This document shows positions 1-64,000 of a stretch of DNA of 64,000 nucleotides, in pieces. Below the pieces are notes generated by a model, which saw only the letters and a program-made list of their open reading frames with translations, had not been told where the DNA came from and searched no databases. The DNA is from an uncultured Candidatus Saccharibacteria bacterium (GTDB lineage Bacteria > Patescibacteriota > Minisyncoccia > Phycocordibacterales > PALSA-1337). Location of the stretch: contig CAYIYK010000003.1 in NCBI GenBank assembly GCA_964367745.1, positions 10,248 to 74,247 on the forward strand. The letters are read 5' to 3'. How positions within the stretch are numbered: the first letter of the stretch is position 1; each line of letters starts with the position of its first letter. Both the position numbers and the translations under genes were made by a program.

Positions 1-283
1 TTGCTAGATATAGATGGCATTCTGGAGACTTTAGATATGGATATATACCTAGAGCGATAGAACGATTCACGATAAGTTCAGCAGGATTAAAGAATGCCAT
101 TAGGAACTCTACTGCGTGTCTTTCATCATCAGTCATTTTCTTCCAATCATCTAGGTCCTCTTTTAGAGTGATTTCGTGAGGAAACCAAGTATTACGTACA
201 GCTTGATTGTACAAATCATATGCCCACTTATACTTGATTGGATGTAAACTTGTATCTTCAGGTGCGGCTTTTCCGATAAGCAT
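1..283 (-). CDS. nrdB: Class I ribonucleotide reductase beta subunit (R2), N-terminal part only; the gene runs off the left edge
   Basis: Not in the ORF track because it is truncated. My reverse-strand translation from ATG 283..281 gives MLIGKAAPEDTSLHPIKYKWAYDLYNQAVRNTWFPHEITLKEDLDDWKKMTDDERHAVEFLMAFFNPAELIVNRSIALGIYPYLKSPECHLYLA, a typical R2 N-terminus. It lies 24 nt downstream of nrdA. Confidence 0.8.
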   Translation of the reverse strand, partial: MLIGKAAPEDTSLHPIKYKWAYDLYNQAVRNTWFPHEITLKEDLDDWKKMTDDERHAVEFLMAFFNPAELIVNRSIALGIYPYLKSPECHLYLA

Positions 284-307
284 AATATTTTATTTATTAA
301 TTTATAA

Positions 308-3010
308 TTACTGACAACTATCACACTGTGCTCTTTCTGCTGGATCTATAGGGCAAACTTTTGGTTGAGACTTTACTTGGAAGTTTGGATTGTTACTTAA
401 CTTTGCCATAATCTCATCTCTGGATAAAGAACTATCTTTTTTAACTTCAGGAACTGGTGACACTAGGGGCATACTTGGTTGTATTGTCGAGGCTTCTCTT
501 ACTTCATCTCTCATCTCTTCTCTTTGATAAACAGGTGTAGCAACCTTTGCAACTTCTACTCTTTGTATAATAAGTGGACTCTCTATTGGTTGTTTCACTT
601 CTGACACTACATCTTCTTTTGTTGCTGAAGCTACCGCTGCGAATCCTCTCTTTCCAATCTTTTCAGCTTTATTAACTTTAGTTGTACTTTGTTCTGCTGT
701 GTGTCGAGGTTTCATATGTAGATAATATGTAGACTTCAAACCTTTTTTCCAAGCAGTTGTGTAAATATCCATAGTTTCATCTATATCTCTTGTCTCAAGA
801 TACATATTTCTTGAAAGTGCTTGATCTACCCATTTCTGTGCACGTGCAGCTACTTCTACATAAGCTAAAGGTGAAGTTGTGAATGATGTTTTATAAACAT
901 CTTTGATATGTTGTGGAATACCTGGAATGTTTGAGATGTCTCCTTGATTCTCAATGATAGCTTCTCGAACCTTTTCCCAAATTCCCATATTCTTAAGATC
1001 TTTAACTAGGTTATGGTTTATGTCCATATATTTTCCTGAAATCTTATTTCTAGAAAATACTTGAGCAAAACGCGCATCGATTCCTGGAGTTGTTCCTACC
1101 ACTAGACCGATATTTGCATTTGGAGCAACAGCCATCAAAGTAGCATTTCTAATTCCCTTTTTAACTTTCTCTCTTAGAATCTGCCAATTAAGTCCTCTGT
1201 GTTTACTCTGACTATCTACAGTTACTGCAATTCCTCTTGAATCACCAACTTTGTTTAAAGTATCTATTGGAACTTTTCCTTTTGACCATTCTGAACCAGT
1301 GAAGTGACTATATGATCCTCTTTCTTGAGCTAGATTTGCACTTTCATCTATAGCCATATAACTTACGAATTCAAATATTCTGTCAGCAAAATCCCAAGCA
1401 TGTTCACTATCATAAGACATACCAAGTTGTTCAATAGTATCTGCAAATCCCATCACTCCAAGACCGATAGCACGATTCTCTCTATCTGATTTTGCCGCTT
1501 CTGCAATCGGTAGAATATTTATATCTATTAGGTTATCCAATTGTCGAACTGCAAGCCGAACACTTTCTTCCAATCTTCCCCAGTGTACTTCTTTATTCTT
1601 TATATGAGCTGCAAGGTTCAAAGATGCGAGGTTACATACAGCTACATTGTCTTTGTCTTGAGGTAGACAAATCTCCGTACAAAGATTCGACATATGAATC
1701 GTCCCTGTATTGTTATTCAAAGCACGGTTGTTTATTGTATCTTTCCAAACGAGCCATGGATGTGAAGTAGATTGTAGAGAAGTAAGTATTTGTCTGTATT
1801 GTTCTTTTGCTGGAACTTTTTTAAACATTACCAATTCTCCTCTCTCTGCTTTTTCTATGTATTGAGCATATTTTATACTGAATTCTTTTCCATATAGTTC
1901 ATTTAGATCTCCTGTTTCTGCAGGGTCGAACATATACCAATCTTGATCCTTTTCTACTCTAGACATGAATTCATCTGAAAGAAATGCAGCGGTATTTGCT
2001 GTACGCATACGCATATAGTCATCACCTGCATTGTGTTTCCAATCTAGGAATTCTGGAAAATCGTAATGCCAGTTCTCCATATAGAAACATAGAGCTCCCT
2101 TTTTCTTTCCACCTCTCATAACAGCACGGATGGCTGTATCGATTATTTTTGCAAAAGGAGTAGGTCCACTAGAAACCCCACCGAAATTTGATTTCAAAGG
2201 AGAACCAGTTGCTCGTAGTTTTGTAATAGATGCACCGATTCCTCCTGAGCCTTTTGATAGAAGTAGAACATCTGATACAGACTTCGCAATATGTCCCATA
2301 TCATCGTGTATCTCCATTAGATAACAGTTTGAAAGTGCTGGGCGTGTAGTACCTGAACCGAGGTTTGTAGATCCACCAGCTATATACTGATGACGAGACA
2401 TTTTGTCATAGAACTTCTTTGCATATTCATTTGGATTTTTCTCATTGTAACAAAGCCCCATAGCAACTCTCATGAAGAAGTATTGTGGTGTTTCTAGAGG
2501 ATGTTGCTTATCGTCTTTTAAGAAATATCTATTTATAAGTCCATCTAGACCTGCATAGACGAAGAGTTCATCTCTATCTAAAGATATATAATCAGCCAAC
2601 TCTTCGAGATTGAACTTTGATCCCATATCCTTGTGAAGACGATTTTGTTCTATTCCAGATTTAATGTAGTGGATAAAAGCGTCTCTGTGCTTTTTCTGTA
2701 AATCAGCTGGATTCTCTTTATCATATTCACCAATAACTCTACGATAAACAGTCTTTAGAAGAAGTCTAGTTGCTACTCTATCGTATTGGATATCCTCTTT
2801 AATATTTTGAACTGCAGCATTTATAGTTGCATGATCTAGTTCGTCAGTAGTAATACCATTATAAAGAGTCAAATATGTCTCTGTAGCTATTTGAGTAACC
2901 ATAGCTATAGGATCAACAAGTCCAGCACAAGCTCTCTCGATAGAACGATTTACTCTATCTGCATTATGCAATTCACGTGTACCATCAGTCTTCGTTATGT
3001 ATATGCTCAT
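308..3010 (-). CDS. nrdA: Class I ribonucleotide reductase alpha subunit with an ATP-cone and a long C-terminal tail
   Basis: 900 aa. The N-terminus is ATP-cone-like (ITKTDGTRELHNADRVNRSIERA). The active-site motif NLCTEI is present and the C-terminal Cys pair reads QCDSCQ. nrdB is adjacent. Confidence 0.95.
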   Translation of the reverse strand: MSIYITKTDGTRELHNADRVNRSIERACAGLVDPIAMVTQIATETYLTLYNGITTDELDHATINAAVQNIKEDIQYDRVATRLLLKTVYRRVIGEYDKENPADLQKKHRDAFIHYIKSGIEQNRLHKDMGSKFNLEELADYISLDRDELFVYAGLDGLINRYFLKDDKQHPLETPQYFFMRVAMGLCYNEKNPNEYAKKFYDKMSRHQYIAGGSTNLGSGTTRPALSNCYLMEIHDDMGHIAKSVSDVLLLSKGSGGIGASITKLRATGSPLKSNFGGVSSGPTPFAKIIDTAIRAVMRGGKKKGALCFYMENWHYDFPEFLDWKHNAGDDYMRMRTANTAAFLSDEFMSRVEKDQDWYMFDPAETGDLNELYGKEFSIKYAQYIEKAERGELVMFKKVPAKEQYRQILTSLQSTSHPWLVWKDTINNRALNNNTGTIHMSNLCTEICLPQDKDNVAVCNLASLNLAAHIKNKEVHWGRLEESVRLAVRQLDNLIDINILPIAEAAKSDRENRAIGLGVMGFADTIEQLGMSYDSEHAWDFADRIFEFVSYMAIDESANLAQERGSYSHFTGSEWSKGKVPIDTLNKVGDSRGIAVTVDSQSKHRGLNWQILREKVKKGIRNATLMAVAPNANIGLVVGTTPGIDARFAQVFSRNKISGKYMDINHNLVKDLKNMGIWEKVREAIIENQGDISNIPGIPQHIKDVYKTSFTTSPLAYVEVAARAQKWVDQALSRNMYLETRDIDETMDIYTTAWKKGLKSTYYLHMKPRHTAEQSTTKVNKAEKIGKRGFAAVASATKEDVVSEVKQPIESPLIIQRVEVAKVATPVYQREEMRDEVREASTIQPSMPLVSPVPEVKKDSSLSRDEIMAKLSNNPNFQVKSQPKVCPIDPAERAQCDSCQ

Positions 3011-3124
3011 AAATTAATAATATTATTTCTACTAGTGGAGACATTTTACCTTTTTAGCAAGGTTAAAAAAAGGGGAAAATAACTTTTTTTATAGATAAGA
3101 GACAGAAATTTAAAAATGTAAATA

Positions 3125-3580
3125 CTACTCCTTCGTCAATTTTAAAATATTTCCCACCTCTATATTATTTTCATCAGAAAAACCAGCATTTGTCTCGATT
3201 ACGTATAGGCTTTTTTCTGGTGGGAAGAATTGTTCTGGATAACTATCTACTGATGCATTTTTCTCAATATCAACAACTTTTTTATTTTCATCTAGCCAAA
3301 TAATATCTATTGGGAATTTCATATCTTTCATCCAAAAACCATAAGTGTCAGGTTTATCAAAGACAAAAAGCATTGCGCTTCCCTTTACTAGAGTCGCTCT
3401 ACCACTTAGTCCAGCTATTCTCGACGCTTCTGTATCAGAAACAATGAGTGGAATATCCTTGTTATTTATATCGAGTTTATATTTAGAAATATTTTTAATA
3501 TTTGTATCTTTTGGTAAGACACAGAATATCCAAATAATAATAGCAACCAGTATTACGTAAAATGGTATTTTCTTTTTCAT
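3125..3580 (-). CDS. DUF192-family protein with an N-terminal membrane anchor or signal
   Basis: Hydrophobic N-terminus MKKKIPFYVILVAIIIWIFCVL. The core FWMKDMKFPIDIIWLD is the pattern I associate with DUF192. Confidence 0.7.
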   Translation of the reverse strand: MKKKIPFYVILVAIIIWIFCVLPKDTNIKNISKYKLDINNKDIPLIVSDTEASRIAGLSGRATLVKGSAMLFVFDKPDTYGFWMKDMKFPIDIIWLDENKKVVDIEKNASVDSYPEQFFPPEKSLYVIETNAGFSDENNIEVGNILKLTKE

Positions 3581-3649
3581 GTATATTATTATCCCCTTTT
3601 AATTATTTTTCATCAAGATGACTAAAATGAAAAAAGATATGTTAATATT

Positions 3650-4207
3650 ATGTATATGAAAATTTCTTTTGTAGGACCATTTGCAGTAGGAAAAGATGCT
3701 GTATCAAGCTATATAGAAAAAAAATACAATCTAACCCACATATCTAGTGGCAATATCATAAGAGACTATATAACAAAGAATAATCTAGGTGGTCTAGATA
3801 GAAAGAACCTACAAATAGTAGCAAATAAAATGAGGGTTGATGGTGGTGGTGATATTCTAGTCAAAATGGCTTTAGCTGAAGCAAAAGACAATGTAATTGT
3901 TAGTGGACTGCGCGCAATAGATGAAGTAGAGACCTTTAAGAAAATGGGTGGCAATATAATAGCAATCACCGCTCCGATCGAACAGAGGTATAAACTAGCA
4001 CAAATGAGAGGACGTGTAGATGATCATATTTCCTTCGAAGAATTTAAAAAAATTGAAGAGGAAGAAAATAGGAGTAAGGACCATAACGAACAAAATCTGT
4101 CCAAAGTCATAGCAATGGCAGATTTTGAAGTCATAAATGATGGAAGTCTTGAGGAGTTATTCGCGAAATGCGATAAGACTATTTCCCAGATTATGAATGG
4201 ATTCTAA
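3650..4207 (+). CDS. Small P-loop nucleotide/nucleoside kinase-like protein (UPF0200 / dNMP-kinase-like)
   Basis: 185 aa. The Walker-A-like motif is GPFAVGKD (Asp in place of Ser/Thr). Later blocks VSGLRAIDEVETFKK and RGRVDDHISFEEFKKIEEEE resemble the archaeal-type UPF0200 kinase-like family. The start could instead be ATG 3656. Confidence 0.5.
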   Translation: MYMKISFVGPFAVGKDAVSSYIEKKYNLTHISSGNIIRDYITKNNLGGLDRKNLQIVANKMRVDGGGDILVKMALAEAKDNVIVSGLRAIDEVETFKKMGGNIIAITAPIEQRYKLAQMRGRVDDHISFEEFKKIEEEENRSKDHNEQNLSKVIAMADFEVINDGSLEELFAKCDKTISQIMNGF

Positions 4208-4209
4208 TA

Positions 4210-4683
4210 TTATCTTGAGAATATACTCATGATTGCATCCCATAGACTAGCAAGGTTTGCGCCGAAACTCTTTTCAACTGCAAAAGTCACATTGTCTACA
4301 CTTGATACACAACCACCTGTAAACTTTTCAGGGTTTCCACAACCAATTTCGATTTGTAGATTTTCACCTAGTTCATCTCTTTTTGGTGACCACTTGAAAC
4401 TTCCATCATTCTCAGTATTTGCAGCAATTTGCCTAACTAGTTCATAACTCACTGGTGAGTCTGAAACCTTTTTAATCAAGTTAATATTTATACTAGCTTC
4501 CGCTGGGAAATTCTCAGTAGTCCAAGTTATGCTTTGATTTGAACCTGTCTTTATTACAGATTTTGATACTGAAGATACAGAATTTACCTTTGCTTCATTT
4601 GAAGCATTGGCAATAGTAAAACCTGATGAAAATAATGCTAATGTGATTATTGAACTTGCTAATAGATAAGATGTTTTATTCAT
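4210..4683 (-). CDS. Secreted hypothetical protein
   Basis: I moved the start to the internal ATG (cat at 4681..4683). This gives a signal peptide MNKTSYLLASSIITLALFSSGFTIANA. I recognised no domain. Confidence 0.5.
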   Translation of the reverse strand: MNKTSYLLASSIITLALFSSGFTIANASNEAKVNSVSSVSKSVIKTGSNQSITWTTENFPAEASININLIKKVSDSPVSYELVRQIAANTENDGSFKWSPKRDELGENLQIEIGCGNPEKFTGGCVSSVDNVTFAVEKSFGANLASLWDAIMSIFSR

Positions 4684-4752
4684 ATTTTTTATTATTATTT
4701 TATAAGTATACACGAAATTCTCGAGTTGTCAAGGTCTATATAAAGTGGATAA

Positions 4753-5709
4753 CTACTTCATTTTTAACCTAGATCCTGCACCCAATAATAATAACACGAT
4801 AGCGATAGAAAAATGTGGTAAATGTCCCATAAGCTCCACAGGACCTAGCATAACTAATGTTGATAATAAGAATACAGCTAGGGTTATAGTTGTCGTTCGA
4901 GTAACAAGTCCGAGCATAAGGAACAATCCAAATAGCGCTTCTACAACGCCAGCTGAGAATGCAAACCAATAATCAGTAAACCAAGTAAAGCCGATATTAT
5001 GCATGAAATTCCAATGATACAGACTCAAGAAATTCTCAGTAAGTGAAGGAGACATTATCTTCTCAGAGAAGCCAAGAATAAAGAGATTTAGTCCTGTACC
5101 AATTCTTAGCAGTGGTAATCCATAAGAATGGATTTTATGTGTATATTCTTTGAATATTTCTGTATCAACTATTCTCCATTTTGGTCTTCCTACAATCATT
5201 GCAAATAAACTGAAACCAAGCATTTCGAATGTATCCATCATTTCCATAAAACCGTATTCTTTTATTCCAAGAATAAATAGAATCACGAGCAGAAAACCTC
5301 CGATTCTCTCATAATACCCTGCTAGTATCATTATTCCCGCTAGAGTTTGGGTAATGATAAGTAGTAAAGCTAGTGGACCGTTTGCAATTAGATTTGGAGC
5401 GAAGATAAAACCGTTATATGAAAATATAAGGAAAGACAATCCAAAACCAATACTTGAAATAGATATTACATAGGGTGCCCACTTCTCTTCTATACGACGA
5501 AACCATGCTGGAATCTTTAGCTTTTTTTCTAGGATATAACCAATGATGAGGATTACGATCACAGCTATAATAGCAATGATTACCGGAAGGTCTGTTAATT
5601 CATAAGGCCTTATTTCTTTTACTGGATGAGCAAACCATTTTACATGTGCTGAGACCAAAAAAGGAACTGAGAATAAAACTGAAACAATTGATAATATTTT
5701 TTTGTACAT
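4753..5709 (-). CDS. Polytopic membrane protein, possibly DoxX-like
   Basis: 318 aa with about 9 hydrophobic segments. The signal-like N-terminus ends in SAHVKWF. LLRIGTGLNLFILGFSEKI resembles the DoxX pattern. The family assignment is weak. Confidence 0.55.
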   Translation of the reverse strand: MYKKILSIVSVLFSVPFLVSAHVKWFAHPVKEIRPYELTDLPVIIAIIAVIVILIIGYILEKKLKIPAWFRRIEEKWAPYVISISSIGFGLSFLIFSYNGFIFAPNLIANGPLALLLIITQTLAGIMILAGYYERIGGFLLVILFILGIKEYGFMEMMDTFEMLGFSLFAMIVGRPKWRIVDTEIFKEYTHKIHSYGLPLLRIGTGLNLFILGFSEKIMSPSLTENFLSLYHWNFMHNIGFTWFTDYWFAFSAGVVEALFGLFLMLGLVTRTTTITLAVFLLSTLVMLGPVELMGHLPHFSIAIVLLLLGAGSRLKMK

Positions 5710-5770
5710 GTATCAATTATACATTACAGAAATCAGTCTTTTTTATAAATATGTGAAGAAATAGGATTGT

Positions 5771-5799
5771 TTGACAAATCACCTGTTTTGGTGTATTAT
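5771..5799 (+). promoter_or_regulatory. Sigma-70-type promoter for the 5834 gene
   Basis: TTGACA (5771..5776), a 17-nt spacer, then TATTAT (5794..5799), 35 nt upstream of the ATG. Confidence 0.5.
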
Positions 5800-5833
5800 A
5801 TTAAAAGAATAGCTGCCGAACTATTTTGAATAT

Positions 5834-6628
5834 ATGAAGTATCTCCTAGCTCATGAGGCTAGTAGATGGACACAATCCCATTATTCTCAAAAGGCATTTA
5901 AAATGATTAATATCGAAAGCGCTCGCAGGTTACTCAACAAGGTTTCTCCCGAGATCGTAAAACATTGGGAGAAGGAAAAAGGGGTCGGTCTTGCTATGAC
6001 AATCGCTCAGATTGAACAGATCGAACAGAACAGGCAAAAACCTAGGACAAGGAATAGAAAGCTTGAATTGTTAGTTATTATGATAGTTATCACCGCATAC
6101 ATACTACTATTATCACTATTGAGAAATAGTGTAATAGCGATGATGATTCTGATGATCTTCATGGTTGCGTCAATTGGTTTTTATTACGGACGATTGAACC
6201 GAAAGGATCGTGAGTCTTTTCAAAAAGAATCCAATGAAGACGCGGAGCAAGCAAGGCTATCAGATTCAATCACCGCCTTCTGGGAAACCATTTTCAGTGT
6301 TTGTGAACACAACACACTTCCCCAAGACAACCTCGTAGATGCGGAATACCTGAAAGGTGTATTGCATACCACAATTAAGGACCTGCTTTTGAAACAAGCA
6401 GTACTCAGGATGAAAAACTCCAATCCAAGCTTTGATGTAGATAATGTCGCTGCAGCAGCGATTGAATACACAAGTGCAGATGTATACCTGGACAATCAAT
6501 GGGAAACCGTCAAGAATGAACTAGGTGTAGATATAAAAAGGAAAGAGATGTTCAAAAAAGCCGAAGATGAAATGCGAATTACCCATCCCGGCCTTAGTCA
6601 GTACTTCAAGACAACAGAGGGGCAATAA
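5834..6628 (+). CDS. Hypothetical 2-TM protein with atypically high GC
   Basis: 264 aa with two central hydrophobic helices (LELLVIMIVITAYILLLSLL and AMMILMIFMVASIGFYYG). I recognised no domain. The soluble-domain DNA is about 48% GC by hand count. The gene has its own promoter and terminator. Confidence 0.6.
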   Translation: MKYLLAHEASRWTQSHYSQKAFKMINIESARRLLNKVSPEIVKHWEKEKGVGLAMTIAQIEQIEQNRQKPRTRNRKLELLVIMIVITAYILLLSLLRNSVIAMMILMIFMVASIGFYYGRLNRKDRESFQKESNEDAEQARLSDSITAFWETIFSVCEHNTLPQDNLVDAEYLKGVLHTTIKDLLLKQAVLRMKNSNPSFDVDNVAAAAIEYTSADVYLDNQWETVKNELGVDIKRKEMFKKAEDEMRITHPGLSQYFKTTEGQ

Positions 6629-6643
6629 GCACAACCCTCTCAC

Positions 6644-6677
6644 AGCCACGATTTTGCAAAAGATCGTGGCTTTTTTA
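6644..6677. terminator. Intrinsic terminator between convergent genes
   Basis: A 9-bp stem AGCCACGAT (6644..6652) / ATCGTGGCT (6663..6671) is followed by TTTTTT. It abuts the stop codon of the TPM gene. Confidence 0.65.
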
Positions 6678-7547
6678 TTACCAAGATCCACTCGAACCTC
6701 CTCCACCAGAGCTTCCACCTCCAAATCCTCCGAAGCCACCAGATGATCCTCCCCTTCCTCCTCCGATAAATAATGGCCAAATACCTCCACCCTTACTTGG
6801 TGGATGTTTTGAAACAAAATAATCAAAAATAAGACCAGCAATAGTAAGAGCTATTGTTGTAATAATAATTTTAAATGTAAAACCAAAAGCTATACCGAGA
6901 GCGATACCAATAATAAAACCAATAACGCCACCGAGCCACCAAGACTTCGTTCTACCTAATATACTTGAAAAGAAGATGATTGCCGACCAGAATATAAAGA
7001 TAATAAATTCAATAGATTTCCCACCGACTTTTACACTATTAGATTCATTTTTTATAGAATAATCAACATCACTAGTCACCACAGAAACAATAGCATTCGT
7101 TCCATCAGTAATTCCTTTTGGTAAATTCCCTGCTTTGAATTCTGGTAGAACTATTTTTTGAATAATTCCATTTGATTGCAAATCGGTTAATACACCTTCC
7201 AAACCATAACCAACTTCTATTCTTACTTTTCTTTCGTTTGGTGCGATAAGGAACAATACTCCATTATCCTTAGCTGAATTACCTATACCCCATTCTTTAA
7301 AAAGTTTTACTGCGTAAGTTTCTATCGTTTCATTACCTAGAGAATTTATAGTCACTATTGCGACTTGTATTGTTGTTTTATTATTAAGATCATTTAATTT
7401 TGATTCTATTTGATCTTTATTTTCTTTAGATAAAATACTTGCATAGTCATTTACAAAGCCCTGTGGTTTTCCAGGGCTTGTAAAAGCATTAGCAATAGTG
7501 ATGCTAAGTGCAAATATTATTGTTGCAAATAAAGCAACTTTCTTCAT
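6678..7547 (-). CDS. TPM-domain (YgcG-like) membrane protein with a Gly-rich C-terminal tail
   Basis: Signal peptide, then GFVNDYASILS ... RKVRIEVGYGLEGVLTD (TPM-domain pattern), then TM helices and a GGGSSGG tail. It pairs with LemA, which is a classic arrangement. Confidence 0.85.
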   Translation of the reverse strand: MKKVALFATIIFALSITIANAFTSPGKPQGFVNDYASILSKENKDQIESKLNDLNNKTTIQVAIVTINSLGNETIETYAVKLFKEWGIGNSAKDNGVLFLIAPNERKVRIEVGYGLEGVLTDLQSNGIIQKIVLPEFKAGNLPKGITDGTNAIVSVVTSDVDYSIKNESNSVKVGGKSIEFIIFIFWSAIIFFSSILGRTKSWWLGGVIGFIIGIALGIAFGFTFKIIITTIALTIAGLIFDYFVSKHPPSKGGGIWPLFIGGGRGGSSGGFGGFGGGSSGGGGSSGSW

Positions 7548-7549
7548 AT

Positions 7550-8107
7550 TTAGAATTTAACTTGTGGAGCTTGTTCAGCGCCTTTTACTGCTTCAAAATA
7601 TGATCTTTCCTTGAATCCAAATATTGATGCGATTATTGAACCTGGAACTTTCATTACTTTCAAATTGTATAGTTTTACAGAATCATTGAATCTCATTCTT
7701 TCTACATTGATACGATTCTCAGTGCCTTCTAGTTGTGACATCATTGATTGTACAGTCTCTGAAGATTTCAATGTCGGATAACTTTCAACTATTACCATAA
7801 GTCTACTTAGAGCACTTTCTACCTGTCCTGCAGCTATAGCTTTGTCATTTACATTTGAAGCTCCTGAATATCTTGTTCTTGCATCAGATATAGCAGTAAA
7901 GACTACTTGTTCTTGTTTCATTACACCCTTTGCTGATTCGATAAGGTTTGGAATAAGGTCAAAACGTCTTTGATAGTTTGTTTCTACTTGTTTCCATTGT
8001 GCATCTGCATCAACGTTTAAAGATACGAGACTATTGTAAGTCATGACTGTATATCCTCCCAAAATAACTAGTACTGCAACAATAACGATAATTATTTTTT
8101 TATTCAT
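7550..8107 (-). CDS. lemA: LemA family protein
   Basis: An N-terminal TM is followed by YNSLVSLNVDADAQWKQVETNYQRRFDLIPNL, the typical LemA signature. Confidence 0.9.
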   Translation of the reverse strand: MNKKIIIVIVAVLVILGGYTVMTYNSLVSLNVDADAQWKQVETNYQRRFDLIPNLIESAKGVMKQEQVVFTAISDARTRYSGASNVNDKAIAAGQVESALSRLMVIVESYPTLKSSETVQSMMSQLEGTENRINVERMRFNDSVKLYNLKVMKVPGSIIASIFGFKERSYFEAVKGAEQAPQVKF

Positions 8108-8132
8108 TTTTAATTTAATTAACTAGTAACTA

Positions 8133-8810
8133 CTATTTCTTTGGAGAAGCCTTTGTCTCGTCTGTTCCTGCTGGACCAGTTACGAATTTGAATGATTTAA
8201 CCATGTCCTTGAATTGTGTATCTGCTTCATCAACTAACTTTGTATTGTTTGTAGATGCTAGTTTTACATCATCACCCTTGAATCCTTTACTAGCTGGAGT
8301 TAGAACGATTGAAGAATATGTGAATAGGTAACAAATTGAATTGTTTTGTAGTGAATACATTCTGTTAAAATAATTTCTACCTTGAACTGTATTTGAGATA
8401 GAGATCATGTTTAGAGTTGAATCACCAACTGTTAGAGTAGATCTTTCTTTAACTGTTGTTACAAGTGGGAAAGCACACTTTCCAGATACGATATCAACCT
8501 TCACTTCCAATTTTCCTATAGAATTCTTGTCTTTTGTAACACTAACTGGAATAGCAAGAGTAAGGTTACTAGGAGCTTCTGACTTTTCCCATGCTGTTGG
8601 GTATTTTACAGAGAAACCAAGTTCATCATTCTTGTATTCAGAAAGTTTTGTAGATACTGGTACTGTCTGACTTGTCGGTACTGGAGGAGTTTTCTCAGTT
8701 GTATTTTCACCACCTGAAACTACAGGAGACGGTGTACTTGGTCCATTAAACTTCCAAATAACTGCACCTGCGATAATAATTACTATAACGAAAGCTAATA
8801 TTTTTTTCAT
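8133..8810 (-). CDS. Membrane-anchored or secreted hypothetical protein
   Basis: I moved the start to ATG 8810 (MKKILAFVIVIIIAGAVIW). A Thr/Pro/Ser linker follows. I recognised no domain. Confidence 0.55.
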   Translation of the reverse strand: MKKILAFVIVIIIAGAVIWKFNGPSTPSPVVSGGENTTEKTPPVPTSQTVPVSTKLSEYKNDELGFSVKYPTAWEKSEAPSNLTLAIPVSVTKDKNSIGKLEVKVDIVSGKCAFPLVTTVKERSTLTVGDSTLNMISISNTVQGRNYFNRMYSLQNNSICYLFTYSSIVLTPASKGFKGDDVKLASTNNTKLVDEADTQFKDMVKSFKFVTGPAGTDETKASPKK

Positions 8811-8830
8811 ATCGCACATTATAACAGATA

Positions 8831-10471
<1,641 letters not shown>

Positions 10472-10804
10472 TTATTTGATTATTGCTAATAATTCGCTTT
10501 CTTTTACTATATAGTATTCTTCATCATTTATTTTTACTTTATCTCCCCATTGAAATAGAACTTCATCACCTACTGATACAGATACTGGTATAACCTTTCC
10601 ATCTTCTGTTCTACCTTGACCTATAGCTACAACCTCTCCTCTTTTACCTCCTTTGTCTTCATTCACTGTTACTGGAATAATAATTCCTGATGCTGTTTTA
10701 TTTTCTTTATGTTTTGAATCTTCTTTTATTAAAACTCTATCAAATAGAGGTATGATAATCGTCGAACTGTTATTTGTTTTCGTCTTTTTTGTATCTTTTA
10801 TCAT
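10472..10804 (-). CDS. groES: Co-chaperonin GroES (Cpn10) with a short N-terminal extension
   Basis: IIPLFDRVLIKE ... GEVVAIGQGR ... VGDEVLF. It lies 3 nt upstream of groEL. Confidence 0.9.
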   Translation of the reverse strand: MIKDTKKTKTNNSSTIIIPLFDRVLIKEDSKHKENKTASGIIIPVTVNEDKGGKRGEVVAIGQGRTEDGKVIPVSVSVGDEVLFQWGDKVKINDEEYYIVKESELLAIIK

Positions 10805-10883
10805 AATGGAATTAAATTTTATAGTAATGAATGATCATAAGCAATATTGCACGTTTAAACTGGCTATGCTATAGTGTTCCGTA

Positions 10884-11114
10884 ATGAAGACGATCGCCTC
10901 TATACTACCGTACATACAGATTGTACTTGCTGTAATACTTTTAACAGCAATACTTCTTCAAAGAACTGGAGCACAAATCGGTGGTGCTTTTGGTGGTAGT
11001 GACAATTTTAGTTCTGCATTCCACACAAGACGGGGCTTCGAAAAACAACTCTTCATTGTAACAATCATAGTTGCAATACTCTTTGCAATTTCAGCGCTTT
11101 TGAGTCTTATTTAA
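10884..11114 (+). CDS. secG: Preprotein translocase subunit SecG
   Basis: 76 aa with two TM helices and the loop LLQRTGAQIGGAFGGS, typical of SecG. Confidence 0.75.
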   Translation: MKTIASILPYIQIVLAVILLTAILLQRTGAQIGGAFGGSDNFSSAFHTRRGFEKQLFIVTIIVAILFAISALLSLI

Positions 11115-11138
11115 CATTGACTAAAATCTATACATTAT

Positions 11139-12881
11139 ATGAAAGAGTTTCGCTTTAAAGGAAGTGAGAAACTTCTAGCTACTATTCATGCTTTTTCGGC
11201 CACAGAAAAGGTAGTTTTCACTTTTTTAACTATTGTTGCTTTGATCAGTTCACTTTCACTAGCTTGGAAAGTTAATTCTCTATTCCTTATACCTGTACCA
11301 GCTCATGGCGGTTCATTCTCTGAAGGCATGGTTGGATTACCACGATCTATAAACCCTGTTTTGGCTTTTACAGAAACCGACAAGAATCTTTCAAACCTTA
11401 TATATTCTGGTCTAATGAAATTCAATGGAAATGAAATAGTAAAGGATATCGCTGAATCATGTACAGTATCTGAAGATGGTTTGGTCTATGATTTTAAAAT
11501 TGGAGATAATGTGCGATTCCACGATGGAACTCAACTAACAACTGACGATATAGAATTTACAATACAAAAAATACAAGACAATGAAATAAAGAGTCCAAAA
11601 TATGTTGATTGGGCGAGTGTAATAGTTAAAAAGATCAGTCCTACTGAAATACAATTTATACTAAGACAACCTTATGCACCTTTTCTTTCAAATACAACTA
11701 TAGGTATCATTCCAAAGAATATTTGGAAAAATCAAAGTTCAGAACAATTTATTTTTAATCAAAAAAACCTTGAACCTATAGGTTCTGGACCATATAAAGT
11801 GAATAATATTGTAAAGGATAAGGCTGGCACTCCTACTCAGTATTCCCTTTCTTCATTTAATAAATATCACAGTGGAGAAGCATATATTTCAAATATAAAT
11901 ATATTCTTCTATCAAAACGAGGATATGGCTATTGATGCATTCAAATCTGGAACAATACAAAACTTCGCAGGAGTCTCGCCTCAGAAGTCATATGAAATAT
12001 CTTCATCTACACAAAGTGTAAATATAATACACAATCCACTTCCTAGAATTTTTGGAGTATTTTTTAATCAAAATAATTCACCAGTATTGGCGAATAAAGA
12101 AGTGAGACAAGCTTTGAATATGGTAGTAGATAAAGATGCAATCATCGAAAAAGCACTTTATGGATATGCGGTAAATATCGATAGTCCAATACCACTAGAC
12201 GATGCAAGTAGTACAATCAAAAAAGAAAAACTAGATGTAGATAAAAATATTCAACTAGCAAAAGATCTATTATCAAAATCTGGTTGGGCAATAAATGAAA
12301 ATGGAATTCTTGAAAAAAAGACAAAAACAGTAAAACAAACTCTTGAACTATCTATATCAACCGCCGATTCTACAGATTTGAAACTGATTGCAGAAATGAT
12401 AAAGAAAAGTTGGGAAGAACTAGGAGCGAAGGTAACGGTCAAGGTTTATGAATTCGGAGATCTATCACAAAACATCATAAAAACTAGAAAATATGATGCA
12501 TTACTTTTTGGTGAAATAATAAATAAAGACCTAGATTTGTATGCATTCTGGCATTCATCACAAAGGAATTCTCCAGGATTGAATGTATCAATGTATGTAA
12601 ATAGTAAAGCAGACAAAATACTAGAGGATGCAAGGACATCATTTGATGACAAAGCGAGAGATACCCTTTATAAATCTTTCGAAGAAATAATAAAAGATGA
12701 TGTACCAGCAATATTCCTTTATTCCCCAGAATATCTATACATGATGTCAAAAGAGATAAATGGATACGACATGAAAACAATATCAAGCCCATCAGACAGA
12801 TTCTCAAATATAGACAAATGGTATATCAAGACAGACAAGGTATGGGAGATATTCGTCAAAAATACAAAAACAAATAAATAA
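11139..12881 (+). CDS. Family-5 (peptide/nickel type) ABC substrate-binding protein, membrane-anchored; orphan
   Basis: 580 aa with an N-terminal TM. VRFHDGTQLTTDDIEFT is the family-5 SBP hallmark. No permease or ATPase gene is adjacent. Confidence 0.8.
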   Translation: MKEFRFKGSEKLLATIHAFSATEKVVFTFLTIVALISSLSLAWKVNSLFLIPVPAHGGSFSEGMVGLPRSINPVLAFTETDKNLSNLIYSGLMKFNGNEIVKDIAESCTVSEDGLVYDFKIGDNVRFHDGTQLTTDDIEFTIQKIQDNEIKSPKYVDWASVIVKKISPTEIQFILRQPYAPFLSNTTIGIIPKNIWKNQSSEQFIFNQKNLEPIGSGPYKVNNIVKDKAGTPTQYSLSSFNKYHSGEAYISNINIFFYQNEDMAIDAFKSGTIQNFAGVSPQKSYEISSSTQSVNIIHNPLPRIFGVFFNQNNSPVLANKEVRQALNMVVDKDAIIEKALYGYAVNIDSPIPLDDASSTIKKEKLDVDKNIQLAKDLLSKSGWAINENGILEKKTKTVKQTLELSISTADSTDLKLIAEMIKKSWEELGAKVTVKVYEFGDLSQNIIKTRKYDALLFGEIINKDLDLYAFWHSSQRNSPGLNVSMYVNSKADKILEDARTSFDDKARDTLYKSFEEIIKDDVPAIFLYSPEYLYMMSKEINGYDMKTISSPSDRFSNIDKWYIKTDKVWEIFVKNTKTNK

Positions 12882-12889
12882 TTAATAAA

Positions 12890-14791
12890 ATGGAAAACAC
12901 AAAAACAAATACAAACACAACAGCAAATACGAATGCGAACACAAATACAACTGCAAGTACAAACACGCATGCAGGAACTGGTCATGCCAGAGGTTCACAT
13001 TCAGGTCATAGTCCTAGACGACCCGTATCTAGATCACATGGAATGAGACCAGCTCGTCCACCTGATGCTACACAAATGCATAAAAAAGTTGAGGACACTG
13101 TCCCGGCTTTGGCTCCAAACTCTATCCGTATAATTCCGCTTGGAGGTGTGGAGGAAATTGGTAAGAACATGACTATGGTTGAATATGGAAACGATATAAT
13201 CATTATCGATATAGGTTTCCAATTCAAAGATGAGAATACTCCTGGAATCGATTATATTCTTCCGAACACAAAGTATCTTGAAGAAAGAAAGGATAAAATA
13301 AGAGCTGTGATAATAACTCACGGTCACCTAGACCACATAGGTGGTATTCCTTATGTAATGCCAAGAATTGGTAATCCACCACTATATACAAGAATGCTTA
13401 CTTCAGTAATGGTGAAAAAGCGTCAAGAAGAATTTACTCATGTTCCACCTCTAGATATAAAAATAGTGGAAAAAGACGAAACAATATCATTGGGTGCTTT
13501 GAAAGTGAAATTCTTCGCTGTAACTCACACTATTCCAGATGCTATGGGAGTTGTTATACAAACTCCATTTGGTTCAGTAGTACACACCGGTGACCTAAAA
13601 CTAGATCACGTAGAAGGAATACCAACTGAAGCAGAAGAAGCTGAATACGATAGGGTTTTCAAGAATGAAAAAGTATTACTTCTAATGGCTGATTCTACAA
13701 ACGTAGAAAATCCTGGTTTCTCAATGCCAGAAAAAACAGTTCATAAAAATATTGAAGAAATAATCAAGAATACAAAAGGTAGATTGATCATTGCAACATT
13801 CGCTTCCCTACTAGAAAGAATGCTAAAGATTATAGAATTCTCAGAAAAATATGGAAAGAAAGTGGTTGTGGAAGGACGAAGTATGAAAACAAATATCGAG
13901 ATTTGTATGAATCTTGGTCTTTTGAAACCTAAAAAAGATACTTTGATCACAGTTGAAGAAATAGATAACTTCCCTCCTGAGAGAATCGTAGTTCTAGCAA
14001 CTGGGGCTCAAGGCGATGAATTCGCAGCGATGATGAGAATGTCTAATAAGACTCACAAATATATTAAGATAAATAAAAGAGATACTATTCTTCTTTCTTC
14101 ATCTATCGTTCCAGGGAATGAAAGAGCAGTTCAAAAACTAAAAGACAATCTTTCAAGACAAGGAGCTAGTATTATTCACTACAGAATTGCTGATGTTCAC
14201 TCTTCAGGACATGCAAACCATGATGAAACAGCTTGGATACATAAGAAAATAAATGCCAAGTTCTTCATACCAGTTCACGGTTATCACTATATGTTGAGAG
14301 TGCACGGTGAAATAGCAAAAGAAACAAATGGACTAACTGAAGATCAAATAGTAATCCCTGACAATGGTTCTATCATCGAGATACAAGATGGTGGTGCAAA
14401 GATAGTTAAAATAAAAGAAAAGGCACCATCTGGTATCGTTATGGTTGATGGATTCTCAGTTGGAGATATACAGGATGTTGTTATACGTGATAGACAAATG
14501 CTTGCTCAAGACGGAATCTTCATTGTCTTTGCAATTATAAATTCTCAAACAGGTAAACTAAAGAAATCACCGGATATTATATCTAGAGGATTCGTTTATC
14601 TAAGAGAATCACAAGAACTTCTACATCACACAAGAATAATAATCAAAAATACAATTGATGAATCTACAAAAGGAATGAATCCTATAAACATAGACTTCGT
14701 CAAAACAAGTATTAGTGATAATGTAAGTAAATTCCTACTTCAAAAGACTGCTAAAAGACCTATAGTTATCCCAGTATTACTGACTATTTAA
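12890..14791 (+). CDS. rnj: Ribonuclease J with a ~75-aa low-complexity basic N-terminal extension
   Basis: IRIIPLGGVEEIGKNM, ITHGHLDHIGG (metallo-beta-lactamase motif), beta-CASP and HSSGHA are present. Alternative starts are at M52 (13043) and M63 (13076). Confidence 0.9.
   Translation: MENTKTNTNTTANTNANTNTTASTNTHAGTGHARGSHSGHSPRRPVSRSHGMRPARPPDATQMHKKVEDTVPALAPNSIRIIPLGGVEEIGKNMTMVEYGNDIIIIDIGFQFKDENTPGIDYILPNTKYLEERKDKIRAVIITHGHLDHIGGIPYVMPRIGNPPLYTRMLTSVMVKKRQEEFTHVPPLDIKIVEKDETISLGALKVKFFAVTHTIPDAMGVVIQTPFGSVVHTGDLKLDHVEGIPTEAEEAEYDRVFKNEKVLLLMADSTNVENPGFSMPEKTVHKNIEEIIKNTKGRLIIATFASLLERMLKIIEFSEKYGKKVVVEGRSMKTNIEICMNLGLLKPKKDTLITVEEIDNFPPERIVVLATGAQGDEFAAMMRMSNKTHKYIKINKRDTILLSSSIVPGNERAVQKLKDNLSRQGASIIHYRIADVHSSGHANHDETAWIHKKINAKFFIPVHGYHYMLRVHGEIAKETNGLTEDQIVIPDNGSIIEIQDGGAKIVKIKEKAPSGIVMVDGFSVGDIQDVVIRDRQMLAQDGIFIVFAIINSQTGKLKKSPDIISRGFVYLRESQELLHHTRIIIKNTIDESTKGMNPINIDFVKTSISDNVSKFLLQKTAKRPIVIPVLLTI
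12896..12967 (+). repeat. Imperfect ACAAAY hexanucleotide tract encoding (Thr-Asn)n
   Basis: aacacaaaaacaaatacaaacacaacagcaaatacgaatgcgaacacaaatacaactgcaagtacaaacacg encodes TKTNTNTTANTNANTNTTASTNT at the RNase J N-terminus. Confidence 0.7.
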
Positions 14792-14814
14792 ACTTGATGT
14801 TATAATTAACATCA

Positions 14815-15987
14815 ATGAAGCATCATCACAGTATAAAAAAAGCGAGTGCACTTTATAGTATAAGTGTAATCGCTTTTTTCCTTGCACTACATACAAGTAT
14901 TCCAACTTACTTTAACTCTAGCTTTCTATCAGGAATAACTGATGCAAAAACAGTGAGTATTGTATATTTGATAATATCTCTAACTACGATTGTGGGATTA
15001 TTATCTATGGATAGTGTTTTACATAGATTTGGTAATCTAAATACATCTATCGCTTTTATACTAGTTCAGATTTTTGTGTTCTACGGTTTGATAACATCAA
15101 CTTCCCCAAACACTTTGCTTTTCTTATTTATCATCGGTTCCAGTATGATTAGTTTAATTGGTTTTACTATCGATATTTTCCTCCAAAAAGGCACCGATTT
15201 AGGTCATACCGGAGGTATACGAGGTATGGTTATGACTGCGACAAATAGCGCATGGATACTTGGACCACTTCTTGGAGGTATGTTGGTTATTGGAAATAAT
15301 TATAAAGGAATATACATTGCTGGATTCGCTCTACTTTTCCCGCTTATATACTTGGTACATAGAAACTTCAAAGATTTTAAAGATTCACACTATGTTCAGG
15401 TCTCAGCCAGACAAACATTCCTAAAGATCCTTAGAGACAAAGACATCAGTAAGATCTTTATAATCAACATTGTATTGCAGACTTTTTATGCGTGGATGAT
15501 AGTCTATACCCCGATGTACCTTCATGAATATATAAAGTTTGATTGGAGTGAAATAAGTGTGATCTTTACTATAATGCTAATACCATTCGTACTTGTTCAA
15601 CTTCCTCTTGGTAAACTTGCTGATAAAAAGTGGGGTGAAAAAGAGTTGTTGGCAATCGGTTTTACAATCATTGGTATGACAACTGCGTCTTTAGTATTTT
15701 TTGATACAAAAAGCATTATGATTTGGTCTATCGCTCTTTTCTTAACACGTATTGGTGCGGCAACTGCAGAGATTATGATTGAGACTTATTTTTTCAAGAA
15801 AACTGATAAAAGAGATCCTGAAGTCTTGAGTATGTTTAGAATAACAAGACCATTGTCATATTTTATTGCGCCAATCATTACAACAGTCGGTCTTTCATAT
15901 ACAACTCAACCTTATTTATTTGTTATTTTAGGAGTTATCTGTCTATTGACCCTTTATCCTATTCTAAATATTAGAGATACGAACTAA
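14815..15987 (+). CDS. MFS transporter
   Basis: 390 aa and hydrophobic throughout, in two six-helix halves. The substrate is unknown. Confidence 0.75.
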   Translation: MKHHHSIKKASALYSISVIAFFLALHTSIPTYFNSSFLSGITDAKTVSIVYLIISLTTIVGLLSMDSVLHRFGNLNTSIAFILVQIFVFYGLITSTSPNTLLFLFIIGSSMISLIGFTIDIFLQKGTDLGHTGGIRGMVMTATNSAWILGPLLGGMLVIGNNYKGIYIAGFALLFPLIYLVHRNFKDFKDSHYVQVSARQTFLKILRDKDISKIFIINIVLQTFYAWMIVYTPMYLHEYIKFDWSEISVIFTIMLIPFVLVQLPLGKLADKKWGEKELLAIGFTIIGMTTASLVFFDTKSIMIWSIALFLTRIGAATAEIMIETYFFKKTDKRDPEVLSMFRITRPLSYFIAPIITTVGLSYTTQPYLFVILGVICLLTLYPILNIRDTN

Positions 15988-16008
15988 TTTTTTTATCCTA
16001 TTTATTTT

Positions 16009-16037
16009 TTGCTTTCCCACCCAAACTCATATATAAT
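16009..16037 (+). promoter_or_regulatory. Sigma-70-type promoter for eno
   Basis: TTGCTT (16009..16014), a 17-nt spacer, then TATAAT (16032..16037). Confidence 0.5.
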
Positions 16038-16056
16038 TTCGCTACAAAATTATTAA

Positions 16057-17364
<1,308 letters not shown>

Positions 17365-17390
17365 TTATTTAAGATAAACAAAATAAAAAA

Positions 17391-17424
17391 TAACCTCCAG
17401 ATCTAGAATTTGGAGGTTATTTTT
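17391..17424. terminator. Bidirectional intrinsic terminator after eno
   Basis: A 9-bp stem TAACCTCCA (17391..17399) / TGGAGGTTA (17411..17419) is flanked by A-rich sequence upstream and a T-tract downstream. Confidence 0.8.
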
Positions 17425-17725
17425 ATGATTTCGACACAAACATTACATTTGTGTTGGCGCTGCAGGTGCTGGTGCAGCTGGCTTTGGTGTCTTTGCCATA
17501 TTATTCAAGTCACAGGTTGATTAGCTCCTGTGTGTACAAATTATACCGTCGTTTCAAGTCACTTGACCTTTCCCTCATTTAGTTGACATTGAGTCAAAAC
17601 GTTGGGTAAAAAAGCTATATAAAATGGTACTTTTTAGGTGTGGTGTAATGATTGGTGATATTAGAACATTTAGATCAAGTTTTGGCTATATATATTAAAC
17701 TGGATATGCCATAATCTTCAAAAAC

Positions 17726-17754
17726 TTGACAAGATTATCATGGTATGCTAAGCT
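17726..17754 (+). promoter_or_regulatory. Promoter with an extended -10, driving the small-RNA candidate
   Basis: TTGACA (17726..17731), a 17-nt spacer, then TGcTAAGCT (17746..17754). Confidence 0.45.
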
Positions 17755-17760
17755 GTTTGT

Positions 17761-17878
17761 TAGAAGATAGCTTTACACGTTGGGGGCTACTTTCGTCCAC
17801 AAGGACTATCCAACGGTGAGGAGTGAGAGAATCCAATAAACAACCGGCGCTAATTTCTCTCTGGGCGCCGGTTTTTTC
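17761..17878 (+). ncRNA. Candidate small non-coding RNA (~118 nt), family unknown
   Basis: It is bounded by the promoter above and a strong terminator. No ATG occurs in the transcript. An internal helix is predicted: CGTTGG (17779..17784) pairs with CCAACG (17810..17815), enclosing a GTCC-ACAA-GGAC hairpin. A purine-rich single-stranded stretch GGTGAGGAGTGAGAGAA follows. Confidence 0.3.
17842..17878. terminator. Intrinsic terminator; it ends the sRNA candidate on + and gpmA on -
   Basis: A 9-bp GC-rich stem AACCGGCGC (17842..17850) / GCGCCGGTT (17865..17873) is followed by TTTTTT on the + strand. Confidence 0.75.
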
Positions 17879-17896
17879 TTGCCTAAATCTTAAACA

Positions 17897-18610
17897 TTAT
17901 AACGCCTGCTCTACCCCACCCTCCATCAAATAATATCTCTTCAAAGGTTTTAGATTCTCATCTAGCTCATAGACTATCGGAACTGCATTCTTTATCTCAA
18001 TTCCAACTATCTCATCATCACTTACGTTATCTATATGCTTCACCATTGCTCTTATACTATTGTTACTTGCAGAAATTAGAACTCTTTTACCACTCTTTAT
18101 AGCTGGCACGATCTCTGATTCCCAATATGGCATTACTCTCTTGATAGTATCTTCTAGTGATTCACCTAGCGGCAATTCACTTTCTGACAGATCAGCATAC
18201 ATTGGATCATGTCCTGGATATCTAGGATCATCTTTTGTTAATTGAAGTGGCTTGTCACTAAAACTTCTTCTCCATTTGTGTACTTGTTCTGGTGAATACT
18301 TTGCACCAATATCAGCATGCTTTTGTCCCTGCAAAGCTCCATAATGTCTTTCATTTAATCTCCAAGAGTATTTTATTGGTAAATCATTTATACCAATTTC
18401 ATTTACTACAGTATTTAAAGTATCTTTTGCTCTTTTAAGAACTGAACAAAAGGCCAAATCAAAACCGAAACCTGCATTTTTTAGATTTTTACCTGCAACT
18501 TTGGCTTCCTCAACTCCCTTCTCTGTTAGATCAACGTCTGTCCAACCACAAAACATCTTTTCAATATTATAAACTGTCTGTCCGTGTCTTATTATTACTA
18601 ATTTATACAT
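17897..18610 (-). CDS. gpmA: 2,3-bisphosphoglycerate-dependent phosphoglycerate mutase
   Basis: LVIIRHGQTVYN ... FCGWTDVDLT ... ERHYGALQG. Confidence 0.9.
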   Translation of the reverse strand: MYKLVIIRHGQTVYNIEKMFCGWTDVDLTEKGVEEAKVAGKNLKNAGFGFDLAFCSVLKRAKDTLNTVVNEIGINDLPIKYSWRLNERHYGALQGQKHADIGAKYSPEQVHKWRRSFSDKPLQLTKDDPRYPGHDPMYADLSESELPLGESLEDTIKRVMPYWESEIVPAIKSGKRVLISASNNSIRAMVKHIDNVSDDEIVGIEIKNAVPIVYELDENLKPLKRYYLMEGGVEQAL

Positions 18611-18641
18611 AGACCGATATTATACAGTAAACGATATTTTA

Positions 18642-19925
18642 TTAAAAGTTATTTTTATCTTCAGCTTTTTTAAACAAAGCTAGTACGATACTTACATATT
18701 TTACAAGGAGGATAATAGAGGTTACCCAGAATAAACCAAAACCTATACCCGCAAGGACGTCCGATAACCAATGCACGCCGAGATATACCCTACTGAATGC
18801 AGTAAGAATTATAGACAATACACACAGTACAACCAATATTTCTCTAACTATCATTGATTTTACTTTTACAATAAAGAAATATATAAGGAGGGTGAAGAAA
18901 ATCGTTGATGCAACAGCATGTCCACTTGGGAAGCTATATCCTTTTACTAGAATAAAAGCATTCTCAGGTCTAATCCTTGTAACTATGTTTTTTATTATAA
19001 AAGTGAATACATAACCACCACCTAGTGAGAATATTGATATTAAAGAATAATAATAATTCTTTTTATGAATCAAATAAGCAATCAATACCAAACTAATTCC
19101 AGTAATAAGTGTTGGACTAAATATATTCGTAAATATAAGCATAAAATCTCTCAACACTTCAGATGAATGGATAAAGAAGAAATTGTTTACAAAAACATCT
19201 AGTTCAAGCAGAAAAACTTTATCTGTAATTGCATCTTGTAGTGTTTTAAAGAATAAATAAAGTCCAAACAGATTGAAACCTAGAGTAATTAGTTCGTATT
19301 TTGCGAATATATGGAATTGTTTATTTATAAATCTATAACCCCACACTATCAATATACCAATCAAGACTGCTATGAAAATATACTTACCCAATACCTTTGA
19401 CATTATGTGATAGCTAGCACCAAAAACATAACCTAGTAGGACTGATGTAATTGACCAGATAAAAACACCAATAAAATCCCAAATCCAGAATATTTTTGTA
19501 TGTATTCCACTCGCGCCGAGCATAAATGGTGTAAGTGTTCTTGTAATAGGGTTATACTTTCCGAAAATTATTGCTTTTGCTTTATGTTCCTTTACAAGTT
19601 TTAAGATTTTATCTAGATATTCCTTCTTAACAAAAAAATATGGACCTAATTTCTCTAGAAGAGATATACCGTACTTTTTTCCCAAAATAAAACCAATAAT
19701 ATCTCCTAGTAAAGCCCCAATACTTACTACAGGTATGACCACAAACAAATTTAATATACCTAATTTTGATAAGAAACCTGAAATAATTACAATAGTGTGT
19801 CCTGGAACGAATTGTCCAATTATTGGTATACCTTCTACAATGGTTATTAAGAAAAGAAGTAGGTAACCACCGTTTTCAACTATAGTCTGTAAGTTACTAG
19901 ATACTGAGTGAAGAAAATTATACAT
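18642..19925 (-). CDS. DedA-family membrane protein fused to a PAP2 (undecaprenyl-diphosphate-phosphatase-type) domain
   Basis: The N-terminal half has the DedA pattern (VEGIPIIGQFVPGHTIVIISGF ... GDIIGFILGKKYG ... FGKYNPITRTL). The C-terminal half has all three PAP2 motifs: KNIVTRIRP, SFPSGHA and SRVYLGVHWLSDV. Confidence 0.85.
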   Translation of the reverse strand: MYNFLHSVSSNLQTIVENGGYLLLFLITIVEGIPIIGQFVPGHTIVIISGFLSKLGILNLFVVIPVVSIGALLGDIIGFILGKKYGISLLEKLGPYFFVKKEYLDKILKLVKEHKAKAIIFGKYNPITRTLTPFMLGASGIHTKIFWIWDFIGVFIWSITSVLLGYVFGASYHIMSKVLGKYIFIAVLIGILIVWGYRFINKQFHIFAKYELITLGFNLFGLYLFFKTLQDAITDKVFLLELDVFVNNFFFIHSSEVLRDFMLIFTNIFSPTLITGISLVLIAYLIHKKNYYYSLISIFSLGGGYVFTFIIKNIVTRIRPENAFILVKGYSFPSGHAVASTIFFTLLIYFFIVKVKSMIVREILVVLCVLSIILTAFSRVYLGVHWLSDVLAGIGFGLFWVTSIILLVKYVSIVLALFKKAEDKNNF

Positions 19926-20055
19926 AGATTAGGTATTTAATAATTATAACACAAACGAGATAAATTCCTGATAAAATTTTTATAATAGATTTCCACAAAT
20001 AAATTTGATTTAGAGCCATAATTATTCAATAATCAAATCATAAAAATACAATATT

Positions 20056-20724
20056 ATGAAAATCCTGATTATTGAAGACGATGTAGATATTTCCAGTTTC
20101 ATAAAGGACAATCTTACAGAGAGTACATATTCAGTTGAAGTCGCAAAGGATGGACCTGATGGATCATTTCTGGCCAGAACAAATTATCACGATGTTATCA
20201 TAATGGATTATTCACTTCCTTCAAAAGACGGAGTTTTGGTTTGTGAAGAGATAAGATCATCAGGTGTTGAAACACCCATAATATTCCTAACCGTACATAC
20301 AGACGTCAAAAAGAAGGTTAAAGCATTAGAAAAAGGTGCGGATGACTATATGACTAAACCTTTCTCTATCGAAGAGTTAAAAGCGAGGATACAAGCTCTA
20401 GTGCGTAGACCTAGGAAAATCGAAAGTCCTGTACTGATAGTTGGAGACCTAGTTTTGGATACACACAAAAGAACAGTTAGAAGAGGTGAAACACCTATTT
20501 ATCTAACTAGAAAGACTTATGATCTATTGGAATATCTTATGAGGAATAAAGGTATAGTGCTTTCAAGGGGATCTATAATGGAATATGTATGGAACTCAGA
20601 TAGTGATCCATTCTCAAATACCATAGAAGCACATATCCTAAACCTCAGAAAGAAAATCAATGTTAGAGGTAAAAAGGATATACTAAAGAATATTCCAGGT
20701 AGAGGTTATATTATGGGGTCCTAA
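20056..20724 (+). CDS. OmpR/PhoB-family response regulator (receiver plus winged helix); no kinase nearby
   Basis: MKILIIEDD, IIMDYSLPSKDG, YMTKPF and a C-terminal wHTH (LTRKTYDLLEYLMRN ... GRGYIM). Confidence 0.9.
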   Translation: MKILIIEDDVDISSFIKDNLTESTYSVEVAKDGPDGSFLARTNYHDVIIMDYSLPSKDGVLVCEEIRSSGVETPIIFLTVHTDVKKKVKALEKGADDYMTKPFSIEELKARIQALVRRPRKIESPVLIVGDLVLDTHKRTVRRGETPIYLTRKTYDLLEYLMRNKGIVLSRGSIMEYVWNSDSDPFSNTIEAHILNLRKKINVRGKKDILKNIPGRGYIMGS

Positions 20725-22957
20725 ACTTACCTTCTTCTATTTGCTTTATAGCCTCATCTACTTGAGACTTTATAAGTGGGAATCTTTCTTTTGCTTTCTT
20801 TAGAAGTTCAATCGCTTGGTATTCTTGTTTACTCAATAGATAAACATAAGCTAGAGATGAATATACTTCTTGATTGTCTTGATCTTTAGCTAATATCTTC
20901 TTATATATTTCAATAGCTTTATCGTACTGTTTTGACAATACATAAGCATTTATAACTCTTGGATCGCTGAATACTTCGAAATCATCTCCAAATAGCTTCT
21001 TCGCTTTTACTTCTTCACCTGCCGTTATAAGAGCTGTAACGTAAGTAGTCTTGGCGATTGGATTGTCTGTTGCTGATTGATACGCTTTGTCTAATATCTC
21101 AACTGCTTCTTTATTTTTACCGATATTTAGATAGTTGACGGCTAGTTCAAATATTATACTTTGCTTGTTTGGAGAAAGTTCATTTGCTTTTTCAAGTAGT
21201 GGTGTAGCTGTATTAAAATCTCTTATAGTATCATAATAACTTCCACCAATAATATATATTCTTGCATCATTCGGAGTTTTCTTTATTTGATTTTCTATTT
21301 CTTTCTTTGCCAAATCGTAGAATGCAGCCTTTTTATCTTGTTGCATTTGTGGATTTTGTATTACATTTGCTGAACAATTTAATAGTTGCTCAACCGACTC
21401 TTGATTTGCAACTGTCTGTCTTAGTTTGAATATTTTTTCAAATGGTACTACTGATACTGTTTGAGGATTTGAACAAGCTATAAGTGCATTTATAAGTCCT
21501 GTATTCGCTTGTATAGCGCGCACATTCACAAAATACATTGAAGTAATGAATAAGATAACAACAACAGGTACATATACATAATCTCTTACTGTTTCAGCAT
21601 CTTCAGATATTGATTTGCTGTAATTTTTAAATATAAATAAATCTTTATTCTTTCTTAATGAATGAACAAAAGCGAGCAATGTAAAGAACATTACATAACT
21701 TGTTTGATTGTCGAATACGAATACATTGTGTATTGCATATCCTACCAATAGACCGATAAGTATAGATTTTTCACCAATAGTTTTTTCACTTTTAATGATA
21801 AAGATTAGAGAGATTAAATATAGAGCTAGATACGCAACTAATCCTAGTATTCCTCCGGCAACAAACCAATCTAGGAAAACACTGTGTGCTCGATCAAACC
21901 ATTGCTCATGTCTCCACATTTCAGGATTGTAATGTGAATTGAATATATAGTTAAAGTTCTCTTGCCCAACTCCGATAATTGCTGTCTTTGGGCTCTCTGT
22001 AATTCCCTTTATAGCCATAGGCCAAATAAATCTTCTTGCTTGAGTCTTTGTATCTGAAATAGATATAGAAGCCAATCTTCCCAATACTTCATTCTTTTGA
22101 ATCCAACTAGCATTTCTATTGAAATAAAATAGTGTACCGATAACAACTACTAGTAGAATAACTGAACCAGAAACTACTCTACTTATATTTGATTGACCAC
22201 TACTCTTTCTACCAAAAATTGTATAAATAGCACATGAAGCAATAATAGCAATCGTCCAACCTATGATAGTTCCTCGAGTTGCTGTTTGAAACATTATAAA
22301 AGAGAAAAATGCTGCGGCAATAGCATATGAATAGAACAAATGCTTCTTTGCAAAATAACTTATAGCCAAATATCCCGCAATAAATGCATTAAATAACATA
22401 TAAACCGCCATGTATGCAGAGTTACCTAGAGATGCATCGACTCTACTTCCTTGATGTGTTTCTGCCCAACCGAAAAACTGTGTTAGACCGTAAAGTGCAG
22501 TTATAAATCCAGAAACAATTACAACATTGAAAAACTTATGCCAACTCTCTTTTGTCTTAAGTACTGAAGATAGAACCATGAAATAACCCCAAAGGTGTAT
22601 TATCATCAACCAACCTTCCATTCTTTCGAAGTTTGACCAAATACTTCTAAGTGGATTTAGACCAGCTAAGTCAGCAATCAGAGCAATAAGAGTAAATATA
22701 CCTATAGAAATAGATATTGCATTGCATCGCGGAAGAACACTTCTATCTGTTCCGACAACACTAGTGCCTCTTTCTCTGAAAACAAGAATCAGCCATAGAG
22801 CAAAGACAATTTCAACAATTATTCTAAAAGCGAATCCTTTACCAGTGATGAATGGAAAGAATAAAGAATTAACGACGTAAGTTGGGATAAATGGGATTAC
22901 TGCTAAACCGATAATAATTGCGTATTTGATTAAAGTATTTATTGTTGCATTGTTCAT
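20711..22957 (-). CDS. O-antigen-ligase-like (Wzy_C) polytopic membrane protein with a C-terminal TPR domain
   Basis: 748 aa. About 12 TM helices include the Wzy_C-like block MFQTATRGTIIGW. The C-terminal ~270 aa carry TPR-like repeats (AFYDLAKK, ANELSPNK, AYQSATDN, IEIYKKILAKDQDN). Confidence 0.8.
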   Translation of the reverse strand: MNNATINTLIKYAIIIGLAVIPFIPTYVVNSLFFPFITGKGFAFRIIVEIVFALWLILVFRERGTSVVGTDRSVLPRCNAISISIGIFTLIALIADLAGLNPLRSIWSNFERMEGWLMIIHLWGYFMVLSSVLKTKESWHKFFNVVIVSGFITALYGLTQFFGWAETHQGSRVDASLGNSAYMAVYMLFNAFIAGYLAISYFAKKHLFYSYAIAAAFFSFIMFQTATRGTIIGWTIAIIASCAIYTIFGRKSSGQSNISRVVSGSVILLVVVIGTLFYFNRNASWIQKNEVLGRLASISISDTKTQARRFIWPMAIKGITESPKTAIIGVGQENFNYIFNSHYNPEMWRHEQWFDRAHSVFLDWFVAGGILGLVAYLALYLISLIFIIKSEKTIGEKSILIGLLVGYAIHNVFVFDNQTSYVMFFTLLAFVHSLRKNKDLFIFKNYSKSISEDAETVRDYVYVPVVVILFITSMYFVNVRAIQANTGLINALIACSNPQTVSVVPFEKIFKLRQTVANQESVEQLLNCSANVIQNPQMQQDKKAAFYDLAKKEIENQIKKTPNDARIYIIGGSYYDTIRDFNTATPLLEKANELSPNKQSIIFELAVNYLNIGKNKEAVEILDKAYQSATDNPIAKTTYVTALITAGEEVKAKKLFGDDFEVFSDPRVINAYVLSKQYDKAIEIYKKILAKDQDNQEVYSSLAYVYLLSKQEYQAIELLKKAKERFPLIKSQVDEAIKQIEEGKFRTP

Positions 22958-22992
22958 AATATGGAGATGATATCATATTATGAACATGTTAT

Positions 22993-23940
22993 CTATTGAA
23001 ATTTCTTTAATTTATTGGCTATAAATATATCAGTATCTCTTCTAGATTCATAAGTCATACCTCCTGTATGTGGAGCGATGATTACATTTGAATATTCTTT
23101 TGCAAACTTCACTAATGGATGATTCTTGCAACTATTTTTTGTAAATAGAATCTCACCATCTAGAACGTCAGCTGTATAACCGGCAATCTTTTTTTGCTTT
23201 ATCATAGTCATCAAATCACCTTCATGAACTATTTTGCCTCTTGAAGTATTTATAAGATACGCAGTTTTCTTCATAAGACTCATAGTCTTTTTATTGAAAA
23301 GGAATTCTGTTTCTGGATTCAAATGTACGTGTATAGAAATAAAATCACTTTGTTTTATAAGCTCTTCGAAACTAACTTTTTTCCAATTTAGATTTGATGA
23401 TTCAACTTTTGGATCAGTGAATAGAACTTTCATACCCAAAGCCTCTCCATATCTTGCCATCCATTTTCCAAGTCTACCAAGTCCAACAACTCCCAATGTC
23501 TGACCATTCAGTGAATGCCCTTTGAACTTTTCTCTATTCCATTCCCCCTTTAGAACTGATTGAGTTGAACTAGGAATATGTCTTGAAGAAGATATGAGTA
23601 ATCCCAAAGCTAGTTCAGCAGTGCCAGTAATAGTATTTAGGAAATCATCTTCACCCTTTAGACTTAGAACTTTTATACCCTTTTCCTCAGCGTATTTTAA
23701 ATCGATATGATCCAAACCAGTTGTTGCGGTAACAAGGAACTTTAGATTTTTAGCTTTTGATAGGACTTCACTATTAAAGTTCAATCCCAAACCACAAACT
23801 ACTACATCATATTTTTCTATCTTTTTTAATAGTTCTTGATTTGTAGGTATAACATAATCAACCTTACCTAGAATGTTTAGAATCTTTTTTGCTTCAGGGT
23901 CGAAATCTTTACCGATTGTATTTAGTATTTTGTAGGCCAT
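22993..23940 (-). CDS. D-isomer-specific 2-hydroxyacid dehydrogenase family protein
   Basis: The NAD-binding motif is GVVGLGRLGKWMARYGEALGMKV. INTSRG and IIAPHTGG (catalytic His region) are also present. Confidence 0.85.
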   Translation of the reverse strand: MAYKILNTIGKDFDPEAKKILNILGKVDYVIPTNQELLKKIEKYDVVVCGLGLNFNSEVLSKAKNLKFLVTATTGLDHIDLKYAEEKGIKVLSLKGEDDFLNTITGTAELALGLLISSSRHIPSSTQSVLKGEWNREKFKGHSLNGQTLGVVGLGRLGKWMARYGEALGMKVLFTDPKVESSNLNWKKVSFEELIKQSDFISIHVHLNPETEFLFNKKTMSLMKKTAYLINTSRGKIVHEGDLMTMIKQKKIAGYTADVLDGEILFTKNSCKNHPLVKFAKEYSNVIIAPHTGGMTYESRRDTDIFIANKLKKFQ

Positions 23941-23978
23941 TAAGTAATTATCTATAAAATGAAGGAAAAAGCAAATGG

Positions 23979-24422
23979 TTAAACCTTCGGCACCTTTATT
24001 ATAACCAACCTAGCTTTCGTAGAAGTCTTATGTTGATGTGGCTCTCCAGCAGGAATCCATAACCAATCTCCAGGTTTCATCACAACTTCTGTTCCACCCT
24101 TTATTTCTTTTGCTTTCCATTCCCTATCATCTATACTCCCATCAGCATTCTTTTTTACCCAAGGGTCTACCATTTCTCCTCCATAGATAAAGATAACTTC
24201 TCCTTCAAGACAAAACCATAGATCAGCTTCATGCTTGTGTATCTCTGCTTCATTTGAAATATTTATATCCTCCAATATATTCATAGGAACTTTATTCAAA
24301 GCAGAAAAAGCTTTTAGAGGTTCCAAAAGTTTTTTTGTTGGCGTGTCGGCACTAGGACTTGATAGAGTACTATCGATTAAATCTTTACTGATAAAAGCAC
24401 AATTTGATTTATTATTTTCCAT
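23979..24422 (-). CDS. Cupin-domain protein
   Basis: The two cupin motifs are HKHEADLWFCLEGEV and GDWLWIPAGEPHQH. Confidence 0.7.
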   Translation of the reverse strand: MENNKSNCAFISKDLIDSTLSSPSADTPTKKLLEPLKAFSALNKVPMNILEDINISNEAEIHKHEADLWFCLEGEVIFIYGGEMVDPWVKKNADGSIDDREWKAKEIKGGTEVVMKPGDWLWIPAGEPHQHKTSTKARLVIIKVPKV

Positions 24423-24431
24423 TTAATTTAA

Positions 24432-26312
24432 TTAAAATTTAAATCCTTTTTTCTTTAATTCTTTTAACATGTACTCTGTGATAATCCAATCAAGTGGATA
24501 GTCTATATCTATAGATCTCTCTTTTGGTACTATATACCCTGCAATCTTATCTCCATATAACCTCTCTTCTTTCATAATCAAATCTCTTCTCATACAATAT
24601 ATTGCTGCACTTCTCTTGTATGCTACAGGTAGATCTTGTCTTCTTGTACCTTCTACTTCAGGAACAGAATATGCACTGATGAAGTCACCTTCTAATTTTT
24701 TAATCTTAATTGGATTTACATTACTTGGTACTTCAACTATTGATACTGCACTATCTGCTTTTGTATCTATAAGTTTTTGAATTGTTCCATCGATATCGTC
24801 TATAGTTCTAAAAGGTGAAGTTGGCTGAAGAATAACTACATAGTCGATAGTGATATTATTTTTCTTTTCATAAAAATCTATTGCATGTTGCATTACAGGA
24901 AGATGTGGAGTTGAATCTAGAGCCAATTCTTTTGGTCTCATAAAAGGTACATCTGCACCATACTTCTTACACACATCGGCAATCTCTTTGTCATCTGTTG
25001 AAACGATAAGATGATTTATCAATTTACTTTTCTTTGCAGCATCGATTGTATATGCAATAAGAGGTTTATTGCCAAGTTTCTTTATATTCTTACCCGGAAT
25101 ACCTTTTGACCCTCCGCGAGCTGTAATAACGCCAAGGACGTTTGGAGTTCTGTATTCCCTATCTACATGTTCTTCTGTAAGCGGTTCAAATTTCTTTATA
25201 TCTTTTATTATTTTTTTATCCAAAATATCATGGAAAAGATTCGAGAAAATTCCATTTAGATGAAGTCTTGGTCTCATAGCGTAAACCATATCACTCGTGA
25301 TTATTGTTCCAGCTTTAATATCTCTTGAAGCAACGAGTGTTTTGTTGAAATAAGGTCTAAACTTATTTTGTGCACCTTCCAATTCTTTTTCCTTTTGACC
25401 GTAGAAAATATTTGTATCTATTTTCTTATATTCATTTTTCTTAATACCAGAGACCAATTGTTTCATTTCTTCTGGAGTTACTGAAGCTTTATGGTCTGAA
25501 CCCCAAAGGCCTCGGTCTAGAGAAAAGTGTTTCTCTATAACCTGCGCACCCATTTTTACTGCAGCTAAAGGAATAGTATTATCTCCAACTGAATGATCAG
25601 AAAAACCGATGATCGCTTGAGGGTATTTTTCTCTAAAATATTCTATAGTAGAAAGGTTAAAAGCTTCTGGAGGACATGGATATTCACTAACGCAATATAG
25701 AATAATAATTGGTGACCCACGCTTTGTTATATAGTCAACAACGTCATCCAACTCTTTGTGACTAACCATTCCTGTTGAAATGATTATTGGTTTTTGTGTC
25801 TTTGTAATAAAGTCCAAAAGAACATGATCCTGAACATCACCAGAACCTACTTTCCAGAAAGGTACATCTAGATTCTCAAGCTTAACCGCTGCCATTCTAG
25901 ACATCGGAGTTGAGAAGAATATAATTCCCTTTTTTTCTGAATATCTTTTTATCTCTTTGAAGAATTCTATAGGTGCTTCTTCAGTATTTCTTTTAACCCA
26001 AGAATATCTATCACTGCCTTTGAAGTGCGGAGAAACTACATTTATATTTGCTTGTTCATCTTCAACTTCATGAGTTTGAAATTTCACAGCATGTGCACCA
26101 GCTTTTACTGCTTCGTCGATAAGCTTTTTTGCATTTTTAATATAGACTTTTAGAGGTTGAGACTCTTGTGTTTGTATAAAATTCTTACCGATTTCAGCAA
26201 TAACAAAAACTTTATCTTTTGATATGATCTTAGAGATAGCGTGAGGTTTCACTATTTTTGAATTTTTGTTCTTACTGGCTTTAGAAGATTTAACAGACTT
26301 TTTTGTTTTCAT
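24432..26312 (-). CDS. Fused NeuB-like nonulosonic (sialic) acid synthase plus NeuA-like CMP-acid cytidylyltransferase
   Basis: NeuB blocks: VIAEIGKNF, AVKFQTH, PIIISTGM, VSEYPCPPEAFNL, GFSDHS and VIEKHFSLDR. A SAF-like segment (RDIKAGTIITSDMV) follows. From about aa 393 the sequence VLGVITARGGSKGIPGKNIKKLGNKPLIAYTI is typical of acylneuraminate cytidylyltransferases. Confidence 0.85.
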   Translation of the reverse strand: MKTKKSVKSSKASKNKNSKIVKPHAISKIISKDKVFVIAEIGKNFIQTQESQPLKVYIKNAKKLIDEAVKAGAHAVKFQTHEVEDEQANINVVSPHFKGSDRYSWVKRNTEEAPIEFFKEIKRYSEKKGIIFFSTPMSRMAAVKLENLDVPFWKVGSGDVQDHVLLDFITKTQKPIIISTGMVSHKELDDVVDYITKRGSPIIILYCVSEYPCPPEAFNLSTIEYFREKYPQAIIGFSDHSVGDNTIPLAAVKMGAQVIEKHFSLDRGLWGSDHKASVTPEEMKQLVSGIKKNEYKKIDTNIFYGQKEKELEGAQNKFRPYFNKTLVASRDIKAGTIITSDMVYAMRPRLHLNGIFSNLFHDILDKKIIKDIKKFEPLTEEHVDREYRTPNVLGVITARGGSKGIPGKNIKKLGNKPLIAYTIDAAKKSKLINHLIVSTDDKEIADVCKKYGADVPFMRPKELALDSTPHLPVMQHAIDFYEKKNNITIDYVVILQPTSPFRTIDDIDGTIQKLIDTKADSAVSIVEVPSNVNPIKIKKLEGDFISAYSVPEVEGTRRQDLPVAYKRSAAIYCMRRDLIMKEERLYGDKIAGYIVPKERSIDIDYPLDWIITEYMLKELKKKGFKF

Positions 26313-26348
26313 ATGTTATATCCTATGCTATTTAAAAATTTTTGCAAC

Positions 26349-26379
26349 AAAAAAAATCCACCCAGTAAAACCAGGTGGA
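26349..26379 (-). terminator. Intrinsic terminator after the GC-rich methyltransferase
   Basis: On the minus strand the stem is TCCACC..GGTGGA (26374..26379 / 26357..26362), followed by T8 (the A-run 26349..26356 on the + strand). Confidence 0.6.
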
Positions 26380-26408
26380 AATTGTGTTGAGTGTTCAGTA
26401 CTCGAAGA

Positions 26409-27347
26409 TCAAAGCCTGCGAGCGGTGACCACAACCGACGGGTGGTATGCGGTAAAGTTGAGGAGATTCTGGTCTGCCTCAAAAACGCTACGGATTCCAA
26501 TACCAACAATCTTGAGCTTGTCCTCAATCGGAAGCTTGTCGAGCGGTTCCCAACGGCACCAAGTGGCCCAGGCATTGCGAATGAAATCGACGATTCGACT
26601 CCCAACAACAGGAACGAGGGTTTCATTCACACGGAAGATCTCGAAACCATTTTGCTCGAGAGCAGACTTGAGATCAACAAGCGAGAATGCCTTTGCTTTG
26701 GGTGCCCAGAGATTTTCGCGAGTGAAATCAGGATACTTTGACCGAACATAATTGTAAGCTGCATCGTGCGCAATCCTATAAAGCGGATGCGAGAGTTCGG
26801 TTGTGATCTGATCCGGCCCCGGCTCAGACTTTGACCGGAAATCGTGCAAATTGCACTTCCAATCCGAATAATTGGACGGACCGAAGTCAAAACTGAGAGT
26901 TCCACGAACCTTGAGGCAAGAACTGATTGCTTTCAAGGAAGCATCGAGGGTATCCCGCAAAAGATGAAACATCTGACAACAGACAGCGGCGTCATGAAGA
27001 CCTACAACATGCCGATCCAGAAATTCCGCTTTCATTGTGTAAGCATTCACCCTCGGATTACCCATCAAATTGAGGAGAAGGAAATGCATCATGCTTTCAT
27101 TCGGCTCAACAGCCGAAACGAGCGCCTTCGTCCTCTTGAGAATAACTGCTGTACTGACACCAGTGCCGGCGCCAATCTCCAACACTGAATTGATTCCATT
27201 TTTGTTGGCTTGAATCGCCTCACTAACAACGAATTCAGCCATTTCAGTGTAGTATTTGTCACGACCATTGAAGGCCGAGTATGCTGCGCCGACATTCCCT
27301 TCGAAGAGTTTCGAACCGAGGATTGCACTAACATTACTTGTACTCAT
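26409..27347 (-). CDS. Class I SAM-dependent methyltransferase of foreign composition
   Basis: 312 aa. SAM motif I is VLEIGAGTGVST. The gene is about 50% GC and uses GC-rich codons, unlike its neighbours. Confidence 0.8.
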   Translation of the reverse strand: MSTSNVSAILGSKLFEGNVGAAYSAFNGRDKYYTEMAEFVVSEAIQANKNGINSVLEIGAGTGVSTAVILKRTKALVSAVEPNESMMHFLLLNLMGNPRVNAYTMKAEFLDRHVVGLHDAAVCCQMFHLLRDTLDASLKAISSCLKVRGTLSFDFGPSNYSDWKCNLHDFRSKSEPGPDQITTELSHPLYRIAHDAAYNYVRSKYPDFTRENLWAPKAKAFSLVDLKSALEQNGFEIFRVNETLVPVVGSRIVDFIRNAWATWCRWEPLDKLPIEDKLKIVGIGIRSVFEADQNLLNFTAYHPSVVVTARRL

Positions 27348-27459
27348 TTTTTTAAGAACTGCATCATGACTTTATTATCATGATTTTCGTTTAATCTATA
27401 ACATATTATTGTAAATTTAGCAATAGTACGATATTTAAATATTAAACTATAGAAAATAA

Positions 27460-27488
27460 TTGACGTAATACTTTTTTAATGATATTGT
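27460..27488 (+). promoter_or_regulatory. Promoter for the island transporter gene
   Basis: TTGACG (27460..27465), a 17-nt spacer, then TATTGT (27483..27488). Confidence 0.4.
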
Positions 27489-27523
27489 ATATTAAATTTA
27501 AACAAACAGTTCATTAAAAAAAT

Positions 27524-28477
27524 ATGACAGCAAAAAATGTTGGAAATTGGCAAAAATGGGCCTTCTTGGAAGGAATAACAAGGACCTTATCAAGGACTCT
27601 ACAAAAAGTTGTTGGTTCCGTATCTAACAACTGGGAGAATACCCTACTAGCTGCCGGCATAATCGGTTTTGTTCAAGTTCTGTCAGCTGTAATCATTACA
27701 AGAAAGACGAAAGAAAAACTTCTGTGTGATCCAGCAGGAATCATCGGCTGTTTGATTTTTGGTCTTATAGCTCTAGTATGTACTGTATTAGGCTTCGCAA
27801 CTTTCCTTTATGGAGGAGATATTACTGTTAGTACTTTTATCATTGCCCTGTCCATCATTCCAAGTATGATAATCGACATCGTCTTCTTCAACTACAAATC
27901 TAGTCGTAGAGAATGGATTGGGATTTTTGTGGCGGTTATAGCTGGTTGGGCAGTTCTAGACTTCCCAAACTTAGCTAGCATGCTTAAGTTGCCTATGTGG
28001 GTAGGCCTTTCATTCATCACCATGATCCTTGTGGCAATAAATCAAGGAATCACACAATCAATCAAAGATATTTCCCCGATGTTCAAAAACTTCTGGGGTG
28101 GTATGGTGGCACTAATACTGTCACCAGTTATCATGATCGTGATTGGCAAAGGTGGATTCTTACTCAGTTTCCCAGATAATAAAGTACTATGGTTTACCTC
28201 AGCTATGATTGGGATCATAGTGATAGCCATATGGTCTTTCAACCTTCTGAGCTACAAGGACGGTGCGAGTATCGCATTAAAAAAACTTGTAGTAAGTAGT
28301 ATTTACTTTATCAGTACCACGTTTCTTGGAAGCATCGTATTTAACGAAGCAATGACTGCTGGGAAAATTATTGCAATCCCTCTTTTTATTATTTCATACT
28401 TCCTTATGAGTAAGGAAGCCTACAATTTCGTACTAGCGAAGCGGATACCGAAGTGGATAAAGTGGATATTGAAGTGA
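27524..28477 (+). CDS. About 10-TM membrane protein, possibly a DMT/EamA-type transporter
   Basis: 317 aa with about 10 hydrophobic helices in two halves. GC is elevated (~45% by hand count). It uses a TGA stop, whereas the native + strand CDS stops I read (4207, 6628, 11114, 12881, 14791, 15987, 17364, 20724) are all TAA. Confidence 0.55.
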   Translation: MTAKNVGNWQKWAFLEGITRTLSRTLQKVVGSVSNNWENTLLAAGIIGFVQVLSAVIITRKTKEKLLCDPAGIIGCLIFGLIALVCTVLGFATFLYGGDITVSTFIIALSIIPSMIIDIVFFNYKSSRREWIGIFVAVIAGWAVLDFPNLASMLKLPMWVGLSFITMILVAINQGITQSIKDISPMFKNFWGGMVALILSPVIMIVIGKGGFLLSFPDNKVLWFTSAMIGIIVIAIWSFNLLSYKDGASIALKKLVVSSIYFISTTFLGSIVFNEAMTAGKIIAIPLFIISYFLMSKEAYNFVLAKRIPKWIKWILK

Positions 28478-28507
28478 TGTCTAAGTAAATACAGTAATCT
28501 CTCAAAG

Positions 28508-28537
28508 CCCTCACGTAAAAAGCGTGGGGGTCTTTTT
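28508..28537 (+). terminator. Intrinsic terminator after the island transporter
   Basis: An 8-bp stem CCCTCACG (28508..28515) / CGTGGGGG (28523..28530) with one G-U pair is followed by TCTTTTT. It overlaps the neuC stop codon. Confidence 0.65.
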
Positions 28538-29693
28538 ATTCAACAAAAGTCTTTTGAGTATAAAGAGGTACAGTAGCTATAACCTCTGCAATCTTTTTAC
28601 TTGTACCTTCTGCAAAATATAGACTTGATGATTCGTATCTGCCTTTTTTAACTTGTTTCTCTATTGCTTTCTTTATAGCTTTAATATCATGGTCTACAGT
28701 TACTACATTTTCTGCACTCAATCTTTTGAATTGTCTATTACCAATATTCACCACAGGCAAACCCATAAAAGAAGATTCCTTTATTCCAGCTGATGAATTC
28801 CCTATCAAACATAGACTGTTATTCAATAGCCAAATAAAATCCTTTGGACCCATATATCGCATGAAGCGTATTTTATGTCCTTTAACTTCATCTTTAAAAA
28901 TTCGAAGCTCATGTGATATATCTTCTGCACCGGCATCAGCATTTGGCCAAAACCAAAGTGTTGGAATCTTTAGACTATGTACAGCATCAAGGATTTTCTT
29001 TGTATTTTCATGTACATGCTTCACATCCATAATATCAGGATGATACATAACTATTAGATATCCTTTCTTTAGATCAAAAAGGGCCCCACTTCCTGTTTTC
29101 TTTATATCGAATTTATGTTTATTTTTTGCTAATTTTTGTACAACTTCTATTTCTGGACTACCAAAATTGAAAACGTGAGATTCTCTTTCTCCAAGTCTCA
29201 ATACTCTTTTTCTTGCTGGTTCATTTGTTGTAAAGTGAATATGAGAAAGTTTTGTGATAGCGTGTCTTACACTTTCATCTATTGATCCAGATACATCACC
29301 ACCTTCTATGTGTGCGATAGGTATAGATAAATATGCAGCTGCAATTGTAGCTGATAGAACTTCAAATCTATCACCTCTTACCACAACGACATCAGGTTTA
29401 ATCTGATTAAAAAGTGTAGTGAATTCTATTATTCCTAGTCCTGTTGTTTTTGCTTTTACGATTGTATCATTCCCTTCTAGATTGAAATGTAGTTCGTATA
29501 GCTTGTTATATCCGTCTTCCGTCAAAAGTTTTCTTATATCAGCAAGTTTTGAAGTATAACGAGACAATAAAGCTGTACCTCCAACTATTATATGTAGGTC
29601 AATATCCTTTCTTTTCTTTAGTTCTTCTAGAATAAGAAAGTTACGACTATAGTGTATGAAACTTGTAATAACAAAGCAGACTTTTCTCTTCAT
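28536..29693 (-). CDS. neuC: Hydrolysing UDP-N-acetylglucosamine 2-epimerase (NeuC-type)
   Basis: 385 aa. PDVVVVRGDRFE and IAHIEGGDVSGSIDESVRHAITKLSHIHF match the NeuC / hydrolysing-epimerase pattern. Confidence 0.8.
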   Translation of the reverse strand: MKRKVCFVITSFIHYSRNFLILEELKKRKDIDLHIIVGGTALLSRYTSKLADIRKLLTEDGYNKLYELHFNLEGNDTIVKAKTTGLGIIEFTTLFNQIKPDVVVVRGDRFEVLSATIAAAYLSIPIAHIEGGDVSGSIDESVRHAITKLSHIHFTTNEPARKRVLRLGERESHVFNFGSPEIEVVQKLAKNKHKFDIKKTGSGALFDLKKGYLIVMYHPDIMDVKHVHENTKKILDAVHSLKIPTLWFWPNADAGAEDISHELRIFKDEVKGHKIRFMRYMGPKDFIWLLNNSLCLIGNSSAGIKESSFMGLPVVNIGNRQFKRLSAENVVTVDHDIKAIKKAIEKQVKKGRYESSSLYFAEGTSKKIAEVIATVPLYTQKTFVE

Positions 29694-29696
29694 AGT

Positions 29697-30680
29697 CTAG
29701 CTAATATGCAGTATTTTTCGTAAAAATGCAAATCTATTTGAATACTTTATTATGTATATTATTTTAACCAAGATTGGTGATAGTGATACGCGCGCTTTAA
29801 GATAAATATTCTTCGGAATTTCTATATCTTTTGATAATGTATCCTTCCTTGCAACCAAACGTATATGGTGGGTATTCAATCCATCTTGTTTTTGCTTCTT
29901 TATTTGTTCTTGCTTTTTACCTTCATCAACATCCATATAGACGATTACGAAACCTGCTTTTTTACACATTAAAGAAAGTGTCTCTGGTGTAAACATATAG
30001 ACATGGTCAATCTGCACTCCAGACTGAAGCTTCCCCATTCTTCTAACTTGATGTCTCCAGTTTTTCACTGCAAGGAAAATATGACCACCTGGTTCCAGTG
30101 CTTCATGTGACCAATTTAGGAATTTCATTGGATCTAAAAGATGGTTCAAACTTTGAACACAAAGAATATTTTTTACTTTATTCTTAATATCCATATTCAC
30201 ATCTTCAAAAAGCCCGCGAATAGTCTTTACGCCTTTTGATTCTGCATAACCCGATTCTTCAAGCGAAGGTTCAATACCTAGCAGTTCTAGATTTTTCCTA
30301 GATTCCCTCATACCAAAAAGGATTCCACCAGTACTTGAACCAACGTCGATAGTAAGTCCGTCTTTTACATATTTACCCATATAACTGACTATAGCCTTAC
30401 CGAATCTTCTAGCATTCTCGAAGTTCTTCTCTAGATCAGAATTGTATTCACGATTCTTTATACTAGCTCTATCTTGTCTATAAAAAGACATATAGTATTC
30501 ATCATAATCTTTTGCAGTCATACGTGGGTTAATAAAGACTAGACTGCACTTCTTACACATTACTGTATTTGCTTTGAGATTGTTTACACTTCTTTTAACA
30601 ATTATTTTAAAATCATTTCCACCACAAAGATTACATGCGATGTATTCTAAATTCTTTTTATTATAATCAAATCCTTCCAT
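29697..30680 (-). CDS. Zn-ribbon class I SAM methyltransferase (paralog M1)
   Basis: CNLCGGNDF...CKKCSLVFINPRMT forms a 4-Cys ribbon. The SAM motif is TIDVGSSTGG. QIDHVYMFTPETL is shared with M2. Confidence 0.8.
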   Translation of the reverse strand: MEGFDYNKKNLEYIACNLCGGNDFKIIVKRSVNNLKANTVMCKKCSLVFINPRMTAKDYDEYYMSFYRQDRASIKNREYNSDLEKNFENARRFGKAIVSYMGKYVKDGLTIDVGSSTGGILFGMRESRKNLELLGIEPSLEESGYAESKGVKTIRGLFEDVNMDIKNKVKNILCVQSLNHLLDPMKFLNWSHEALEPGGHIFLAVKNWRHQVRRMGKLQSGVQIDHVYMFTPETLSLMCKKAGFVIVYMDVDEGKKQEQIKKQKQDGLNTHHIRLVARKDTLSKDIEIPKNIYLKARVSLSPILVKIIYIIKYSNRFAFLRKILHIS

Positions 30681-30681
30681 T

Positions 30682-32040
30682 TTATTTAATTAAATTAATT
30701 ATATAATCTGCAATTCTCTTTCCTGATAAACCGTCTGTATAACTTGTCTGTTCTTTTACCAAGATCTCTCTTTCTTTACTCTTTACTGATGGATCATCAA
30801 GATATTTATTTATTGAATCCAATAACTCTTGTTTGCTATTAACTAGATCGATAGCACCGGTCTTTAATGCATTCTTATAATGCCAAGTTCTATAGTATTG
30901 TACAGGAGATTTCAATAATTTTGGAATTATATTTATTTCAAAATTTATATTTATTACAGGTTTATTAAAAATACTTGCATCGATACTAATACTTGAAGCA
31001 TAGCAAACCAAAACAGACATATGATAAAGAGTATCCTGCAAATGTTCTAGATCTGCTTTATTCATATCCCAATCTACACCTCTTTTTGTACCAAAACGTA
31101 TACCAGGCTTATCATATTTTAGATCTGGTCTCTTTGATATTTCTTCTTCATCAACAAAGTCATTTGGTTGGAATCGGACCAATAATTCACATTCGTATTT
31201 CAATTCATTTGAGTGAATAGTTTTTTGCAAAAGGTCGATTATATCCCAATCTGCAGAACTGAACGCTCTCCCCATTGGAGCGTATACTATCAATTTCTTA
31301 TCACTTGATATTTTTATTTTATTAAAAAATTCTTCTCTTAAAATAGGTTTCCTTGTGTAGAAGAAATCGTATTGTGGCAGACCGCTGATAAAAATATCTT
31401 CCGATTTCATTTCATTCAAATCAATCATCTCCTTTTTTACGATATCGTTAAAAACTATAGCTTTATCAGGTAATAATCTTAAAATGCATCTTGATGTAAC
31501 TTTGTCCCAAGAGTTTATATAGCCTATCGTTTTTATTTTTCTTTTTTTTGCTTCTCTTAAAAGATTGATTTCTATTTCTTCAAATAGATGTGCGGTGAAA
31601 ACAAGATCTGGTGAATATTTATCAAAATATTCACTATATGTATTGTCTTTTATTAAAATAAAATCCAAATATCGTACGATTCTTCTTATCACAGGCCAAG
31701 CCAAAATATAGTTCGATACTTTACCAAAATAGTATCCGAAAAATCTTCCTTCATATTCACTTACCATTTTCCTTTTTAAATCTGTTGTTTCAGTTCTAAG
31801 TAAAGTGAATTTCATCTTTGAGAAAAACCCATCAAACATTGGTACAGATTTTTGCTCGACAAATTCAAATACTATTCTTGGATCATTGAATTCATTTTTA
31901 TAATAATCAACTTTTTGTTGTGATTTTGTAAATAGAACAATTTTAATATCTTTATTTAAAAGAAGATTTTCCAAAATCGGTGTTCGTAGAATATTTTTTA
32001 CTTCTACACCCTCAAAGATTGTTACAAATATTGTCTTCAT
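30682..32040 (-). CDS. Uncharacterised GT-B-like transferase (paralog P1)
   Basis: 452 aa. It shares blocks with P2 and P3: IKTIGYINSWDKVTS, LLVRFQPND and FNKPVININF. The overall layout is that of a two-Rossmann-domain GT-B. I did not recognise the family. Confidence 0.6.
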   Translation of the reverse strand: MKTIFVTIFEGVEVKNILRTPILENLLLNKDIKIVLFTKSQQKVDYYKNEFNDPRIVFEFVEQKSVPMFDGFFSKMKFTLLRTETTDLKRKMVSEYEGRFFGYYFGKVSNYILAWPVIRRIVRYLDFILIKDNTYSEYFDKYSPDLVFTAHLFEEIEINLLREAKKRKIKTIGYINSWDKVTSRCILRLLPDKAIVFNDIVKKEMIDLNEMKSEDIFISGLPQYDFFYTRKPILREEFFNKIKISSDKKLIVYAPMGRAFSSADWDIIDLLQKTIHSNELKYECELLVRFQPNDFVDEEEISKRPDLKYDKPGIRFGTKRGVDWDMNKADLEHLQDTLYHMSVLVCYASSISIDASIFNKPVININFEINIIPKLLKSPVQYYRTWHYKNALKTGAIDLVNSKQELLDSINKYLDDPSVKSKEREILVKEQTSYTDGLSGKRIADYIINLIK

Positions 32041-33365
32041 TTATTTATTGATTCTAGTATTGCATTAAAAAGTCTTTCAGTATTTTTGCCATCCAAAAAT
32101 CCAGTTTCCATCTCTGCTAGTTTCTTTCTTTTATCTTTATCCAGACTAGGATTTTTAACGTATTCTTCTACATAGTCTTTAAATTGACGCATAGATTCAG
32201 CCAGCTTCACACCTCCACTCTCTATTACTGGAATAAAATTGTTATAATCATAATATCTTCTTATACTATCAAAATATTCCCTTTTTTCATGTCCGTCAAA
32301 ACCAAAAAGGATTATTGGTTTATCCATATATGCAGAATCCAAAACTAAAGTTGATGGTGAGCTGATAACCAATTCTGACCAGAACAATGTATGAGCAAGA
32401 TGTATATCATCATCTTTATCGATCTCTGTAATTTTTATATTATCAAATTTAGGTTTTGCTCTGTCATACATAACCTTAATATTTGGAAACTTCGGACTAT
32501 TCTCCAATTCTCTAACATAATCTCCAGGTGGAAGTCTGACTAGAAGTTGATAATCATTTGGTAAAGTCTTATCCAAAATATCTACAATATCTCTGTCTAC
32601 AGTATTTTTTCTCAAATATCGATCACCTAGAGGTATAAATAAAGCCAGCTTTTTATTCTGATCACCACCTATTTTTTCTATAAATTCTTTTCTATTTGTA
32701 AATACATTCTTTTTATAATCATCATAGTGTGGAATTCCGACAATAGATATTATTGATTCATTTATTCCTTGAAGATCTTTTGCTTCATCTTTAATGATAT
32801 TGTTCCAAACAAAAAGTCTATTCGGAATCGTTCGAATGATACCTTTTGAAGTAAGATTGTCCCAAGAACGAACCATACCGATAGTCTTTATACCTGAGGA
32901 ATTACCTTCATTTAAAATCGCTATATCGATTTCGCTTTGAATATCGGTAGCGAATACGCAATCAGGTTTATACTGCTCAAATAATTTATCAAATTTTTTA
33001 TTTTTATAACTTACTCTTTCCAAGAATCTTACGAATTTATGCCCGATTTTATTTGATAATAAATAAGTTAAATACATTCCACTCCCTTTCATCTCTGTCT
33101 TCCTTTTTATATAAAGAGTTTTTGTATTTAATGCTGTTAGCGAAAGATACTTTAATAAATTTTCTCTTTTAGCATTTTTAAATTCTATTCCTTCAACAAC
33201 TACCCCATCTCTTTCAAAACTTTCTTTAAAAAAACTCTCTTTATTTTTTGGAGCAATTATTACAACTTTTATTTCATTCTTAACAAAGAGATCCAAAATT
33301 CCAGATGAAAGAATATTTCTTGATATTAGAGGATGGCAACTAGTTATAAAAATTGTCTTTTTCAT
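32037..33365 (-). CDS. Uncharacterised GT-B-like transferase (paralog P2)
   Basis: 442 aa with IKTIGMVRSWDNLTS, LLVRLPPGD and MDKPIILFGF. It overlaps P1 by 4 nt. Confidence 0.6.
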   Translation of the reverse strand: MKKTIFITSCHPLISRNILSSGILDLFVKNEIKVVIIAPKNKESFFKESFERDGVVVEGIEFKNAKRENLLKYLSLTALNTKTLYIKRKTEMKGSGMYLTYLLSNKIGHKFVRFLERVSYKNKKFDKLFEQYKPDCVFATDIQSEIDIAILNEGNSSGIKTIGMVRSWDNLTSKGIIRTIPNRLFVWNNIIKDEAKDLQGINESIISIVGIPHYDDYKKNVFTNRKEFIEKIGGDQNKKLALFIPLGDRYLRKNTVDRDIVDILDKTLPNDYQLLVRLPPGDYVRELENSPKFPNIKVMYDRAKPKFDNIKITEIDKDDDIHLAHTLFWSELVISSPSTLVLDSAYMDKPIILFGFDGHEKREYFDSIRRYYDYNNFIPVIESGGVKLAESMRQFKDYVEEYVKNPSLDKDKRKKLAEMETGFLDGKNTERLFNAILESINK

Positions 33366-34312
33366 TATCTTTTAAGGAATTGCTGTAGACGTACTGTAAG
33401 TAAATATCTTAAATAAATATAATATTTGTTTATTGATAATAAAGTAAAAATATAATTACCCTTACCTATTGTTAAATCCTTGAAGGGGGTTTTATTCAAT
33501 CTTTTAGCCACAATGCGAATATGTACTTTTGGAATTCCCTGCATGACCTTCTTTTTTGTATATTCATTAGCTTCAAAGAAAAGGATTTCGAATCCAGCTG
33601 ATACAATGAAATCTCTCAAAACCTCAGGTGTATACATATAGACATGGTCGATCTTTACACTATTTTCATACTTTCCTGCTTTTTGTAATTGCTGTCGAAA
33701 ATTCATAACTTCAACTACAAGAAGTCCATTATCAAAAAGAGACTCGTGAGCCCATTTGAAAAAATATCTAGGATCCAAATAGTGATTTAAAGCTTGAGTA
33801 CTGACTATAACTGCGAATTTTTCTTTTTTATTATGATCTTCGATTAGAGCATGATAAGTCTTTATTCCTTGAGAATTCGCATAATCTGATTCAATCTTTG
33901 ATGGCTCAAGACCAATTACTTCTCTATTCAAAAATCTTTTCATTCCTTCCAAAACTCCTCCGACACCAGAACCGACTTCCATTATTGAGCCTTTTACTTT
34001 TAGATATGGTGATATAAGCTCACCCAAGAATTTGCCGTGTCCGATGGTTGATTCGAACAATTTCTTACAATCAAAATCTGAACCTGCTTCGCCATTGTTT
34101 ATAGTTTTTTGTCTGTATTCTTCTTCATAATAGAATTTGTAACCAGACTTTGTCATTCTAGGATTTATATAAATAAGCCCGCATTTTTTACAAATAACAG
34201 AATTCAAAGCAAGACCATCAGTGCCTTTTTTTGACAGGATTTTATAATTGTTACTTAAACAGAAACTGCAAGCAATATTCTCCTTTTCAATTGTATTGTA
34301 TGGGAAAGACAT
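33365..34312 (-). CDS. Zn-ribbon class I SAM methyltransferase (paralog M2)
   Basis: I moved the start to ATG 34312 (MSFPYNTIEKENIACSFC), which aligns with the M1 N-terminus. CSFCLSNNY...CKKCGLIYINPRMT, MEVGSGVGG and KIDHVYMYTPEVL are present. Confidence 0.8.
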   Translation of the reverse strand: MSFPYNTIEKENIACSFCLSNNYKILSKKGTDGLALNSVICKKCGLIYINPRMTKSGYKFYYEEEYRQKTINNGEAGSDFDCKKLFESTIGHGKFLGELISPYLKVKGSIMEVGSGVGGVLEGMKRFLNREVIGLEPSKIESDYANSQGIKTYHALIEDHNKKEKFAVIVSTQALNHYLDPRYFFKWAHESLFDNGLLVVEVMNFRQQLQKAGKYENSVKIDHVYMYTPEVLRDFIVSAGFEILFFEANEYTKKKVMQGIPKVHIRIVAKRLNKTPFKDLTIGKGNYIFTLLSINKYYIYLRYLLTVRLQQFLKR

Positions 34313-34383
34313 TTTATGATAAACAAGTATATCACAACAAAATATTGCTTCAATTAAGATTAAATTCTGATATACTGTCTCAA

Positions 34384-35520
34384 ATGGAAATAAAAATCGA
34401 TAAGGTCGCAAATCTAAGTGGCTGGAAATCATATACAGTAGACAATACTAATGATTTTATAACTATAAATGATTGCTTGTGTTGCAAAGGAAAACTAAAA
34501 GTTACAATTCGAAATAAAAATCAAACAGACGATACAAAGATTGATATTGGAACTTGTGTAAATTGTGGTTTTACAACCTATATTAATAAACCAAGTCACA
34601 AATGGATTATCGATTTCTACAATTCAACTTGGAATAAAGAAGAGGGTGAAGAGAATAATTTTGTAAATAAAGATCTACAATCTAGCAAACTAACAATAGC
34701 CCTAGAAAAAATAAATTTCCCAAAGAATGGTTCAATATGTGAAATCGGCACAGGAAGAGGCGGTAACTTTGCTGCGCTTATAAATAATGGTTATAACAAT
34801 CTTATTGGTGTAGAGAATTCAATACACAGAGCTGATACAGTGAGTAAAGCTCTAAATGATGTTCCTATATACACAGGAGGTTTTGAAGAAGAAAAAGTAC
34901 AAAATGCTCTAGCGAAACATGGAAGTTTCGATTTGATATACACTGCTCATGTAATGGAACATATTTATAATCCTGAAGAGACTATTGAACTATGTTCAAA
35001 ACTTCAGAATGAAAATGGTCATTTGATAGTCGCTGTGCCGAACTTCGTAGGTGAACCTAGTATAGGTATTTCTTCTTTCCTTCCCCATTTACATTCTTTT
35101 ACAAAAGAATCGATGATAAGACTTTTGAATAATAAAGGGTATCAAGTTATAGATGATAGTTACACTACAGAGTTTGAATTGTTTCTTATTGCTCAAAAGA
35201 AAAGTAATATTAATAAAAAACTAGATAATAAGACTGATTATATAAAACCTGCTCAAGACAAATTTATTAAAGAATTAAAATTGAATGAAATTCCCCTAAA
35301 TCAGTCTGTATTCTATTTTTTCTCTAAGAAAAATTATTCAGTATCTGGATATAAAATACTAAATAAAATATCAATAATAAAAACAATTCAAGCTATGTTT
35401 TTCAAATTCATTCAAAGAAAAAAAGGTTATAGATCTTTCGTATTTACTTTGATGAATAAAGATAAAAATCAACCAATTGTATTGAATTGGAAGAAATCTA
35501 TTATTCTTTTCTATAAATAA
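34384..35520 (+). CDS. Zn-ribbon class I SAM methyltransferase (paralog M3, divergent)
   Basis: The track start at 34231 is a TTG that overlaps M2. I moved it to ATG 34384 (MEIKIDK). CLCCKGKL...CVNCGFTTYINKP, CEIGTGRGGN and HVMEHIYNPEE are present. Confidence 0.75.
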   Translation: MEIKIDKVANLSGWKSYTVDNTNDFITINDCLCCKGKLKVTIRNKNQTDDTKIDIGTCVNCGFTTYINKPSHKWIIDFYNSTWNKEEGEENNFVNKDLQSSKLTIALEKINFPKNGSICEIGTGRGGNFAALINNGYNNLIGVENSIHRADTVSKALNDVPIYTGGFEEEKVQNALAKHGSFDLIYTAHVMEHIYNPEETIELCSKLQNENGHLIVAVPNFVGEPSIGISSFLPHLHSFTKESMIRLLNNKGYQVIDDSYTTEFELFLIAQKKSNINKKLDNKTDYIKPAQDKFIKELKLNEIPLNQSVFYFFSKKNYSVSGYKILNKISIIKTIQAMFFKFIQRKKGYRSFVFTLMNKDKNQPIVLNWKKSIILFYK

Positions 35521-36471
35521 TTAGAAATTATAGAATTTCGGCTCCTTCTTTATCTTATTTGAAACTGCGATTTTAGCTTCATTAGATAGTCCATTTGTAT
35601 CTAGTGATTTCGGATATTTATATAGTATAGGCCAAACAGATGCTGGAGAAGTGTATACACTTGTATACATGAATCTATTACTTGTCTTTGCATGACCGCC
35701 TCTATGCAAACCGCTTGTATCGCAGAATATTATTGTTCCAGCTTTACCTGTACACACAATTTTGTCTTCATTAGGAATTAAGGAATCCTGGCTTGCACTA
35801 CCTCGTGGTGGCTGTTGTGGTGATATATGTCTCCATTTACCGAAGATATGAGACTTTTTAACATAAATAAAAGGGCCAGCATTGTCATCAACATCATTTA
35901 GATAAAGGAACACTTTTACAAGTTGTTGATCTTCAGGATCTCTGTGCCACTCTTGTGATGCGTAACTTCTCATTCCTTCAGGCATAGGTACGGTCACTTG
36001 GAATCTCCAATCAAAAAACTTCATATACATTTTCATATATGCATTCACTGTTCCGAGAATTTGATTACTCAGACTCATTTTGGTGAGAGGATGTTTTAGA
36101 TCCAATATTCTCTCTCCATTCCAAAGATCGATCAAAAAGAAATTCTTACTTTTCAACTTGTCACCATCCAATAGATTACCTCTAGAGTCGTATCTTTCTT
36201 TAACGTCTTTATCATTCCATCGATTCTGTGCAATCTTCTCCAATTCAGCATATACGTGCTTTGGAAAAAGTTTATCGATATGACTTATTGCAATACCGTC
36301 TCTATTTAGATCTTCGACGATTTTCTTCTGTTCATCTGACAATTTATTTTCACTCTTTTTATAAAGTCTAATACTTGAGATATTTAGTAGAGTCCAGACA
36401 AATCGACTTGCTCTGATGCGATGATAAAAACGTGCGATTATACCTATAACACTTTTTATTATTTTCTTCAT
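35521..36471 (-). CDS. PhyH-like Fe(II)/2-oxoglutarate dioxygenase
   Basis: EWHRDPED ... FLYLNDVDDNAGPF ... GTIIFCDTSGLHRGG match the phytanoyl-CoA-dioxygenase-family pattern (the HxD and distal His). Confidence 0.7.
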   Translation of the reverse strand: MKKIIKSVIGIIARFYHRIRASRFVWTLLNISSIRLYKKSENKLSDEQKKIVEDLNRDGIAISHIDKLFPKHVYAELEKIAQNRWNDKDVKERYDSRGNLLDGDKLKSKNFFLIDLWNGERILDLKHPLTKMSLSNQILGTVNAYMKMYMKFFDWRFQVTVPMPEGMRSYASQEWHRDPEDQQLVKVFLYLNDVDDNAGPFIYVKKSHIFGKWRHISPQQPPRGSASQDSLIPNEDKIVCTGKAGTIIFCDTSGLHRGGHAKTSNRFMYTSVYTSPASVWPILYKYPKSLDTNGLSNEAKIAVSNKIKKEPKFYNF

Positions 36472-36478
36472 AAATAAA

Positions 36479-37828
36479 TTAAATAATTTTTCCTAAAAAA
36501 TCGACATTTCTCTTATAAGACAAACCGTCTCTAAAGAAAATAAAATCATTGAATACTTTCTCTTGTTGCTTCTTTTTTACATCGTGATTTTTCAAACAAA
36601 TATTAACATGTTCAACGATATTATCGAAACTCTTTGAGAGAAAAACTGCATCAGCATCTACTATAGGTTTATAGTGACGGAAATTGTATGCTCTATGATA
36701 CTTTTCTGGATAATCTATATTTACAACTGGTTTTCCGAAGATAAAAGATTCAAGGGTCATTGTTGAAACGTAGTTTATAACTACATCAGAATATTTTAGA
36801 GTTAATTTTAGATTCAAAATATCATCTTCATGTATTTCAATTCTTGTACCCATTTCTTGTGAAAGTAACTTGCCTGGATATTCAACATGGAGATTTGGAA
36901 TTTTACTATCAATATATACTTTGAACTTATCAAACTCTTCTTTTGGATGCATTCGCACTAGAATATTGGGTTTACCATCGAATTTGCCTTGATCACGAGC
37001 TTTCAATAGTTCACCAAGAAGAATATCTTCATCAGGGTAATTCCCCTTTGTAACTGTAGTTATAAGTATTGTTTTTTCTTTTGGATTCAATCCTTTACTC
37101 AAAAGGAACGCTTCTCTAGACTGTTCACTTGGATTGTTTACAGAATAAGAGTCGAAACGCATTGTACCTGAGACAAATACATTATCTTCTGAATATCCAT
37201 ATTCTTTAACTGCGGTATTTTTTATTATTTTATTCCAAACGATTAGATAATCTGGTCTTCTAAAATGCATTCCTCCATTGTGAAGATTGTCCCAACTGAA
37301 GTTTACTGCAGCAGTCTTTATACCAAACTTCTTAGCATATATTATTGCTTCAGCATCAGGATGACTGAAGCCAGGAGTTGCTGTTAGAAACATAACTGGG
37401 TTGTATTCTTTAATCTTTTCTTCAAGAGCCTTTGATCTTGGTATAAAAATTTTCTCAAGTTTAGTAAATAAATCATTTGTCCAAAAAGATGCAGGGGCAA
37501 TGTAAGAAAAATACTTCAAAAATCTTCTTCTCCAATCCTTCATCCCCTTTTCTTTATTTCTTACAACCACTGGTTCAAAATCGTATTTACGGATTATTGA
37601 ATATCTAAAATATTTACCAAATAGATTCCAAAATCCTGGATTTTGTAATTTCCAAGGAACATAAGTCACATTTTCTGATTTAAAATATGGTTTATTATCT
37701 TCACAAAAAGCTTGTGGGGACATAAATACGACTACTTTGTATTTTGTTGATAAATACTTTATATAATCTGTACGCAAAAAATCTGATGAGTAAACAAAGT
37801 TCGAAATAAAAAGAAATATTGTTTTCAT
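36479..37828 (-). CDS. Uncharacterised GT-B-like transferase (paralog P3)
   Basis: I moved the start to ATG 37828 (MKTIFLFISNF), which matches the P1 and P2 N-termini. IKTAAVNFSWDNLHN, ILVRMHPKE and FGKPVVNIDY are present. Confidence 0.6.
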   Translation of the reverse strand: MKTIFLFISNFVYSSDFLRTDYIKYLSTKYKVVVFMSPQAFCEDNKPYFKSENVTYVPWKLQNPGFWNLFGKYFRYSIIRKYDFEPVVVRNKEKGMKDWRRRFLKYFSYIAPASFWTNDLFTKLEKIFIPRSKALEEKIKEYNPVMFLTATPGFSHPDAEAIIYAKKFGIKTAAVNFSWDNLHNGGMHFRRPDYLIVWNKIIKNTAVKEYGYSEDNVFVSGTMRFDSYSVNNPSEQSREAFLLSKGLNPKEKTILITTVTKGNYPDEDILLGELLKARDQGKFDGKPNILVRMHPKEEFDKFKVYIDSKIPNLHVEYPGKLLSQEMGTRIEIHEDDILNLKLTLKYSDVVINYVSTMTLESFIFGKPVVNIDYPEKYHRAYNFRHYKPIVDADAVFLSKSFDNIVEHVNICLKNHDVKKKQQEKVFNDFIFFRDGLSYKRNVDFLGKII

Positions 37829-37873
37829 AGAAAGGTATTGTAGCATATATGTTATAATCCTTATTATTACCAC

Positions 37874-38992
37874 ATGAAAAAGCCTATTCTGCTACTCTGG
37901 ATAATTTCATCATGGATTCTCTATCCTTTTTTTAGTCTATCTTCAAAAATTAAGAGTAAGAAACTAGGTAAAAAGAAAAGGATACTTGTATTACCTCAGC
38001 TTTCTAGAATTGGGGACATCGTCTGTTCTACAGGCGTATTTTATAACATAAAAAAATCATATCCTGATAGTTATGTATCTGTACTAGTATCAAAGAGAGC
38101 ATTTGGAATTATAAAAAACAATAAAAGAATCGATAATTTTATTATTTATGAAGACTATTCTTTTTTTGGTTTAATAAATAAAATTAAATCAGAGAATTTT
38201 AACTATTCAATAAACCTCACAGCAACATCAATAAATACATGTTTAACACTTTGGAGTTGTATAGATCACAGAATAAAGACTGTGGTAGAAAATCCCCCGA
38301 TTACTGAGAGACTAACTGATTGTATGTCTAATCATCGATTGTTATACAAGAATCATACGTATTTACCGCTTCATCATATAAAGTTGTTGAATTTTATTGG
38401 AATAAATAATCCTGAAGATAAAAAAGAAATCTGGCTAAGTGATACAGCAGAAATAAAAGCGAATGATTTTGTTAAAAATCTTGGAGAAAATAAGAAAATA
38501 ATTGGAATAAGTATAACCGCAGGAAATAAAATAAAAGAACTCGGTGATGAGAGATTTGAAAAATTAATAAATAAACTATTAGAAAATAAAGAAAATATTG
38601 TTTGTTGTATAGGATCAAAAAACGATTCAGAAAGAATAGATAAAATAATATCAAGCGTAAATAATCCTCGTTTCATTAAAGCAACAGATTTTAACTTGGA
38701 AGAGTTACCATCTCTTATGAAAAGATTCTCACTTTATATAGCAGTTGATACAGGCCCTATTTATATCGCACATGCTCTGGGAGTACCTCTAATAGACATA
38801 ATAGGTCCAGTAGATCCGGATGAACAACCACCAAAAGACAGTAAGAGTATACGAATTCTTCCTAGAGGAGATATTAAGCCTAGTTCATTTGTATTTAAGA
38901 GACGTGGAACTCAAGATGAAATCATCTCAGCAATACAAAATACTGATATAAACGATATCTATAAAGCAGCAAGTATACTATTGAGTAAGTAG
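37874..38992 (+). CDS. Glycosyltransferase family 9 (heptosyltransferase-like)
   Basis: 372 aa. VDTGPIYIAHALGVPLIDIIGP matches the GT9 C-terminal signature (DSGPMHLAAALGxP..LFGP type). Confidence 0.75.
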   Translation: MKKPILLLWIISSWILYPFFSLSSKIKSKKLGKKKRILVLPQLSRIGDIVCSTGVFYNIKKSYPDSYVSVLVSKRAFGIIKNNKRIDNFIIYEDYSFFGLINKIKSENFNYSINLTATSINTCLTLWSCIDHRIKTVVENPPITERLTDCMSNHRLLYKNHTYLPLHHIKLLNFIGINNPEDKKEIWLSDTAEIKANDFVKNLGENKKIIGISITAGNKIKELGDERFEKLINKLLENKENIVCCIGSKNDSERIDKIISSVNNPRFIKATDFNLEELPSLMKRFSLYIAVDTGPIYIAHALGVPLIDIIGPVDPDEQPPKDSKSIRILPRGDIKPSSFVFKRRGTQDEIISAIQNTDINDIYKAASILLSK

Positions 38993-40366
38993 ACCGTATC
39001 TAACAAACCATCCTCGAACTATTGATATTCCCTTTCGAAGGATTATTTTATCTTCTTCTTTGAAACCAAAGATAATTTTAAAATCAAAATGGAATCCTTT
39101 ATCCTGATTTTTTGTGTATATATAGTTTGCAATAACCATAATTAAAGGTACGAGTACAAATTCAAGAGACAATCCCCAAAGACCGATAATTGGTAGGGTA
39201 GAAACGATGAGACCAAGAGTCAAACTATTTCTTAATAGATGTAGAAAGAAAAGGTATTTTTGTTTTCGTAGTGCTATGAGATAGTTGCCGATTATGATTC
39301 CACTTGCAAATATTGGTAAATTCAAGAGCATAAAGTAGAACAATGGTATTGATTGTGCGTATTTTGAGAAGAAAGTATAGACGACTGGTGGCACGACAAC
39401 AATCGCTGATATAACCACCAATATACTTCCAAGTACAAAATATTTTATTCCATAAGAAAACATTTTTACCGATAGATGTTTGTCTTTTATCCAAAGTGGT
39501 ACGAGAGATTGCATTGTATTACTTGGAATTAGATCTTGAATAGTTGTAACAATAGTCTCTGCGATAGAATATATAGCCACTGCTTCTGTGCCAATGAAAA
39601 GTTTAACCAGCCAAGGTTTAACCCTGAAAGTTATTTTATTTATAAATTGTCGAAGCACATCCCAAGTACCATAGGTGGTGAAAATATTCCACAACAATAC
39701 ATTTGGAGTAGCTACAATATGACTCCATTTGAAATATACCTTGAAGAATTGATATGAAACTGCCAAAACACTGAGTGATGAAGCGATGATTATAGATAGT
39801 ATCAATTGTTTCAAACCAAGATTGCCTTGCAGGAAATAATAAATAAGTACAATAGATTGAATAGCTTTATTTATAGTATATCTCTGAGCAACTACTGAGA
39901 ACTTCAATCTGACTAGACATAGTAATCGTATAAGAACGAACAATCCTTCACTCAAAATCACAAAAGAAATCATTCTCATATCTTTTACGAAATCGATATC
40001 GTAAGATTTAAAGAAGTAAACTGAACCGAAGAATATTATTGCCCAAGCAATGAAAGTTATAACTATTCTAACCAAAGAATATTCTAAGAAAATTCTCTTT
40101 GCATCACTAAGTCTATTGTCAGCAATTGCTCGAGACATTTCATTTGAGATAATAGCTGAACCAAGATTCAAAACATCAGACGGTACACCTGAAAAAGAAA
40201 GTAGGAGTTGGAATACACCGTACTGATACAGGGTAAGAGATGTAATGGTTAAGAATGTATTCAATAGACCTATTGCCTTTGTCACAAGATTCCAAAAGGT
40301 TGAAATAGCTTCCCCTTTTAAGAAAATAGCCATAAATGACGGCTTTTTTTGAGTATTTGTATCCAT
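38978..40366 (-). CDS. wzx: Wzx-like MOP-superfamily polysaccharide flippase
   Basis: 462 aa with about 12-14 TM helices. Size and topology are typical of polysaccharide biosynthesis flippases, and the gene sits in a glycan cluster. Confidence 0.7.
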   Translation of the reverse strand: MDTNTQKKPSFMAIFLKGEAISTFWNLVTKAIGLLNTFLTITSLTLYQYGVFQLLLSFSGVPSDVLNLGSAIISNEMSRAIADNRLSDAKRIFLEYSLVRIVITFIAWAIIFFGSVYFFKSYDIDFVKDMRMISFVILSEGLFVLIRLLCLVRLKFSVVAQRYTINKAIQSIVLIYYFLQGNLGLKQLILSIIIASSLSVLAVSYQFFKVYFKWSHIVATPNVLLWNIFTTYGTWDVLRQFINKITFRVKPWLVKLFIGTEAVAIYSIAETIVTTIQDLIPSNTMQSLVPLWIKDKHLSVKMFSYGIKYFVLGSILVVISAIVVVPPVVYTFFSKYAQSIPLFYFMLLNLPIFASGIIIGNYLIALRKQKYLFFLHLLRNSLTLGLIVSTLPIIGLWGLSLEFVLVPLIMVIANYIYTKNQDKGFHFDFKIIFGFKEEDKIILRKGISIVRGWFVRYGLLTQ

Positions 40367-40425
40367 AACTCAATATACTATCATAAATTGTGATAACCAT
40401 ATATAATCTTAAAAAATACAATTTT

Positions 40426-41814
40426 ATGAAAAATATATCCAAAAAGGCTTTCATTATCATATTTTTAATAATCGTATCCGTAAATTTCCTTTATGCTATA
40501 TCATATAAAATAAAACCAGCTGTAGATGCTGAAGCATATGATGAAATAGCGACAAATATCGTTGAACACGAACAGTACAGATCGAGCTTTAACGTTCCTC
40601 TAGAACTTGATGGTTCAATATCAAGAATCGGTCCTGGATATGAATTGTTCTTAGCTACAAATTATCTATTCTTTGGAAAACATTTTTGGATTATTTGGTT
40701 ATTCCAAGCAATACTTTATGCTTTGACTATTGTAATGCTTGGCTTGATGAGTCTAAAGTTATTCCCTGTTTTAAATCAAAACACAAAAATCCTTTATGGT
40801 TCGATGATTGTCTTTGGTCTACTTATCGATATTATTCAGTTGAATGCAATGATAATGACCGAATCCCTTTTCCTATTTCTTCTAACTCTTTCTTTCTTTA
40901 TTTGGTCACAAATTTACAATCATGATCCAAAGATAAAATATGGACTGTGGATTATCCTTGGTTTCGTCTTGGGATTGTTAACCCTTACAAGACCAACAGG
41001 TCTTCTAGTTTTTGTTTTATTAAGTGGAGCAACTATATATAGGAAAAAACTTGGTTCAATACTTGCAATATGCCTTATTGCTATTCCTTTTATCTTAATC
41101 CAAGTTCCTTGGTTTGTAAGAAATTATCATGTATATAATCAATTCATTTTTCACTCTAGTGCTGATGGTCTGAATTTCTTAAGTGGCAACTATCCCGGTA
41201 ATCATGGAGAATTTACTTCTGATTTCCCTTTTTATAAAGAATTAAAAGAGAAATACCCATCCCCAGTAGAATTAAATAGTGAAGCAAAGAAGTGGTATAA
41301 AGATTTTGTATTACATCACCCTATTCAAGCTACAAAAATACTAATTGAAAAAGCTTTAATATTCTTTTCACTTACCAAAACTTCTGGCTTTTGGTTCCAT
41401 TATTTTGGAAAGACTGATCAGATACTTACGATCCTCATATCAATATTTCAAAACTTTATAATACTTGGAAGTATTATATTGTATGGAACGATGGTTGTTA
41501 AAAGATGGATAAATAAACAATTCCTTCTACCAGACATATTCCTTGCTTCAACTTTTGTAGTATTAACAGTAACTCCAATAATTTCAGTTATAGCAAATAG
41601 ACATAGACTTCCACTAGTTATAATGTCTCTGCCTTTATTCGTCTATGTTGCATATATAATAAAAAATAACTTTAGAAAAATGAAATGGGAAATCGCTATT
41701 ACGATTCTTATCCTTATCGCAAGTACAGGTTTTGATCTATTCTTACAATTCGATAAATTCAAATCAAAGATACATTCAGTGAATAAAAATCCAGCAGAAA
41801 CAGTAACTAAATAA
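40426..41814 (+). CDS. GT-C fold membrane glycosyltransferase (ArnT/PMT, GT39/83-like)
   Basis: The track start at 40390 is a GTG; ATG 40426 (MKNISKKAF) is more likely. The acidic first-loop motif is DAEAYDEIA, followed by multiple TM helices. Confidence 0.65.
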   Translation: MKNISKKAFIIIFLIIVSVNFLYAISYKIKPAVDAEAYDEIATNIVEHEQYRSSFNVPLELDGSISRIGPGYELFLATNYLFFGKHFWIIWLFQAILYALTIVMLGLMSLKLFPVLNQNTKILYGSMIVFGLLIDIIQLNAMIMTESLFLFLLTLSFFIWSQIYNHDPKIKYGLWIILGFVLGLLTLTRPTGLLVFVLLSGATIYRKKLGSILAICLIAIPFILIQVPWFVRNYHVYNQFIFHSSADGLNFLSGNYPGNHGEFTSDFPFYKELKEKYPSPVELNSEAKKWYKDFVLHHPIQATKILIEKALIFFSLTKTSGFWFHYFGKTDQILTILISIFQNFIILGSIILYGTMVVKRWINKQFLLPDIFLASTFVVLTVTPIISVIANRHRLPLVIMSLPLFVYVAYIIKNNFRKMKWEIAITILILIASTGFDLFLQFDKFKSKIHSVNKNPAETVTK

Positions 41815-41817
41815 TTT

Positions 41818-43476
41818 ATGATTAAGAAAATTATAAAACACCCATTAAGTTATATATTACTTTTTGCTTTTTTAATTCGTATAGTAATGATCAAATACGG
41901 TTTGCCATTCTGGCTATACAATGACGAACCACCTTTTGTACTTACAACACTGAAGATGTTCCAACTAAAAACACTGTTACCAGTGTTACATGAAGCTGAT
42001 TTCAAGCCTTTCATGTATTACCCTCCTTATATTAGTTATCTATATATTCCCTTCTTTTTATTTTCTATAGCACTATCATGGATTGGTTTTGATGGAAACC
42101 TTAGTGAGTTACAGAATGTCTTGGCTAGTGATCCTTCTATATTTTTCATAACAGCGAGAGTAATAATGATTTTTATTAGTATATTAACAATTTATTTAAT
42201 ATATAAAATAACTCAATCATTAACTCAAAGTAAGACAGCATCACTTTATTCTGCAATCCTTTCTTCAACAAGTTTAATGTTTATAAGTCTTTCAATCACA
42301 GGCAAACACTGGGTACCAATACTTTTCTTTTATACACTTTGTCTTTTTATACTTACACGTCCGAATTGGTCTATTAAAAAGAGATATATATTGTCAGCAG
42401 TTACTATTGGTATCGGAACTGGTGTAGGTACTGTGGTGATTCTTTTTTCAGTTGTTATTTTCCTTTGGTATATAACGTACGATAAAGTAAGTATGAAAGA
42501 AAGTTTGACTAGCTTACTTATGTACAAACTAGGTTTTATCGTAGTTATTTTATCTTTTATTCCAGTTCTTCTTTATCCTGCAAGTCTTGGTTTCGTACCA
42601 GACACAACATTACATGGAGGTAAAACTCTTTTAGGATTCATAACTAGTCCTTTTGTCTTTCCATTCCCTTTTATCGCCACGGAACCAGTTTTGGTATTAC
42701 TTAGTCTTATTGGTTTATATCTCGGTTTTAAAAAATACAAACCATTCTATATAACATCTATCATTTTTACAGTGTTTTACAGTATGATATTCTATGTATT
42801 TTTCAGATTCGAATACCGTTTCCTTTTACCTCTTGTATTGTTCTTAATAGTTGGATCAGCAATAGGAATAAATGAGATTAGGAATAAATACCCAAACAAA
42901 TATTCTAAAGCATTTATTTATCTAATTCTTCTAATCCCAATATTATTCTCTTTGAGACTTAGTTATCTTGGTTATGTAAATGATTCAAGAATAAAAGCAA
43001 AAGAATGGTTGAATGCCAATACCGAAGCTGATGACAAAGTTATCGTCTATGCAAACCTTATGAGAATAGCGAATAATAAAAATGGAATATTGGAACAAGA
43101 ATTCATCGATTCTAGATCATTGAGGACAAATGATAAAAACATGTTGAATATTCGAGACGGTTTGATAAAAGAGAAGACATTCCACGCTTTAAATCTATAT
43201 ACAGTTGAGAACGACAATTTCTACAAAATGATTGATGTTTATGCAAAAAAGAATGGCTATAAATATCTAATATTTAGTAAAAAAGATTTCTTAGATAAAT
43301 CTGAACAGTTTGAGTATGTTAAAAATCTTACAAAAGATGCTAAACTTATGGCAAGCTATGGTAATAATGAGAGTAACTATTCCCTATCAAAAACAGACAT
43401 TGGACCTAATTTATTACCTTTCTTTAGAATAAATGAATTCGGACCAGAGATAGAGATATATAAATTGAATAACTAA
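41818..43476 (+). CDS. GT-C fold membrane glycosyltransferase with a C-terminal soluble domain
   Basis: 552 aa. The first-loop motif is LYNDEPPF. About 11 TM helices are followed by a ~180-aa soluble tail. Confidence 0.6.
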   Translation: MIKKIIKHPLSYILLFAFLIRIVMIKYGLPFWLYNDEPPFVLTTLKMFQLKTLLPVLHEADFKPFMYYPPYISYLYIPFFLFSIALSWIGFDGNLSELQNVLASDPSIFFITARVIMIFISILTIYLIYKITQSLTQSKTASLYSAILSSTSLMFISLSITGKHWVPILFFYTLCLFILTRPNWSIKKRYILSAVTIGIGTGVGTVVILFSVVIFLWYITYDKVSMKESLTSLLMYKLGFIVVILSFIPVLLYPASLGFVPDTTLHGGKTLLGFITSPFVFPFPFIATEPVLVLLSLIGLYLGFKKYKPFYITSIIFTVFYSMIFYVFFRFEYRFLLPLVLFLIVGSAIGINEIRNKYPNKYSKAFIYLILLIPILFSLRLSYLGYVNDSRIKAKEWLNANTEADDKVIVYANLMRIANNKNGILEQEFIDSRSLRTNDKNMLNIRDGLIKEKTFHALNLYTVENDNFYKMIDVYAKKNGYKYLIFSKKDFLDKSEQFEYVKNLTKDAKLMASYGNNESNYSLSKTDIGPNLLPFFRINEFGPEIEIYKLNN

Positions 43477-44240
43477 TGAAAATCACGATAATAATACCAA
43501 CATACAATGAGGGTGAAGCAATCGGTAATCTTCTCGATGCGGTTATTGCTGAGACAAAGGAAATAAAGAATCATATATTTTCTATTCTTATCGTTGACGG
43601 GAATTCAAAAGACAATACTCAAGAGAATGTTAGAAACAAATCAAATAAATACAACAATATAAAACTAATTGTTGAAAAAAGTAAATGCGGTCTTGGGAAT
43701 GCGTATCTAGAAGGAATGAATTATGCAATAAACAATCTTGGTGCGGATGCCTTCATGGAATTTGATGGTGATTTCCAGCACAATCCAAAAGATATAAAGA
43801 AGTTGGTAGAAAAACTAGATCAAGGATACGAATATATAATCGGATCAAGATATATAAAAGGAGGAACGATTCCAAAAGAATGGCCTTGGTACAGGAAAGC
43901 TATTAGTTCATTCGGAAATATCGTTATAAGTATAGGATTAAGACTTGGTATAAATGATGCAACTTCAGGATTCAAACTATCAAGAGTTGGTAAATTCAAA
44001 GACTCGATGCCATTAAAACAAGGACAATTGATCTCTCTTCGACATGCATATAAGATCCATTTTCTTTATAATATAGTAAAAGCTGGAGCAAAAACAGTAG
44101 AAGTTCCCATAGAATTCTTGAATCGAAATAAAGGAATATCAAAGAGTACTTTCGAAGATATTATAGAATCATTAAGAGTTGTCTTTGTTTTGATTATCAA
44201 AGGTAGAAACAACAGCATTGTTTTTAAAAATAAATCTTGA
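43476..44240 (+). CDS. Polyprenol-phosphate glycosyltransferase (GT2; GtrB / Dpm1 / ArnC-like)
   Basis: IIIPTYNEGEAI, VDGNSKDNT, FDGDFQHNP and GSRYIKGG. Confidence 0.85.
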   Translation: MKITIIIPTYNEGEAIGNLLDAVIAETKEIKNHIFSILIVDGNSKDNTQENVRNKSNKYNNIKLIVEKSKCGLGNAYLEGMNYAINNLGADAFMEFDGDFQHNPKDIKKLVEKLDQGYEYIIGSRYIKGGTIPKEWPWYRKAISSFGNIVISIGLRLGINDATSGFKLSRVGKFKDSMPLKQGQLISLRHAYKIHFLYNIVKAGAKTVEVPIEFLNRNKGISKSTFEDIIESLRVVFVLIIKGRNNSIVFKNKS

Positions 44241-44603
44241 ATAGATAAAGTAACTACTGATAGCAAGTAAACCTGAAGCTAGTATTTGACTTAGGAAATA
44301 GTGAATATGGAAGTGATCTACAAATAAATACATTAAAAGTGTATTCACACCAAGATTTACGCTTGAGACAATAAAATAAATAGTTGTTTGTTTGTGAACA
44401 TCTTCGATACTTTTATCCTGAAATGTCCAGAACTTTTGCAATATAAAACTAACAGAGAATGCTATTAGGAAAGCAAGAATTGCTGAAATCAAATAATTTA
44501 TCTTAAAAATATCAACAAAAATAGCTAGGAAGGCCAAGTTAACAACCGCTGCAGTTCCACCAGATATTATATATTTTATTGTCTTAATTATTTTGGTTCT
44601 CAT
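44172..44603 (-). CDS. gtrA: GtrA-family membrane protein
   Basis: 143 aa with 4 TM helices. YIISGGTAAVVNLAFLAIF ... SFILQKFWTF is the GtrA pattern. Confidence 0.8.
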   Translation of the reverse strand: MRTKIIKTIKYIISGGTAAVVNLAFLAIFVDIFKINYLISAILAFLIAFSVSFILQKFWTFQDKSIEDVHKQTTIYFIVSSVNLGVNTLLMYLFVDHFHIHYFLSQILASGLLAISSYFIYSRFIFKNNAVVSTFDNQNKDNS

Positions 44604-45289
44604 TGCTTAACAATCACGCACTGACCAACTGTAGTAACTATTGGAATTTCCTTTTTATCAATCAAGAATTCATCTAAAGCTTTTTTAACTCCTGGAGTAT
44701 TCTTGCCCATATAGTCATCGAAAAATATGAATCCCCCTTTTAACATCTTTGGATAGAAGAAGTTCAACGAATCAAGAGTTGATTGATAAATATCAACATC
44801 AATATAGACAAAAGAGAAATTCTCACTTTGTGCTGGAGCACTTGTATCTGGGAAAAATCCTGGGCAAAAAACTATGTCCTTTGCATCTTTAAAAATCTCT
44901 TTTACACCTTCTAAAGAAGTATTTATAAAATCACCTTCTTTATGTAAATCTATCTCTTCATTTACCTTTGGCATTCCTTTGAAAGTATCGAAAAGATAAA
45001 ACTTCTTACCATTTCCTTCTTTTGCATGAGCTATTAGTCTCGCAGACCCACCACGAAATACTCCTACTTGCGCCATCGCTCCAGGGAAGCGTTTTGCTTG
45101 TCTTGCAAACTGCCAAAGCATAAACAATCTATCTCTTTCAAGCATTGTATATGGACTTACTTTTTTGTAAGCATTCTCAAAATCATTATCCTTTGCCCAA
45201 GAGATAAAATCCATTCTTACATCTGTACGAGTAATGGTATAGCCTGTTTTATCAATTATTTTTTTAATTAAATCTTTTATTTTTTTCAT
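44600..45289 (-). CDS. TylF/MycF-like (macrocin-O-methyltransferase family) sugar O-methyltransferase
   Basis: VGVFRGGSARLIA, VYIDVDIYQST and GGFIFFDDY. Confidence 0.8.
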   Translation of the reverse strand: MKKIKDLIKKIIDKTGYTITRTDVRMDFISWAKDNDFENAYKKVSPYTMLERDRLFMLWQFARQAKRFPGAMAQVGVFRGGSARLIAHAKEGNGKKFYLFDTFKGMPKVNEEIDLHKEGDFINTSLEGVKEIFKDAKDIVFCPGFFPDTSAPAQSENFSFVYIDVDIYQSTLDSLNFFYPKMLKGGFIFFDDYMGKNTPGVKKALDEFLIDKKEIPIVTTVGQCVIVKQ

Positions 45290-45879
45290 TTTGTTGCGTA
45301 TAAATAATAACCGTAAGTTGTTGTCTTTTTTGCAGTACCAAAAATCTTATCCAAAATAGTTGATAATGGATGCAAAATAAATTTCAATTTATGTTGCATT
45401 GGAAAGAAGAAAGATAAGGTCTTAAAGTATCCTCCAGCTTTTATAAGTTCAACCTTAGAAAAGCCTTCGAACATAAATAATAACGAATCATCGAAGAATC
45501 TCCAATAGTCAGGATATGAGCCTTTTCTTGCATGGTATGGATATATAGAAGGAACATAAACAAATATCTTACCTCCCTTTTTCAATACCCTTTTTAGCTC
45601 CAAAACTGCTCTTATAGGGTCTTTTACATGCTCTAGCACCGAACTACATATAACAGCGTCTACACTTTCATCCTTTAATGGTATAGCGTGTATATCACCG
45701 ATAACATCTGCACCCGTATGTGCATCATAATCCATTGTCTTGTAATCACAGTTCTTAAATAGATCCTTATAAGGTTCTAGCCATTTCTGGAATCGATCGC
45801 CTCCACCAATATCTAATACGATCTTTTCTTTACTTATCAAAACCATCTTTTCATCTACAAATTTTTGATAGTGTGTCAT
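45286..45879 (-). CDS. Class I SAM methyltransferase (Methyltransf_11-like)
   Basis: VLDIGGGD and VDAVICSSVLEHVKDP ... LKKGGKIFV. Confidence 0.8.
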   Translation of the reverse strand: MTHYQKFVDEKMVLISKEKIVLDIGGGDRFQKWLEPYKDLFKNCDYKTMDYDAHTGADVIGDIHAIPLKDESVDAVICSSVLEHVKDPIRAVLELKRVLKKGGKIFVYVPSIYPYHARKGSYPDYWRFFDDSLLFMFEGFSKVELIKAGGYFKTLSFFFPMQHKLKFILHPLSTILDKIFGTAKKTTTYGYYLYATK

Positions 45880-45883
45880 ATAT

Positions 45884-46573
45884 TTATTTTGTAAATCTTG
45901 TTCTTATAATAGTACCGAGAATCATAAATCCGTGCTTCCAATTTATTTTCTTACCTTCTGAATAACTTCGTGGGTTGTAATGTATTGGTACATCTACAGT
46001 CTTATATCCCATTTTCAAAGCCTTACAAACCAATTCATTCTCATAATCAAAACTATTTGCTTTAACATCGATTTTTCTTGCTAATTCTTTTGTTATGGCT
46101 TTATAACATCCTTCATATTCACCTGCATGATTTAAGTATAAAATATTTGTAAGCCAAGTTATAGTGAAGTTCCCTATTGTACCAAGGAAATAAAGTACTT
46201 TTCTCCCCGTATGTCTATCTTCTATTCTAACCCCTAGAGTCACTTCAGTTTTACTATCAAGTATAGGTTGAATAACCGCTTTAAAATCATTTGGATCATA
46301 TTCTAGATCTGCATCTTGTATTATAAAAATATCTCCTGTTGCTTCTTTGAAGCCTTTTTTAACAGCTGCACCTTTTCCAGGAATAGTTTCTTTAAAAACC
46401 CTAACTCCTTGTATTGAACTAGCGATGTTGTAAGTATTATCTTTTGAATTGTTATCGACAACAATAATCTCTTTTTCGATATTCCCAATATCCGCCTTTT
46501 TTACCAATTCTACTATCTTTTGAATTGTCTTTTCTTCATTGTATGCAGGAATAACGATGGAAAGTTTTTTCAT
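45884..46573 (-). CDS. GT2 glycosyltransferase
   Basis: LSIVIPAYNEEKTI, VVDNNSKDNT and IIQDADLEYDP. Confidence 0.85.
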   Translation of the reverse strand: MKKLSIVIPAYNEEKTIQKIVELVKKADIGNIEKEIIVVDNNSKDNTYNIASSIQGVRVFKETIPGKGAAVKKGFKEATGDIFIIQDADLEYDPNDFKAVIQPILDSKTEVTLGVRIEDRHTGRKVLYFLGTIGNFTITWLTNILYLNHAGEYEGCYKAITKELARKIDVKANSFDYENELVCKALKMGYKTVDVPIHYNPRSYSEGKKINWKHGFMILGTIIRTRFTK

Positions 46574-47709
46574 AATTTTTTAACTATTATAACATCTTTA
46601 ACTATAGATATATGGGTATCAGTAACTACATCCCATGATTGATTTAATGGCAATGAATTGACGATTTCTATCATGTTTGGATAGAGTTTTTTATCAAACA
46701 TATTTAATATTTTATTCTCCAATTCCTTTTTATCAAATGGATCAAATAAGAACTCTTCTGGCAAGACAACAGATAGACCGTTTCCTTTTGTAAGTAGTAC
46801 CGGTTTGCCCAAAGAAAGAGATTCGAGTATAAAGTTTGGATTGAATTCTGAAAGAGCTGGTCCAATACATACAGTTGAATTTCTAATATAATCAAATAAT
46901 TCATTTTGAGGAACTGAATTCTTAAAGATTACAATTTCTTTCATTGATAATTTATCTACCAAATCAACTAATTTATTTTTATCTGGACCACTACCAACCA
47001 AGATAAACTTTCCCTTACCGATCTTTTTTACTACATTATTAAAAACTTTGATCACTAATTCTAGATTTTTATAACTAACGAATCTTCCAGCAAAAAGTAG
47101 TGTTGGTATATCCTGTATTTGAGAATTAGACTTTTCTTTTCTTACTACAGGATTCTTAACTATTACAATTTTATCTTGATTTGCATCGTAATAATTTATA
47201 TAAAAATCTTTAAAAAATTGACCGTAAACTATTATTTTATCTGCTTTTTTTATAATAAATCTTATTAGTTTATAAAGTATTGGTTTATCAATTCTATATA
47301 ATCCTTGTTTATAGTAATCATCAATAGTTATAAACCTCTTCCCCATTTCTACTGTCCTTTCCCAAATAGGATCACCCCCAATTCTTATAATAAATGGCTT
47401 TCTAAAGATAATAGATGCCAAGCAAGCAGGTAAGCCGGCAGCAGTTGGATCAAAAGCATAAATTGCTTTACTACCAATACCCTTACACATAACAATAAAA
47501 TAGTATGTTAACCATTGCAAAACCTTAGGCAAACGTCTCGATACTCGAATAACTTTGAATGGAAATTTCTTATTTGTCTTATCATCTCCATAAGCAAGTA
47601 CAGTTACATCGAAACCATTAGCCTGTAAAGCCTCAGCAATTTTCTGTACATGTATAGCGGGACCTCCAACATCAGGATAAAAAATTCCAGCTGCAAATAA
47701 GATTTTCAT
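46570..47709 (-). CDS. GT4 (GT-B) glycosyltransferase
   Basis: KILFAAGIFYPDVGGPAIHV at the N-terminus and FILESLSLGKPVLLT in the C-terminal domain. Confidence 0.8.
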   Translation of the reverse strand: MKILFAAGIFYPDVGGPAIHVQKIAEALQANGFDVTVLAYGDDKTNKKFPFKVIRVSRRLPKVLQWLTYYFIVMCKGIGSKAIYAFDPTAAGLPACLASIIFRKPFIIRIGGDPIWERTVEMGKRFITIDDYYKQGLYRIDKPILYKLIRFIIKKADKIIVYGQFFKDFYINYYDANQDKIVIVKNPVVRKEKSNSQIQDIPTLLFAGRFVSYKNLELVIKVFNNVVKKIGKGKFILVGSGPDKNKLVDLVDKLSMKEIVIFKNSVPQNELFDYIRNSTVCIGPALSEFNPNFILESLSLGKPVLLTKGNGLSVVLPEEFLFDPFDKKELENKILNMFDKKLYPNMIEIVNSLPLNQSWDVVTDTHISIVKDVIIVKKL

Positions 47710-47754
47710 ATTTTAATATTGTCACCTTAATAATATTGCTATACTATATCAAAC

Positions 47755-48663
47755 ATGGATAAAAAACTAAATGTCGCAATAATCGGTATAGGTAAATGGG
47801 GTAAGAACCTAACTGAAGCTTTTTTGAGACAAGGTGCAAATATTAAATACTGTTTTAATAAAGGTTCAATAGAAAATGTAAAATGGTTAAAAGAAAAGCA
47901 TCCTGATATTGAACTAGCTTCAAGCTATGAAGATATTCTTTCAGACAAAACAATTGATTCAATAATAGTTGCTACTCCTATAAAGACTCACTTTGAAATT
48001 ACAAAAAAGGCTTTGCTAGCAAAAAAAAATGTTTTTCTTGAAAAACCTGGAACTGAGACTGTGGAAGAATTGGAAGAACTCAAAAAACTTCATGTAGATA
48101 ACGATCTAATACTTACTGTTGGTTATATTTTTGTACACCATCCAGTCTGCACATATATTAAAAAACTACTAAATAACGAGAAAATAATTAGTATACATTT
48201 CGAATGGAATAAATGGGGATCATTCGGAGAGGATATAATACTTAATCTTTTTTCACATGAGATTTCATTATTAAAAACTTTTGGTATAGATATTGAAGAA
48301 AAGACGATAAGTTTCGAAACCCATTCTCATATTTCTGAAAAAGATATTGTTGTATTTAATGCAGAGGGTAAAAATGGAGAAAAAATAACAATAAATATAA
48401 ATAGAGTGAGTTTGGATAAGAAAAAAACAGTCACTATTAAAACTAATAAGAACTCATACATTTGGCTAAATAATGAATTAAAAATTATTAATATGGATCA
48501 GATTAATACAAACATTGAAGTATCAAATGTGCCAGCATTAGATATTGAAGTTGCAAATTTTATATCTAATATACAAAACAAAAATAAGCCTTTAGTTGAT
48601 CTGGATTTTTCAATAGATGTACTTAAAACTACTTCTTTTTTATTAGATTCAAAACATCCTTAG
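47755..48663 (+). CDS. Gfo/Idh/MocA-family NAD(P) oxidoreductase
   Basis: LNVAIIGIGKWGKN is a Rossmann motif, and NVFLEKP is the family EKP motif. Confidence 0.75.
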   Translation: MDKKLNVAIIGIGKWGKNLTEAFLRQGANIKYCFNKGSIENVKWLKEKHPDIELASSYEDILSDKTIDSIIVATPIKTHFEITKKALLAKKNVFLEKPGTETVEELEELKKLHVDNDLILTVGYIFVHHPVCTYIKKLLNNEKIISIHFEWNKWGSFGEDIILNLFSHEISLLKTFGIDIEEKTISFETHSHISEKDIVVFNAEGKNGEKITININRVSLDKKKTVTIKTNKNSYIWLNNELKIINMDQINTNIEVSNVPALDIEVANFISNIQNKNKPLVDLDFSIDVLKTTSFLLDSKHP

Positions 48664-49675
48664 CTGCTTGAACACAGTTCCCTATTTTCCCAGAAAAAAC
48701 TTGTATTAGACGCTTATTTAACTTACTTACAATAGTTGGCCTTTCATCTGTCTTATCTTTATTTGGTAGTACCGTTCTTATTGTATACATTGAACCTATA
48801 TGTTCTGCTTTTGCCATATCGGGAATTATTTCTGAAGCAGATTTAAGAAATTTTTTGATATTTGTAATAGAAGGATCCTTAATTATCCCTTTATTTAAAA
48901 ATGGAACAATTTTTTTTGGAATCTTTGGAAAGGATCCGTTGTTTGTAGAATGTATAGCATGAACGACATTACCCATCACATGCATATCAGTCCTACCGTA
49001 AGGATCGATACAGAAAAATGGCCCATCTAAAATAACTATACTTTTTTTATTATATTCTTTAGGTAGTTTTATTAAGGGTTTTTCACAAACTTCAAATTGA
49101 TACTCATTGTGATTATCTTTGTTTTCTATAACAGAATTTAGATTGGCATAAGTACAATTTATAATATAATCATAATCATTTGAATTATTTGAAAAGCTTG
49201 TATTTAAAAATTGTTTTACTTTATTTTTATAAAGACGATTACTAACTATTTCTTTAAGTTTAGCGTGATCTATAATCGATTCTTTAACCCTAACGGATAG
49301 TTCGATCTTGTCTTTCTTTGCATGAGGCAAATCAACTATTTCAAAATCTAAATCACATCTTTTACAAAAATCCATGAATTGTTTAGCGGAAACCTTACTT
49401 CCTTGTGATGCTATACAATAATAATGCTCATTATCATTCACTACAGAATCTTTATACTCTTTTCTAAAAGAATTCTCTGAGTCACGAGAAGAAATAGCGG
49501 TCTCATCACTTCTTGGATAATGATAACCAACATGCAACCTAAACTGATTTGCACCAGATGCACCCATCAATATATCTGATTCTCTCTCAAAAATTTCAAC
49601 CTTAAAACCTTTTTCAGCAAGCTTGATAGCTACAGTAGTTCCAAATATTCCAGCTCCGACAACTGCGATTTTCAT
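48629..49675 (-). CDS. FAD-dependent oxidoreductase (DAO-like)
   Basis: MKIAVVGAGIFGTTVAIKLAEKGFKVEIFE is a dinucleotide-binding motif. Confidence 0.75.
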   Translation of the reverse strand: MKIAVVGAGIFGTTVAIKLAEKGFKVEIFERESDILMGASGANQFRLHVGYHYPRSDETAISSRDSENSFRKEYKDSVVNDNEHYYCIASQGSKVSAKQFMDFCKRCDLDFEIVDLPHAKKDKIELSVRVKESIIDHAKLKEIVSNRLYKNKVKQFLNTSFSNNSNDYDYIINCTYANLNSVIENKDNHNEYQFEVCEKPLIKLPKEYNKKSIVILDGPFFCIDPYGRTDMHVMGNVVHAIHSTNNGSFPKIPKKIVPFLNKGIIKDPSITNIKKFLKSASEIIPDMAKAEHIGSMYTIRTVLPNKDKTDERPTIVSKLNKRLIQVFSGKIGNCVQAAKDVLNLIKKK

Positions 49676-49676
49676 T

Positions 49677-50687
49677 CTATTTTATTATCTTAAAAAGCTT
49701 GTCTGACAAAATAGACAATGAATGCTTGTTTGAAAAATCACTTAGTCTAGACAAAATATCCAATCGCTCTTTTTCAGAATAATTCATAACTCTCTCAATT
49801 TTATTTTTTAATTCATCTGTATCCCCTTGTTTAAAAATCAAATCATCACTTATTTCTCCTCTCAAATTATCATTTGAAGCAATAACAATACAACCACAAG
49901 CCATAGCCTCAAATATTGTCTTATCATACATTCCACTTGAAGATAGATTTATAAAAATTTCGTATTTAGAATATAGATCTATAGTTTCAATATTTGGAAC
50001 TCCTTTATGAAATTCTATTAATCCAGAAGATTTATTTTTTAATTCTTCATAATAAATTTTATCTTTTTCGATTGGATCACCGTAGACTGCAACTTTGATA
50101 CTTGGATCATTTATTTTATTTATTACATCTACTAAAACATGAATATTTTTTGAAGGTGATATTCTACCTATAGACAATATAGATTTTCCTAATCTAGTTA
50201 TATTTTTATTCGGTTTAAAGTTTTCTAAATCTACACCTACTGGCATTATTTCAGTCTTTCTGTATTTTGCTGTATATGAAAACTTAGATGTGCAAAACAC
50301 CTTTTTACAGAACATTGAAGCTATATCAGTAAGCATTGAACCTGAATGATGATTCCTCCACATGTATATATTCTTATTCATGATCTTCCACATAACTCCA
50401 GCGAGTAAGATATACTCTTGGTTCATATGAACAAAAACACTGTTGTATTCATTTCTCAATCGCCAAATATATTTATAAAAATTTAAAATATATTTTATCT
50501 TTGATTCCCCTTTTTCTTTACCCAAAGAAAATACTCTAACATTTTTAGGTAAATCGTATTCGCCTTTATAAAGACATATTACATTTACACTTTCATAGTT
50601 TTCTGAGAAAACTCTTACCCAATTATGAAAAAAGCCTAGTACAGGATCATTTTTATCAATCTTTTGAGTTATGATTAATAATTTCAT
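49677..50687 (-). CDS. GT4 (GT-B) glycosyltransferase
   Basis: The C-terminal block is YDKTIFEAMACGCIVIASN (the E..EAMA.G.PVI type). Confidence 0.75.
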   Translation of the reverse strand: MKLLIITQKIDKNDPVLGFFHNWVRVFSENYESVNVICLYKGEYDLPKNVRVFSLGKEKGESKIKYILNFYKYIWRLRNEYNSVFVHMNQEYILLAGVMWKIMNKNIYMWRNHHSGSMLTDIASMFCKKVFCTSKFSYTAKYRKTEIMPVGVDLENFKPNKNITRLGKSILSIGRISPSKNIHVLVDVINKINDPSIKVAVYGDPIEKDKIYYEELKNKSSGLIEFHKGVPNIETIDLYSKYEIFINLSSSGMYDKTIFEAMACGCIVIASNDNLRGEISDDLIFKQGDTDELKNKIERVMNYSEKERLDILSRLSDFSNKHSLSILSDKLFKIIK

Positions 50688-51775
50688 TTAATTTTATCTA
50701 TAATCTTTGAAGCTATATCTTCGCTTGTCCAATCGACAATACTTGCTCCTACATCCTTTGCGATACCTACGTCAGTTGAGATTATTTTGCAATTATTCGC
50801 TTCAGCTTCTTTGAATGTAAGACCGTAACCTTCATACCATGAACAAACTAGAAATACATCGCAACCTTTATAGTATGAGGTGAGATCAGTCTGCCACCCT
50901 TCAAATACAATATTTGATGAAATCTTCAGAATTTCAGATTTTCTTTTAAGATAATCCTGCATTGTTCCAGAACCGACAATCACGAGTCCTGTATCTGGTT
51001 TTTTAGCCAGAACAATCTTCATCGCATCTATAGCCATTGAGAAATTCTTTTCAGCTTCTATTCTTGAAACCATAAGAATGATATTTTTAAATTGAGGGAA
51101 TTTTTCTTTTAAAATAAAAGATGTTTTATCATTCTTTATATAATCAATATTTATATCTATAGGTTTTACTATTATATCTTCTGGATTAAATCCCCTTTTA
51201 GCTAGTGAATCTGCAATTTTATTTGATACTACTCTTATGATATTTGCATGATTTAAAGTAAAACGAGATATAAAAAGTCTTATTCTATTTAAAATAGAAT
51301 TCAAAATACCGATTCTTGCATCGACGAAATACGGACTATGCAGATCGGTATGTATTTGTATCAACAATTCAGAATTCTTTCTTTTACTATTTAGACATTT
51401 CCCCACCAAAGCGGTTTCAAAAGGATCTTGGCAAGTTATAAGTATTGGTATTTCTGAGTTTATTTCATTAATAATTTTTACACCGATCTTTCTCGCATCG
51501 CTTACATAGTTCCATCTTACAAATGATTTCGTAGAATAGATTTTGCAGTTTTTTGCTATTTCTTCATCATTAACTTTTGAATCTGAAAAGACAATAATAT
51601 GTAATTCTTTATATTGCTTTGAATATTCAAGCATTCTTCTTCTAACAGCACTTTTCTCTACAAGTATTTGTCTATCAGTTGAAATCATTATCACAGAATG
51701 ATTGGAATAATCTTTATATGTTGTTTTATAAACATTATTTGATTCTTTCATAAATCGAAATGATTTCATTCCCAA
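50684..51775 (-). CDS. GT4 (GT-B) glycosyltransferase; start uncertain
   Basis: SWYEGYGLTFKEAEANNCKIISTDVG is present. The track start overlaps the upstream gene by 41 nt, and internal Met codons (M9, M30) are alternatives. Confidence 0.7.
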   Translation of the reverse strand: MGMKSFRFMKESNNVYKTTYKDYSNHSVIMISTDRQILVEKSAVRRRMLEYSKQYKELHIIVFSDSKVNDEEIAKNCKIYSTKSFVRWNYVSDARKIGVKIINEINSEIPILITCQDPFETALVGKCLNSKRKNSELLIQIHTDLHSPYFVDARIGILNSILNRIRLFISRFTLNHANIIRVVSNKIADSLAKRGFNPEDIIVKPIDINIDYIKNDKTSFILKEKFPQFKNIILMVSRIEAEKNFSMAIDAMKIVLAKKPDTGLVIVGSGTMQDYLKRKSEILKISSNIVFEGWQTDLTSYYKGCDVFLVCSWYEGYGLTFKEAEANNCKIISTDVGIAKDVGASIVDWTSEDIASKIIDKIK

Positions 51776-52757
51776 TATTCTCCCAACTATGAACCCAATT
51801 AAACTTCTTTACCTTATCTGCTTGTATTTTTCTATTCTTAGGGTCAGATATCCAGACAATCTTTTCGACTATATCATTTTTATTCATTGGATCTATAAAA
51901 ATCGCGCAATCTTTTACTCTATCTGATATACCATTCTCTTTTGTAAGAATAAAAGGAGTACCAACTCTTATGGCGTCAAAAATCATATTTGGACTTATAT
52001 CGCCAATCGAATTTAAAATCACCGCATAAGATCGTCTCATTCTCTCTTGGAAATTATCATAGACTGCTTTTGTAGTATCGAATTCTATATCTTCAAAACC
52101 TTTTTCTTTGACTTTATCCTGAGCAATTTTAAATGAACTCTTTAACAATTCTAGATTCTTCCACTTCAATTCTCTTGTACCAGCAACAAAAACTCTATTC
52201 TCTGGCTCTATTTGTTCATCTCTTTCTCCACAGAAATTCTCAACGATCATATTCTTTTCTGAATCAAGTTTATATACTTTTTCAAAAATATCTCTTTGCC
52301 ATTTTGTACTAAATATTATTGCTGAAGCATTCCTCATAGAATCACCTCCAACTTTAAATATTACTTTTTCTTTTTTAGATAGCTTATTAAGTGATGTATT
52401 ATAGAAATTTTTAAATAAAACCAAGTCTCCTGTTCTTTCAACATAATTTTCCCATAAGAAATCTCCTCCAGTTCTTATGATGTATTTTTTCCTCATAAGC
52501 TTGCAGGCATACATAGTAGGTACTGCTGCACTCCATGTATCAAGTACGAGTATCAAATCCGCATTCCATCCTTTTCTAAAAATCTTTAGAAAAAATAAAA
52601 AGTGTCTGAGGAATTTTGGGAATGCTCTCTCCCAACGATATGCAGCAACTTTTACATCATGACCCTGCTTTTTCCAGGTTTCATAAAGATTTCTAGCATA
52701 TTGAGCTGGACCACCAATATCTGGTGGATATATTCCTGATGAGATTAGAATTTTCAT
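51735..52757 (-). CDS. GT4-like (GT-B) glycosyltransferase
   Basis: MKILISSGIYPPDIGGPAQYARNL at the N-terminus and FDAIRVGTPFILTKENG in the C-terminal domain. Confidence 0.7.
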   Translation of the reverse strand: MKILISSGIYPPDIGGPAQYARNLYETWKKQGHDVKVAAYRWERAFPKFLRHFLFFLKIFRKGWNADLILVLDTWSAAVPTMYACKLMRKKYIIRTGGDFLWENYVERTGDLVLFKNFYNTSLNKLSKKEKVIFKVGGDSMRNASAIIFSTKWQRDIFEKVYKLDSEKNMIVENFCGERDEQIEPENRVFVAGTRELKWKNLELLKSSFKIAQDKVKEKGFEDIEFDTTKAVYDNFQERMRRSYAVILNSIGDISPNMIFDAIRVGTPFILTKENGISDRVKDCAIFIDPMNKNDIVEKIVWISDPKNRKIQADKVKKFNWVHSWENIGNEIISIYERIK

Positions 52758-53944
52758 ATTACCTTTAAGAATACCTTATTCTTCATATCACTTGCAATGA
52801 GGTTCCATTGATACTTTCTTTCTACCATATCCAAAGCATTTTTGACTATTTTCTCTTTTAAACTCTTATCATTTAAAAGCATTTCAACTTTCCAAGCTAT
52901 GCTCTTTGGATTTTTTACTTCACACAAAAGGCCTGTTTCTCCATCTTTAAGAAAATCTACTATTCCTCCAACCGGTGTTGCTATAACAGGAATTCCAGCA
53001 GCCATCGCTTCTATATATGAATTACCAAAACCTTCAGACAAAGATGGTCTTATGAAAATATCTGATACATGGAGATATTTTGGCATATCTACATGTTTAA
53101 CAAAACCTAAGAAGATCACTCTGTTATCGAGATTTAATCTCTTAGTTCTTTGCTTTAGCATTTCTTCTTCATGACCTGTACCCAAGACAAGGAATTTAAC
53201 ATTTTCTGGTAGATATGTTAGAGAATCAATGATATCTATAGTTGCATTTTTCTCAACCAATCTACTTGTAGTTACAATAAAAATATCTTTATCTTTTTTA
53301 TTCAGACTCTTTTTTAAATCATTAAATTCATTTTCATTTTTTCTATTTGAAAATAGAGAAAAATTCACGCCATTTGGTACAACAACAATCGGTGAACTTG
53401 CTCCCATATTTTTTGACCAGGTTGATAGGAAATTTGATATTACTTGAACAATATCCGCCTTTCTAAAAATCCTCATGAAAGATGATTTGAATATTCCTTG
53501 GCGAATCTTGAAGTTATCACCTTCTTGTATTGAAAGTACAAATGGAATATTTGGATTGAATATTTTAAATAAATAACCAGCAAAACCAGCATAACTTGCC
53601 ATCATTGACCATACTAAATCGTATTTATTTTTTCTATTTAGTTGTAGTGCCTTTATAAAAGCAAAAACTGGAAAAGTTAGTTTTGATAATGGGAATATCT
53701 TTGAACTTTTTGTATTACTACCAAACCAAGGCATACCAGCTCTATATACATTTATATTCCCTATTCTTTCAAATTTAGGAGCCTGTTTTCTTAAGGTTAT
53801 CATATCGAATTCCATATCAGACGGAAGGATACGATCAGTAATTTCTTTAATCGCTATTTCTGCCCCACCTATGAATCTTGGATAGTAAACTAGCGAAAAA
53901 ATGAGTATTTTCTTACTTTTTTGTTCATTTTTTACTTGTTCCAT
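52754..53944 (-). CDS. GT4 (GT-B) glycosyltransferase
   Basis: YYPRFIGGAEIAIKE and PSLSEGFGNSYIEAMAAGIPVIATPVGG. Confidence 0.85.
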   Translation of the reverse strand: MEQVKNEQKSKKILIFSLVYYPRFIGGAEIAIKEITDRILPSDMEFDMITLRKQAPKFERIGNINVYRAGMPWFGSNTKSSKIFPLSKLTFPVFAFIKALQLNRKNKYDLVWSMMASYAGFAGYLFKIFNPNIPFVLSIQEGDNFKIRQGIFKSSFMRIFRKADIVQVISNFLSTWSKNMGASSPIVVVPNGVNFSLFSNRKNENEFNDLKKSLNKKDKDIFIVTTSRLVEKNATIDIIDSLTYLPENVKFLVLGTGHEEEMLKQRTKRLNLDNRVIFLGFVKHVDMPKYLHVSDIFIRPSLSEGFGNSYIEAMAAGIPVIATPVGGIVDFLKDGETGLLCEVKNPKSIAWKVEMLLNDKSLKEKIVKNALDMVERKYQWNLIASDMKNKVFLKVI

Positions 53945-53948
53945 TTTA

Positions 53949-55823
53949 TTACTTTACCTTAAGTACATCACGAAGTACATCTTCAGGAACCTCTCTTTTT
54001 GTGTCACTTTTTTCGTGATGATTAGCATGACTTTTATGTATTTCATTTGGTTTATGGTCACTTGAAGTATTTTGATGATTCGAATGATTTGAACCATCTG
54101 AATCTTTTTTTACATGCTCGTCCTTATGTGCCAAAACTGATGCCAAAGCACTCTTTAATTCATTTATTCTTTGTGGATGTGCATCTTTATGATGATTATG
54201 AGCCTTAGGTGTATTTGTTAGAGAATTCAGAGATACAGACTTTAACTTAGGAAGATTTGGTTGGGGTTTTGGATAATTTGATTGTTGCACATGATTTTGG
54301 ACACTTGGCTGTACAGGTGCTTGGACTGATTGTTGAGGTGGTTGCTGAATAGGCTGTTCTGCGACAATTGGCTTTGGTGGAGGTGGAGGTATATGTGCAG
54401 GTGCAGGTGTGGGTGCAACTGTAGCTACTGGTTTGGGCGGTTGTGTATTTGTTGCAGGAGTACTAGAACCATTCTGAGTAGAATTCGAAGCGGTAGATGC
54501 ACCGGGCGTAGGATTCTTTGGAGTTACAACAGGCTTTATTGGTGCAAGCCATTCTTCGATTTTCTTTTCTACTTCTGGTCTCTTACTAGCAAACTGTCTT
54601 CTTGATTCTTCAATCACAGCAAGAGCATTGGACTTCTCTGGTAAAGGAATGGGTGGCAATGTTGTAGCAGAAAATGGTGATGAACTTATACCATCAATCA
54701 TCAGTTTCAAATATATTTGAAATATTCCGAGATTAACAATATCTTCAGCGGTGAACTGTGGTGCGAATTCTTTTTCCAAAACTTCTGCATCATAAGCGCC
54801 AACACGGAACACGATCATTGTTCCAACGTTTCCAAAAACCGCAGCTCTAACCTCTTCTTCCATTTGCTCTATATACTGGTGAGCCATAGTAAGATTCAGT
54901 TTATATTTTCGAGCTTCAGAGAGAATATCTGCAAAAGATTCATTTGCAAATGATTGGAATTCGTCTACGAATAGATAGAAGTTTGGAAGTTTTTTTATAA
55001 CATTATCTGACACATCAGCACGAGAAAGTGCAGCGAGATATATCTTGGTTATTATCATTCCACCCAAAAGATTTGCATTCGATTCTCCGATTCTTCCTTT
55101 TGATAAGTTAACTATAAATATCTTACTCTTATCCATCATTTCACGGAGATTGAAAGATGATTTTGGTTGACCGATCATATTTCGTATCAGAGCATTCGCA
55201 GTGAACTGACCGATTTTATTTTGTATTGCAGGAACAGCTTCGGCAGCCATTCTTTCTGTATAGTTTGCAAATTCTTGTACCCAGAATGATTTTACTGATG
55301 GATCAGTAACACAGGCCACTACTTGCTTCCTGAATTCTTTATCAGAAAGCATTCTATTTACCCCAAGCAGGGTTGCGTCAGGATATTCAAGTAAAGCCAA
55401 AAGAGTATTTGTAAGAATATACTCCATTCTCGCTGACCAAGCATCTTGCCAGATCTTTTTGAATGTACTCATAAGACCAGATACAACTAGATGTCTTTTG
55501 TCATGATCAACGTTTTCAAGTACGTTGAATGATATAGGATAGTCCATATCAAAAGGTGCAAAATACACAACGTCTTGTCTTCTATTCTCAGGAATATATT
55601 CTAGTAGCAATTCCGCTGTCTTACCGTGAGGGTCGAGGAAGGCCATACCTTCCCCATTTTTTATATCTTGCACAGCCATGTTTTCAAGTAGAGTAGATTT
55701 ACCCATACCTGTCTTACCGATCACATAAACGTGCTTTGTTCTATCTTTGGCTTTAATACCAAAACTTACCTTTTTATTTCTGGCATCAGTTTGACCAAAA
55801 TATGTAATCTTTTCTTCATTCAT
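53949..55823 (-). CDS. VirD4/TraD-like (type IV coupling-protein-type) P-loop ATPase with no TM anchor and a Pro/Gln/His-rich tail
   Basis: Walker A is VIGKTGMGKSTLL and Walker B is NFYLFVDEFQSF. LTMAHQYIEQM is also present. The N-terminus is soluble. The last ~200 aa are low complexity (PPPPPKP, QQPPQQ, HNHHKDAH, HKSHANHHEK). Confidence 0.7.
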   Translation of the reverse strand: MNEEKITYFGQTDARNKKVSFGIKAKDRTKHVYVIGKTGMGKSTLLENMAVQDIKNGEGMAFLDPHGKTAELLLEYIPENRRQDVVYFAPFDMDYPISFNVLENVDHDKRHLVVSGLMSTFKKIWQDAWSARMEYILTNTLLALLEYPDATLLGVNRMLSDKEFRKQVVACVTDPSVKSFWVQEFANYTERMAAEAVPAIQNKIGQFTANALIRNMIGQPKSSFNLREMMDKSKIFIVNLSKGRIGESNANLLGGMIITKIYLAALSRADVSDNVIKKLPNFYLFVDEFQSFANESFADILSEARKYKLNLTMAHQYIEQMEEEVRAAVFGNVGTMIVFRVGAYDAEVLEKEFAPQFTAEDIVNLGIFQIYLKLMIDGISSSPFSATTLPPIPLPEKSNALAVIEESRRQFASKRPEVEKKIEEWLAPIKPVVTPKNPTPGASTASNSTQNGSSTPATNTQPPKPVATVAPTPAPAHIPPPPPKPIVAEQPIQQPPQQSVQAPVQPSVQNHVQQSNYPKPQPNLPKLKSVSLNSLTNTPKAHNHHKDAHPQRINELKSALASVLAHKDEHVKKDSDGSNHSNHQNTSSDHKPNEIHKSHANHHEKSDTKREVPEDVLRDVLKVK

Positions 55824-55875
55824 ATGGAGTTCTATATGTTTAATATTTTACCATGGTTTTTTATATTAAGTATAG

Positions 55876-57441
55876 TTAATTATGACTGTATATTGTATAT
55901 AAATTATCACTATATACCCTCTTCAAATTTGAGTATTTTAATAAATCATTTCTATTATCCTGTATTACATATTGAATATCGTATTTTTCTAGATTTTTTA
56001 ATATCCTTTCTTGTGTGTTTGAACTCATAACATCATGAATTCTCTCTGGCTTTGATATCCACTGCCCCGCATATAATGTCCAAAAAACATAATTTCTTGA
56101 ATAAAGCGGTATATATTGTGAAAGAGATTCCGGTGCCATAAATATTGAATCTTTAGAATTCGACTTTATCCAATTAAGTATGGGGACATATCTTTGAACA
56201 TAAATAGTATAATCTAAAGAGTTTTTATATGAATTAATTTGAATCAAAATAGAATTAAAAATACAAAGAATAGACAGCAGGTATATTATTGCAATACAAA
56301 TTTTTGATTTTATATTGTCAGACAGAAATTCCTTTATAAAATAGACTATTGAGATAACCAAGACTGGACTGAATACATACATTTCGAAATGACCATATTG
56401 CATTATAAGTCCAGTTATAACATGTTCATTTCTAGTTAGAAAACAAGCAGATATTAGGCCTGAAATAAATATAAATTCATCATTAATAATTTTATTCTTC
56501 TTATAAACCAAAAAGAGCAGCGTAGAACAGACTATAAAAATTGATATTCCAAACAAACTAACATCAGGAATATGACTCATTCTTAAATATTCATGTGGGA
56601 TGGTTAAATAGTACTCATGAGACATTAGATTCACAATCTGATAAAAGACTGGAATAGCCAATATTATACCTACTGATAAACTGACAACAAGACCCTTAAG
56701 TCTGTCAAATTCTTTTCTAAAAAAATAAATCCCAATAAAAACTAGATTTAACACAGTTAAATATGCATATGTAAAGAAATAAACATAGAATGACAAACCA
56801 AAGAAAATACCGAGGATGATATACCACAGTCTAGTATTCTTTTTAATTGCTAAATACAAAATATTTAAATATAAGAAAAAATACAAAGAACTGAATTGAG
56901 GATTAACAGGTCTAGAGAATATAAGGAATTGATCCTCATCAGTTACAAACCTAAACAGATTCAATAAATCATGAATATTTAACAGATCAACGAAATTCAA
57001 GAGATTATACCCAAGCACAATAAACAGTGACCCGAGTATAGATATGTGAATATTCCTAGTAATTCTATCGAGCAGCAAAAAAGACAGAAGGAAGATAATG
57101 ATCGGCAACACAAGTTCGTACAAAATCTTTAAATCCAGCGTATCTATACTTAATATGATACCTGGCAGTGCCAATATCATAGACGAAATAGATGAATCAA
57201 AGTGTGGGAAATTATAGCCATACTCTTTTATAAAAGGATTACAATTAAACGTACAACCCATGTATGCTCCTTGAATTTTATTCAGATATAGTGACTCTGC
57301 ATCGGTATTCATTATTGGTATACCACTAAAGTTAGTACTGTGAATAAATAAAATATTTGGCAATACATAAATAACACCGCAAACTAGAGAGATGATAAGG
57401 ATCGATAGAAATTTCTTAGAAAACATAAATAAATTATACAT
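55876..57441 (-). CDS. Polytopic membrane protein of unknown function immediately downstream of pilA (possibly GT-C-like)
   Basis: The track start is TTG 57444; ATG 57441 is more likely. About 11-12 TM helices are followed by a ~110-aa soluble C-terminus. The acidic motif NTDAESLYL follows the first TM, as in GT-C enzymes. Confidence 0.6.
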   Translation of the reverse strand: MYNLFMFSKKFLSILIISLVCGVIYVLPNILFIHSTNFSGIPIMNTDAESLYLNKIQGAYMGCTFNCNPFIKEYGYNFPHFDSSISSMILALPGIILSIDTLDLKILYELVLPIIIFLLSFLLLDRITRNIHISILGSLFIVLGYNLLNFVDLLNIHDLLNLFRFVTDEDQFLIFSRPVNPQFSSLYFFLYLNILYLAIKKNTRLWYIILGIFFGLSFYVYFFTYAYLTVLNLVFIGIYFFRKEFDRLKGLVVSLSVGIILAIPVFYQIVNLMSHEYYLTIPHEYLRMSHIPDVSLFGISIFIVCSTLLFLVYKKNKIINDEFIFISGLISACFLTRNEHVITGLIMQYGHFEMYVFSPVLVISIVYFIKEFLSDNIKSKICIAIIYLLSILCIFNSILIQINSYKNSLDYTIYVQRYVPILNWIKSNSKDSIFMAPESLSQYIPLYSRNYVFWTLYAGQWISKPERIHDVMSSNTQERILKNLEKYDIQYVIQDNRNDLLKYSNLKRVYSDNLYTIYSHN

Positions 57442-57442
57442 C

Positions 57443-57467
57443 AAAAAACACCCTATGGGTGTTTTTT
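57443..57467 (-). terminator. Intrinsic terminator directly after pilA
   Basis: AAAAAACACCC-tat-GGGTGTTTTTT is a perfect hairpin with a U-tract on the minus strand. It ends 1 nt before the downstream ATG. Confidence 0.7.
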
Positions 57468-57495
57468 GATGTAACCGTATTGTTACCAGATTGTA

Positions 57496-57975
57496 TTAAG
57501 ACGCAGGGCAAGCTGTAGCATTTATTGCAAGAACAGTTGTAACTTGTCTTGAAGCGCCTGTATTATCTACACACCATCCAACTGGTGTACCACTCACTGA
57601 AGCCTTCAGCGGAGCCCAGATAACCCATGTTGCTGATGCATCGTGACATTGTGCAGTGTTCCAAGTTGAAGCAGTTCCATCAGCAAATACCGCAGCTGTT
57701 CCTCCGAAAGCGGCTTGAGCAGCCATTACACTGTCTCCAATAACATTAGCACCTGTTAACGCACATACGGCATCATAAACATTAGTTCCATTATCATAGA
57801 ACAATTCTGCCTCAGCTCTAGCACCTGCTAGGTTTGACTTTATAGCTGTATCAGCTCCCTTTGAACGTGCTGTGTTTAGTGAAGCCAAAACAACTGATGA
57901 CAATATACCGATAATAGCGATAACTACAAGCAACTCAATCAATGTAAAACCTTTTTGCAAATATGATTTCTTCAT
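57496..57975 (-). CDS. pilA: Type IV major pilin
   Basis: The prepilin leader and N-methylation motif read MKKSYLQKG/FTLIELLVVIAIIGIL. Four Cys are present (two potential disulfides). The C-terminus is ...INATACPAS. Confidence 0.9.
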   Translation of the reverse strand: MKKSYLQKGFTLIELLVVIAIIGILSSVVLASLNTARSKGADTAIKSNLAGARAEAELFYDNGTNVYDAVCALTGANVIGDSVMAAQAAFGGTAAVFADGTASTWNTAQCHDASATWVIWAPLKASVSGTPVGWCVDNTGASRQVTTVLAINATACPAS

Positions 57976-58015
57976 AACGAAATAATTAACTTAATAAATA
58001 AAACTAATAATTCAA

Positions 58016-58044
58016 CTTATACACGTAAGTATATCAAACCTCAA
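58016..58044 (-). promoter_or_regulatory. Sigma-70-type promoter for pilA
   Basis: On the minus strand: TTGAGG (58044..58039), a 17-nt spacer, then TATAAG (58021..58016). Confidence 0.45.
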
Positions 58045-58085
58045 AAAAATAGCGCAATATCGTATGGGGATAAGTAGTTGATAAC

Positions 58086-59294
58086 TTATTGAGCACTTGC
58101 AACGTTGTATATAGGTATAAGAACTGAAGCAAGCAGTGTAGCAACACCAAGTCCCAAAAGGACGATCATAGCGGGTTCAATAAGATCGACTAGTGCATCT
58201 ACAGCAGTTACTACTTCTCTAGAGTAAAATCTCGACAAAGTCTTCAATATTGCACCGAGTTCTCCTGATTCTTCTCCCACTCTCATCATTTGAATCATAA
58301 TTCCGGGGATTTCACCGTTACCTGAAAGTGCTTCTGATACCGTCTTTCCTGCTTTTACTGAATCTACAGCATCAGAAAGTATTTTTTTATAAATACTATT
58401 GTTTATAACAGATGAAGTTAGTTCTAGTGAACGAATCATTGGAATTCCTGACATAAGCATAGTATTCATATTGTCAGAAAGTCTTGCCCAATATAGTTTC
58501 CTAAAAAGATTACTCATATAAGGGATACTAAGTTTGAATTGATCAAAAACGATTGTGCCACTTGGAGTTCTTATATATCTAATTAAAATAAATCCAAGCA
58601 CCACAACGATCGCAACAACAATAAAGCCTTTTTCTACCAAGAAATTACTTATACCCAGAACAACTTTTGTATATATTGGAATATCTTGTCCAGACTCAGT
58701 CAAAATTGTACTGATCTTTGGAATAACCATAGTGAACATAAGTATCATCACGGTTATAAATGTCATCATAACGAAAGCTGGATATATAAGAGCACTCTTG
58801 GCTTTTGAAACAAGTTCATATGTTCTATCTAGATAGTCAGCAAGGTAAGCAAAAGTCTCATTTAGTTTACCTGACTCTTCTCCTGCTTTTACCATACTTA
58901 CATAAAATTCTGAGAATACCTTTGGATGTTTCTCTAGAGCGCTTGATATCTGACTTCCCGCTTGTAGATCATCGGCGATCTGGATTAGCTTTGTACCCAA
59001 AACTTTATTATCACATTCAGCGCCTAAGAGTCTAAAGATTCTCAGAGCCGAAACCTGTGCTTCAAAAAGTGTTGCTAGTTGTCTTGAAAGTATAACTATC
59101 TCTTTATTTGACACTCTATCAAGAAAAGATAGGTTCATTGAAAGAAGTCCTCCCTTTTTATCTGCTTCATTTATAGAAGTAATAACCAGGCCTCTTCTTT
59201 GCAAAGAAGCAATAGCAATATCGACATTCGCAGCATCTATAGAGCCTTTTTGTTGTGTTCCCGCTTGATCTACTGATTGATAATTAAATAACAT
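58086..59294 (-). CDS. pilC: Type IV pilus platform protein PilC (GspF family)
   Basis: 402 aa with a duplicated GspF-type domain (SALRIFRLL ... MVKAGEESGKL; LSDNMNTMLMSGIPM ... MMRVGEESGEL) and 3 TM helices. Confidence 0.92.
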   Translation of the reverse strand: MLFNYQSVDQAGTQQKGSIDAANVDIAIASLQRRGLVITSINEADKKGGLLSMNLSFLDRVSNKEIVILSRQLATLFEAQVSALRIFRLLGAECDNKVLGTKLIQIADDLQAGSQISSALEKHPKVFSEFYVSMVKAGEESGKLNETFAYLADYLDRTYELVSKAKSALIYPAFVMMTFITVMILMFTMVIPKISTILTESGQDIPIYTKVVLGISNFLVEKGFIVVAIVVVLGFILIRYIRTPSGTIVFDQFKLSIPYMSNLFRKLYWARLSDNMNTMLMSGIPMIRSLELTSSVINNSIYKKILSDAVDSVKAGKTVSEALSGNGEIPGIMIQMMRVGEESGELGAILKTLSRFYSREVVTAVDALVDLIEPAMIVLLGLGVATLLASVLIPIYNVASAQ

Positions 59295-59302
59295 ATAAAA
59301 TA

Positions 59303-60361
59303 TTATATCATTCTCTCAAGATTTTTTGGATTCGCAGAATTTATATAAGCATTTTCAGGACTAATCTCACCTCTTCTTACAAGTTCTGCCAAAGAACGAT
59401 TCATATCGATCATACCTTCTGCAGAACTAGTCTCTATAACAGTATTTATTTCATGTATTCTTTTTTCTCGGATTAGGTTTGCAACCGCAGAATTGTTTAT
59501 CAGAAGTTCATATGCTGGTATAAGTCCTCCTGAAATTCTAGGAATCAATCTTTGAGAGAAAATACCTGTCATACTTCCTGCAAGTTGAACTCTAATTTGA
59601 TCTTGTTGAGAGGCTGGAAAAGAGTCGATGATACGGTTTATAGTCTGAGAAGCAGTATTTGTGTGTAGTGTTGAGAATACCAAGTGACCTGTTTCAGCAG
59701 CAGTAACCGCTGTAGATATAGTCTCTGGATCTCGCATCTCGCCCACCAAAGCAACGTCTATATCTTCTCGAAACATTGCGATCAAAGCATTCTTAAAGTC
59801 TGGAGTATCTATTCTGACCTCTCTTTGATCTATAATAGATTTCTTTGATTCATAAATATATTCAATAGGATCCTCTATCGTCATAATGTGCTCATTTCTA
59901 GTTTGATTTATTATTTCAATTAAAGAAGCCAAGGTTGTACTTTTTCCTTGTCCGATCGGTCCTACGCAAAGGAAGAATCCTTGTTGTTTTCTAGTAAAAG
60001 ATTCAAGAATTGGTGGAAGATTCAACTCTGTAAGAGTCTTTATTTGTTTTGGAATAAGTCTAAGGGCAATAGAGATGAGGCTTTGTCTATAATACGCATT
60101 TCCTCGGAATCTTGCATTGGTCAAACTATAAGAAAAGTCTACGTCTTTGTCTTTATCAAAAAGTTCTTTATTTTCATCAGAAAGAAAAGTATTTATATAA
60201 CCTTTCATATCTGCAGCGGTGATTATAGGTTTTTTTGCAAGAGGTATAAGGCTTCCAGATACTCGAATAAGTGGGTGTCTACCTTCAGAAAGATGAAGGT
60301 CTGATGCACCCTCGTTTATCACGGTTGTAACAAGTTCTTCTATATCCCTTTTATAATCCAT
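59303..60361 (-). CDS. pilT: Twitching-motility retraction ATPase PilT
   Basis: 352 aa with ASDLHLSEGRHPLIRVSG, Walker A GPIGQGKSTT, GEMRD and HLVFSTLHTN. Confidence 0.92.
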   Translation of the reverse strand: MDYKRDIEELVTTVINEGASDLHLSEGRHPLIRVSGSLIPLAKKPIITAADMKGYINTFLSDENKELFDKDKDVDFSYSLTNARFRGNAYYRQSLISIALRLIPKQIKTLTELNLPPILESFTRKQQGFFLCVGPIGQGKSTTLASLIEIINQTRNEHIMTIEDPIEYIYESKKSIIDQREVRIDTPDFKNALIAMFREDIDVALVGEMRDPETISTAVTAAETGHLVFSTLHTNTASQTINRIIDSFPASQQDQIRVQLAGSMTGIFSQRLIPRISGGLIPAYELLINNSAVANLIREKRIHEINTVIETSSAEGMIDMNRSLAELVRRGEISPENAYINSANPKNLERMI

Positions 60362-60381
60362 ATAATTTAATTATGAAAAAA

Positions 60382-60768
60382 CTATTTTTTAATATTTGAA
60401 CAAATCTTCTCAACTTCAGACATAACTTCAGAAGGAATTGTGGTTGCTTTTATTATATAACCATCAACATTCAAAGCTTTTGCTCTAGCAATATCATCAG
60501 GAAGACCTTGATTTGTTAGCATGATTATAACTGATTTCTTTACCAAACCTTCTTTTCTTAGATTTGAAAGTAATTCGATACCATCCATTCCTGGCATAAC
60601 AATATCTAAAAGTAGAATATCAGGTTCCAATCCATCTCTTATTAACTTCAACGCTTCTTCTGTATCTGCTGATGTGTGGACGATAAAATCATTCTTTGAA
60701 AACTTCAGAGAATACATATCGAGTAGAAACTTGTCATCATCTACAAAAAGTATTGAGCGTTGTTTCAT
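60382..60768 (-). CDS. Stand-alone CheY-like receiver protein embedded in the pilus operon
   Basis: ILFVDDD, ILLLDIVMPGMDG, IIMLTNQ and GYIIKA. All canonical receiver positions are present and there is no output domain. Confidence 0.9.
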   Translation of the reverse strand: MKQRSILFVDDDKFLLDMYSLKFSKNDFIVHTSADTEEALKLIRDGLEPDILLLDIVMPGMDGIELLSNLRKEGLVKKSVIIMLTNQGLPDDIARAKALNVDGYIIKATTIPSEVMSEVEKICSNIKK

Positions 60769-60791
60769 AGATATATTATATCATAGTTAAA

Positions 60792-62507
60792 TTAAAGCTT
60801 ATTCACTTCTTCAAACGGTATTTTCTTTTCAAATGCTTTTAGCATTGCATCTTCTTTCATCGTAATCATCCCCTTTTGTCTCAACAATCTACTTATCTCC
60901 AATTCAGTCGGGCTTTTCAAAATAACATTTTCTATCTCTTTATCCATTTTAAATATTTCAAATATTGCCATACGTCCTCTAGTACCCTTTGGACAATCTG
61001 GAGTCGGCTCTATTCCATAAACTGTATCTGAAAAAGGTATTTCTTTTTTATATTGTTCTGGAAGATCTGAGAATTGCTTATCGATCATCATTTTTATACT
61101 TCCTTCAACCGGTATTGGTTTACCAGCACCTGGAGGGAAAGTTGAAACAAGTCTTTGGGCAATAGCTAGGATAAGAGTCGGAGCAATAAGGTATGGATCT
61201 ACTCCCATGTCTATCAGACGAGGAATAACACCAGCAGAGTTGTTAGTGTGTAGTGTTGAGAATACCAAGTGACCAGTAAGCGCTGCTTGCACAGCAAGCT
61301 GCGCAGTCTCTTTGTCTCGGATCTCTCCCACCATGATTATATCCGGGTCTTGTCTAAGAGTTGTTCTAAGTCCTGATGCAAAAGTATAACCAATTTCAGG
61401 GTGTACTTGTGATTGACTCACGCCGTCCATATTGTATTCAATAGGATCTTCGAGAGAAAGAACGTTCATACTCTCTCTATCAACTTCGTTTAGCATAGAA
61501 TAAAGTGTTGTAGATTTTCCTGAACCTGTCGGACCTGTGATTAGAATAAGTCCATAAGGTCTTGTAATTGCATCTTTTATATAAGCGAGGTTTTTCGGGG
61601 TTAGACTCATATCGTCTATCTTTTTTACTCCCTTTTCCTGATCGAGGATACGCATCACAACCTTCTCACCATAATATGCCGGGAAAGTTGAAACTCGGAA
61701 GTCGATTTTTCTTCCATCAATACGCGCAGAGAATCTACCGTCTTGAGGTTTTCTCTTTTCATCAAGCTTCATATTACATAAAACTTTAATACGAGCCACA
61801 ACAGCATTGTGCACTTGTGGAGGCAGAACTAGACTGGTATTTAGAGTACCGTCCACACGGAATCGGACACGAACCTTATCTCTCATATGTTCGATATGAA
61901 CGTCGGAAGCATTACCTTCTGTAGCGTATCGAACTATAGTAGCTACGATCTTTATAACTGGAGCATCTTCTATAATAACTGCATCACTTTTCTTTTCAGA
62001 CTTATTTTGTGCCAAATCTAGAGTTGCAGCTTTGTCTACAGATAGTACAGATTCAAGTTCAGTAAGAGCCTTTGATACTTCTCCACCAATTCCTTTGTAT
62101 GATTCAATTACTTTTTGGAAATCATCTATAGTGATAAGAAAAACTTTGTATGGAATATTTTTCTTTGAGGCAATGAAGTTTAGAGCATCTCTAGCTTCGA
62201 TATTGTCTGGGTCTACAATTCCAACCTCGAGTGTACTGTCATGAATTCCAACTGGTACGAATTTATAATGTTTCGCTGATTCTTCTGGAATATAATCCAA
62301 TGCTTCAAAAGGAACCATAGTATCCCCTAGGGCTTTTACAGGAATATTCAGGAACTCTCCTCTTGCAGTGAGAATATCTTCAGGTCTTATACCCTTTTCA
62401 ATTAAAATTTGATCCAAAGCCTCACCCTTTGCAGCGAGTTTTTTTATTTCTGCAACATCATCTTTGGTTATAAGATTTTTATTTAATAAAATATCAACAA
62501 TACTCAT
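60792..62507 (-). CDS. pilB: Type IV pilus assembly ATPase PilB (GspE family)
   Basis: 571 aa with an N-terminal GspE-N domain, Walker A GPTGSGKSTT, GEIRD and HLVFSTLHTN. Confidence 0.95.
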   Translation of the reverse strand: MSIVDILLNKNLITKDDVAEIKKLAAKGEALDQILIEKGIRPEDILTARGEFLNIPVKALGDTMVPFEALDYIPEESAKHYKFVPVGIHDSTLEVGIVDPDNIEARDALNFIASKKNIPYKVFLITIDDFQKVIESYKGIGGEVSKALTELESVLSVDKAATLDLAQNKSEKKSDAVIIEDAPVIKIVATIVRYATEGNASDVHIEHMRDKVRVRFRVDGTLNTSLVLPPQVHNAVVARIKVLCNMKLDEKRKPQDGRFSARIDGRKIDFRVSTFPAYYGEKVVMRILDQEKGVKKIDDMSLTPKNLAYIKDAITRPYGLILITGPTGSGKSTTLYSMLNEVDRESMNVLSLEDPIEYNMDGVSQSQVHPEIGYTFASGLRTTLRQDPDIIMVGEIRDKETAQLAVQAALTGHLVFSTLHTNNSAGVIPRLIDMGVDPYLIAPTLILAIAQRLVSTFPPGAGKPIPVEGSIKMMIDKQFSDLPEQYKKEIPFSDTVYGIEPTPDCPKGTRGRMAIFEIFKMDKEIENVILKSPTELEISRLLRQKGMITMKEDAMLKAFEKKIPFEEVNKL

Positions 62508-62512
62508 AAAAT

Positions 62513-62878
62513 TTAATTTGAACCTTTAGGAAGCTTAACTGGATTAACCGCAGGAACTGCAGAACCACCGATTGGAGCAAAAGGGTTTGGTCGTCCAACA
62601 TTCTGTTCTGGAATAGTTATTGTATAGTCGACAAGAGAATTATACACCGGAGACTTAAATATTTCTCCATCAATTTTAAGTGAATTTATTGTATTCAAAA
62701 GCATCAATACTCTTGTAGCTGCGGCTTGTGCACCAACTGAAGCTACAGTACTTGAGGTCGTCAATGAAGAACCTGTATCAGTAGGTGTTCCTTTATAATA
62801 AAAATAAATTCCAAGTGATACTAATACTATTAGTATCAAAGCTATGAATGTTCCTTTTGATGGTGATTGTTGTTGCAT
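62513..62878 (-). CDS. Small membrane-anchored pilus-operon protein (PilP-like?)
   Basis: 121 aa with one TM. The C-terminal GRPNPFAPIG resembles the R-D/N-P-F motif of PilP-type proteins. Its position between pilO and pilB fits. Confidence 0.45.
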   Translation of the reverse strand: MQQQSPSKGTFIALILIVLVSLGIYFYYKGTPTDTGSSLTTSSTVASVGAQAAATRVLMLLNTINSLKIDGEIFKSPVYNSLVDYTITIPEQNVGRPNPFAPIGGSAVPAVNPVKLPKGSN

Positions 62879-62882
62879 AATA

Positions 62883-63458
62883 TTATTGTTTTAACCAAAA
62901 TGTTTTAACTTCAACACTGTAATCATACACCCCAGTTTCATTTGATTTAATTGTAATTTTTGAAATCTCAATAATTCTTAGACTTGCTTCGATATCTTTT
63001 AGAAAATTTAAGAAATTCTGATAGTTACTAGAAACATCGAAGTTCAAAGTAACAGTACTGTAACTACCTTGTTTTGGTGCTGAAACCCCCATACCTTGCC
63101 CCATAGCTGTATCAACTACTGGTTCAGAAGCGTCTTTTGGTGTGGTGGTCTTCACATTCTTCATTACAATACCGTGCCTTGCAGCGACACCACTTACATC
63201 AATTATAAGTCTTACATTGTCTACATTGTCTGGCAAAATCTTCTCCAGTCTTTCTTGATCATCCTGACTTATCTTATTGTAATTATCCCTAACAGTGTCT
63301 CTTACCTTTACCAGTTTCTCTGAATTCTTAAGAGCTTGTTCATATTGTGCATTTACCTGTCTAATAGCCTGCAATTCATCGATTTTTGCACGAGTAAAAG
63401 TAAAATAAATTCCGACTGACAAAACTATGAGGATGAGAGGTGTGAGGTTTTTGTTCAT
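62883..63458 (-). CDS. pilO: PilO-like pilus alignment protein
   Basis: 191 aa. An N-terminal TM is followed by a coiled-coil (AKIDELQAIRQVNAQYEQALK) and a ferredoxin-like C-terminus. The operon context supports the call. Confidence 0.6.
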   Translation of the reverse strand: MNKNLTPLILIVLSVGIYFTFTRAKIDELQAIRQVNAQYEQALKNSEKLVKVRDTVRDNYNKISQDDQERLEKILPDNVDNVRLIIDVSGVAARHGIVMKNVKTTTPKDASEPVVDTAMGQGMGVSAPKQGSYSTVTLNFDVSSNYQNFLNFLKDIEASLRIIEISKITIKSNETGVYDYSVEVKTFWLKQ

Positions 63459-63459
63459 A

Positions 63460-64000
63460 TTATTGTGTAGGATTATTTGGTGTCACACCTCCAGTTAACA
63501 CTTTTTCATAATAAATATCATTTGGATCAAAACTTGCAGTCATAGTAAAACCAACATTCCCTTTTTCATCAAGTATTAAATCTCCCAAGACTGGATTTTT
63601 AACTATTTTGTTTTTCCCGTATTTTATAGATTGACCCAAAACGTCAGACTGCCAAGCAATTGAACTGAAACTATTTCCAACCCCTCTCACTGTTATACGA
63701 GCTGAATCACCTGTAGCAACTGGTGAAGTGAATTCAAAATTATCAAAACGGATACCTTCGGTAGTAAGACTATTAACAATATCAAAAACTTCAGAAACCG
63801 CGACATGCTTCTTTAATAATTGGTTTGCAAGATCAATCTTCGTATTTGCTTTCTTTAGCTTTTCAATCAAACCAATATCAAATCTTTTTTCTGCTTTTTC
63901 TAATTCAACTTGGTATGAAGCCTGTTGCTTCGTCAAAACATCTTTCCAAAAAAAAGTAAAACCTGCACCTGCAAGAGATAGTATAAAAATGATCACAGAT
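63460..64000 (-). CDS. pilN: PilN-like pilus alignment protein; the 5' end runs off the right edge
   Basis: The track Met is a GTG at 63996 and the frame stays open to position 64000. A TM helix and coiled-coil are present. The operon context supports the call. Confidence 0.55.
   Translation of the reverse strand, partial: SVIIFILSLAGAGFTFFWKDVLTKQQASYQVELEKAEKRFDIGLIEKLKKANTKIDLANQLLKKHVAVSEVFDIVNSLTTEGIRFDNFEFTSPVATGDSARITVRGVGNSFSSIAWQSDVLGQSIKYGKNKIVKNPVLGDLILDEKGNVGFTMTASFDPNDIYYEKVLTGGVTPNNPTQ

Follow-up and report, generated by a model that had tools for sequence, protein, structure and literature searches.

The neuB–neuC locus and its two-gene island

Two genes, MT* and DMT, make up the gene content of a 2.2-kb island in the window analysed here, a 64-kb stretch of DNA (W) that was compared with related contigs and loci carrying L-numbers (L001 etc.). 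The island lies between two conserved flanks. The neuB–neuA fusion (24432..26312, minus strand) combines NulO synthase, SAF and CMP-NulO synthetase (Pfam NeuB 223 bits, CTP_transf_3 98 bits) and scores below the NCBIfam equivalog cut-offs for both NeuB and PseI, and neuC (28536..29693, minus strand) encodes a hydrolysing UDP-GlcNAc 2-epimerase (NCBIfam NeuC_NnaA 342.7 bits, cut-off 235.9). With a NeuC-type epimerase, a NeuB-type synthase and a CMP-NulO synthetase, the window contains a NulO (sialic-acid-like) cluster. Three further minus-strand genes follow the same operon direction, namely the conserved partners encoding a Wzy_C/TPR ligase-like protein (20711..22957) and a D-2-hydroxyacid dehydrogenase (22993..23940), and a variable cupin gene (23979..24422). 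These partners (20711..24422) also accompany DMTa, the carrier gene DMT of the island, in L016, L017, L026, L027 and L028. Elsewhere the same super-cluster encodes a Wzx-type flippase (38978..40366) and a GtrA protein, and at least seven SAM methyltransferases are found in the gene cluster of W.

MT* (26409..27347, minus strand) is a variable accessory gene whose predicted 312-aa product is a class I SAM-dependent methyltransferase, with a Rossmann-type domain, a GxGxG motif, an acidic motif II and matches above cut-off to the Methyltransf_12/25 Pfam families. It belongs to a small uncharacterised family of about 25 clusters at 50% identity (exhaustive HMMER scan, 1.84 billion representatives), of which profile scans recover only five loci in metagenomes and only five in genomes, and the C-terminal half of the family is conserved and distinctive. 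DMT (27524..28477, plus strand) encodes a 317-aa EamA-type carrier of the drug/metabolite transporter superfamily. EamA (PF00892) is matched in two stretches (30.3 bits, cut-off 28.2) and by 49 of the 51 members of the DMT family, and the AlphaFold model (pLDDT 93.8) shows 10 TM helices arranged as two inverted 5-TM repeats. The methyltransferase and ~10-TM transporter of the preliminary description are therefore correctly named, including the placement of the carrier in the DMT superfamily. The dN/dS ratios are 0.24 for MT* and 0.16 for DMT, with most flanks at 0.02-0.08; judged by these ratios, by confident structure models of both products and by the intact SAM motifs of MT*, both genes are functional.

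The two genes diverge from an AT-rich spacer of 176 bp (27348..27523), in which the promoter-like TTGACG-17-TATTGT proposed earlier is located at 27460-27488 on the plus strand. By count the pattern is weak evidence (9 matches found, 6.1 expected); its hexamers are kept in L001 (TTGACG-17-TATTAT) and are not alignable in L005 or L011. The intrinsic terminators described at both outer ends are recovered by pattern scan as terminator-like hairpins. One lies 3′ of MT*, before the neuBA start at 26312 (26357..26379, minus strand; 10-bp stem, 5 GC pairs, T8 tail), and the other lies 3′ of DMT and abuts the neuC stop codon at 28536 (28507..28531, plus strand; 10-bp stem, 6 GC pairs).

Gene neighbourhood and cassette exchange in relatives

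DMTa lies inside a NulO cluster in 10/10 contexts (W, L001, L005, L011, L023, L026, L016, L017, L027 and L028). The typical cluster around it consists of neuC/neuB/neuA and a 2-hydroxyacid dehydrogenase, with or without a cupin, and an operon of the order neuC-neuA-2HADH-cupin-DMTa-DMTb-neuB recurs in L016, L027 and L028. Gene order thus establishes the predicted DMT/EamA carrier as a standing component of Patescibacterial NulO clusters, in keeping with the earlier hint that the carrier is linked to a sialic-acid-like pathway. Our literature search returned nothing relevant on EamA/DMT proteins in NulO clusters or on NulO in Patescibacteria. In the preliminary description the island interrupts neuC and neuBA genes that would otherwise be contiguous. 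This is not supported: all seven syntenic contigs carry at least a DMT gene between the two, and a relative with contiguous neuC-neuBA was not found; DMT is the constant occupant of the gap, in alleles that are extremely divergent. Independent assemblies of other samples (L001-L007) show this gene order too, which makes a chimeric assembly unlikely.

The pair of DMT and MT* occurs between neuC and neuB(A) in L001 (MT* 75% identical), L005 (59%) and L008/L011 (56%). More broadly, an EamA gene adjoins MT* in 10/10 lineages with readable neighbours (W, L001, L005, L011, L012, L013, L014, L015, L022 and L025), and MT* is within a NulO cluster in nine of these ten. The exception is L013/L020, where NulO genes are lacking for ~7 kb around an MT*-DMTb pair; association with a NulO cluster is thus not obligatory for the pair. 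Such a pair is what would be expected of a self-contained methylate-and-export module for detoxification or resistance, analogous to tehA/tehB and merely lodged in a recombination-prone locus, and the top structural match of MT* is TmtA, a thiol methyltransferase involved in self-protection. We regard this explanation as highly doubtful, given that nine of the ten MT* lineages carry MT* inside NulO clusters and that DMTa lacking MT* still sits within NulO operons.

A comparison of W with L023 reveals how the segment varies. Protein identity is 94% for neuC, 98% for neuB and 98% for MT23b, but 56% for DMT, for which dS between the two is not computable. L023 is without MT* and the cupin. Nucleotide identity falls from 0.91-0.96 to 0.56-0.70 at ~26300 and ~28540, the edges of the island. 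Between W and L001 the neuB-neuA fusion shares 98% amino acid identity and neuC 93-94% (a range that includes L023). By these sequence comparisons, the segment between the start of neuB(A) and the stop of neuC has been exchanged across the lineage as a cassette in which deeply divergent DMT alleles are accompanied by MT* in some contigs and not in others. The carrier allele changes together with the set of modifying enzymes (MT*, cupin). Because an integrase, a tRNA and flanking repeats are all absent, we infer that the exchange proceeds by homologous recombination in the conserved flanks, as in O-antigen and capsule serotype genes.

O-antigen and capsule loci carry serotype-specific central genes (wzx, wzy, modifying enzymes), recombine in their flanks and are typically GC-poor. 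The present locus resembles them in having a conserved backbone around a short segment with deeply divergent alleles, modifying enzymes that are present or absent, an atypical base composition and probable recombination in conserved flanks. It differs in having a DMT/EamA carrier, rather than a MOP flippase or Wzy polymerase, as its variable membrane protein, and in that the deviation is toward higher GC and recurs in lineages of very different backgrounds.

Base composition and age of the segment

The overall GC of the window is 0.331. Over the 64 kb, GC in 940-bp windows peaks at 0.486 (start 26391; best elsewhere, 0.421) and in 300-bp windows at 0.513 (26411). MT*, the strongest outlier, has a GC of 0.483 and a GC3 of 0.508 (z = 8.9), and DMT a GC of 0.394 and a GC3 of 0.406 (z = 5.6), compared with a GC3 of 0.232 ± 0.031 (maximum 0.286) for the remaining 53 ORFs. 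Codon-usage distance is also largest for MT* (0.345 vs 0.129 ± 0.033 for other ORFs), which prefers G/C-ending codons for nearly every amino acid and has a pyrimidine excess at third positions (T3 0.36, A3 0.13), and the four windows most deviant in tetranucleotide composition lie at 26001-27750. The GC jump reported for this stretch is thus borne out by sliding-window GC, GC3, codon-usage and tetranucleotide profiles alike. Away from the island, the ORF at 5834..6628 is an additional GC3 outlier (0.42).

Several alternative causes of the deviation were rejected. A membrane-protein codon effect is inconsistent with the GC3 of 0.24-0.27 in the Wzx, Wzy, PMT_2 and GtrA genes of W, and high-expression codon bias with the ordinary GC3 of the GroEL, enolase and pilin genes. 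Overlapping ORFs (80-160 aa), as noted in the preliminary description, do occur. The alternative-frame open stretches are no longer than those in synonymous-codon shuffles (W, L001, L005, L011), which rejects dual coding or an antisense gene and makes the overlapping ORFs a by-product of composition, as had been proposed. A structured RNA was likewise rejected, as W contains no Rfam matches; mRNA folding z-scores are -1.16 for MT* and -1.96 for DMT, vs -0.70 for the neuC control.

The preliminary description read the deviation as the mark of a recent foreign island, acquired between neuC and neuBA from a donor of moderate GC, possibly the host of an episymbiont, and its function might then be unrelated to the locus. 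The GC3 z-scores, the top-ranking codon-usage and tetranucleotide deviation, the sharp edges with a terminator at each, and the replacement of the same segment in L023 are all consistent with such an arrival, and the third-position composition of MT*, together with 27 S>W vs 10 W>S synonymous changes polarised with outgroups, is compatible with decay from a GC-richer state. Parsimony polarisation is composition-biased, however, producing the opposite artefact in the AT-rich flanks, and the excess in MT* is not significant once composition is allowed for. The orthologues in L001, L005 and L011 match in position and composition despite saturated synonymous divergence. In L001, L005 and L008/L011, respectively, GC3 is 0.54, 0.61 and 0.56 for MT* and 0.40, 0.52 and 0.39 for DMT, with neighbours at 0.16-0.31, while fourfold-site identity is near chance for W-L005 and W-L011 in flanks and cassette alike. 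Orthologues of the same composition and position throughout the lineage were what the preliminary description itself had named in advance as evidence against its proposal. Between W and L001, the dS of MT* (0.69) and DMT (0.40) falls within the range of the flanks (0.21-1.22).

The search for a donor leads in the same direction. All relatives recovered are metagenomic or Patescibacteria sequences. Neither a search of 5.8 billion proteins nor the HMMER scan of 1.84 billion representatives yielded a homologue from a named organism outside the Patescibacteria, which argues against the host as donor. The named homologues belong to Sungbacteria, Harrisonbacteria, 'Patescibacteria group' and Saccharibacteria, an assignment based on the labels of a few MAG records. 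Hallmarks of a mobile element are also missing: there is no integrase or att-like repeat, W has no tRNA, and its repeats are short (14-23 nt) and at chance level. A mobile element was rejected. Recent acquisition of foreign DNA is not supported, and synteny largely refutes the recent-island reading, which we now hold to be very improbable. What stands of the earlier proposal of horizontal acquisition is that the segment is exchanged within the lineage (W vs L023); that it is recent or host-derived is not supported. Occurrence at the same site in L001 and in the deeper relatives L005 and L011 indicates that the pair was inherited vertically in W.

The GC excess itself extends well beyond W. The GC3 of MT* and DMT lies above that of their neighbours in nearly all lineages, over backgrounds from 0.2 to 0.7, and persists in GC-rich backgrounds (0.92 vs 0.50-0.56 in L015; 0.93 vs 0.62-0.79 in L013). 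It is therefore a property of the MT*/DMT families in nearly all lineages and not a mark of recent arrival. The locus has another GC-rich variable gene in the GTBacc family (GC 0.53-0.60 in L005, L026 and L014). Cassette exchange does not explain why the deviation in GC3 is always upward.

One explanation is repeated downhill transfer from a very GC-rich cassette reservoir, with the lineages at different stages of amelioration and no maintaining force. It accommodates the constant direction of the deviation, the uneven size of the MT* excess (greatest in L015, the AT-rich clade and L013, slight in L014 and L025, nil in L012), a possible AT-ward drift of MT* after the W-L001 split and the cassette replacement documented between W and L023. 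It is less easily reconciled with the GC3-extreme copies in L013 and L015 (0.92-0.93), which are mutually only 50% identical and are outliers in their own genomes, which would imply an old and diverse reservoir that sampling has missed. In the AT-rich clade, moreover, MT* and the flanks give congruent trees and have reached a similar degree of saturation at fourfold sites, and a rough relaxation estimate from an ancestor with GC4 = 1.0 predicts ~0.44, vs 0.49-0.61 observed. We therefore view this explanation as possible but unlikely. We give about the same limited credence to a joint proposal in which a dedicated DMT carrier for a NulO metabolite (free, CMP-activated or a precursor) operates in NulO operons and GC3 is held high by a non-neutral force. 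Candidates for such a force, in place of recent transfer, are selection on synonymous positions and biased gene conversion in a recombination hot spot.

Proposed function of the carrier and methyltransferase

We consider it reasonably probable that the island is a variable decoration-and-transport module of a NulO surface-glycan locus in Patescibacteria, the organism probably being Saccharibacteria-related. Gene neighbourhood and fold suggest that the carrier would transport a small NulO-pathway molecule through the cytoplasmic membrane. Our first guess is that it takes up or salvages either a precursor or a group used for decoration, in the way that LicB handles choline for teichoic acid; our second is that it translocates free, CMP-activated or lipid-linked NulO. 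MT* may methylate the carried compound or the NulO, thereby giving a strain-specific glycan variant.

The nucleotide-sugar transporter families Nuc_sug_transp (PF04142), TPT (PF03151) and UAA (PF08449) are unmatched by all 51 family members at E <= 1, so the kinship with Nuc_sug_transp suggested in the preliminary description does not hold as sequence membership. A PDB sequence search at E <= 10 likewise gave no match for DMT, its 51-sequence profile or a DMTb paralogue. The eukaryotic CMP-sialic acid transporter SLC35A1 (PDB 6OH4, 6I1R) is not the best structural match of the DMT model, and the literature search found no precedent for a nucleotide-sugar-type carrier acting at the bacterial cytoplasmic membrane.

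In the modelled structure the best fold match is LicB, with conserved aromatics in the same helices, although no LicB alignment was obtained. LicB is a choline importer that serves phosphocholine decoration of teichoic acids and LPS (PDB 7B0K; PMC8890701), and its aromatic box comprises W17/Y109/W167/Y233/Y236/N252/Y255 (PMC8890701). DMT differs from it in several respects: identity is 12%, with sequence similarity undetectable; further charged positions (E16, D118, K253 and E275) are invariant in the DMT family; and the partners LicA, LicC and LicD are absent around DMT. No LicA (choline kinase), LicC or LicD-like gene occurs among the ORFs of at least 120 aa listed for the glycan region (20.7-54 kb), which weakens a strict LicB analogy. 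A full LicB-type scheme, in which the carrier imports a small cationic head-group (a choline- or ethanolamine-like amine), MT* is its N-methyltransferase, the teichoic-acid-like polymer of TagF-like enzymes is decorated and the NulO link reflects co-regulation only, appears rather unlikely.

ArnE/ArnF, the undecaprenyl-phosphate-aminoarabinose flippase, provides another comparison, being composed of EamA-domain proteins that form small 4-TM subunits. As with DMT, these membrane proteins are encoded in a surface-glycan modification operon. In contrast to the 4-TM subunits, DMT is a fused 10-TM carrier, and W already has a GtrA/GT2/PMT_2 triad and Wzx for lipid-linked flipping. With a Wzx-type flippase and GtrA in the super-cluster, there is no need for DMT to act as sole flippase.

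DMT-family SAM transporters exist in Rickettsia and Chlamydia, and a SAM/SAH exchanger that supplies the methyltransferases of the cluster in an organism of reduced metabolism would account for the constant adjacency of MT* and an EamA carrier as well as for the number of SAM methyltransferases in the cluster of W. Two genomes with flanks 94-98% identical would hardly be expected to differ so far in a housekeeping cofactor carrier (56% identity), though, and NCBIfam has no model matching DMT. Our literature search found nothing on metK or SAM in Saccharibacteria, and the exchanger seems scarcely credible.

The proposed role of MT* in the decoration-and-transport module has a counterpart in the accessory methyltransferases that modify NulO in flagellin and LPS glycosylation islands such as those of Campylobacter and Legionella. 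These are likewise accessory SAM methyltransferases in NulO clusters that vary between strains, a likeness of setting in which sequences were not compared. MT* differs from them as a separate small family that is obligatorily paired with a DMT carrier.

Glycosylation of Saccharibacteria and other episymbiotic Patescibacteria is essentially unexplored, according to a recent study of pili (PMC11623550). The surface of Patescibacteria is where contact is made with the host bacterium, with phages and, in animals, with the immune system, and the carrier and methyltransferase, being the part of the locus that varies between strains, could be of use as a serotype marker. For compositional 'islands' in these genomes, relatives need to be checked before a host-derived reading is adopted; here the wrong donor would follow. 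The GC3 excess, being independent of lineage, poses a small, clean puzzle to models of how composition ameliorates and codon usage evolves. The sialic-acid-like pathway at this locus appears to have a built-in membrane carrier, which is not described for bacterial NulO clusters. If the proposed function is true, the carrier would be the prokaryotic equivalent, in function, of the eukaryotic Golgi CMP-sialic acid transporter, or would represent a new class of NulO salvage transporter.

Composition and setting of the island

The segment between neuC and neuBA carries MT*, a class I SAM methyltransferase gene (26409..27347, minus strand, 312 aa), and DMT, a 10-TM EamA-type carrier gene (27524..28477, plus strand, 317 aa), and is, as the preliminary description had claimed, a GC-rich island. 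Overall GC of the window is 33.1%; the richest 940-bp stretch of the 64 kb starts at 26391 and reaches 48.6% (runner-up elsewhere, 42.1%), and the richest 300-bp stretch starts at 26411 with 51.3%. GC and GC at third codon positions (GC3) are 0.483 and 0.508 for MT* (z = 8.9) and 0.394 and 0.406 for DMT (z = 5.6), with the remaining 53 ORFs of the window as reference (GC3 0.232 ± 0.031, maximum 0.286). No other ORF of the window has a codon-usage distance as large as that of MT*, and the four segments most deviant in tetranucleotide composition all lie within the island region. G/C-ending codons are favoured for nearly all amino acids, without parallel in the window's other membrane proteins. 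The many overlapping ORFs described for the island are present but no longer than in synonymous shuffles, and are therefore a by-product of composition. A second GC outlier, a 264-aa ORF at 5834..6628 (plus strand; GC 0.405, GC3 0.42, z = 6.2), has the second-highest codon-usage distance and one hydrophobic central stretch; it has no Pfam match, and its best NCBIfam match is sub-threshold (18.6 bits, cut-off 900).

The signals described earlier are all found: terminator-like hairpins at 26357-26379 (minus strand) and 28507-28531 (plus strand), and a promoter-like TTGACG-17-TATTGT match at 27460-27488 whose hexamers are kept in the closest relative. On one side of the island lies a neuB-neuA fusion (24432..26312), on the other the gene for a NeuC-type hydrolysing epimerase (28536..29693; NCBIfam 342.7 bits vs 235.9). 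A single glycan super-cluster spans 20.7-54 kb (20711..53944), directly adjoining type IV pilus genes (57496..62507). Its locus genes include a cupin (23979..24422, minus strand; weak matches to the N-acetylneuraminate anomerase/YhcH family), a D-2-hydroxyacid dehydrogenase (2HADH), a Wzy_C/TPR ligase-like protein, TagF-like enzymes (two clear, with a third weak sub-threshold match) and several methyltransferases. At least seven SAM methyltransferases, including a TylF type, occur in the super-cluster, with a PhyH-like dioxygenase, Wzx (38978..40366), a PMT_2/GT2/GtrA three-component set (41818..44603), GT9, GT2, five GT4 and a GFO/IDH oxidoreductase. Two mechanically listed methyltransferase ORFs (33365..34432, minus strand; 34231..35520, plus strand) lie on opposite strands and share about 200 bp, and the true start of one probably lies further downstream. 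A DedA/VTT-PAP2 phosphatase fusion (18642..19925, minus strand), a candidate for undecaprenyl-phosphate recycling, sits beside the cluster, as in relatives L005 and L023. Between the cluster and the pilus genes lies a VirD4/TraG-like coupling-protein ATPase (53949..55823, minus strand), whose GC of 0.38 exceeds the window mean.

Age and exchange of the gene pair

The order neuC-DMT (opposite strand)-MT*-neuB(A) is found again in relatives' contigs from independent samples, with MT* 75% identical in L001, 59% in L005-L007 and 56% in L008/L011 (MAG label Candidatus Saccharibacteria). In L001, L005 and L011, GC3 is 0.54, 0.61 and 0.56 for MT* and 0.40, 0.52 and 0.39 for DMT, respectively, against 0.16-0.31 for neighbours. 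Between the window and L001, dS of MT* (0.69) and DMT (0.40) lies inside the flank range (0.21-1.22), so the cassette has been co-inherited since their split. Against L005 or L011, fourfold-site identity is near chance in cassette and flanks alike, and within the AT-rich clade the MT* tree agrees with flank trees. The shared site and composition, near-chance fourfold identity and congruent trees thus indicate a pair that is old at this site. The proposed recent acquisition is contradicted by the recurrence of site and GC excess in L001, L005 and L011 despite that near-chance identity in the latter two, an outcome named beforehand as telling against it. Protein database searches returned no homologue from any named non-Patescibacterial organism, leaving the suggested host donor without support. 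As such, the compositional anomaly and gene features of the first reading stand while the recent host-derived insertion does not, and within a sialic-acid-like glycan locus the island forms a module of carrier and methyltransferase that is old and conserved yet exchangeable. neuB and neuA form one 626-aa fused protein in the window, L001 and L023, and are separate genes in L005 (9079-10933) and L026 (4949-6753).

As judged from sequence comparison, the island segment is NEVERTHELESS exchanged between relatives. L023/L024, the closest relatives by flanks (protein identity 94% for neuC, 98% for neuB, 98% for the flank gene MT23b), lack MT* and the cupin and carry a DMT of 56% identity (dN 0.33, dS not computable). 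Nucleotide identity to L023 is 0.91-0.96 up to ~26300, vanishes over MT*, is 0.56-0.70 over DMT and is back at ~0.9 at ~28550, a drop and return that mark the island edges exactly. L026 has DMT and no MT*, and DMT alleles are 43-58% identical among lineages with flanks 78-98% identical. Purifying selection acts on both genes, more weakly than on their neighbours (dN/dS 0.24 for MT*, 0.16 for DMT, 0.02-0.08 for neighbours). Absence of the cupin from L023 is a second presence/absence difference of the locus, despite flanking genes 94-98% identical.

Because no integrase, tRNA or att-like repeat was found, exchange likely proceeds by homologous recombination in the conserved flanks, a reading that fits the way dS differs from one side of the cassette to the other. 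Across 23979..33365, dS to L001 forms a mosaic: the cupin/neuBA side has values of 0.21-0.37, the neuC/MT23b/TagF-like side 0.83-1.22, suggesting a recombination breakpoint at the cassette or close to it. Within this stretch, the TagF-like gene 32037..33365 is itself evolving fast (75% amino acid identity, dN/dS 0.13). O-antigen and capsule loci show the same pattern in their serotype-specific genes, a divergent exchangeable segment in conserved flanks; the island belongs to a familiar class, the variable cassettes of surface-glycan loci, with uncharacterised members of known superfamilies as its parts. GTBacc, a third accessory family, shows similar behaviour and is likewise GC-rich. Its uncharacterised members, 31-41% identical, without Pfam match and absent from the window, lie between cupin and 2-hydroxyacid dehydrogenase in L005 (11430-12560, GC 0.525), L026 (3455-4450, 0.60) and L014 (8565-9605, 0.54), above neighbours in all three loci.

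Third-position GC excess across lineages

The excess extends outside the AT-rich clade. MT* GC3 is 0.44 in L025 (neighbours 0.36-0.38), 0.61 in L014 (0.47-0.55), 0.92 in L015 (0.50-0.56) and 0.93 in L013 (0.62-0.79), with no excess in L012; for DMTa, the subfamily to which the window's carrier belongs, it is 0.36 in L023 (about 0.2), 0.60 in L026 (0.34-0.43), 0.54 in L016 (0.40-0.50), 0.57 in L017 (0.39-0.50) and 0.77 in L028 (0.50-0.67), with none in L027. The deviation is never downward, whereas random exchange between lineages of differing GC would give both signs. Alternatively, a GC-rich reservoir might feed cassettes into all lineages, but GC3-extreme MT* copies are just 50% identical mutually and are outliers within their own genomes. 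Moreover, by a rough estimate of relaxation from fourfold-site identity, an ancestor with a fourfold-site GC of 1.0 would have fallen to ~0.44 since the split from L005, compared with 0.49-0.61 observed. RNA structure, expression-related codon usage and membrane-protein codon usage were tested and found wanting, the last since the window's other membrane proteins lack the excess; overlapping genes were ruled out by the synonymous shuffles. Polarised substitutions, by a biased polarising method, hint at AT-ward drift in MT*. Candidate causes are selection at synonymous sites and a recombination hot spot subject to biased gene conversion.

The carrier in nonulosonic acid clusters

Among the conserved parts of Patescibacterial nonulosonic acid (NulO) clusters is the DMT carrier: DMTa lies inside such clusters in 10 of 10 contexts examined, including clusters without MT*, which bears out the suspected tie to a sialic-acid-like pathway. 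L016 (Harrisonbacteria), L027 and L028 share the operon neuC-neuA-2HADH-cupin-DMTa-DMTb-neuB, L017 reads neuB-neuA-2HADH-DMTa, and a Sungbacteria MAG has neuC-MT*-EamA-neuA-cupin-cupin-HAD-neuB. DMTa and DMTb, distinct EamA carriers (~17% identical), stand in tandem at L016 8001-9852, L027 8001-9856 and L028 8001-9876. MT*, an accessory gene, is tied to a carrier, an EamA carrier adjoining it in every lineage with readable MT* neighbours (the window, L001, L005, L011, L012, L013/L020, L014, L015, L022, L025), and which carrier allele occurs varies together with the set of modifying genes. In GC-moderate lineages the MT* partner is DMTb, not DMTa.

The carrier would transport a small molecule related to the pathway through the cytoplasmic membrane, and MT* may methylate the carried compound or the NulO, giving a strain-specific glycan. 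The putative role ranked first is to take up or salvage a precursor or a decorating group, by analogy with the choline importer LicB, which serves teichoic-acid decoration and is the best fold match, and from the TagF-like enzymes in the locus; LicA, LicC and LicD genes were not found in the region, which argues against strict analogy. Ranked second is translocation of free, CMP-activated or lipid-linked NulO, though Wzx and GtrA, already in the super-cluster, weaken a flippase role. Two further roles rank below both: exchange of SAM and SAH, and detoxification as an independent pair with MT*. Conserved cavity residues are E16, D118, K253, E275 and many Trp/Tyr; no alignment of these to the LicB aromatic box or the CMP-sialic acid transporter site was obtained. 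The island is of interest on two counts: bacterial NulO operons have a DMT carrier as an integral part, and the GC3 excess is independent of lineage.

Follow-up and report, generated by a model that had tools for sequence, protein, structure and literature searches.

Which enzyme transfers the nonulosonic acid in a gene cluster that encodes the synthesis of a CMP-activated donor, and in which the ulosonyl transferase itself seems to be missing? This question is raised by a contig of an uncultured Candidatus Saccharibacteria bacterium, from which a stretch of 64,000 nucleotides (the window) was analyzed; the genome belongs to the Patescibacteria and is of Parcubacteria type. The candidates considered here are three proteins, P1, P2 and P3, encoded beside neuC and interspersed with genes for methyltransferases (M1, M2 and M3).

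The nonulosonate locus and the paralogous P proteins

NeuC, a hydrolysing UDP-HexNAc 2-epimerase (28536..29693, minus strand), matched Epimerase_2 (E 4e-68) and reached 342.7 bits for the NCBIfam NeuC_NnaA equivalog TIGR03568, whose cutoff is 235.9 bits. A NeuB-NeuA fusion (24432..26312, minus strand) joins a nonulosonate synthase to a CMP-nonulosonate synthetase (NeuB, E 4e-66; CTP_transf_3, E 1e-27); it scored under the NeuB as well as the PseI equivalog cutoff, and the sugar type was assigned by neither. Together, NeuC, NeuB and NeuA would produce a CMP-activated nine-carbon ulosonic acid, similar to Neu5Ac. The minus-strand gene order M2-P2-P1-M1-neuC proposed in the first-pass annotation is correct, and the genes are tightly packed: M2 and P2 overlap by 1 nt and P2 and P1 by 4 nt, and gaps of 1 nt and 3 nt separate P1 from M1 and M1 from neuC. 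The operon ends with neuC, and a strong hairpin terminator with a 10-bp stem (28507..28531, plus strand) is located between the convergent neuC and EamA genes.

All three P proteins are predicted transferases of the TagF fold, and they are distinguished by the residue at the His position of a VRxHP motif: P1, the Q-class protein (30682..32040, minus strand, 452 aa, motif LLVRFQPND), P2, the P-class paralog (32037..33365, minus strand, 442 aa, LLVRLPPGD), and P3, the H-class paralog (36479..37828, minus strand, 449 aa, LVRMHPKE). The P3 reading frame is open further, up to a GTG at 37873; its start was set at 37828 because the homologs begin at MKTIF. The similarity of the P proteins extends over their full length, with BLASTP E-values of 2e-61 for P1-P2 (30% identity), 6e-29 for P1-P3 (25%) and 3e-20 for P2-P3 (26%), and far exceeds chance. 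The paralogy claimed in the first-pass annotation was thereby borne out, and all motif blocks that it had quoted for the P and M proteins were found, as were all six ORFs at their coordinates. As it had also remarked, the VRxHP His is kept in P3 only (H294) and is replaced by Gln in P1 and by Pro in P2.

Among 363 P relatives, the VRxHP position is occupied by His in 193, Gln in 115 and Pro in 34. The other candidate active-site residues are nearly uniform (P3 numbering, number of members in brackets): D180 (362), G221 (363), D226 (361), R292 (360), P295 (352), D434 (359) and R440 (357). Position 422 is Arg in 354 of the 363 members and Gln in P3 itself. The invariant N-domain residue of the P family is D180, which belongs to an SWD motif; the known N-domain catalytic residue of the teichoic acid enzymes is a His, H444 in TagF and H300 in TarL.

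Family and fold of the P proteins

P1 and P2 matched the Pfam family PF04464 (Glyphos_transf) with 41.9 and 34.2 bits, above the gathering threshold of 22.1 bits; P3 alone stayed below it with 17.9 bits, and most P3 homologs have a precomputed PF04464 match. The sialyltransferase families proposed along with PF04464 as possible relatives (GT38/42/52/80) had no match in the P proteins at E<=0.1. A P-family profile matched the C-domain of TarL (E 4e-6), the conserved C-terminal block, including a DGxSxxR motif, being aligned to TarL residues 448-559. Sequence matches to both TarL and TarB were found, and P2 matched the NCBIfam model for TarL with E 5e-5. The best NCBIfam match of all three proteins is, however, NF046086, the BFO_1060 family, with E 3.6e-14 (52.7 bits) for P1, 1.1e-12 (47.8 bits) for P2 and 3e-23 (82.5 bits) for P3. 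Since the curated cutoff is 200 bits, P1-P3 lie outside the BFO_1060 family proper. Judged by sequence, P1, P2 and P3 are divergent relatives of the teichoic acid enzymes TagF and TagB.

The NF046086 match provides a functional precedent. BFO_1060 is the TagB-like counterpart in Tannerella forsythia 92A2 of Tanf_01245/TFUB4_00887, the deletion of which led to the loss of the terminal sugar, a pseudaminic or legionaminic acid derivative, from the O-glycan (genetic evidence; Tomek et al. 2017, PMC5420450). Strain UB4 of this species even has a methyltransferase gene between the CMP-nonulosonate biosynthesis locus and the transferase gene (PMC5420450). The P proteins resemble BFO_1060 in size (442-452 aa, against 442-445 aa for the T. 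forsythia proteins), in their GT-B/TagB-type domain, in the location of the gene beside CMP-nonulosonate biosynthesis genes and, for P3, in the HP motif. They differ in the host, which belongs to the Patescibacteria and not to the Bacteroidota, in the co-occurrence of three classes per locus, in the replacement of the HP His by Gln or Pro in two classes, in lacking a D/E-D/E-G motif, and in the occurrence of P::P and P::NeuA fusions. The analogy is weakened by SpsB of Bacillus subtilis, a TagB-like candidate encoded beside a legionaminic acid pathway, which is not required for legionaminic acid transfer. A precedent for nonulosonate transfer by a TagB-like protein is already published, and the P family itself is placed by its sequence. 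The view of the first-pass annotation that these proteins are uncharacterised and cannot be placed, and thus form a candidate new family, was not supported: P1 and P2 exceed the PF04464 threshold, their orthologs already carry the name "CDP-glycerol glycerophosphotransferase family protein" in public records, and the TagB-like nonulosonate transferase had been described (PMC5420450).

AlphaFold models of the P proteins are confident (pLDDT 93-96) and have the GT-B fold of the branch comprising 2-epimerases, TagF and TarL, which together with the PF04464 matches agrees with the earlier suggestion of GT-B-type paralogs with TagF-like features. The closest structural matches are 2-epimerases rather than transferases, which counts against a transferase. 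As an alternative, the P proteins might be 2-epimerase- or hydrolase-like enzymes acting on nucleotide sugars upstream of NeuB. Such a non-transferase role is very improbable: Epimerase_2 had no match in P1-P3 at E<=0.1, an authentic neuC lies alongside their genes, the DGxSxxR block aligns with TarL, and three to four paralogs per locus along with tandem fusions are atypical of epimerases. The GT38 polysialyltransferase (5WC6), GT80, GT52 and the GT30 enzyme WaaA (2XCI) are structurally farther from the P proteins than TagF, TarL or the epimerases, and the P proteins differ from bacterial GT-B sialyl- and Kdo-transferases in lacking a Pfam match to them and the [DE][DE]G motif, which is absent from P1, P2 and P3.

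Known systems close to the P proteins are TagF, TarL and TagB of PF04464 (PDB 3L7I, 8VA1) and the TagF-like capsule polymerases Bcs3 (8A0C) and Cps3D (8QOY), which would have a CMP-releasing donor in common with them and which also occur in multidomain or tandem forms; the identity to TagF and TarL in structural alignments is only 12-17%. From alignment offsets and the titles of PDB variant entries, we infer that the VRxHP His corresponds to H548 of TagF. The His of the HP motif is used by TagF-type enzymes and sialyltransferases alike, and its absence from P1 and P2 counts against nonulosonate transfer by these two proteins, as the absence of the [DE][DE]G sialyltransferase motif does for all three.

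Gene linkage and fusions across Patescibacteria

The gene context within 10 kb of P1 orthologs was compared in 54 species-level loci from Patescibacteria, each of them 15 kb or longer. Of these loci, 44 had neuA within this distance, 41 neuB and 37 neuC; 25 had the gene for an M-type methyltransferase, and in 42 the P1 ortholog was accompanied by further paralogs, at least two P paralogs being present. The proposed linkage of P, M and neu genes is thus seen in many genomes, and one conserved string of genes, P(P-class)-P(Q-class)-M-NeuB/NeuC-NeuA-2HacidDH-WzyC_TPR, is met repeatedly. Its last part is represented in the window by the NeuB-NeuA fusion, a 2-hydroxyacid dehydrogenase (22993..23940, minus strand) and, at the end of the module, a protein with Wzy_C (O-antigen-ligase-like) and TPR domains (20711..22957, minus strand), which is a candidate ligase or O-oligosaccharyltransferase. 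Distant P3-type homologs had a similar gene context in two of the three cases looked up.

In a natural fusion, a P3-like protein is joined to a CTP_transf_3 domain that is 51% identical to the NeuA part in the window, and fused P2::P1 ORFs (P0241, and positions 8543-11320 of locus L048) preserve the order of the window genes. The first-pass annotation had put the P proteins forward as the missing ulosonyl transferase, and they are good candidates for this role in view of the fusion to NeuA, the relation to BFO_1060 and the lack of Pfam sialyltransferase-family matches among the cluster ORFs scanned.

The same homology could mean that P1-P3 are genuine phosphotransferases of the TagF/TagB type. 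From a CDP-activated donor they would transfer glycerol-phosphate, ribitol-phosphate or some other phosphorylated alditol or sugar, so that part of this glycan would resemble teichoic acid, and the neu genes would be mere neighbours in a large glycan island. The PF04464 scores of P1 and P2, the TarL and TarB matches and the name in public annotation all agree with this, the tandem P-P proteins are similar to multidomain TagF-like capsule polymerases, and teichoic-acid-like polymers would suit Patescibacteria, which are monoderm-like. We nevertheless regard it as unlikely. The HxGH motif of TagD-type cytidylyltransferases, searched along with tblastn using a TagD query, was absent from the window and detected in only 3 out of 80 loci of this kind, compared with 56 that have neuA; TagD-type genes for CDP-glycerol synthesis thus appear to be essentially absent from P loci, and in contrast to TagF and TarL the P genes are linked to CMP-ulosonate synthesis instead. 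The regularly linked cytidylyltransferases are all of the CTP_transf_3 (CMP-ulosonate) type, the domain to which one P3-type protein is fused, the top family match is BFO_1060 and not TarL or TarB, and the presumed H548 counterpart in the C-domain is retained in one of the three classes only.

The linkage to neu genes is not universal. About 20-30% of the loci have no neu genes within 10 kb, and neither neuA nor neuB lies near the three P genes of one locus (L086); both observations count against nonulosonate transfer by the P proteins. Some P-rich loci without neu genes contain NTP_transferase and sugar dehydratase genes, and P domains are also fused to GT-A-like and GT4 domains, as might be expected of ordinary GT-B glycosyltransferases that add neutral or amino backbone sugars from UDP-, GDP- or dTDP-activated donors, the nonulosonate being moved by another, unrecognised protein. 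This appears improbable, because the sequence homology is specific to the CMP-releasing branch (PF04464, TarL, BFO_1060), the linkage to neuA, neuB and neuC is strong and includes the NeuA fusion, and no other sialyltransferase-type protein was found among the cluster ORFs scanned.

Proposed glycan assembly and accessory enzymes

We favor the reading, at a probability of about 0.6, that P1-P3 are CMP-nonulosonate-dependent transferases on a TagF scaffold, which put the nine-carbon acid sugar on a surface glycan. The observed sequence relationships, fold, gene neighbourhoods and fused genes allow a donor, acceptors, a site of methylation and a final carrier to be suggested. The P proteins would be GT-B enzymes of the TagF/TagB superfamily re-purposed from CDP-alditol to CMP-nonulosonate donors, CMP being released from both donor types. 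Each class (His, Gln or Pro at VRxHP) would add nonulosonate to a different acceptor position of a lipid-linked oligosaccharide built by the neighbouring GT4, GT2 and GT9 enzymes, with P2 and P1 working as a pair; the Zn-ribbon SAM methyltransferases encoded beside them may methylate the nonulosonate or an adjacent residue, and the finished glycan would be flipped by Wzx and ligated to a surface acceptor by the Wzy_C/TPR protein. No transmembrane segment was found in the P proteins, which are probably cytoplasmic and membrane-peripheral; their N-domain has a helical insert, rich in basic and aromatic residues (net charge +5 to +13), that could contact the membrane.

A broader and more tentative proposal is that the P family, which at a 50% identity threshold falls into at least 2,000 clusters, may be the main, so far unclassified family of CMP-nonulosonate glycosyltransferases of Patescibacteria, mislabelled as CDP-glycerol glycerophosphotransferases. 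It would comprise three co-inherited classes (H, Q and P), with P2/P1, sometimes fused, forming a two-site enzyme for a nonulosonate-containing repeat or a di-nonulosonate cap that is then methylated by dedicated Zn-ribbon methyltransferases. If true, the P proteins would constitute a new family of glycosyltransferases, in which the catalytic apparatus of two of the three classes is non-canonical and lacks the His.

Among the neighbouring genes, a GT9-type glycosyltransferase (37874..38992, plus strand) is divergent from P3; a GT9 gene was adjacent to the H-class P gene in 8 of the 32 cases compared. A Wzx-type flippase (Polysacc_synt; 38978..40366, minus strand) is encoded in the window and co-occurs in 17 of the 54 loci, and the scan of the cluster ORFs revealed no ABC transporter. 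Given this absence and the presence of the flippase and the ligase-like Wzy_C/TPR protein, an oligosaccharide would be no worse a fit than a homopolymer.

M1 (29697..30680, minus strand; Methyltransf_23, E 2e-13) belongs to the class I SAM methyltransferases and has a CxxC...CxxC ribbon at its N-terminus (Cys 16, 19, 42 and 45). Its paralog M2 (33365..34312, minus strand; CxxC at 15-18 and 41-44) is encoded by the first gene of the operon; the ORF extends to 34432, and the start at 34312 is preferred on the basis of the alignment with M1. M3 (34384..35520, plus strand; Methyltransf_23, E 3.5e-14; CxxC at 31-34 and 58-61) is divergently transcribed from M2. Thus, each of the three methyltransferases grouped in the first-pass annotation has two N-terminal CxxC pairs, and M1 and M2 are close paralogs (BLASTP E 4e-70, 40% identity), whereas M3 is only distantly related to them (E 1e-5 to 2e-7, 19-23% identity). 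In sugar C-methyltransferases of the TcaB9 type, a four-Cys zinc ribbon likewise precedes the methyltransferase domain; the likeness of the M proteins to the TcaB9 structures (PDB 3NDI, 4E2X) consists in this ribbon and the class I SAM domain, and the matches are weak (E 5e-7 to 4e-4) and confined to the methyltransferase core. The zinc-binding Methyltransf_13 and C-terminal Methyltransf_14 domains of Pfam were not found in M1-M3, which matched generic class I methyltransferase families only. The named M1 orthologs all belong to Patescibacteria, and several are apparently located on the same contigs as P1 orthologs, judging by the equal lengths of the longest contigs.

Between M3 and P3, a PhyH-like Fe(II)/2-oxoglutarate dioxygenase (35521..36471, minus strand) is encoded, which scored 23.2 bits for PF05721 (cutoff, 22 bits). 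Of 11 PhyH-related ORFs in related loci, 6 lie beside the gene for an M-type methyltransferase.

P and M genes: organisation and family placement

All six genes that the first-pass annotation had assigned to the P and M groups were found by ORF mapping exactly where it had placed them, and every P and M sequence block it had quoted was recovered. The three P proteins, P1 (30682-32040), P2 (32037-33365) and P3 (36479-37828), all encoded on the minus strand, had been described as paralogs, and their similarity extends over the full length, with E-values of 2e-61 for P1 and P2 (30% identity), 6e-29 for P1 and P3, and 3e-20 for P2 and P3. Among the SAM methyltransferases with an N-terminal four-Cys ribbon, M1 (29697-30680, minus strand) and M2 (33365-34312, minus strand) are 40% identical (E 4e-70), and M3 (34384-35520, plus strand) is only their distant relative (E 1e-5 to 2e-7), with two N-terminal CxxC pairs common to all three. 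The proposed minus-strand order M2, P2, P1, M1, neuC was also borne out: the junctions are overlaps or gaps of 1-4 nt, a terminator with a 10-bp stem (28507-28531) lies 3' of neuC, and the five genes look like a single operon. M3 and M2 are divergently transcribed, and P3 sits behind a gene for a PhyH-like Fe(II)/2-oxoglutarate dioxygenase (35521-36471, minus strand), located between M3 and P3. A promoter scan returned fewer sites than were found in shuffled controls.

The earlier view that the P proteins cannot be placed in a family does not stand. P1 (41.9 bits) and P2 (34.2 bits) exceed the 22.1-bit threshold of Pfam PF04464, the TagF/TagB CDP-glycerol glycerophosphotransferase family; P3 falls just under it (17.9 bits), and most P3 homologs bear this assignment. 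A profile built from 67 P-family sequences matched the C-domain of the ribitol-phosphate polymerase TarL (E 4e-6) as its sole PDB match; a PDB sequence search with a three-sequence profile gave no match at E<=1, and Foldseek against the PDB returned only generic GT-B matches with TM ~0.5. The reading of the P proteins as ordinary NDP-sugar glycosyltransferases appears unlikely, and that of epimerase-like enzymes very improbable. The top NCBIfam match of all three is NF046086, "BFO_1060 family glycosyltransferase" (E 3.6e-14, 1.1e-12 and 3e-23 for P1, P2 and P3), named after a TagB-like nonulosonate transferase candidate of Tannerella forsythia; the scores of 48-82 bits are far under the 200-bit cutoff. 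A profile search over 1.84 billion representatives recovered 2,045 clusters with E<=1e-30, and relaxing the limit to E<=1e-3 raised this to 11,081. No transmembrane segment was found in P1, P2 or P3; a basic helical insert rich in aromatic residues is present in the N-domain of each and could touch the membrane.

Among 363 aligned P-family members (P3 numbering), nearly invariant positions include D180 of the SWD motif (362/363), G221 (363/363), D226 (361/363), R292 (360/363), D434 (359/363) and R440 (357/363), followed by P295 and S355 (352/363 each) and an arginine at position 422 (354/363), where P3 itself has glutamine. Position 294, the histidine of the VRxHP motif, is occupied by H in 193 members, Q in 115 and P in 34, and P3, P1 and P2 represent one member each of these H, Q and P classes. 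The absence of the histidine from P1 and P2 thus reflects a family-wide division rather than decay.

Linkage to nonulosonate genes and natural gene fusions

Linkage between P, M and neu genes had been suggested as a comparative check, and it was found in many related genomes. The figures rest on 80 species-level genome loci collected around P1 orthologs, all from Patescibacteria, and are therefore tied to the P1 class. Of these loci, 54 measure at least 15 kb; a tblastn search of them with the window proteins located, within 10 kb, neuA in 44, neuB in 41, neuC in 37, the 2-hydroxyacid dehydrogenase in 28, an M-type methyltransferase in 25 and at least two P paralogs in 42. By a rough estimate, the chance that one or two neuA genes fall in a 21-kb window of a ~1-Mb genome is a few percent. 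The recurrent gene order is P(P-class)-P(Q-class)-M-NeuB/NeuC-NeuA-2HacidDH-WzyC_TPR. In separate look-ups, contigs of Harrisonbacteria and Sungbacteria had the same partners, as did two of the three distant P3-type contexts; at one locus, three P genes occur with no neu genes close by. The conserved position of the M genes beside P and neu genes links their products to the pathway and does not reveal their substrate.

Several P proteins are naturally fused. P0231 (692 aa, L004 3478-5556) consists of a full-length P3-type domain fused to a CTP_transf_3 domain that shares 51% identity with the NeuA domain of the window. In a Niyogibacteria genome, a 925-aa ORF (L048 8543-11320) combines a P2-type with a P1-type domain, arranged as are the overlapping window genes, and P0241 (897 aa) contains IVRLPPTD followed by LVRFQPND. 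Several further two-domain P proteins were seen, and fusion coordinates were also recorded at L060 8885-11356 and L072 8969-11356. Related genomes also encode a P1-type domain fused to a domain that is GT-A-like by eye and has no Pfam match, and the family representatives include P0287, with a polysaccharide deacetylase domain, and P0320, with three P domains and a GT4 domain. No methyltransferase occurs among the extra domains of the fused P proteins. Each fusion comes from a single assembly, and any one may be a frameshift or assembly artefact; their recurrence argues that they are real.

Candidate donor and comparison with known systems

So far, little is known of the transferases that act on bacterial nonulosonic acids apart from sialic acid (PMC5420450, PMC6137143). 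BFO_1060 is the T. forsythia strain 92A2 version of Tanf_01245/TFUB4_00887, TagB-domain proteins of 442-445 aa whose genes lie beside the CMP-Pse/CMP-Leg locus; once these genes are deleted, the protein O-glycan lacks its terminal nonulosonate. Strain UB4 has a methyltransferase gene between the biosynthesis locus and the transferase gene (PMC5420450). TagB/TagF-fold nonulosonate transferase candidates are already known, as is PF04464. The P family of Patescibacteria fails the BFO_1060 membership cutoff and consists of three co-occurring classes, two of them lacking the histidine, with P::P and P::NeuA fusions. For the M proteins, matches are confined to generic class I methyltransferases, and their similarity to Zn-ribbon sugar C-methyltransferases is weak and concerns the methyltransferase core. 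The searchable literature contained no description of the three-class family in Patescibacteria, nothing relevant linking Patescibacteria or CPR with sialic, pseudaminic or nonulosonic acids, and nothing joining nonulosonic acid and glycerophosphotransferase.

Of the readings weighed, the best supported is that P1-P3 are TagF-scaffold transferases with CMP-nonulosonates as their probable donors, as has been proposed for T. forsythia, the classes probably serving different acceptor positions and P2 and P1 probably acting jointly; our analysis gives it a probability of about 0.6. Against it stand the dispensability of the similar candidate SpsB of B. subtilis for legionaminic acid transfer, the two P classes without the histidine, and the absence from the P proteins of the D/E-D/E-G motif of sialyltransferases. 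The main rival takes the PF04464 assignment literally and makes the P proteins genuine alditol-phosphate transferases, which we regard as unlikely: a TagD-type cytidylyltransferase motif was detected in 3 of 80 loci and nowhere in the window, moderate evidence given the approximate tblastn query.

Were the P family to use CMP-nonulosonates, thousands of candidate enzymes would become available, a widespread automatic annotation would be corrected, and many episymbiotic Patescibacteria with tiny genomes would be investing in a methylated, sialic-acid-like surface glycan, which may matter in host contact; if the family uses CDP-alditols instead, the module would be an ordinary teichoic-acid-like one. 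The H, Q and P classes, together with the recurrent P2::P1 and P3::NeuA fusions, offer concrete constructs for testing.

In the window, NeuC scores above the NeuC_NnaA equivalog cutoff, and the NeuB domain reaches neither the NeuB nor the PseI equivalog cutoff. The window ORFs scanned revealed no dehydratase and no aminotransferase belonging to the Leg/Pse routes. Many related loci (among them L001, L002, L015, L016 and L087) have two neuB and two CTP_transf_3 genes; a KdsC-like HAD phosphatase also occurs in L002 and L085, the latter with SIS-domain genes. It may be that some of the organisms produce two distinct ulosonic acids, and this would be in keeping with the presence of several P classes.

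The surrounding glycan island

The P and M genes belong to a glycan island of ~35 kb. Its members include a 748-aa Wzy_C (O-antigen-ligase-like) protein with C-terminal TPR repeats (20711-22957, minus strand), which is the last gene of the conserved module in several lineages; a 2-hydroxyacid dehydrogenase (22993-23940, minus strand), which comes after neuA in the conserved string NeuA-2HacidDH-WzyC_TPR; and, between that gene and neuA, a cupin with a weak DUF386/YhcH-like match (23979-24422, minus strand). One possible role of the putative dehydrogenase and cupin is to supply a glyceroyl- or lactyl-type substituent. Beyond the NeuB-NeuA fusion (24432-26312), the order is methyltransferase, EamA transporter, NeuC, P/M block, GT9 and Wzx flippase, then two large membrane proteins (40390-43476), of which one matches PMT_2 (GT-C-type) weakly and the other has no Pfam match, followed by GT2 enzymes, GtrA, two further methyltransferases and several consecutive GT4 enzymes. 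The cluster ORFs scanned showed no ABC transporter; with the Wzx flippase and the Wzy_C/TPR protein, a capped oligosaccharide or a Wzy-type repeat fits at least as well as a homopolymer.

Besides M1-M3, the island encodes three SAM methyltransferases (26409-27347, 44600-45289 and 45286-45879), one of them TylF-like, and these six enzymes point to a heavily methylated glycan. Of 11 PhyH-like ORFs in related loci, six adjoin an M-type methyltransferase, which suggests a pair that hydroxylates and then methylates the sugar or its N-acyl group.

Immediately beyond the GT4 block lies a TraG/TrwB/VirD4-like coupling ATPase with HerA/DUF87-type domain matches (53949-55823, minus strand), adjoined by a 522-aa ORF without a Pfam match (55876-57444). 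Type IV pilus genes follow (57496-62507), encoding a pilin with an N_methyl motif, a T2SSF protein and two T2SSE ATPases, and the glycan acceptor may be the pilin or another surface protein. The window has a G+C content of ~31%, and every named homolog belongs to Patescibacteria of the Parcubacteria/Paceibacterota type. Many MAGs with a Parcubacteria-type locus (records L005-L084) bear the TPA record title 'uncultured Candidatus Saccharibacteria bacterium', a name that seems to be either generic or taxonomically wrong.

Follow-up and report, generated by a model that had tools for sequence, protein, structure and literature searches.

A GT-C-fold membrane protein encoded beside the gene for the major type IV pilin in a Patescibacteria bacterium, a candidate pilin glycosyltransferase

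The pilin operon and its downstream neighbour

The window, which is the whole 64,000-nucleotide stretch of Candidatus Saccharibacteria DNA that was analysed, contains a type IV pilus operon on its reverse strand. The pilus machinery is encoded upstream of the pilin gene, at 58086..62507. By their Pfam matches the products are PilB (60792-62507; MshEN and T2SSE), a response regulator (60382-60768; Response_reg), a PilT-like ATPase (59303-60361; T2SSE) and PilC (58086-59294; T2SSF). The pilin gene lies directly 3' of pilC, as in all related operons, and the pilus gene order of the window is matched in L001, L002, L005, L107, L109, and L110.

The pilin gene (57496..57975, reverse strand) encodes a major type IV prepilin of 159 aa. 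Its translation matches N_methyl in Pfam (E 2e-9) and IV_pilin_GFxxxE in NCBIfam, with a leader, MKKSYLQKG, that precedes a mature N-terminus starting FTLIELLVV. This is the sole open reading frame within the window that has a prepilin motif. The protein has four Cys residues and ends in INATACPAS, which places Ser159 three residues past the last Cys. The CPAS ending and the two sequons listed in the initial annotation are both there, the sequons being N62-G-T64 and N152-A-T154. When AF2 is given the pilin sequence alone the model is poor (pLDDT 50), and it reveals only that helix alpha1 ends near residue 61.

An intrinsic-terminator-like hairpin separates the pilin gene from the next gene (57437..57473, reverse strand; terminator scan and RNA folding). 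A perfect hairpin had been annotated at 57443..57467, but this is only the core of a larger structure, which runs from 57473 to 57437 and consists of 17 perfectly paired bp around a loop of 3 nt, with A-tract and T-tract arms. Its folding energy of -24 kcal/mol (z = -5.5) was equalled by 0 of 200 shuffled sequences. The stem takes in the ATG of the next gene at 57441. Could translation of that gene depend on melting of the hairpin, with the GGGTG arm acting as its Shine-Dalgarno (SD) sequence? This idea from the initial annotation was rejected. There is no SD sequence in the other loci and the hairpin is separated from the start codon there; the two abut only in the window and in its 82% relative, L007. 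The position itself is kept, with non-homologous hairpins in 8 of 9 related loci. A terminator 3' of the pilin gene would leave the downstream enzyme far scarcer than its presumed pilin substrate.

The next gene (55876..57441, reverse strand) encodes a polytopic membrane protein of 521 aa, or 516 aa if translation starts at an alternative ATG at 57426. The secondary structure of its AF2 model consists of 11 transmembrane (TM) helices and an external C-terminal alpha/beta domain of approximately 90 aa, and the distribution of Lys and Arg in the short cytoplasmic loops agrees with this topology. The layout of pilin gene, terminator and polytopic membrane protein is real and is kept in related genomes.

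Fold and family of the membrane protein

The fold of the 521-aa protein was assigned from its AF2 model (pLDDT 89), Foldseek matches and a homolog alignment. At E <= 0.001 Foldseek gives 26 matches, every one of them a GT-C enzyme. The hallmarks of the GT-C_A class are present, namely the N-terminal TM module and a long external loop 1 with juxtamembrane helices. Loop 1 contains the motif NTD47-A-E49-SLY52 (D47-x-E49-x-x-Y52), which is external by topology. The initial impression that this acidic first-loop motif resembles those of GT-C enzymes was correct. In an alignment of 25 homologs with as little as 20% identity to the window protein, E49, Y52, R177, P181, and H351 are invariant, and D47 (21/25), E73, N180, and N338 are nearly so. 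Every one of these residues is located in an external loop.

Fold comparison is the only approach that was informative. The protein has no family match at E <= 1 in Pfam or NCBIfam, and a sequence-profile search of the PDB gave nothing. At that threshold Pfam STT3 is not matched, nor are PMT and PMT_2 (PF02366, PF13231), and Pfam finds no TPR; PMT_2 is matched by just 1 of the 25 homologs (E 3.5e-5). The Wzy_C domain (PF04932) is absent from the protein (Pfam, E <= 1) and from the families matched by the 25 homologs, in agreement with the earlier failure to see a Wzy_C block by eye. Nor is there an O-antigen-ligase-type fold among the structural matches listed. The WWDYG motif is also absent, the topologically equivalent segment being IFMAPESLSQYIPLYS (APESL), and across the 25-sequence alignment external loop 2 has neither a conserved DxD/ExD nor any invariant acidic residue.

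With a profile of the family, 3,091 cluster representatives are matched (E <= 1e-3), and an hmmsearch with it finds no paralog among the open reading frames of the window. The 552-aa PMT_2-like protein of the window belongs to a different GT-C family. Judged by its predicted structure, the 521-aa protein is a GT-C-fold glycosyltransferase of a large and nameless Patescibacteria family.

Gene context and lipid-linked sugar partners

Gene context was read from the loci of the homologs. Among ten relatives with at least 41% identity, the window counted, the GT-C gene is the first gene 3' of the major pilin gene in nine (window, L007, L001, L002, L003, L005, L107, L109, and L110). These pilin-linked relatives share 41-83% identity with the window protein. 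What lies further downstream differs: L001, L002, L107, and L109 have minor pilin and peptidase genes there, and the window, L003, and L005 have a TraG-like gene together with GT4 genes. The exception is L108 (45% identity), where the GT-C gene and a GT2 gene sit between ruvA and a Mur ligase gene and pilus genes are absent within 5 kb of the GT-C gene. In a more distant relative, L010 (31% identity), a pair of GT2 and GT-C genes is sandwiched by two copies of the pilin gene, with its orientation reversed. Relatives with 30% identity or less (L006, L012-L025) are found in general glycan clusters without pilins, which suggests that the ancestral acceptor of the family was probably something other than pilin.

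The gene is not a standard part of the operon. It occurs in 0 of 80 related pilin loci that lack the GT-C clade, which makes it a rare pilin accessory gene. Most of the 43 loci with at least 2 kb of sequence downstream of the pilin gene have the order pilin, often a second pilin, a protein of approximately 260 aa with 6-8 TM helices, and pilin-like genes. Comparison with annotated operons suggests that the 260-aa protein is probably the prepilin peptidase. Since this usual order does not include the GT-C gene, the latter is an accessory gene inserted where tfpO and tfpW are found in Pseudomonas.

The next clue concerns the sugar donor. The window encodes a GT2 protein of 254 aa (43476..44240, forward strand; Pfam Glycos_transf_2) that is a probable polyprenyl-phosphate sugar synthase of the GtrB/DPM1 kind. 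Its best NCBIfam matches, all under the cut-off, are PpgS, PgfS, AglJ, and ArnC; these are mostly polyprenyl-phosphate sugar synthases. The adjoining gene (44172..44603, reverse strand) encodes a small GtrA-family membrane protein of 143 aa (Pfam GtrA_DPMS_TM, E 4e-25), a probable flippase for lipid-linked sugars. Related loci bring such partners next to the GT-C gene. A GT2 gene of approximately 240 codons lies beside it in L003, L005, L010, and L108, and the window GT2 is an ortholog of this partner, with 54-68% identity to the GT2 that L003, L005, and L108 encode convergently with the GT-C gene. The GT-C gene of L107 is followed by a GT2-GtrA fusion gene, both inside the pilus operon, and the GtrA part of this fusion shares 34-36% identity with the window GtrA. 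Furthermore, among 10 family representatives scanned, picked chiefly for a family match that begins well into the protein, an N-terminal GT2 is fused to the family domain in 6 and GtrA in 2. No GT2 gene was found near the GT-C gene within the flanks read of L001, L002, and L109. In the window the GT2 gene is 11.6 kb from the GT-C gene and shares 1 nt with the end of the gene for the PMT_2-like GT-C protein (41818-43476), which it may serve instead of the 521-aa enzyme.

The initial annotation had pointed to the neighbouring 33-kb glycan cluster, and the presence there of Wzx and of a Wzy_C-TPR protein is borne out by Pfam. The cluster encodes five GT4 and two GT2 proteins, methyltransferases, GtrA, the PMT_2-like protein, Wzx and GT9, together with a NeuB-cytidylyltransferase fusion and a 748-aa Wzy_C+TPR protein (20711-22957; Pfam Wzy_C, 60.9 bits). 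A large glycan cluster begins just past the neighbouring TraG-like gene in the window, L003, L005, and L007, and there is none nearby in L001, L002, L107, and L109. The GT2 and GtrA fusions and the GT2 genes beside the GT-C gene speak against an O-unit from the window cluster as the donor. They make it likely that a small GT2 supplies the donor as a monosaccharide linked to polyprenyl phosphate.

Acceptor, mechanism and alternative explanations

What would the enzyme modify? Gene neighbourhood, which is the whole of the evidence on this point, indicates that the acceptor is probably pilin. The site within pilin was originally proposed to be the C-terminal Ser, by analogy with TfpO. This proposal fails on conservation, the very test that had been attached to it. 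The 10 linked pilins have the endings CPAS (two), C, CPAN, CP (two), CG (two), CI, and CVE. A C-terminal Ser is thus found in 2 of 10, both from close relatives, and pilins without a downstream GT-C gene can likewise end in CPAS or CPAT (L092, L076, L105). Its conservation and co-occurrence led to the rejection of the C-terminal Ser as the acceptor. Of the pilin features picked out at the start, the DNGT sequon (N62-G-T64; codons at 57784..57792, reverse strand), just past the N-terminal helix, is the better lead. An N-x-S/T sequon no more than 12 residues past alpha1 is present in 7 of 10 GT-C-linked pilins vs. 7 of 41 unlinked ones. Fisher's test gives p = 0.002, or 0.015 with near-duplicates collapsed, for what is a post hoc comparison of small samples that ignores kinship. 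The sequon therefore tracks with the GT-C gene as a correlation only, and the loop past alpha1 that contains N62-G-T64, rather than the C-terminal Ser, is a candidate acceptor site. Ser+Thr richness does not mark out the linked pilins, whose content shows no difference from that of unlinked ones (0.20 vs. 0.21, p = 0.76).

The closest known analogue, going by published descriptions, is TfpW, the pilin D-arabinofuranosyltransferase of Pseudomonas aeruginosa group IV strains (Pa5196/PA7). TfpW is a GT-C enzyme encoded directly 3' of pilA that needs a GtrA-like partner (bioRxiv 10.1101/2020.04.19.049825). Like the 521-aa protein it is polytopic with approximately 11 TM helices, its gene immediately follows that of the major pilin, and its periplasmic loop 1 bears an acidic motif (DDX, where the window protein by eye reads D-A-E). 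It uses a polyprenyl-phosphate-linked monosaccharide, as is proposed here, and its acceptor sites, Thr64 and Thr66, are in the alpha-beta loop region (bioRxiv 10.1101/2020.04.19.049825). There are also differences. TfpW has 646 aa and a C-terminal periplasmic TPR, whereas the window protein has 521 aa and the approximately 90-aa alpha/beta domain without TPR. The loop 4 motif of TfpW, YX6PFX7P, is only partial in the window protein (Y285-x6-P292, with P292 in 24/25 and Y285 in 13/25 sequences). No arabinose pathway of the TfpW type (DprE1/DprE2/PRPP-transferase) was identified in the window, where the partner is a DPM1/GtrB-type GT2. Finally, the TfpW host is Pseudomonas and not a Patescibacteria bacterium.

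A wider comparison is with the three-component logic in which a GT2 synthase makes a polyprenyl-phosphate sugar, a flippase of the GtrA family turns it over and a GT-C enzyme transfers the sugar (PMC11127046). Such GtrA/GtrB/GtrC-type systems glucosylate the O-antigen of Shigella and Salmonella, glycosylate lipoteichoic acid or transfer pentofuranoses, and the same three parts occur here as neighbours or fusions. However, their acceptors are polysaccharides or teichoic acids, whereas the conserved neighbour here is a protein, pilin, and unlike them the present family lies outside the Pfam and NCBIfam models. Compared with PMT/GT39, PMT_2 and ArnT, the window protein has no PMT or PMT_2 match, lacks MIR domains and differs in its C-terminal domain.

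We give somewhat better than even chances to the proposal that the clade is a pilin glycosyltransferase from a three-component (GtrA/GtrB/GT-C-type) system, present as an accessory gene 3' of the pilin gene. In this scenario the GT2 (43476-44240) would transfer one sugar from a nucleotide sugar to polyprenyl phosphate at the cytoplasmic face, and the GtrA-type protein (44172-44603) would bring the lipid-linked sugar to the outer face. The GT-C enzyme would then move the sugar onto membrane-anchored pilin ahead of pilus assembly, perhaps with the acidic pair D47/E49 of external loop 1 as catalytic base and with R177 and H351 holding the lipid phosphate. The most serious alternative, which we still regard as unlikely, is that the enzyme modifies a different acceptor (a cell-wall glycopolymer, a lipid or an S-layer protein), in the way of ArnT, AftA, and GtrC-type enzymes, and that the site 3' of the pilin gene is merely a permissive insertion spot past a terminator with no functional tie. 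The distant family members in pilin-free glycan clusters, the L108 pair away from any pilus gene and the large cluster past the TraG-like gene in the window, L003, L005, and L007 would all fit. What does not fit is that the post-pilin position is kept at 41-83% identity despite differing downstream neighbours, that the L010 gene lies between pilin genes even with its orientation reversed, and that in L107 the GT-C gene and the GT2-GtrA fusion are placed between the pilin and prepilin peptidase genes.

Several other explanations assume that pilin or the pilus is involved. In archaea, both type IV pilins and archaellins are N-glycosylated by AglB. STT3, AglB, and PglB are among the top structural matches of the window protein, and its C-terminal domain resembles that of AglB-S2. 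Perhaps the protein is an oligosaccharyltransferase that moves a cluster-made, Wzx-flipped glycan en bloc to the Asn of pilin N-x-S/T sequons. This is improbable. The protein is much shorter, has APESL in place of WWDYG, lacks a conserved DxD/ExD in loop 2 and has no Pfam STT3 match even at E <= 1. In addition, its fused and neighbouring GT2 and GtrA proteins point to monophosphate-linked single sugars, and L001, L002, L107, and L109 have no nearby glycan cluster. A long shot that we rate a shade higher is a compact non-STT3 N-glycosyltransferase that places one sugar from a polyprenyl monophosphate on Asn62 of the alpha1-end sequon. The TfpO-like layout described in the initial annotation would mean an O-oligosaccharyltransferase like TfpO/PilO that attaches the O-unit of the adjacent cluster to Ser159. 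TfpO, PilO, and PglL are likewise polytopic and they glycosylate pilin, the order of pilA, terminator and polytopic protein gene is that of P. aeruginosa group I strains, and Ser159 follows the last Cys at a short distance. However, these enzymes belong to the Wzy_C fold family and use an undecaprenyl-PP-oligosaccharide en bloc, whereas the window protein has no Wzy_C domain and is of a different fold class. The window also has a genuine Wzy_C+TPR protein (20711-22957), to which any PglL/TfpO-type activity would be better assigned. With the C-terminal Ser so poorly conserved in the pilins of the clade, the TfpO/PilO-like model appears largely refuted and very improbable. Even less credible is a non-catalytic pilus accessory or assembly protein on a retained GT-C scaffold, for which the precedent is TfpY and TfpZ, whose pilin accessory genes occupy the same position and do not encode glycosyltransferases (PMC11841053). 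E49, R177, and H351 are at GT-C active-site positions and stay invariant in 25 sequences at identities down to 20%, and a lipid-sugar synthase is consistently near the GT-C gene. The 521-aa protein most likely decorates pilin with sugar in the manner of TfpW and not in that of TfpO.

We found no description of a pilin-linked GT-C protein in CPR in the literature. With no Pfam or NCBIfam model for the window protein and 3,091 representatives, a definition of the parent family would be useful and would better annotate many CPR glycan loci. If the single-sugar transfer to Asn62 were true, it would be a route of protein N-glycosylation with neither WWDYG nor an oligosaccharide donor, an N-glycosylation module would be built into the Patescibacteria type IV pilus operon, and the parent family, with more than 3,000 clusters and without a Pfam model, would rank among GT-C enzymes as a major branch that has gone unrecognised.

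For attachment to their hosts and movement on them, the main tool that Patescibacteria (CPR) are known to have is the type IV pilus. A recent study of Saccharibacteria pili describes pilin glycosylation as a prediction still to be confirmed (PMC11623550). The locus described here offers a concrete candidate enzyme set (GT-C, GT2, and GtrA) and a candidate acceptor site for it. In Pseudomonas, pilin glycosylation by an adjacent accessory gene guards against pilus-specific phages (10.1101/150227). By analogy, the rare and patchily distributed accessory gene that occupies this position in CPR points to a similar arms race, or to the tuning of host recognition, in these bacteria.

The pilin operon and the adjacent membrane protein

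The major type IV prepilin gene (57496-57975, minus strand) encodes 159 aa and is identified from its ORF, its translation and matches to the Pfam N_methyl and NCBIfam prepilin domains. Its product has the leader MKKSYLQKG, a mature N-terminus FTLIELLVV, four Cys residues and the tail INATACPAS. pilC (58086-59294, minus strand) precedes it, and genes for a PilT-like ATPase, a response regulator and PilB lie further upstream in the operon (all by Pfam). No other ORF in the window has a prepilin cleavage motif, and its 64 kb yielded no minor pilin gene.

The layout proposed in the initial annotation, a pilin gene, a hairpin and a polytopic 521-aa protein beside a glycan cluster, is borne out in the sequence. 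The terminator-like hairpin directly 3' of the pilin gene is larger than first described, with a perfect 17-bp stem (57473..57437, minus strand) and an energy of -24 kcal/mol (z = -5.5 against shuffled sequences). A terminator hairpin comes after the pilin gene in 8 of 9 loci, and the hairpins are unrelated in sequence. The pattern fits strong expression of the substrate gene and weak expression of the enzyme gene behind it. The suggestion that the hairpin arm supplies a Shine-Dalgarno sequence finds no support, as at other loci the hairpin and the start codon are apart and there is no such sequence.

The next ORF after the hairpin (55876-57441, minus strand) encodes the 521-aa protein. Its ATG at 57441 sits inside the terminator stem. 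The sequence TATAAT-ttattt-ATG (57426-57441, minus strand) points to a second ATG at 57426 (M6). A start there may be the true one; the protein would then be as long as homologs P0002 and P0003 (516 aa). Most loci (the window, L001, L007, L107, L109 and L110) carry a TATAAT hexamer 6-9 nt 5' of a start codon, between the hairpin and the start of this gene. This suggests a separate promoter and a leaderless or near-leaderless mRNA, although in AT-rich sequence it is possibly chance.

No Pfam or NCBIfam model matched the 521-aa protein at E <= 1, and a profile of 25 homologs gave no meaningful match to PDB sequences. A word-indexed search returned 26 homologs, from Patescibacteria wherever a source is named. 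The AF2 model built on the homolog alignment is confident (pLDDT 89, pTM 0.90), and all 26 Foldseek matches at E <= 0.001 are GT-C enzymes (STT3, DPY19, AglB, PglB, AftA, ArnT and ALG12). The predicted fold is thus unambiguously GT-C. O-antigen-ligase (Wzy_C) structures were absent from the matches listed. The model has 11 TM helices and, on the outer side, a ~90-aa C-terminal domain, with an N-in topology matched by Lys/Arg in short cytoplasmic loops and by acidic external loops. E49, Y52, P79, F172, R177, P181, Y221, G344, H351 and P359 are invariant across the 25 homologs. The polar residues among them, together with the nearly invariant D47, E73, N180 and N338, all fall in external loops, matching the location of GT-C active sites. 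The TM7-TM8 loop is modelled with low confidence (pLDDT 60-69) and recalls the mobile substrate-gating loops known in PglB and ArnT. In an exhaustive profile search, 3,091 cluster representatives scored E <= 1e-3, and 955 of these E <= 1e-30. The family is large, and is missed by the Pfam and NCBIfam models.

Linkage to the pilin gene

Among relatives with at least 41% identity and readable context, the GT-C gene is the first after the major pilin gene in the window and in L007, L001 (= L011), L002 (= L008), L003, L005, L107, L109 and L110. What follows it varies: L001, L002, L107 and L109 have minor pilin and prepilin peptidase genes there, and the window, L003, L005 and L007 have genes for a TraG/VirD4-like ATPase and GT4 enzymes. 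In the lineage of the window, the place of the minor pilin and peptidase genes is taken by a TraG-like gene and the glycan cluster. Pilin adjacency is the only constant. In the more distant L010 (31% identity), a GT2 and GT-C pair lies on the opposite strand between two pilin gene copies. These copies are nearly identical, and pilC and a TraG-like gene adjoin (L010 1145-5333).

The main rival explanation is that the enzyme modifies a non-pilin acceptor. The exception to the linkage is L108, where ruvA and a Mur ligase gene flank the GT-C gene and its GT2, and relatives at or below 30% identity are found in glycan clusters without pilins. Set beside the nine loci with the gene directly after the pilin gene, this alternative appears unlikely.

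How common is the arrangement? A metagenome scan from the pilin side, using the pilin alignment, covered 80 loci (45-70% identity), none of which carries a member of the GT-C family. The 43 loci with at least 2 kb downstream mostly have the pilin, often a second pilin, a ~260-aa protein with 6-8 TM helices (probably the prepilin peptidase, by comparison with annotated operons) and more pilin-like genes. The GT-C gene is therefore a rare accessory insertion, exactly where Pseudomonas has tfpO or tfpW.

The window's TraG/VirD4/TraD-like coupling ATPase (624 aa, 53949-55823, minus strand) has a long Pro/Gln/His-rich C-terminal tail and a weak match to CedD. No other conjugation genes were seen nearby. 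Its relatives lie beside the pilin and GT-C unit in L003, L005, L007 and L010 (phmmer E 1e-215 to 0), and it is a possible partner of the pilus in DNA translocation.

Probable sugar donor and glycan cluster

Eight of the best 150 family representatives have N-terminal extensions, namely six GT2 domains of the polyprenyl-phosphate sugar synthase type (P0035, P0097, P0111, P0114, P0118 and P0151) and two GtrA domains (P0058 and P0158). Such fusions are the mark of three-component extracytoplasmic glycosylation, in which a GT2 loads a single sugar onto polyprenyl phosphate, GtrA flips the product and a GT-C enzyme transfers the sugar (PMC11127046). They would also be handy single-polypeptide targets for biochemistry. 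L003, L005 and L108 have a gene for a ~240-aa GT2 convergent with the GT-C gene, L010 has one upstream, and in L107 a GT2-GtrA fusion gene lies 3' of the GT-C gene. The window has a GT2 54-68% identical to those of L003, L005 and L108 (43476-44240, plus strand), with an adjoining GtrA gene (44172-44603). The best NCBIfam matches of this GT2, all below cut-offs, are PpgS, PgfS, AglJ and ArnC, mostly polyprenyl-phosphate sugar synthases. From the fusions and the GT2 neighbours we infer a monophosphate-linked single sugar as donor, and not an O-unit from the 33-kb cluster.

That cluster encodes five GT4 and two GT2 enzymes, methyltransferases, GtrA, a PMT_2-like GT-C, Wzx, GT9, glycerophosphotransferases, a UDP-GlcNAc 2-epimerase (28536-29693, minus strand), a 626-aa NeuB-cytidylyltransferase fusion (24432-26312, minus strand) and a 748-aa Wzy_C and TPR protein. 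By their annotation, the epimerase and the NeuB fusion indicate nonulosonic (sialic-like) acid synthesis. The 748-aa protein (20711-22957, minus strand) matches Wzy_C at 60.9 bits and carries TPR repeats at its C-terminal end. Lipopolysaccharide synthesis is not known from the organism's group. This protein is a candidate PglL-type general O-oligosaccharyltransferase, polymerase or ligase and, if any is, the real Wzy_C-type candidate for en bloc protein glycosylation. Another GT-C candidate, unrelated to the first (41818-43476, plus strand, 552 aa; weak PMT_2 match, E 9e-5), overlaps the start of the GT2 by 1 nt at 43476 and is preceded by a 474-aa protein with no family match (40390-41814, plus strand). 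The GT2/GtrA pair may serve two different GT-C enzymes.

Proposed acceptor site and function

The initial annotation pointed to the C-terminal Ser of the pilin by analogy with TfpO, and conservation of this Ser was a test that it set beforehand. The tails of pilins linked to a GT-C gene are CPAS (only in the window and its 82% relative), C, CPAN, CP, CG, CI and CVE. Among related pilins without the gene, CP is commonest, and CPAS and CPAT are also present. The Ser is thus not conserved among linked pilins and also occurs on unlinked ones, so that this part of the proposal fails its own test. Ser and Thr content does not differ between linked and unlinked pilins. N-x-S/T sequons number 23 against 16.0 expected from composition in linked pilins (n = 9), and 46 against 64.2 in unlinked pilins (n = 42). 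The first 12 residues past helix alpha1 include a sequon (YDN-x-T; in the window, N62-G-T64) in 7/10 linked pilins but 7/41 of those unlinked (Fisher p = 0.002; 0.015 with near-duplicates collapsed). Because this contrast is post hoc, comes from small samples and ignores kinship, it is a lead only. TfpW and PglL act on residues of the same general alpha-beta loop region (bioRxiv 10.1101/2020.04.19.049825).

Pilin glycosylation by an adjacent enzyme remains plausible, with a GT-C enzyme in that role; the TfpO and C-terminal Ser model was wrong, as Wzy_C is absent and the Ser is not conserved. The lack of Wzy_C likewise distinguishes the protein from PglL. STT3 is excluded by the absence of WWDYG and of a loop-2 DxD, and PMT by Pfam thresholds. 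The enzyme fits the logic of GtrABC systems, but its presumed acceptor is a protein. The system would work most like TfpW, a GT-C enzyme encoded directly 3' of pilA that uses a lipid-phosphate monosaccharide donor and a GtrA-like helper (bioRxiv 10.1101/2020.04.19.049825). However, the protein lacks a TPR domain and differs in its loop-1 motif and predicted donor pathway. It cannot be firmly placed in the TfpW family, the differences being with the published description of TfpW and not with its sequence.

On balance, we lean towards a TfpW-like pilin glycosyltransferase of a new GT-C family, in which the GT2/GtrA pair would feed the GT-C enzyme and the latter would glycosylate the pilin of the adjacent gene. 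We found no description of such a pilin-linked GT-C gene in Patescibacteria (CPR), and a study of the Saccharibacteria pilus explicitly left pilin glycosylation unconfirmed (PMC11623550). Two readings of the sequon signal are conceivable: O-linkage, through the +2 hydroxyl, or N-linkage, through the Asn. The second would mean N-linkage by an enzyme outside the STT3 type.
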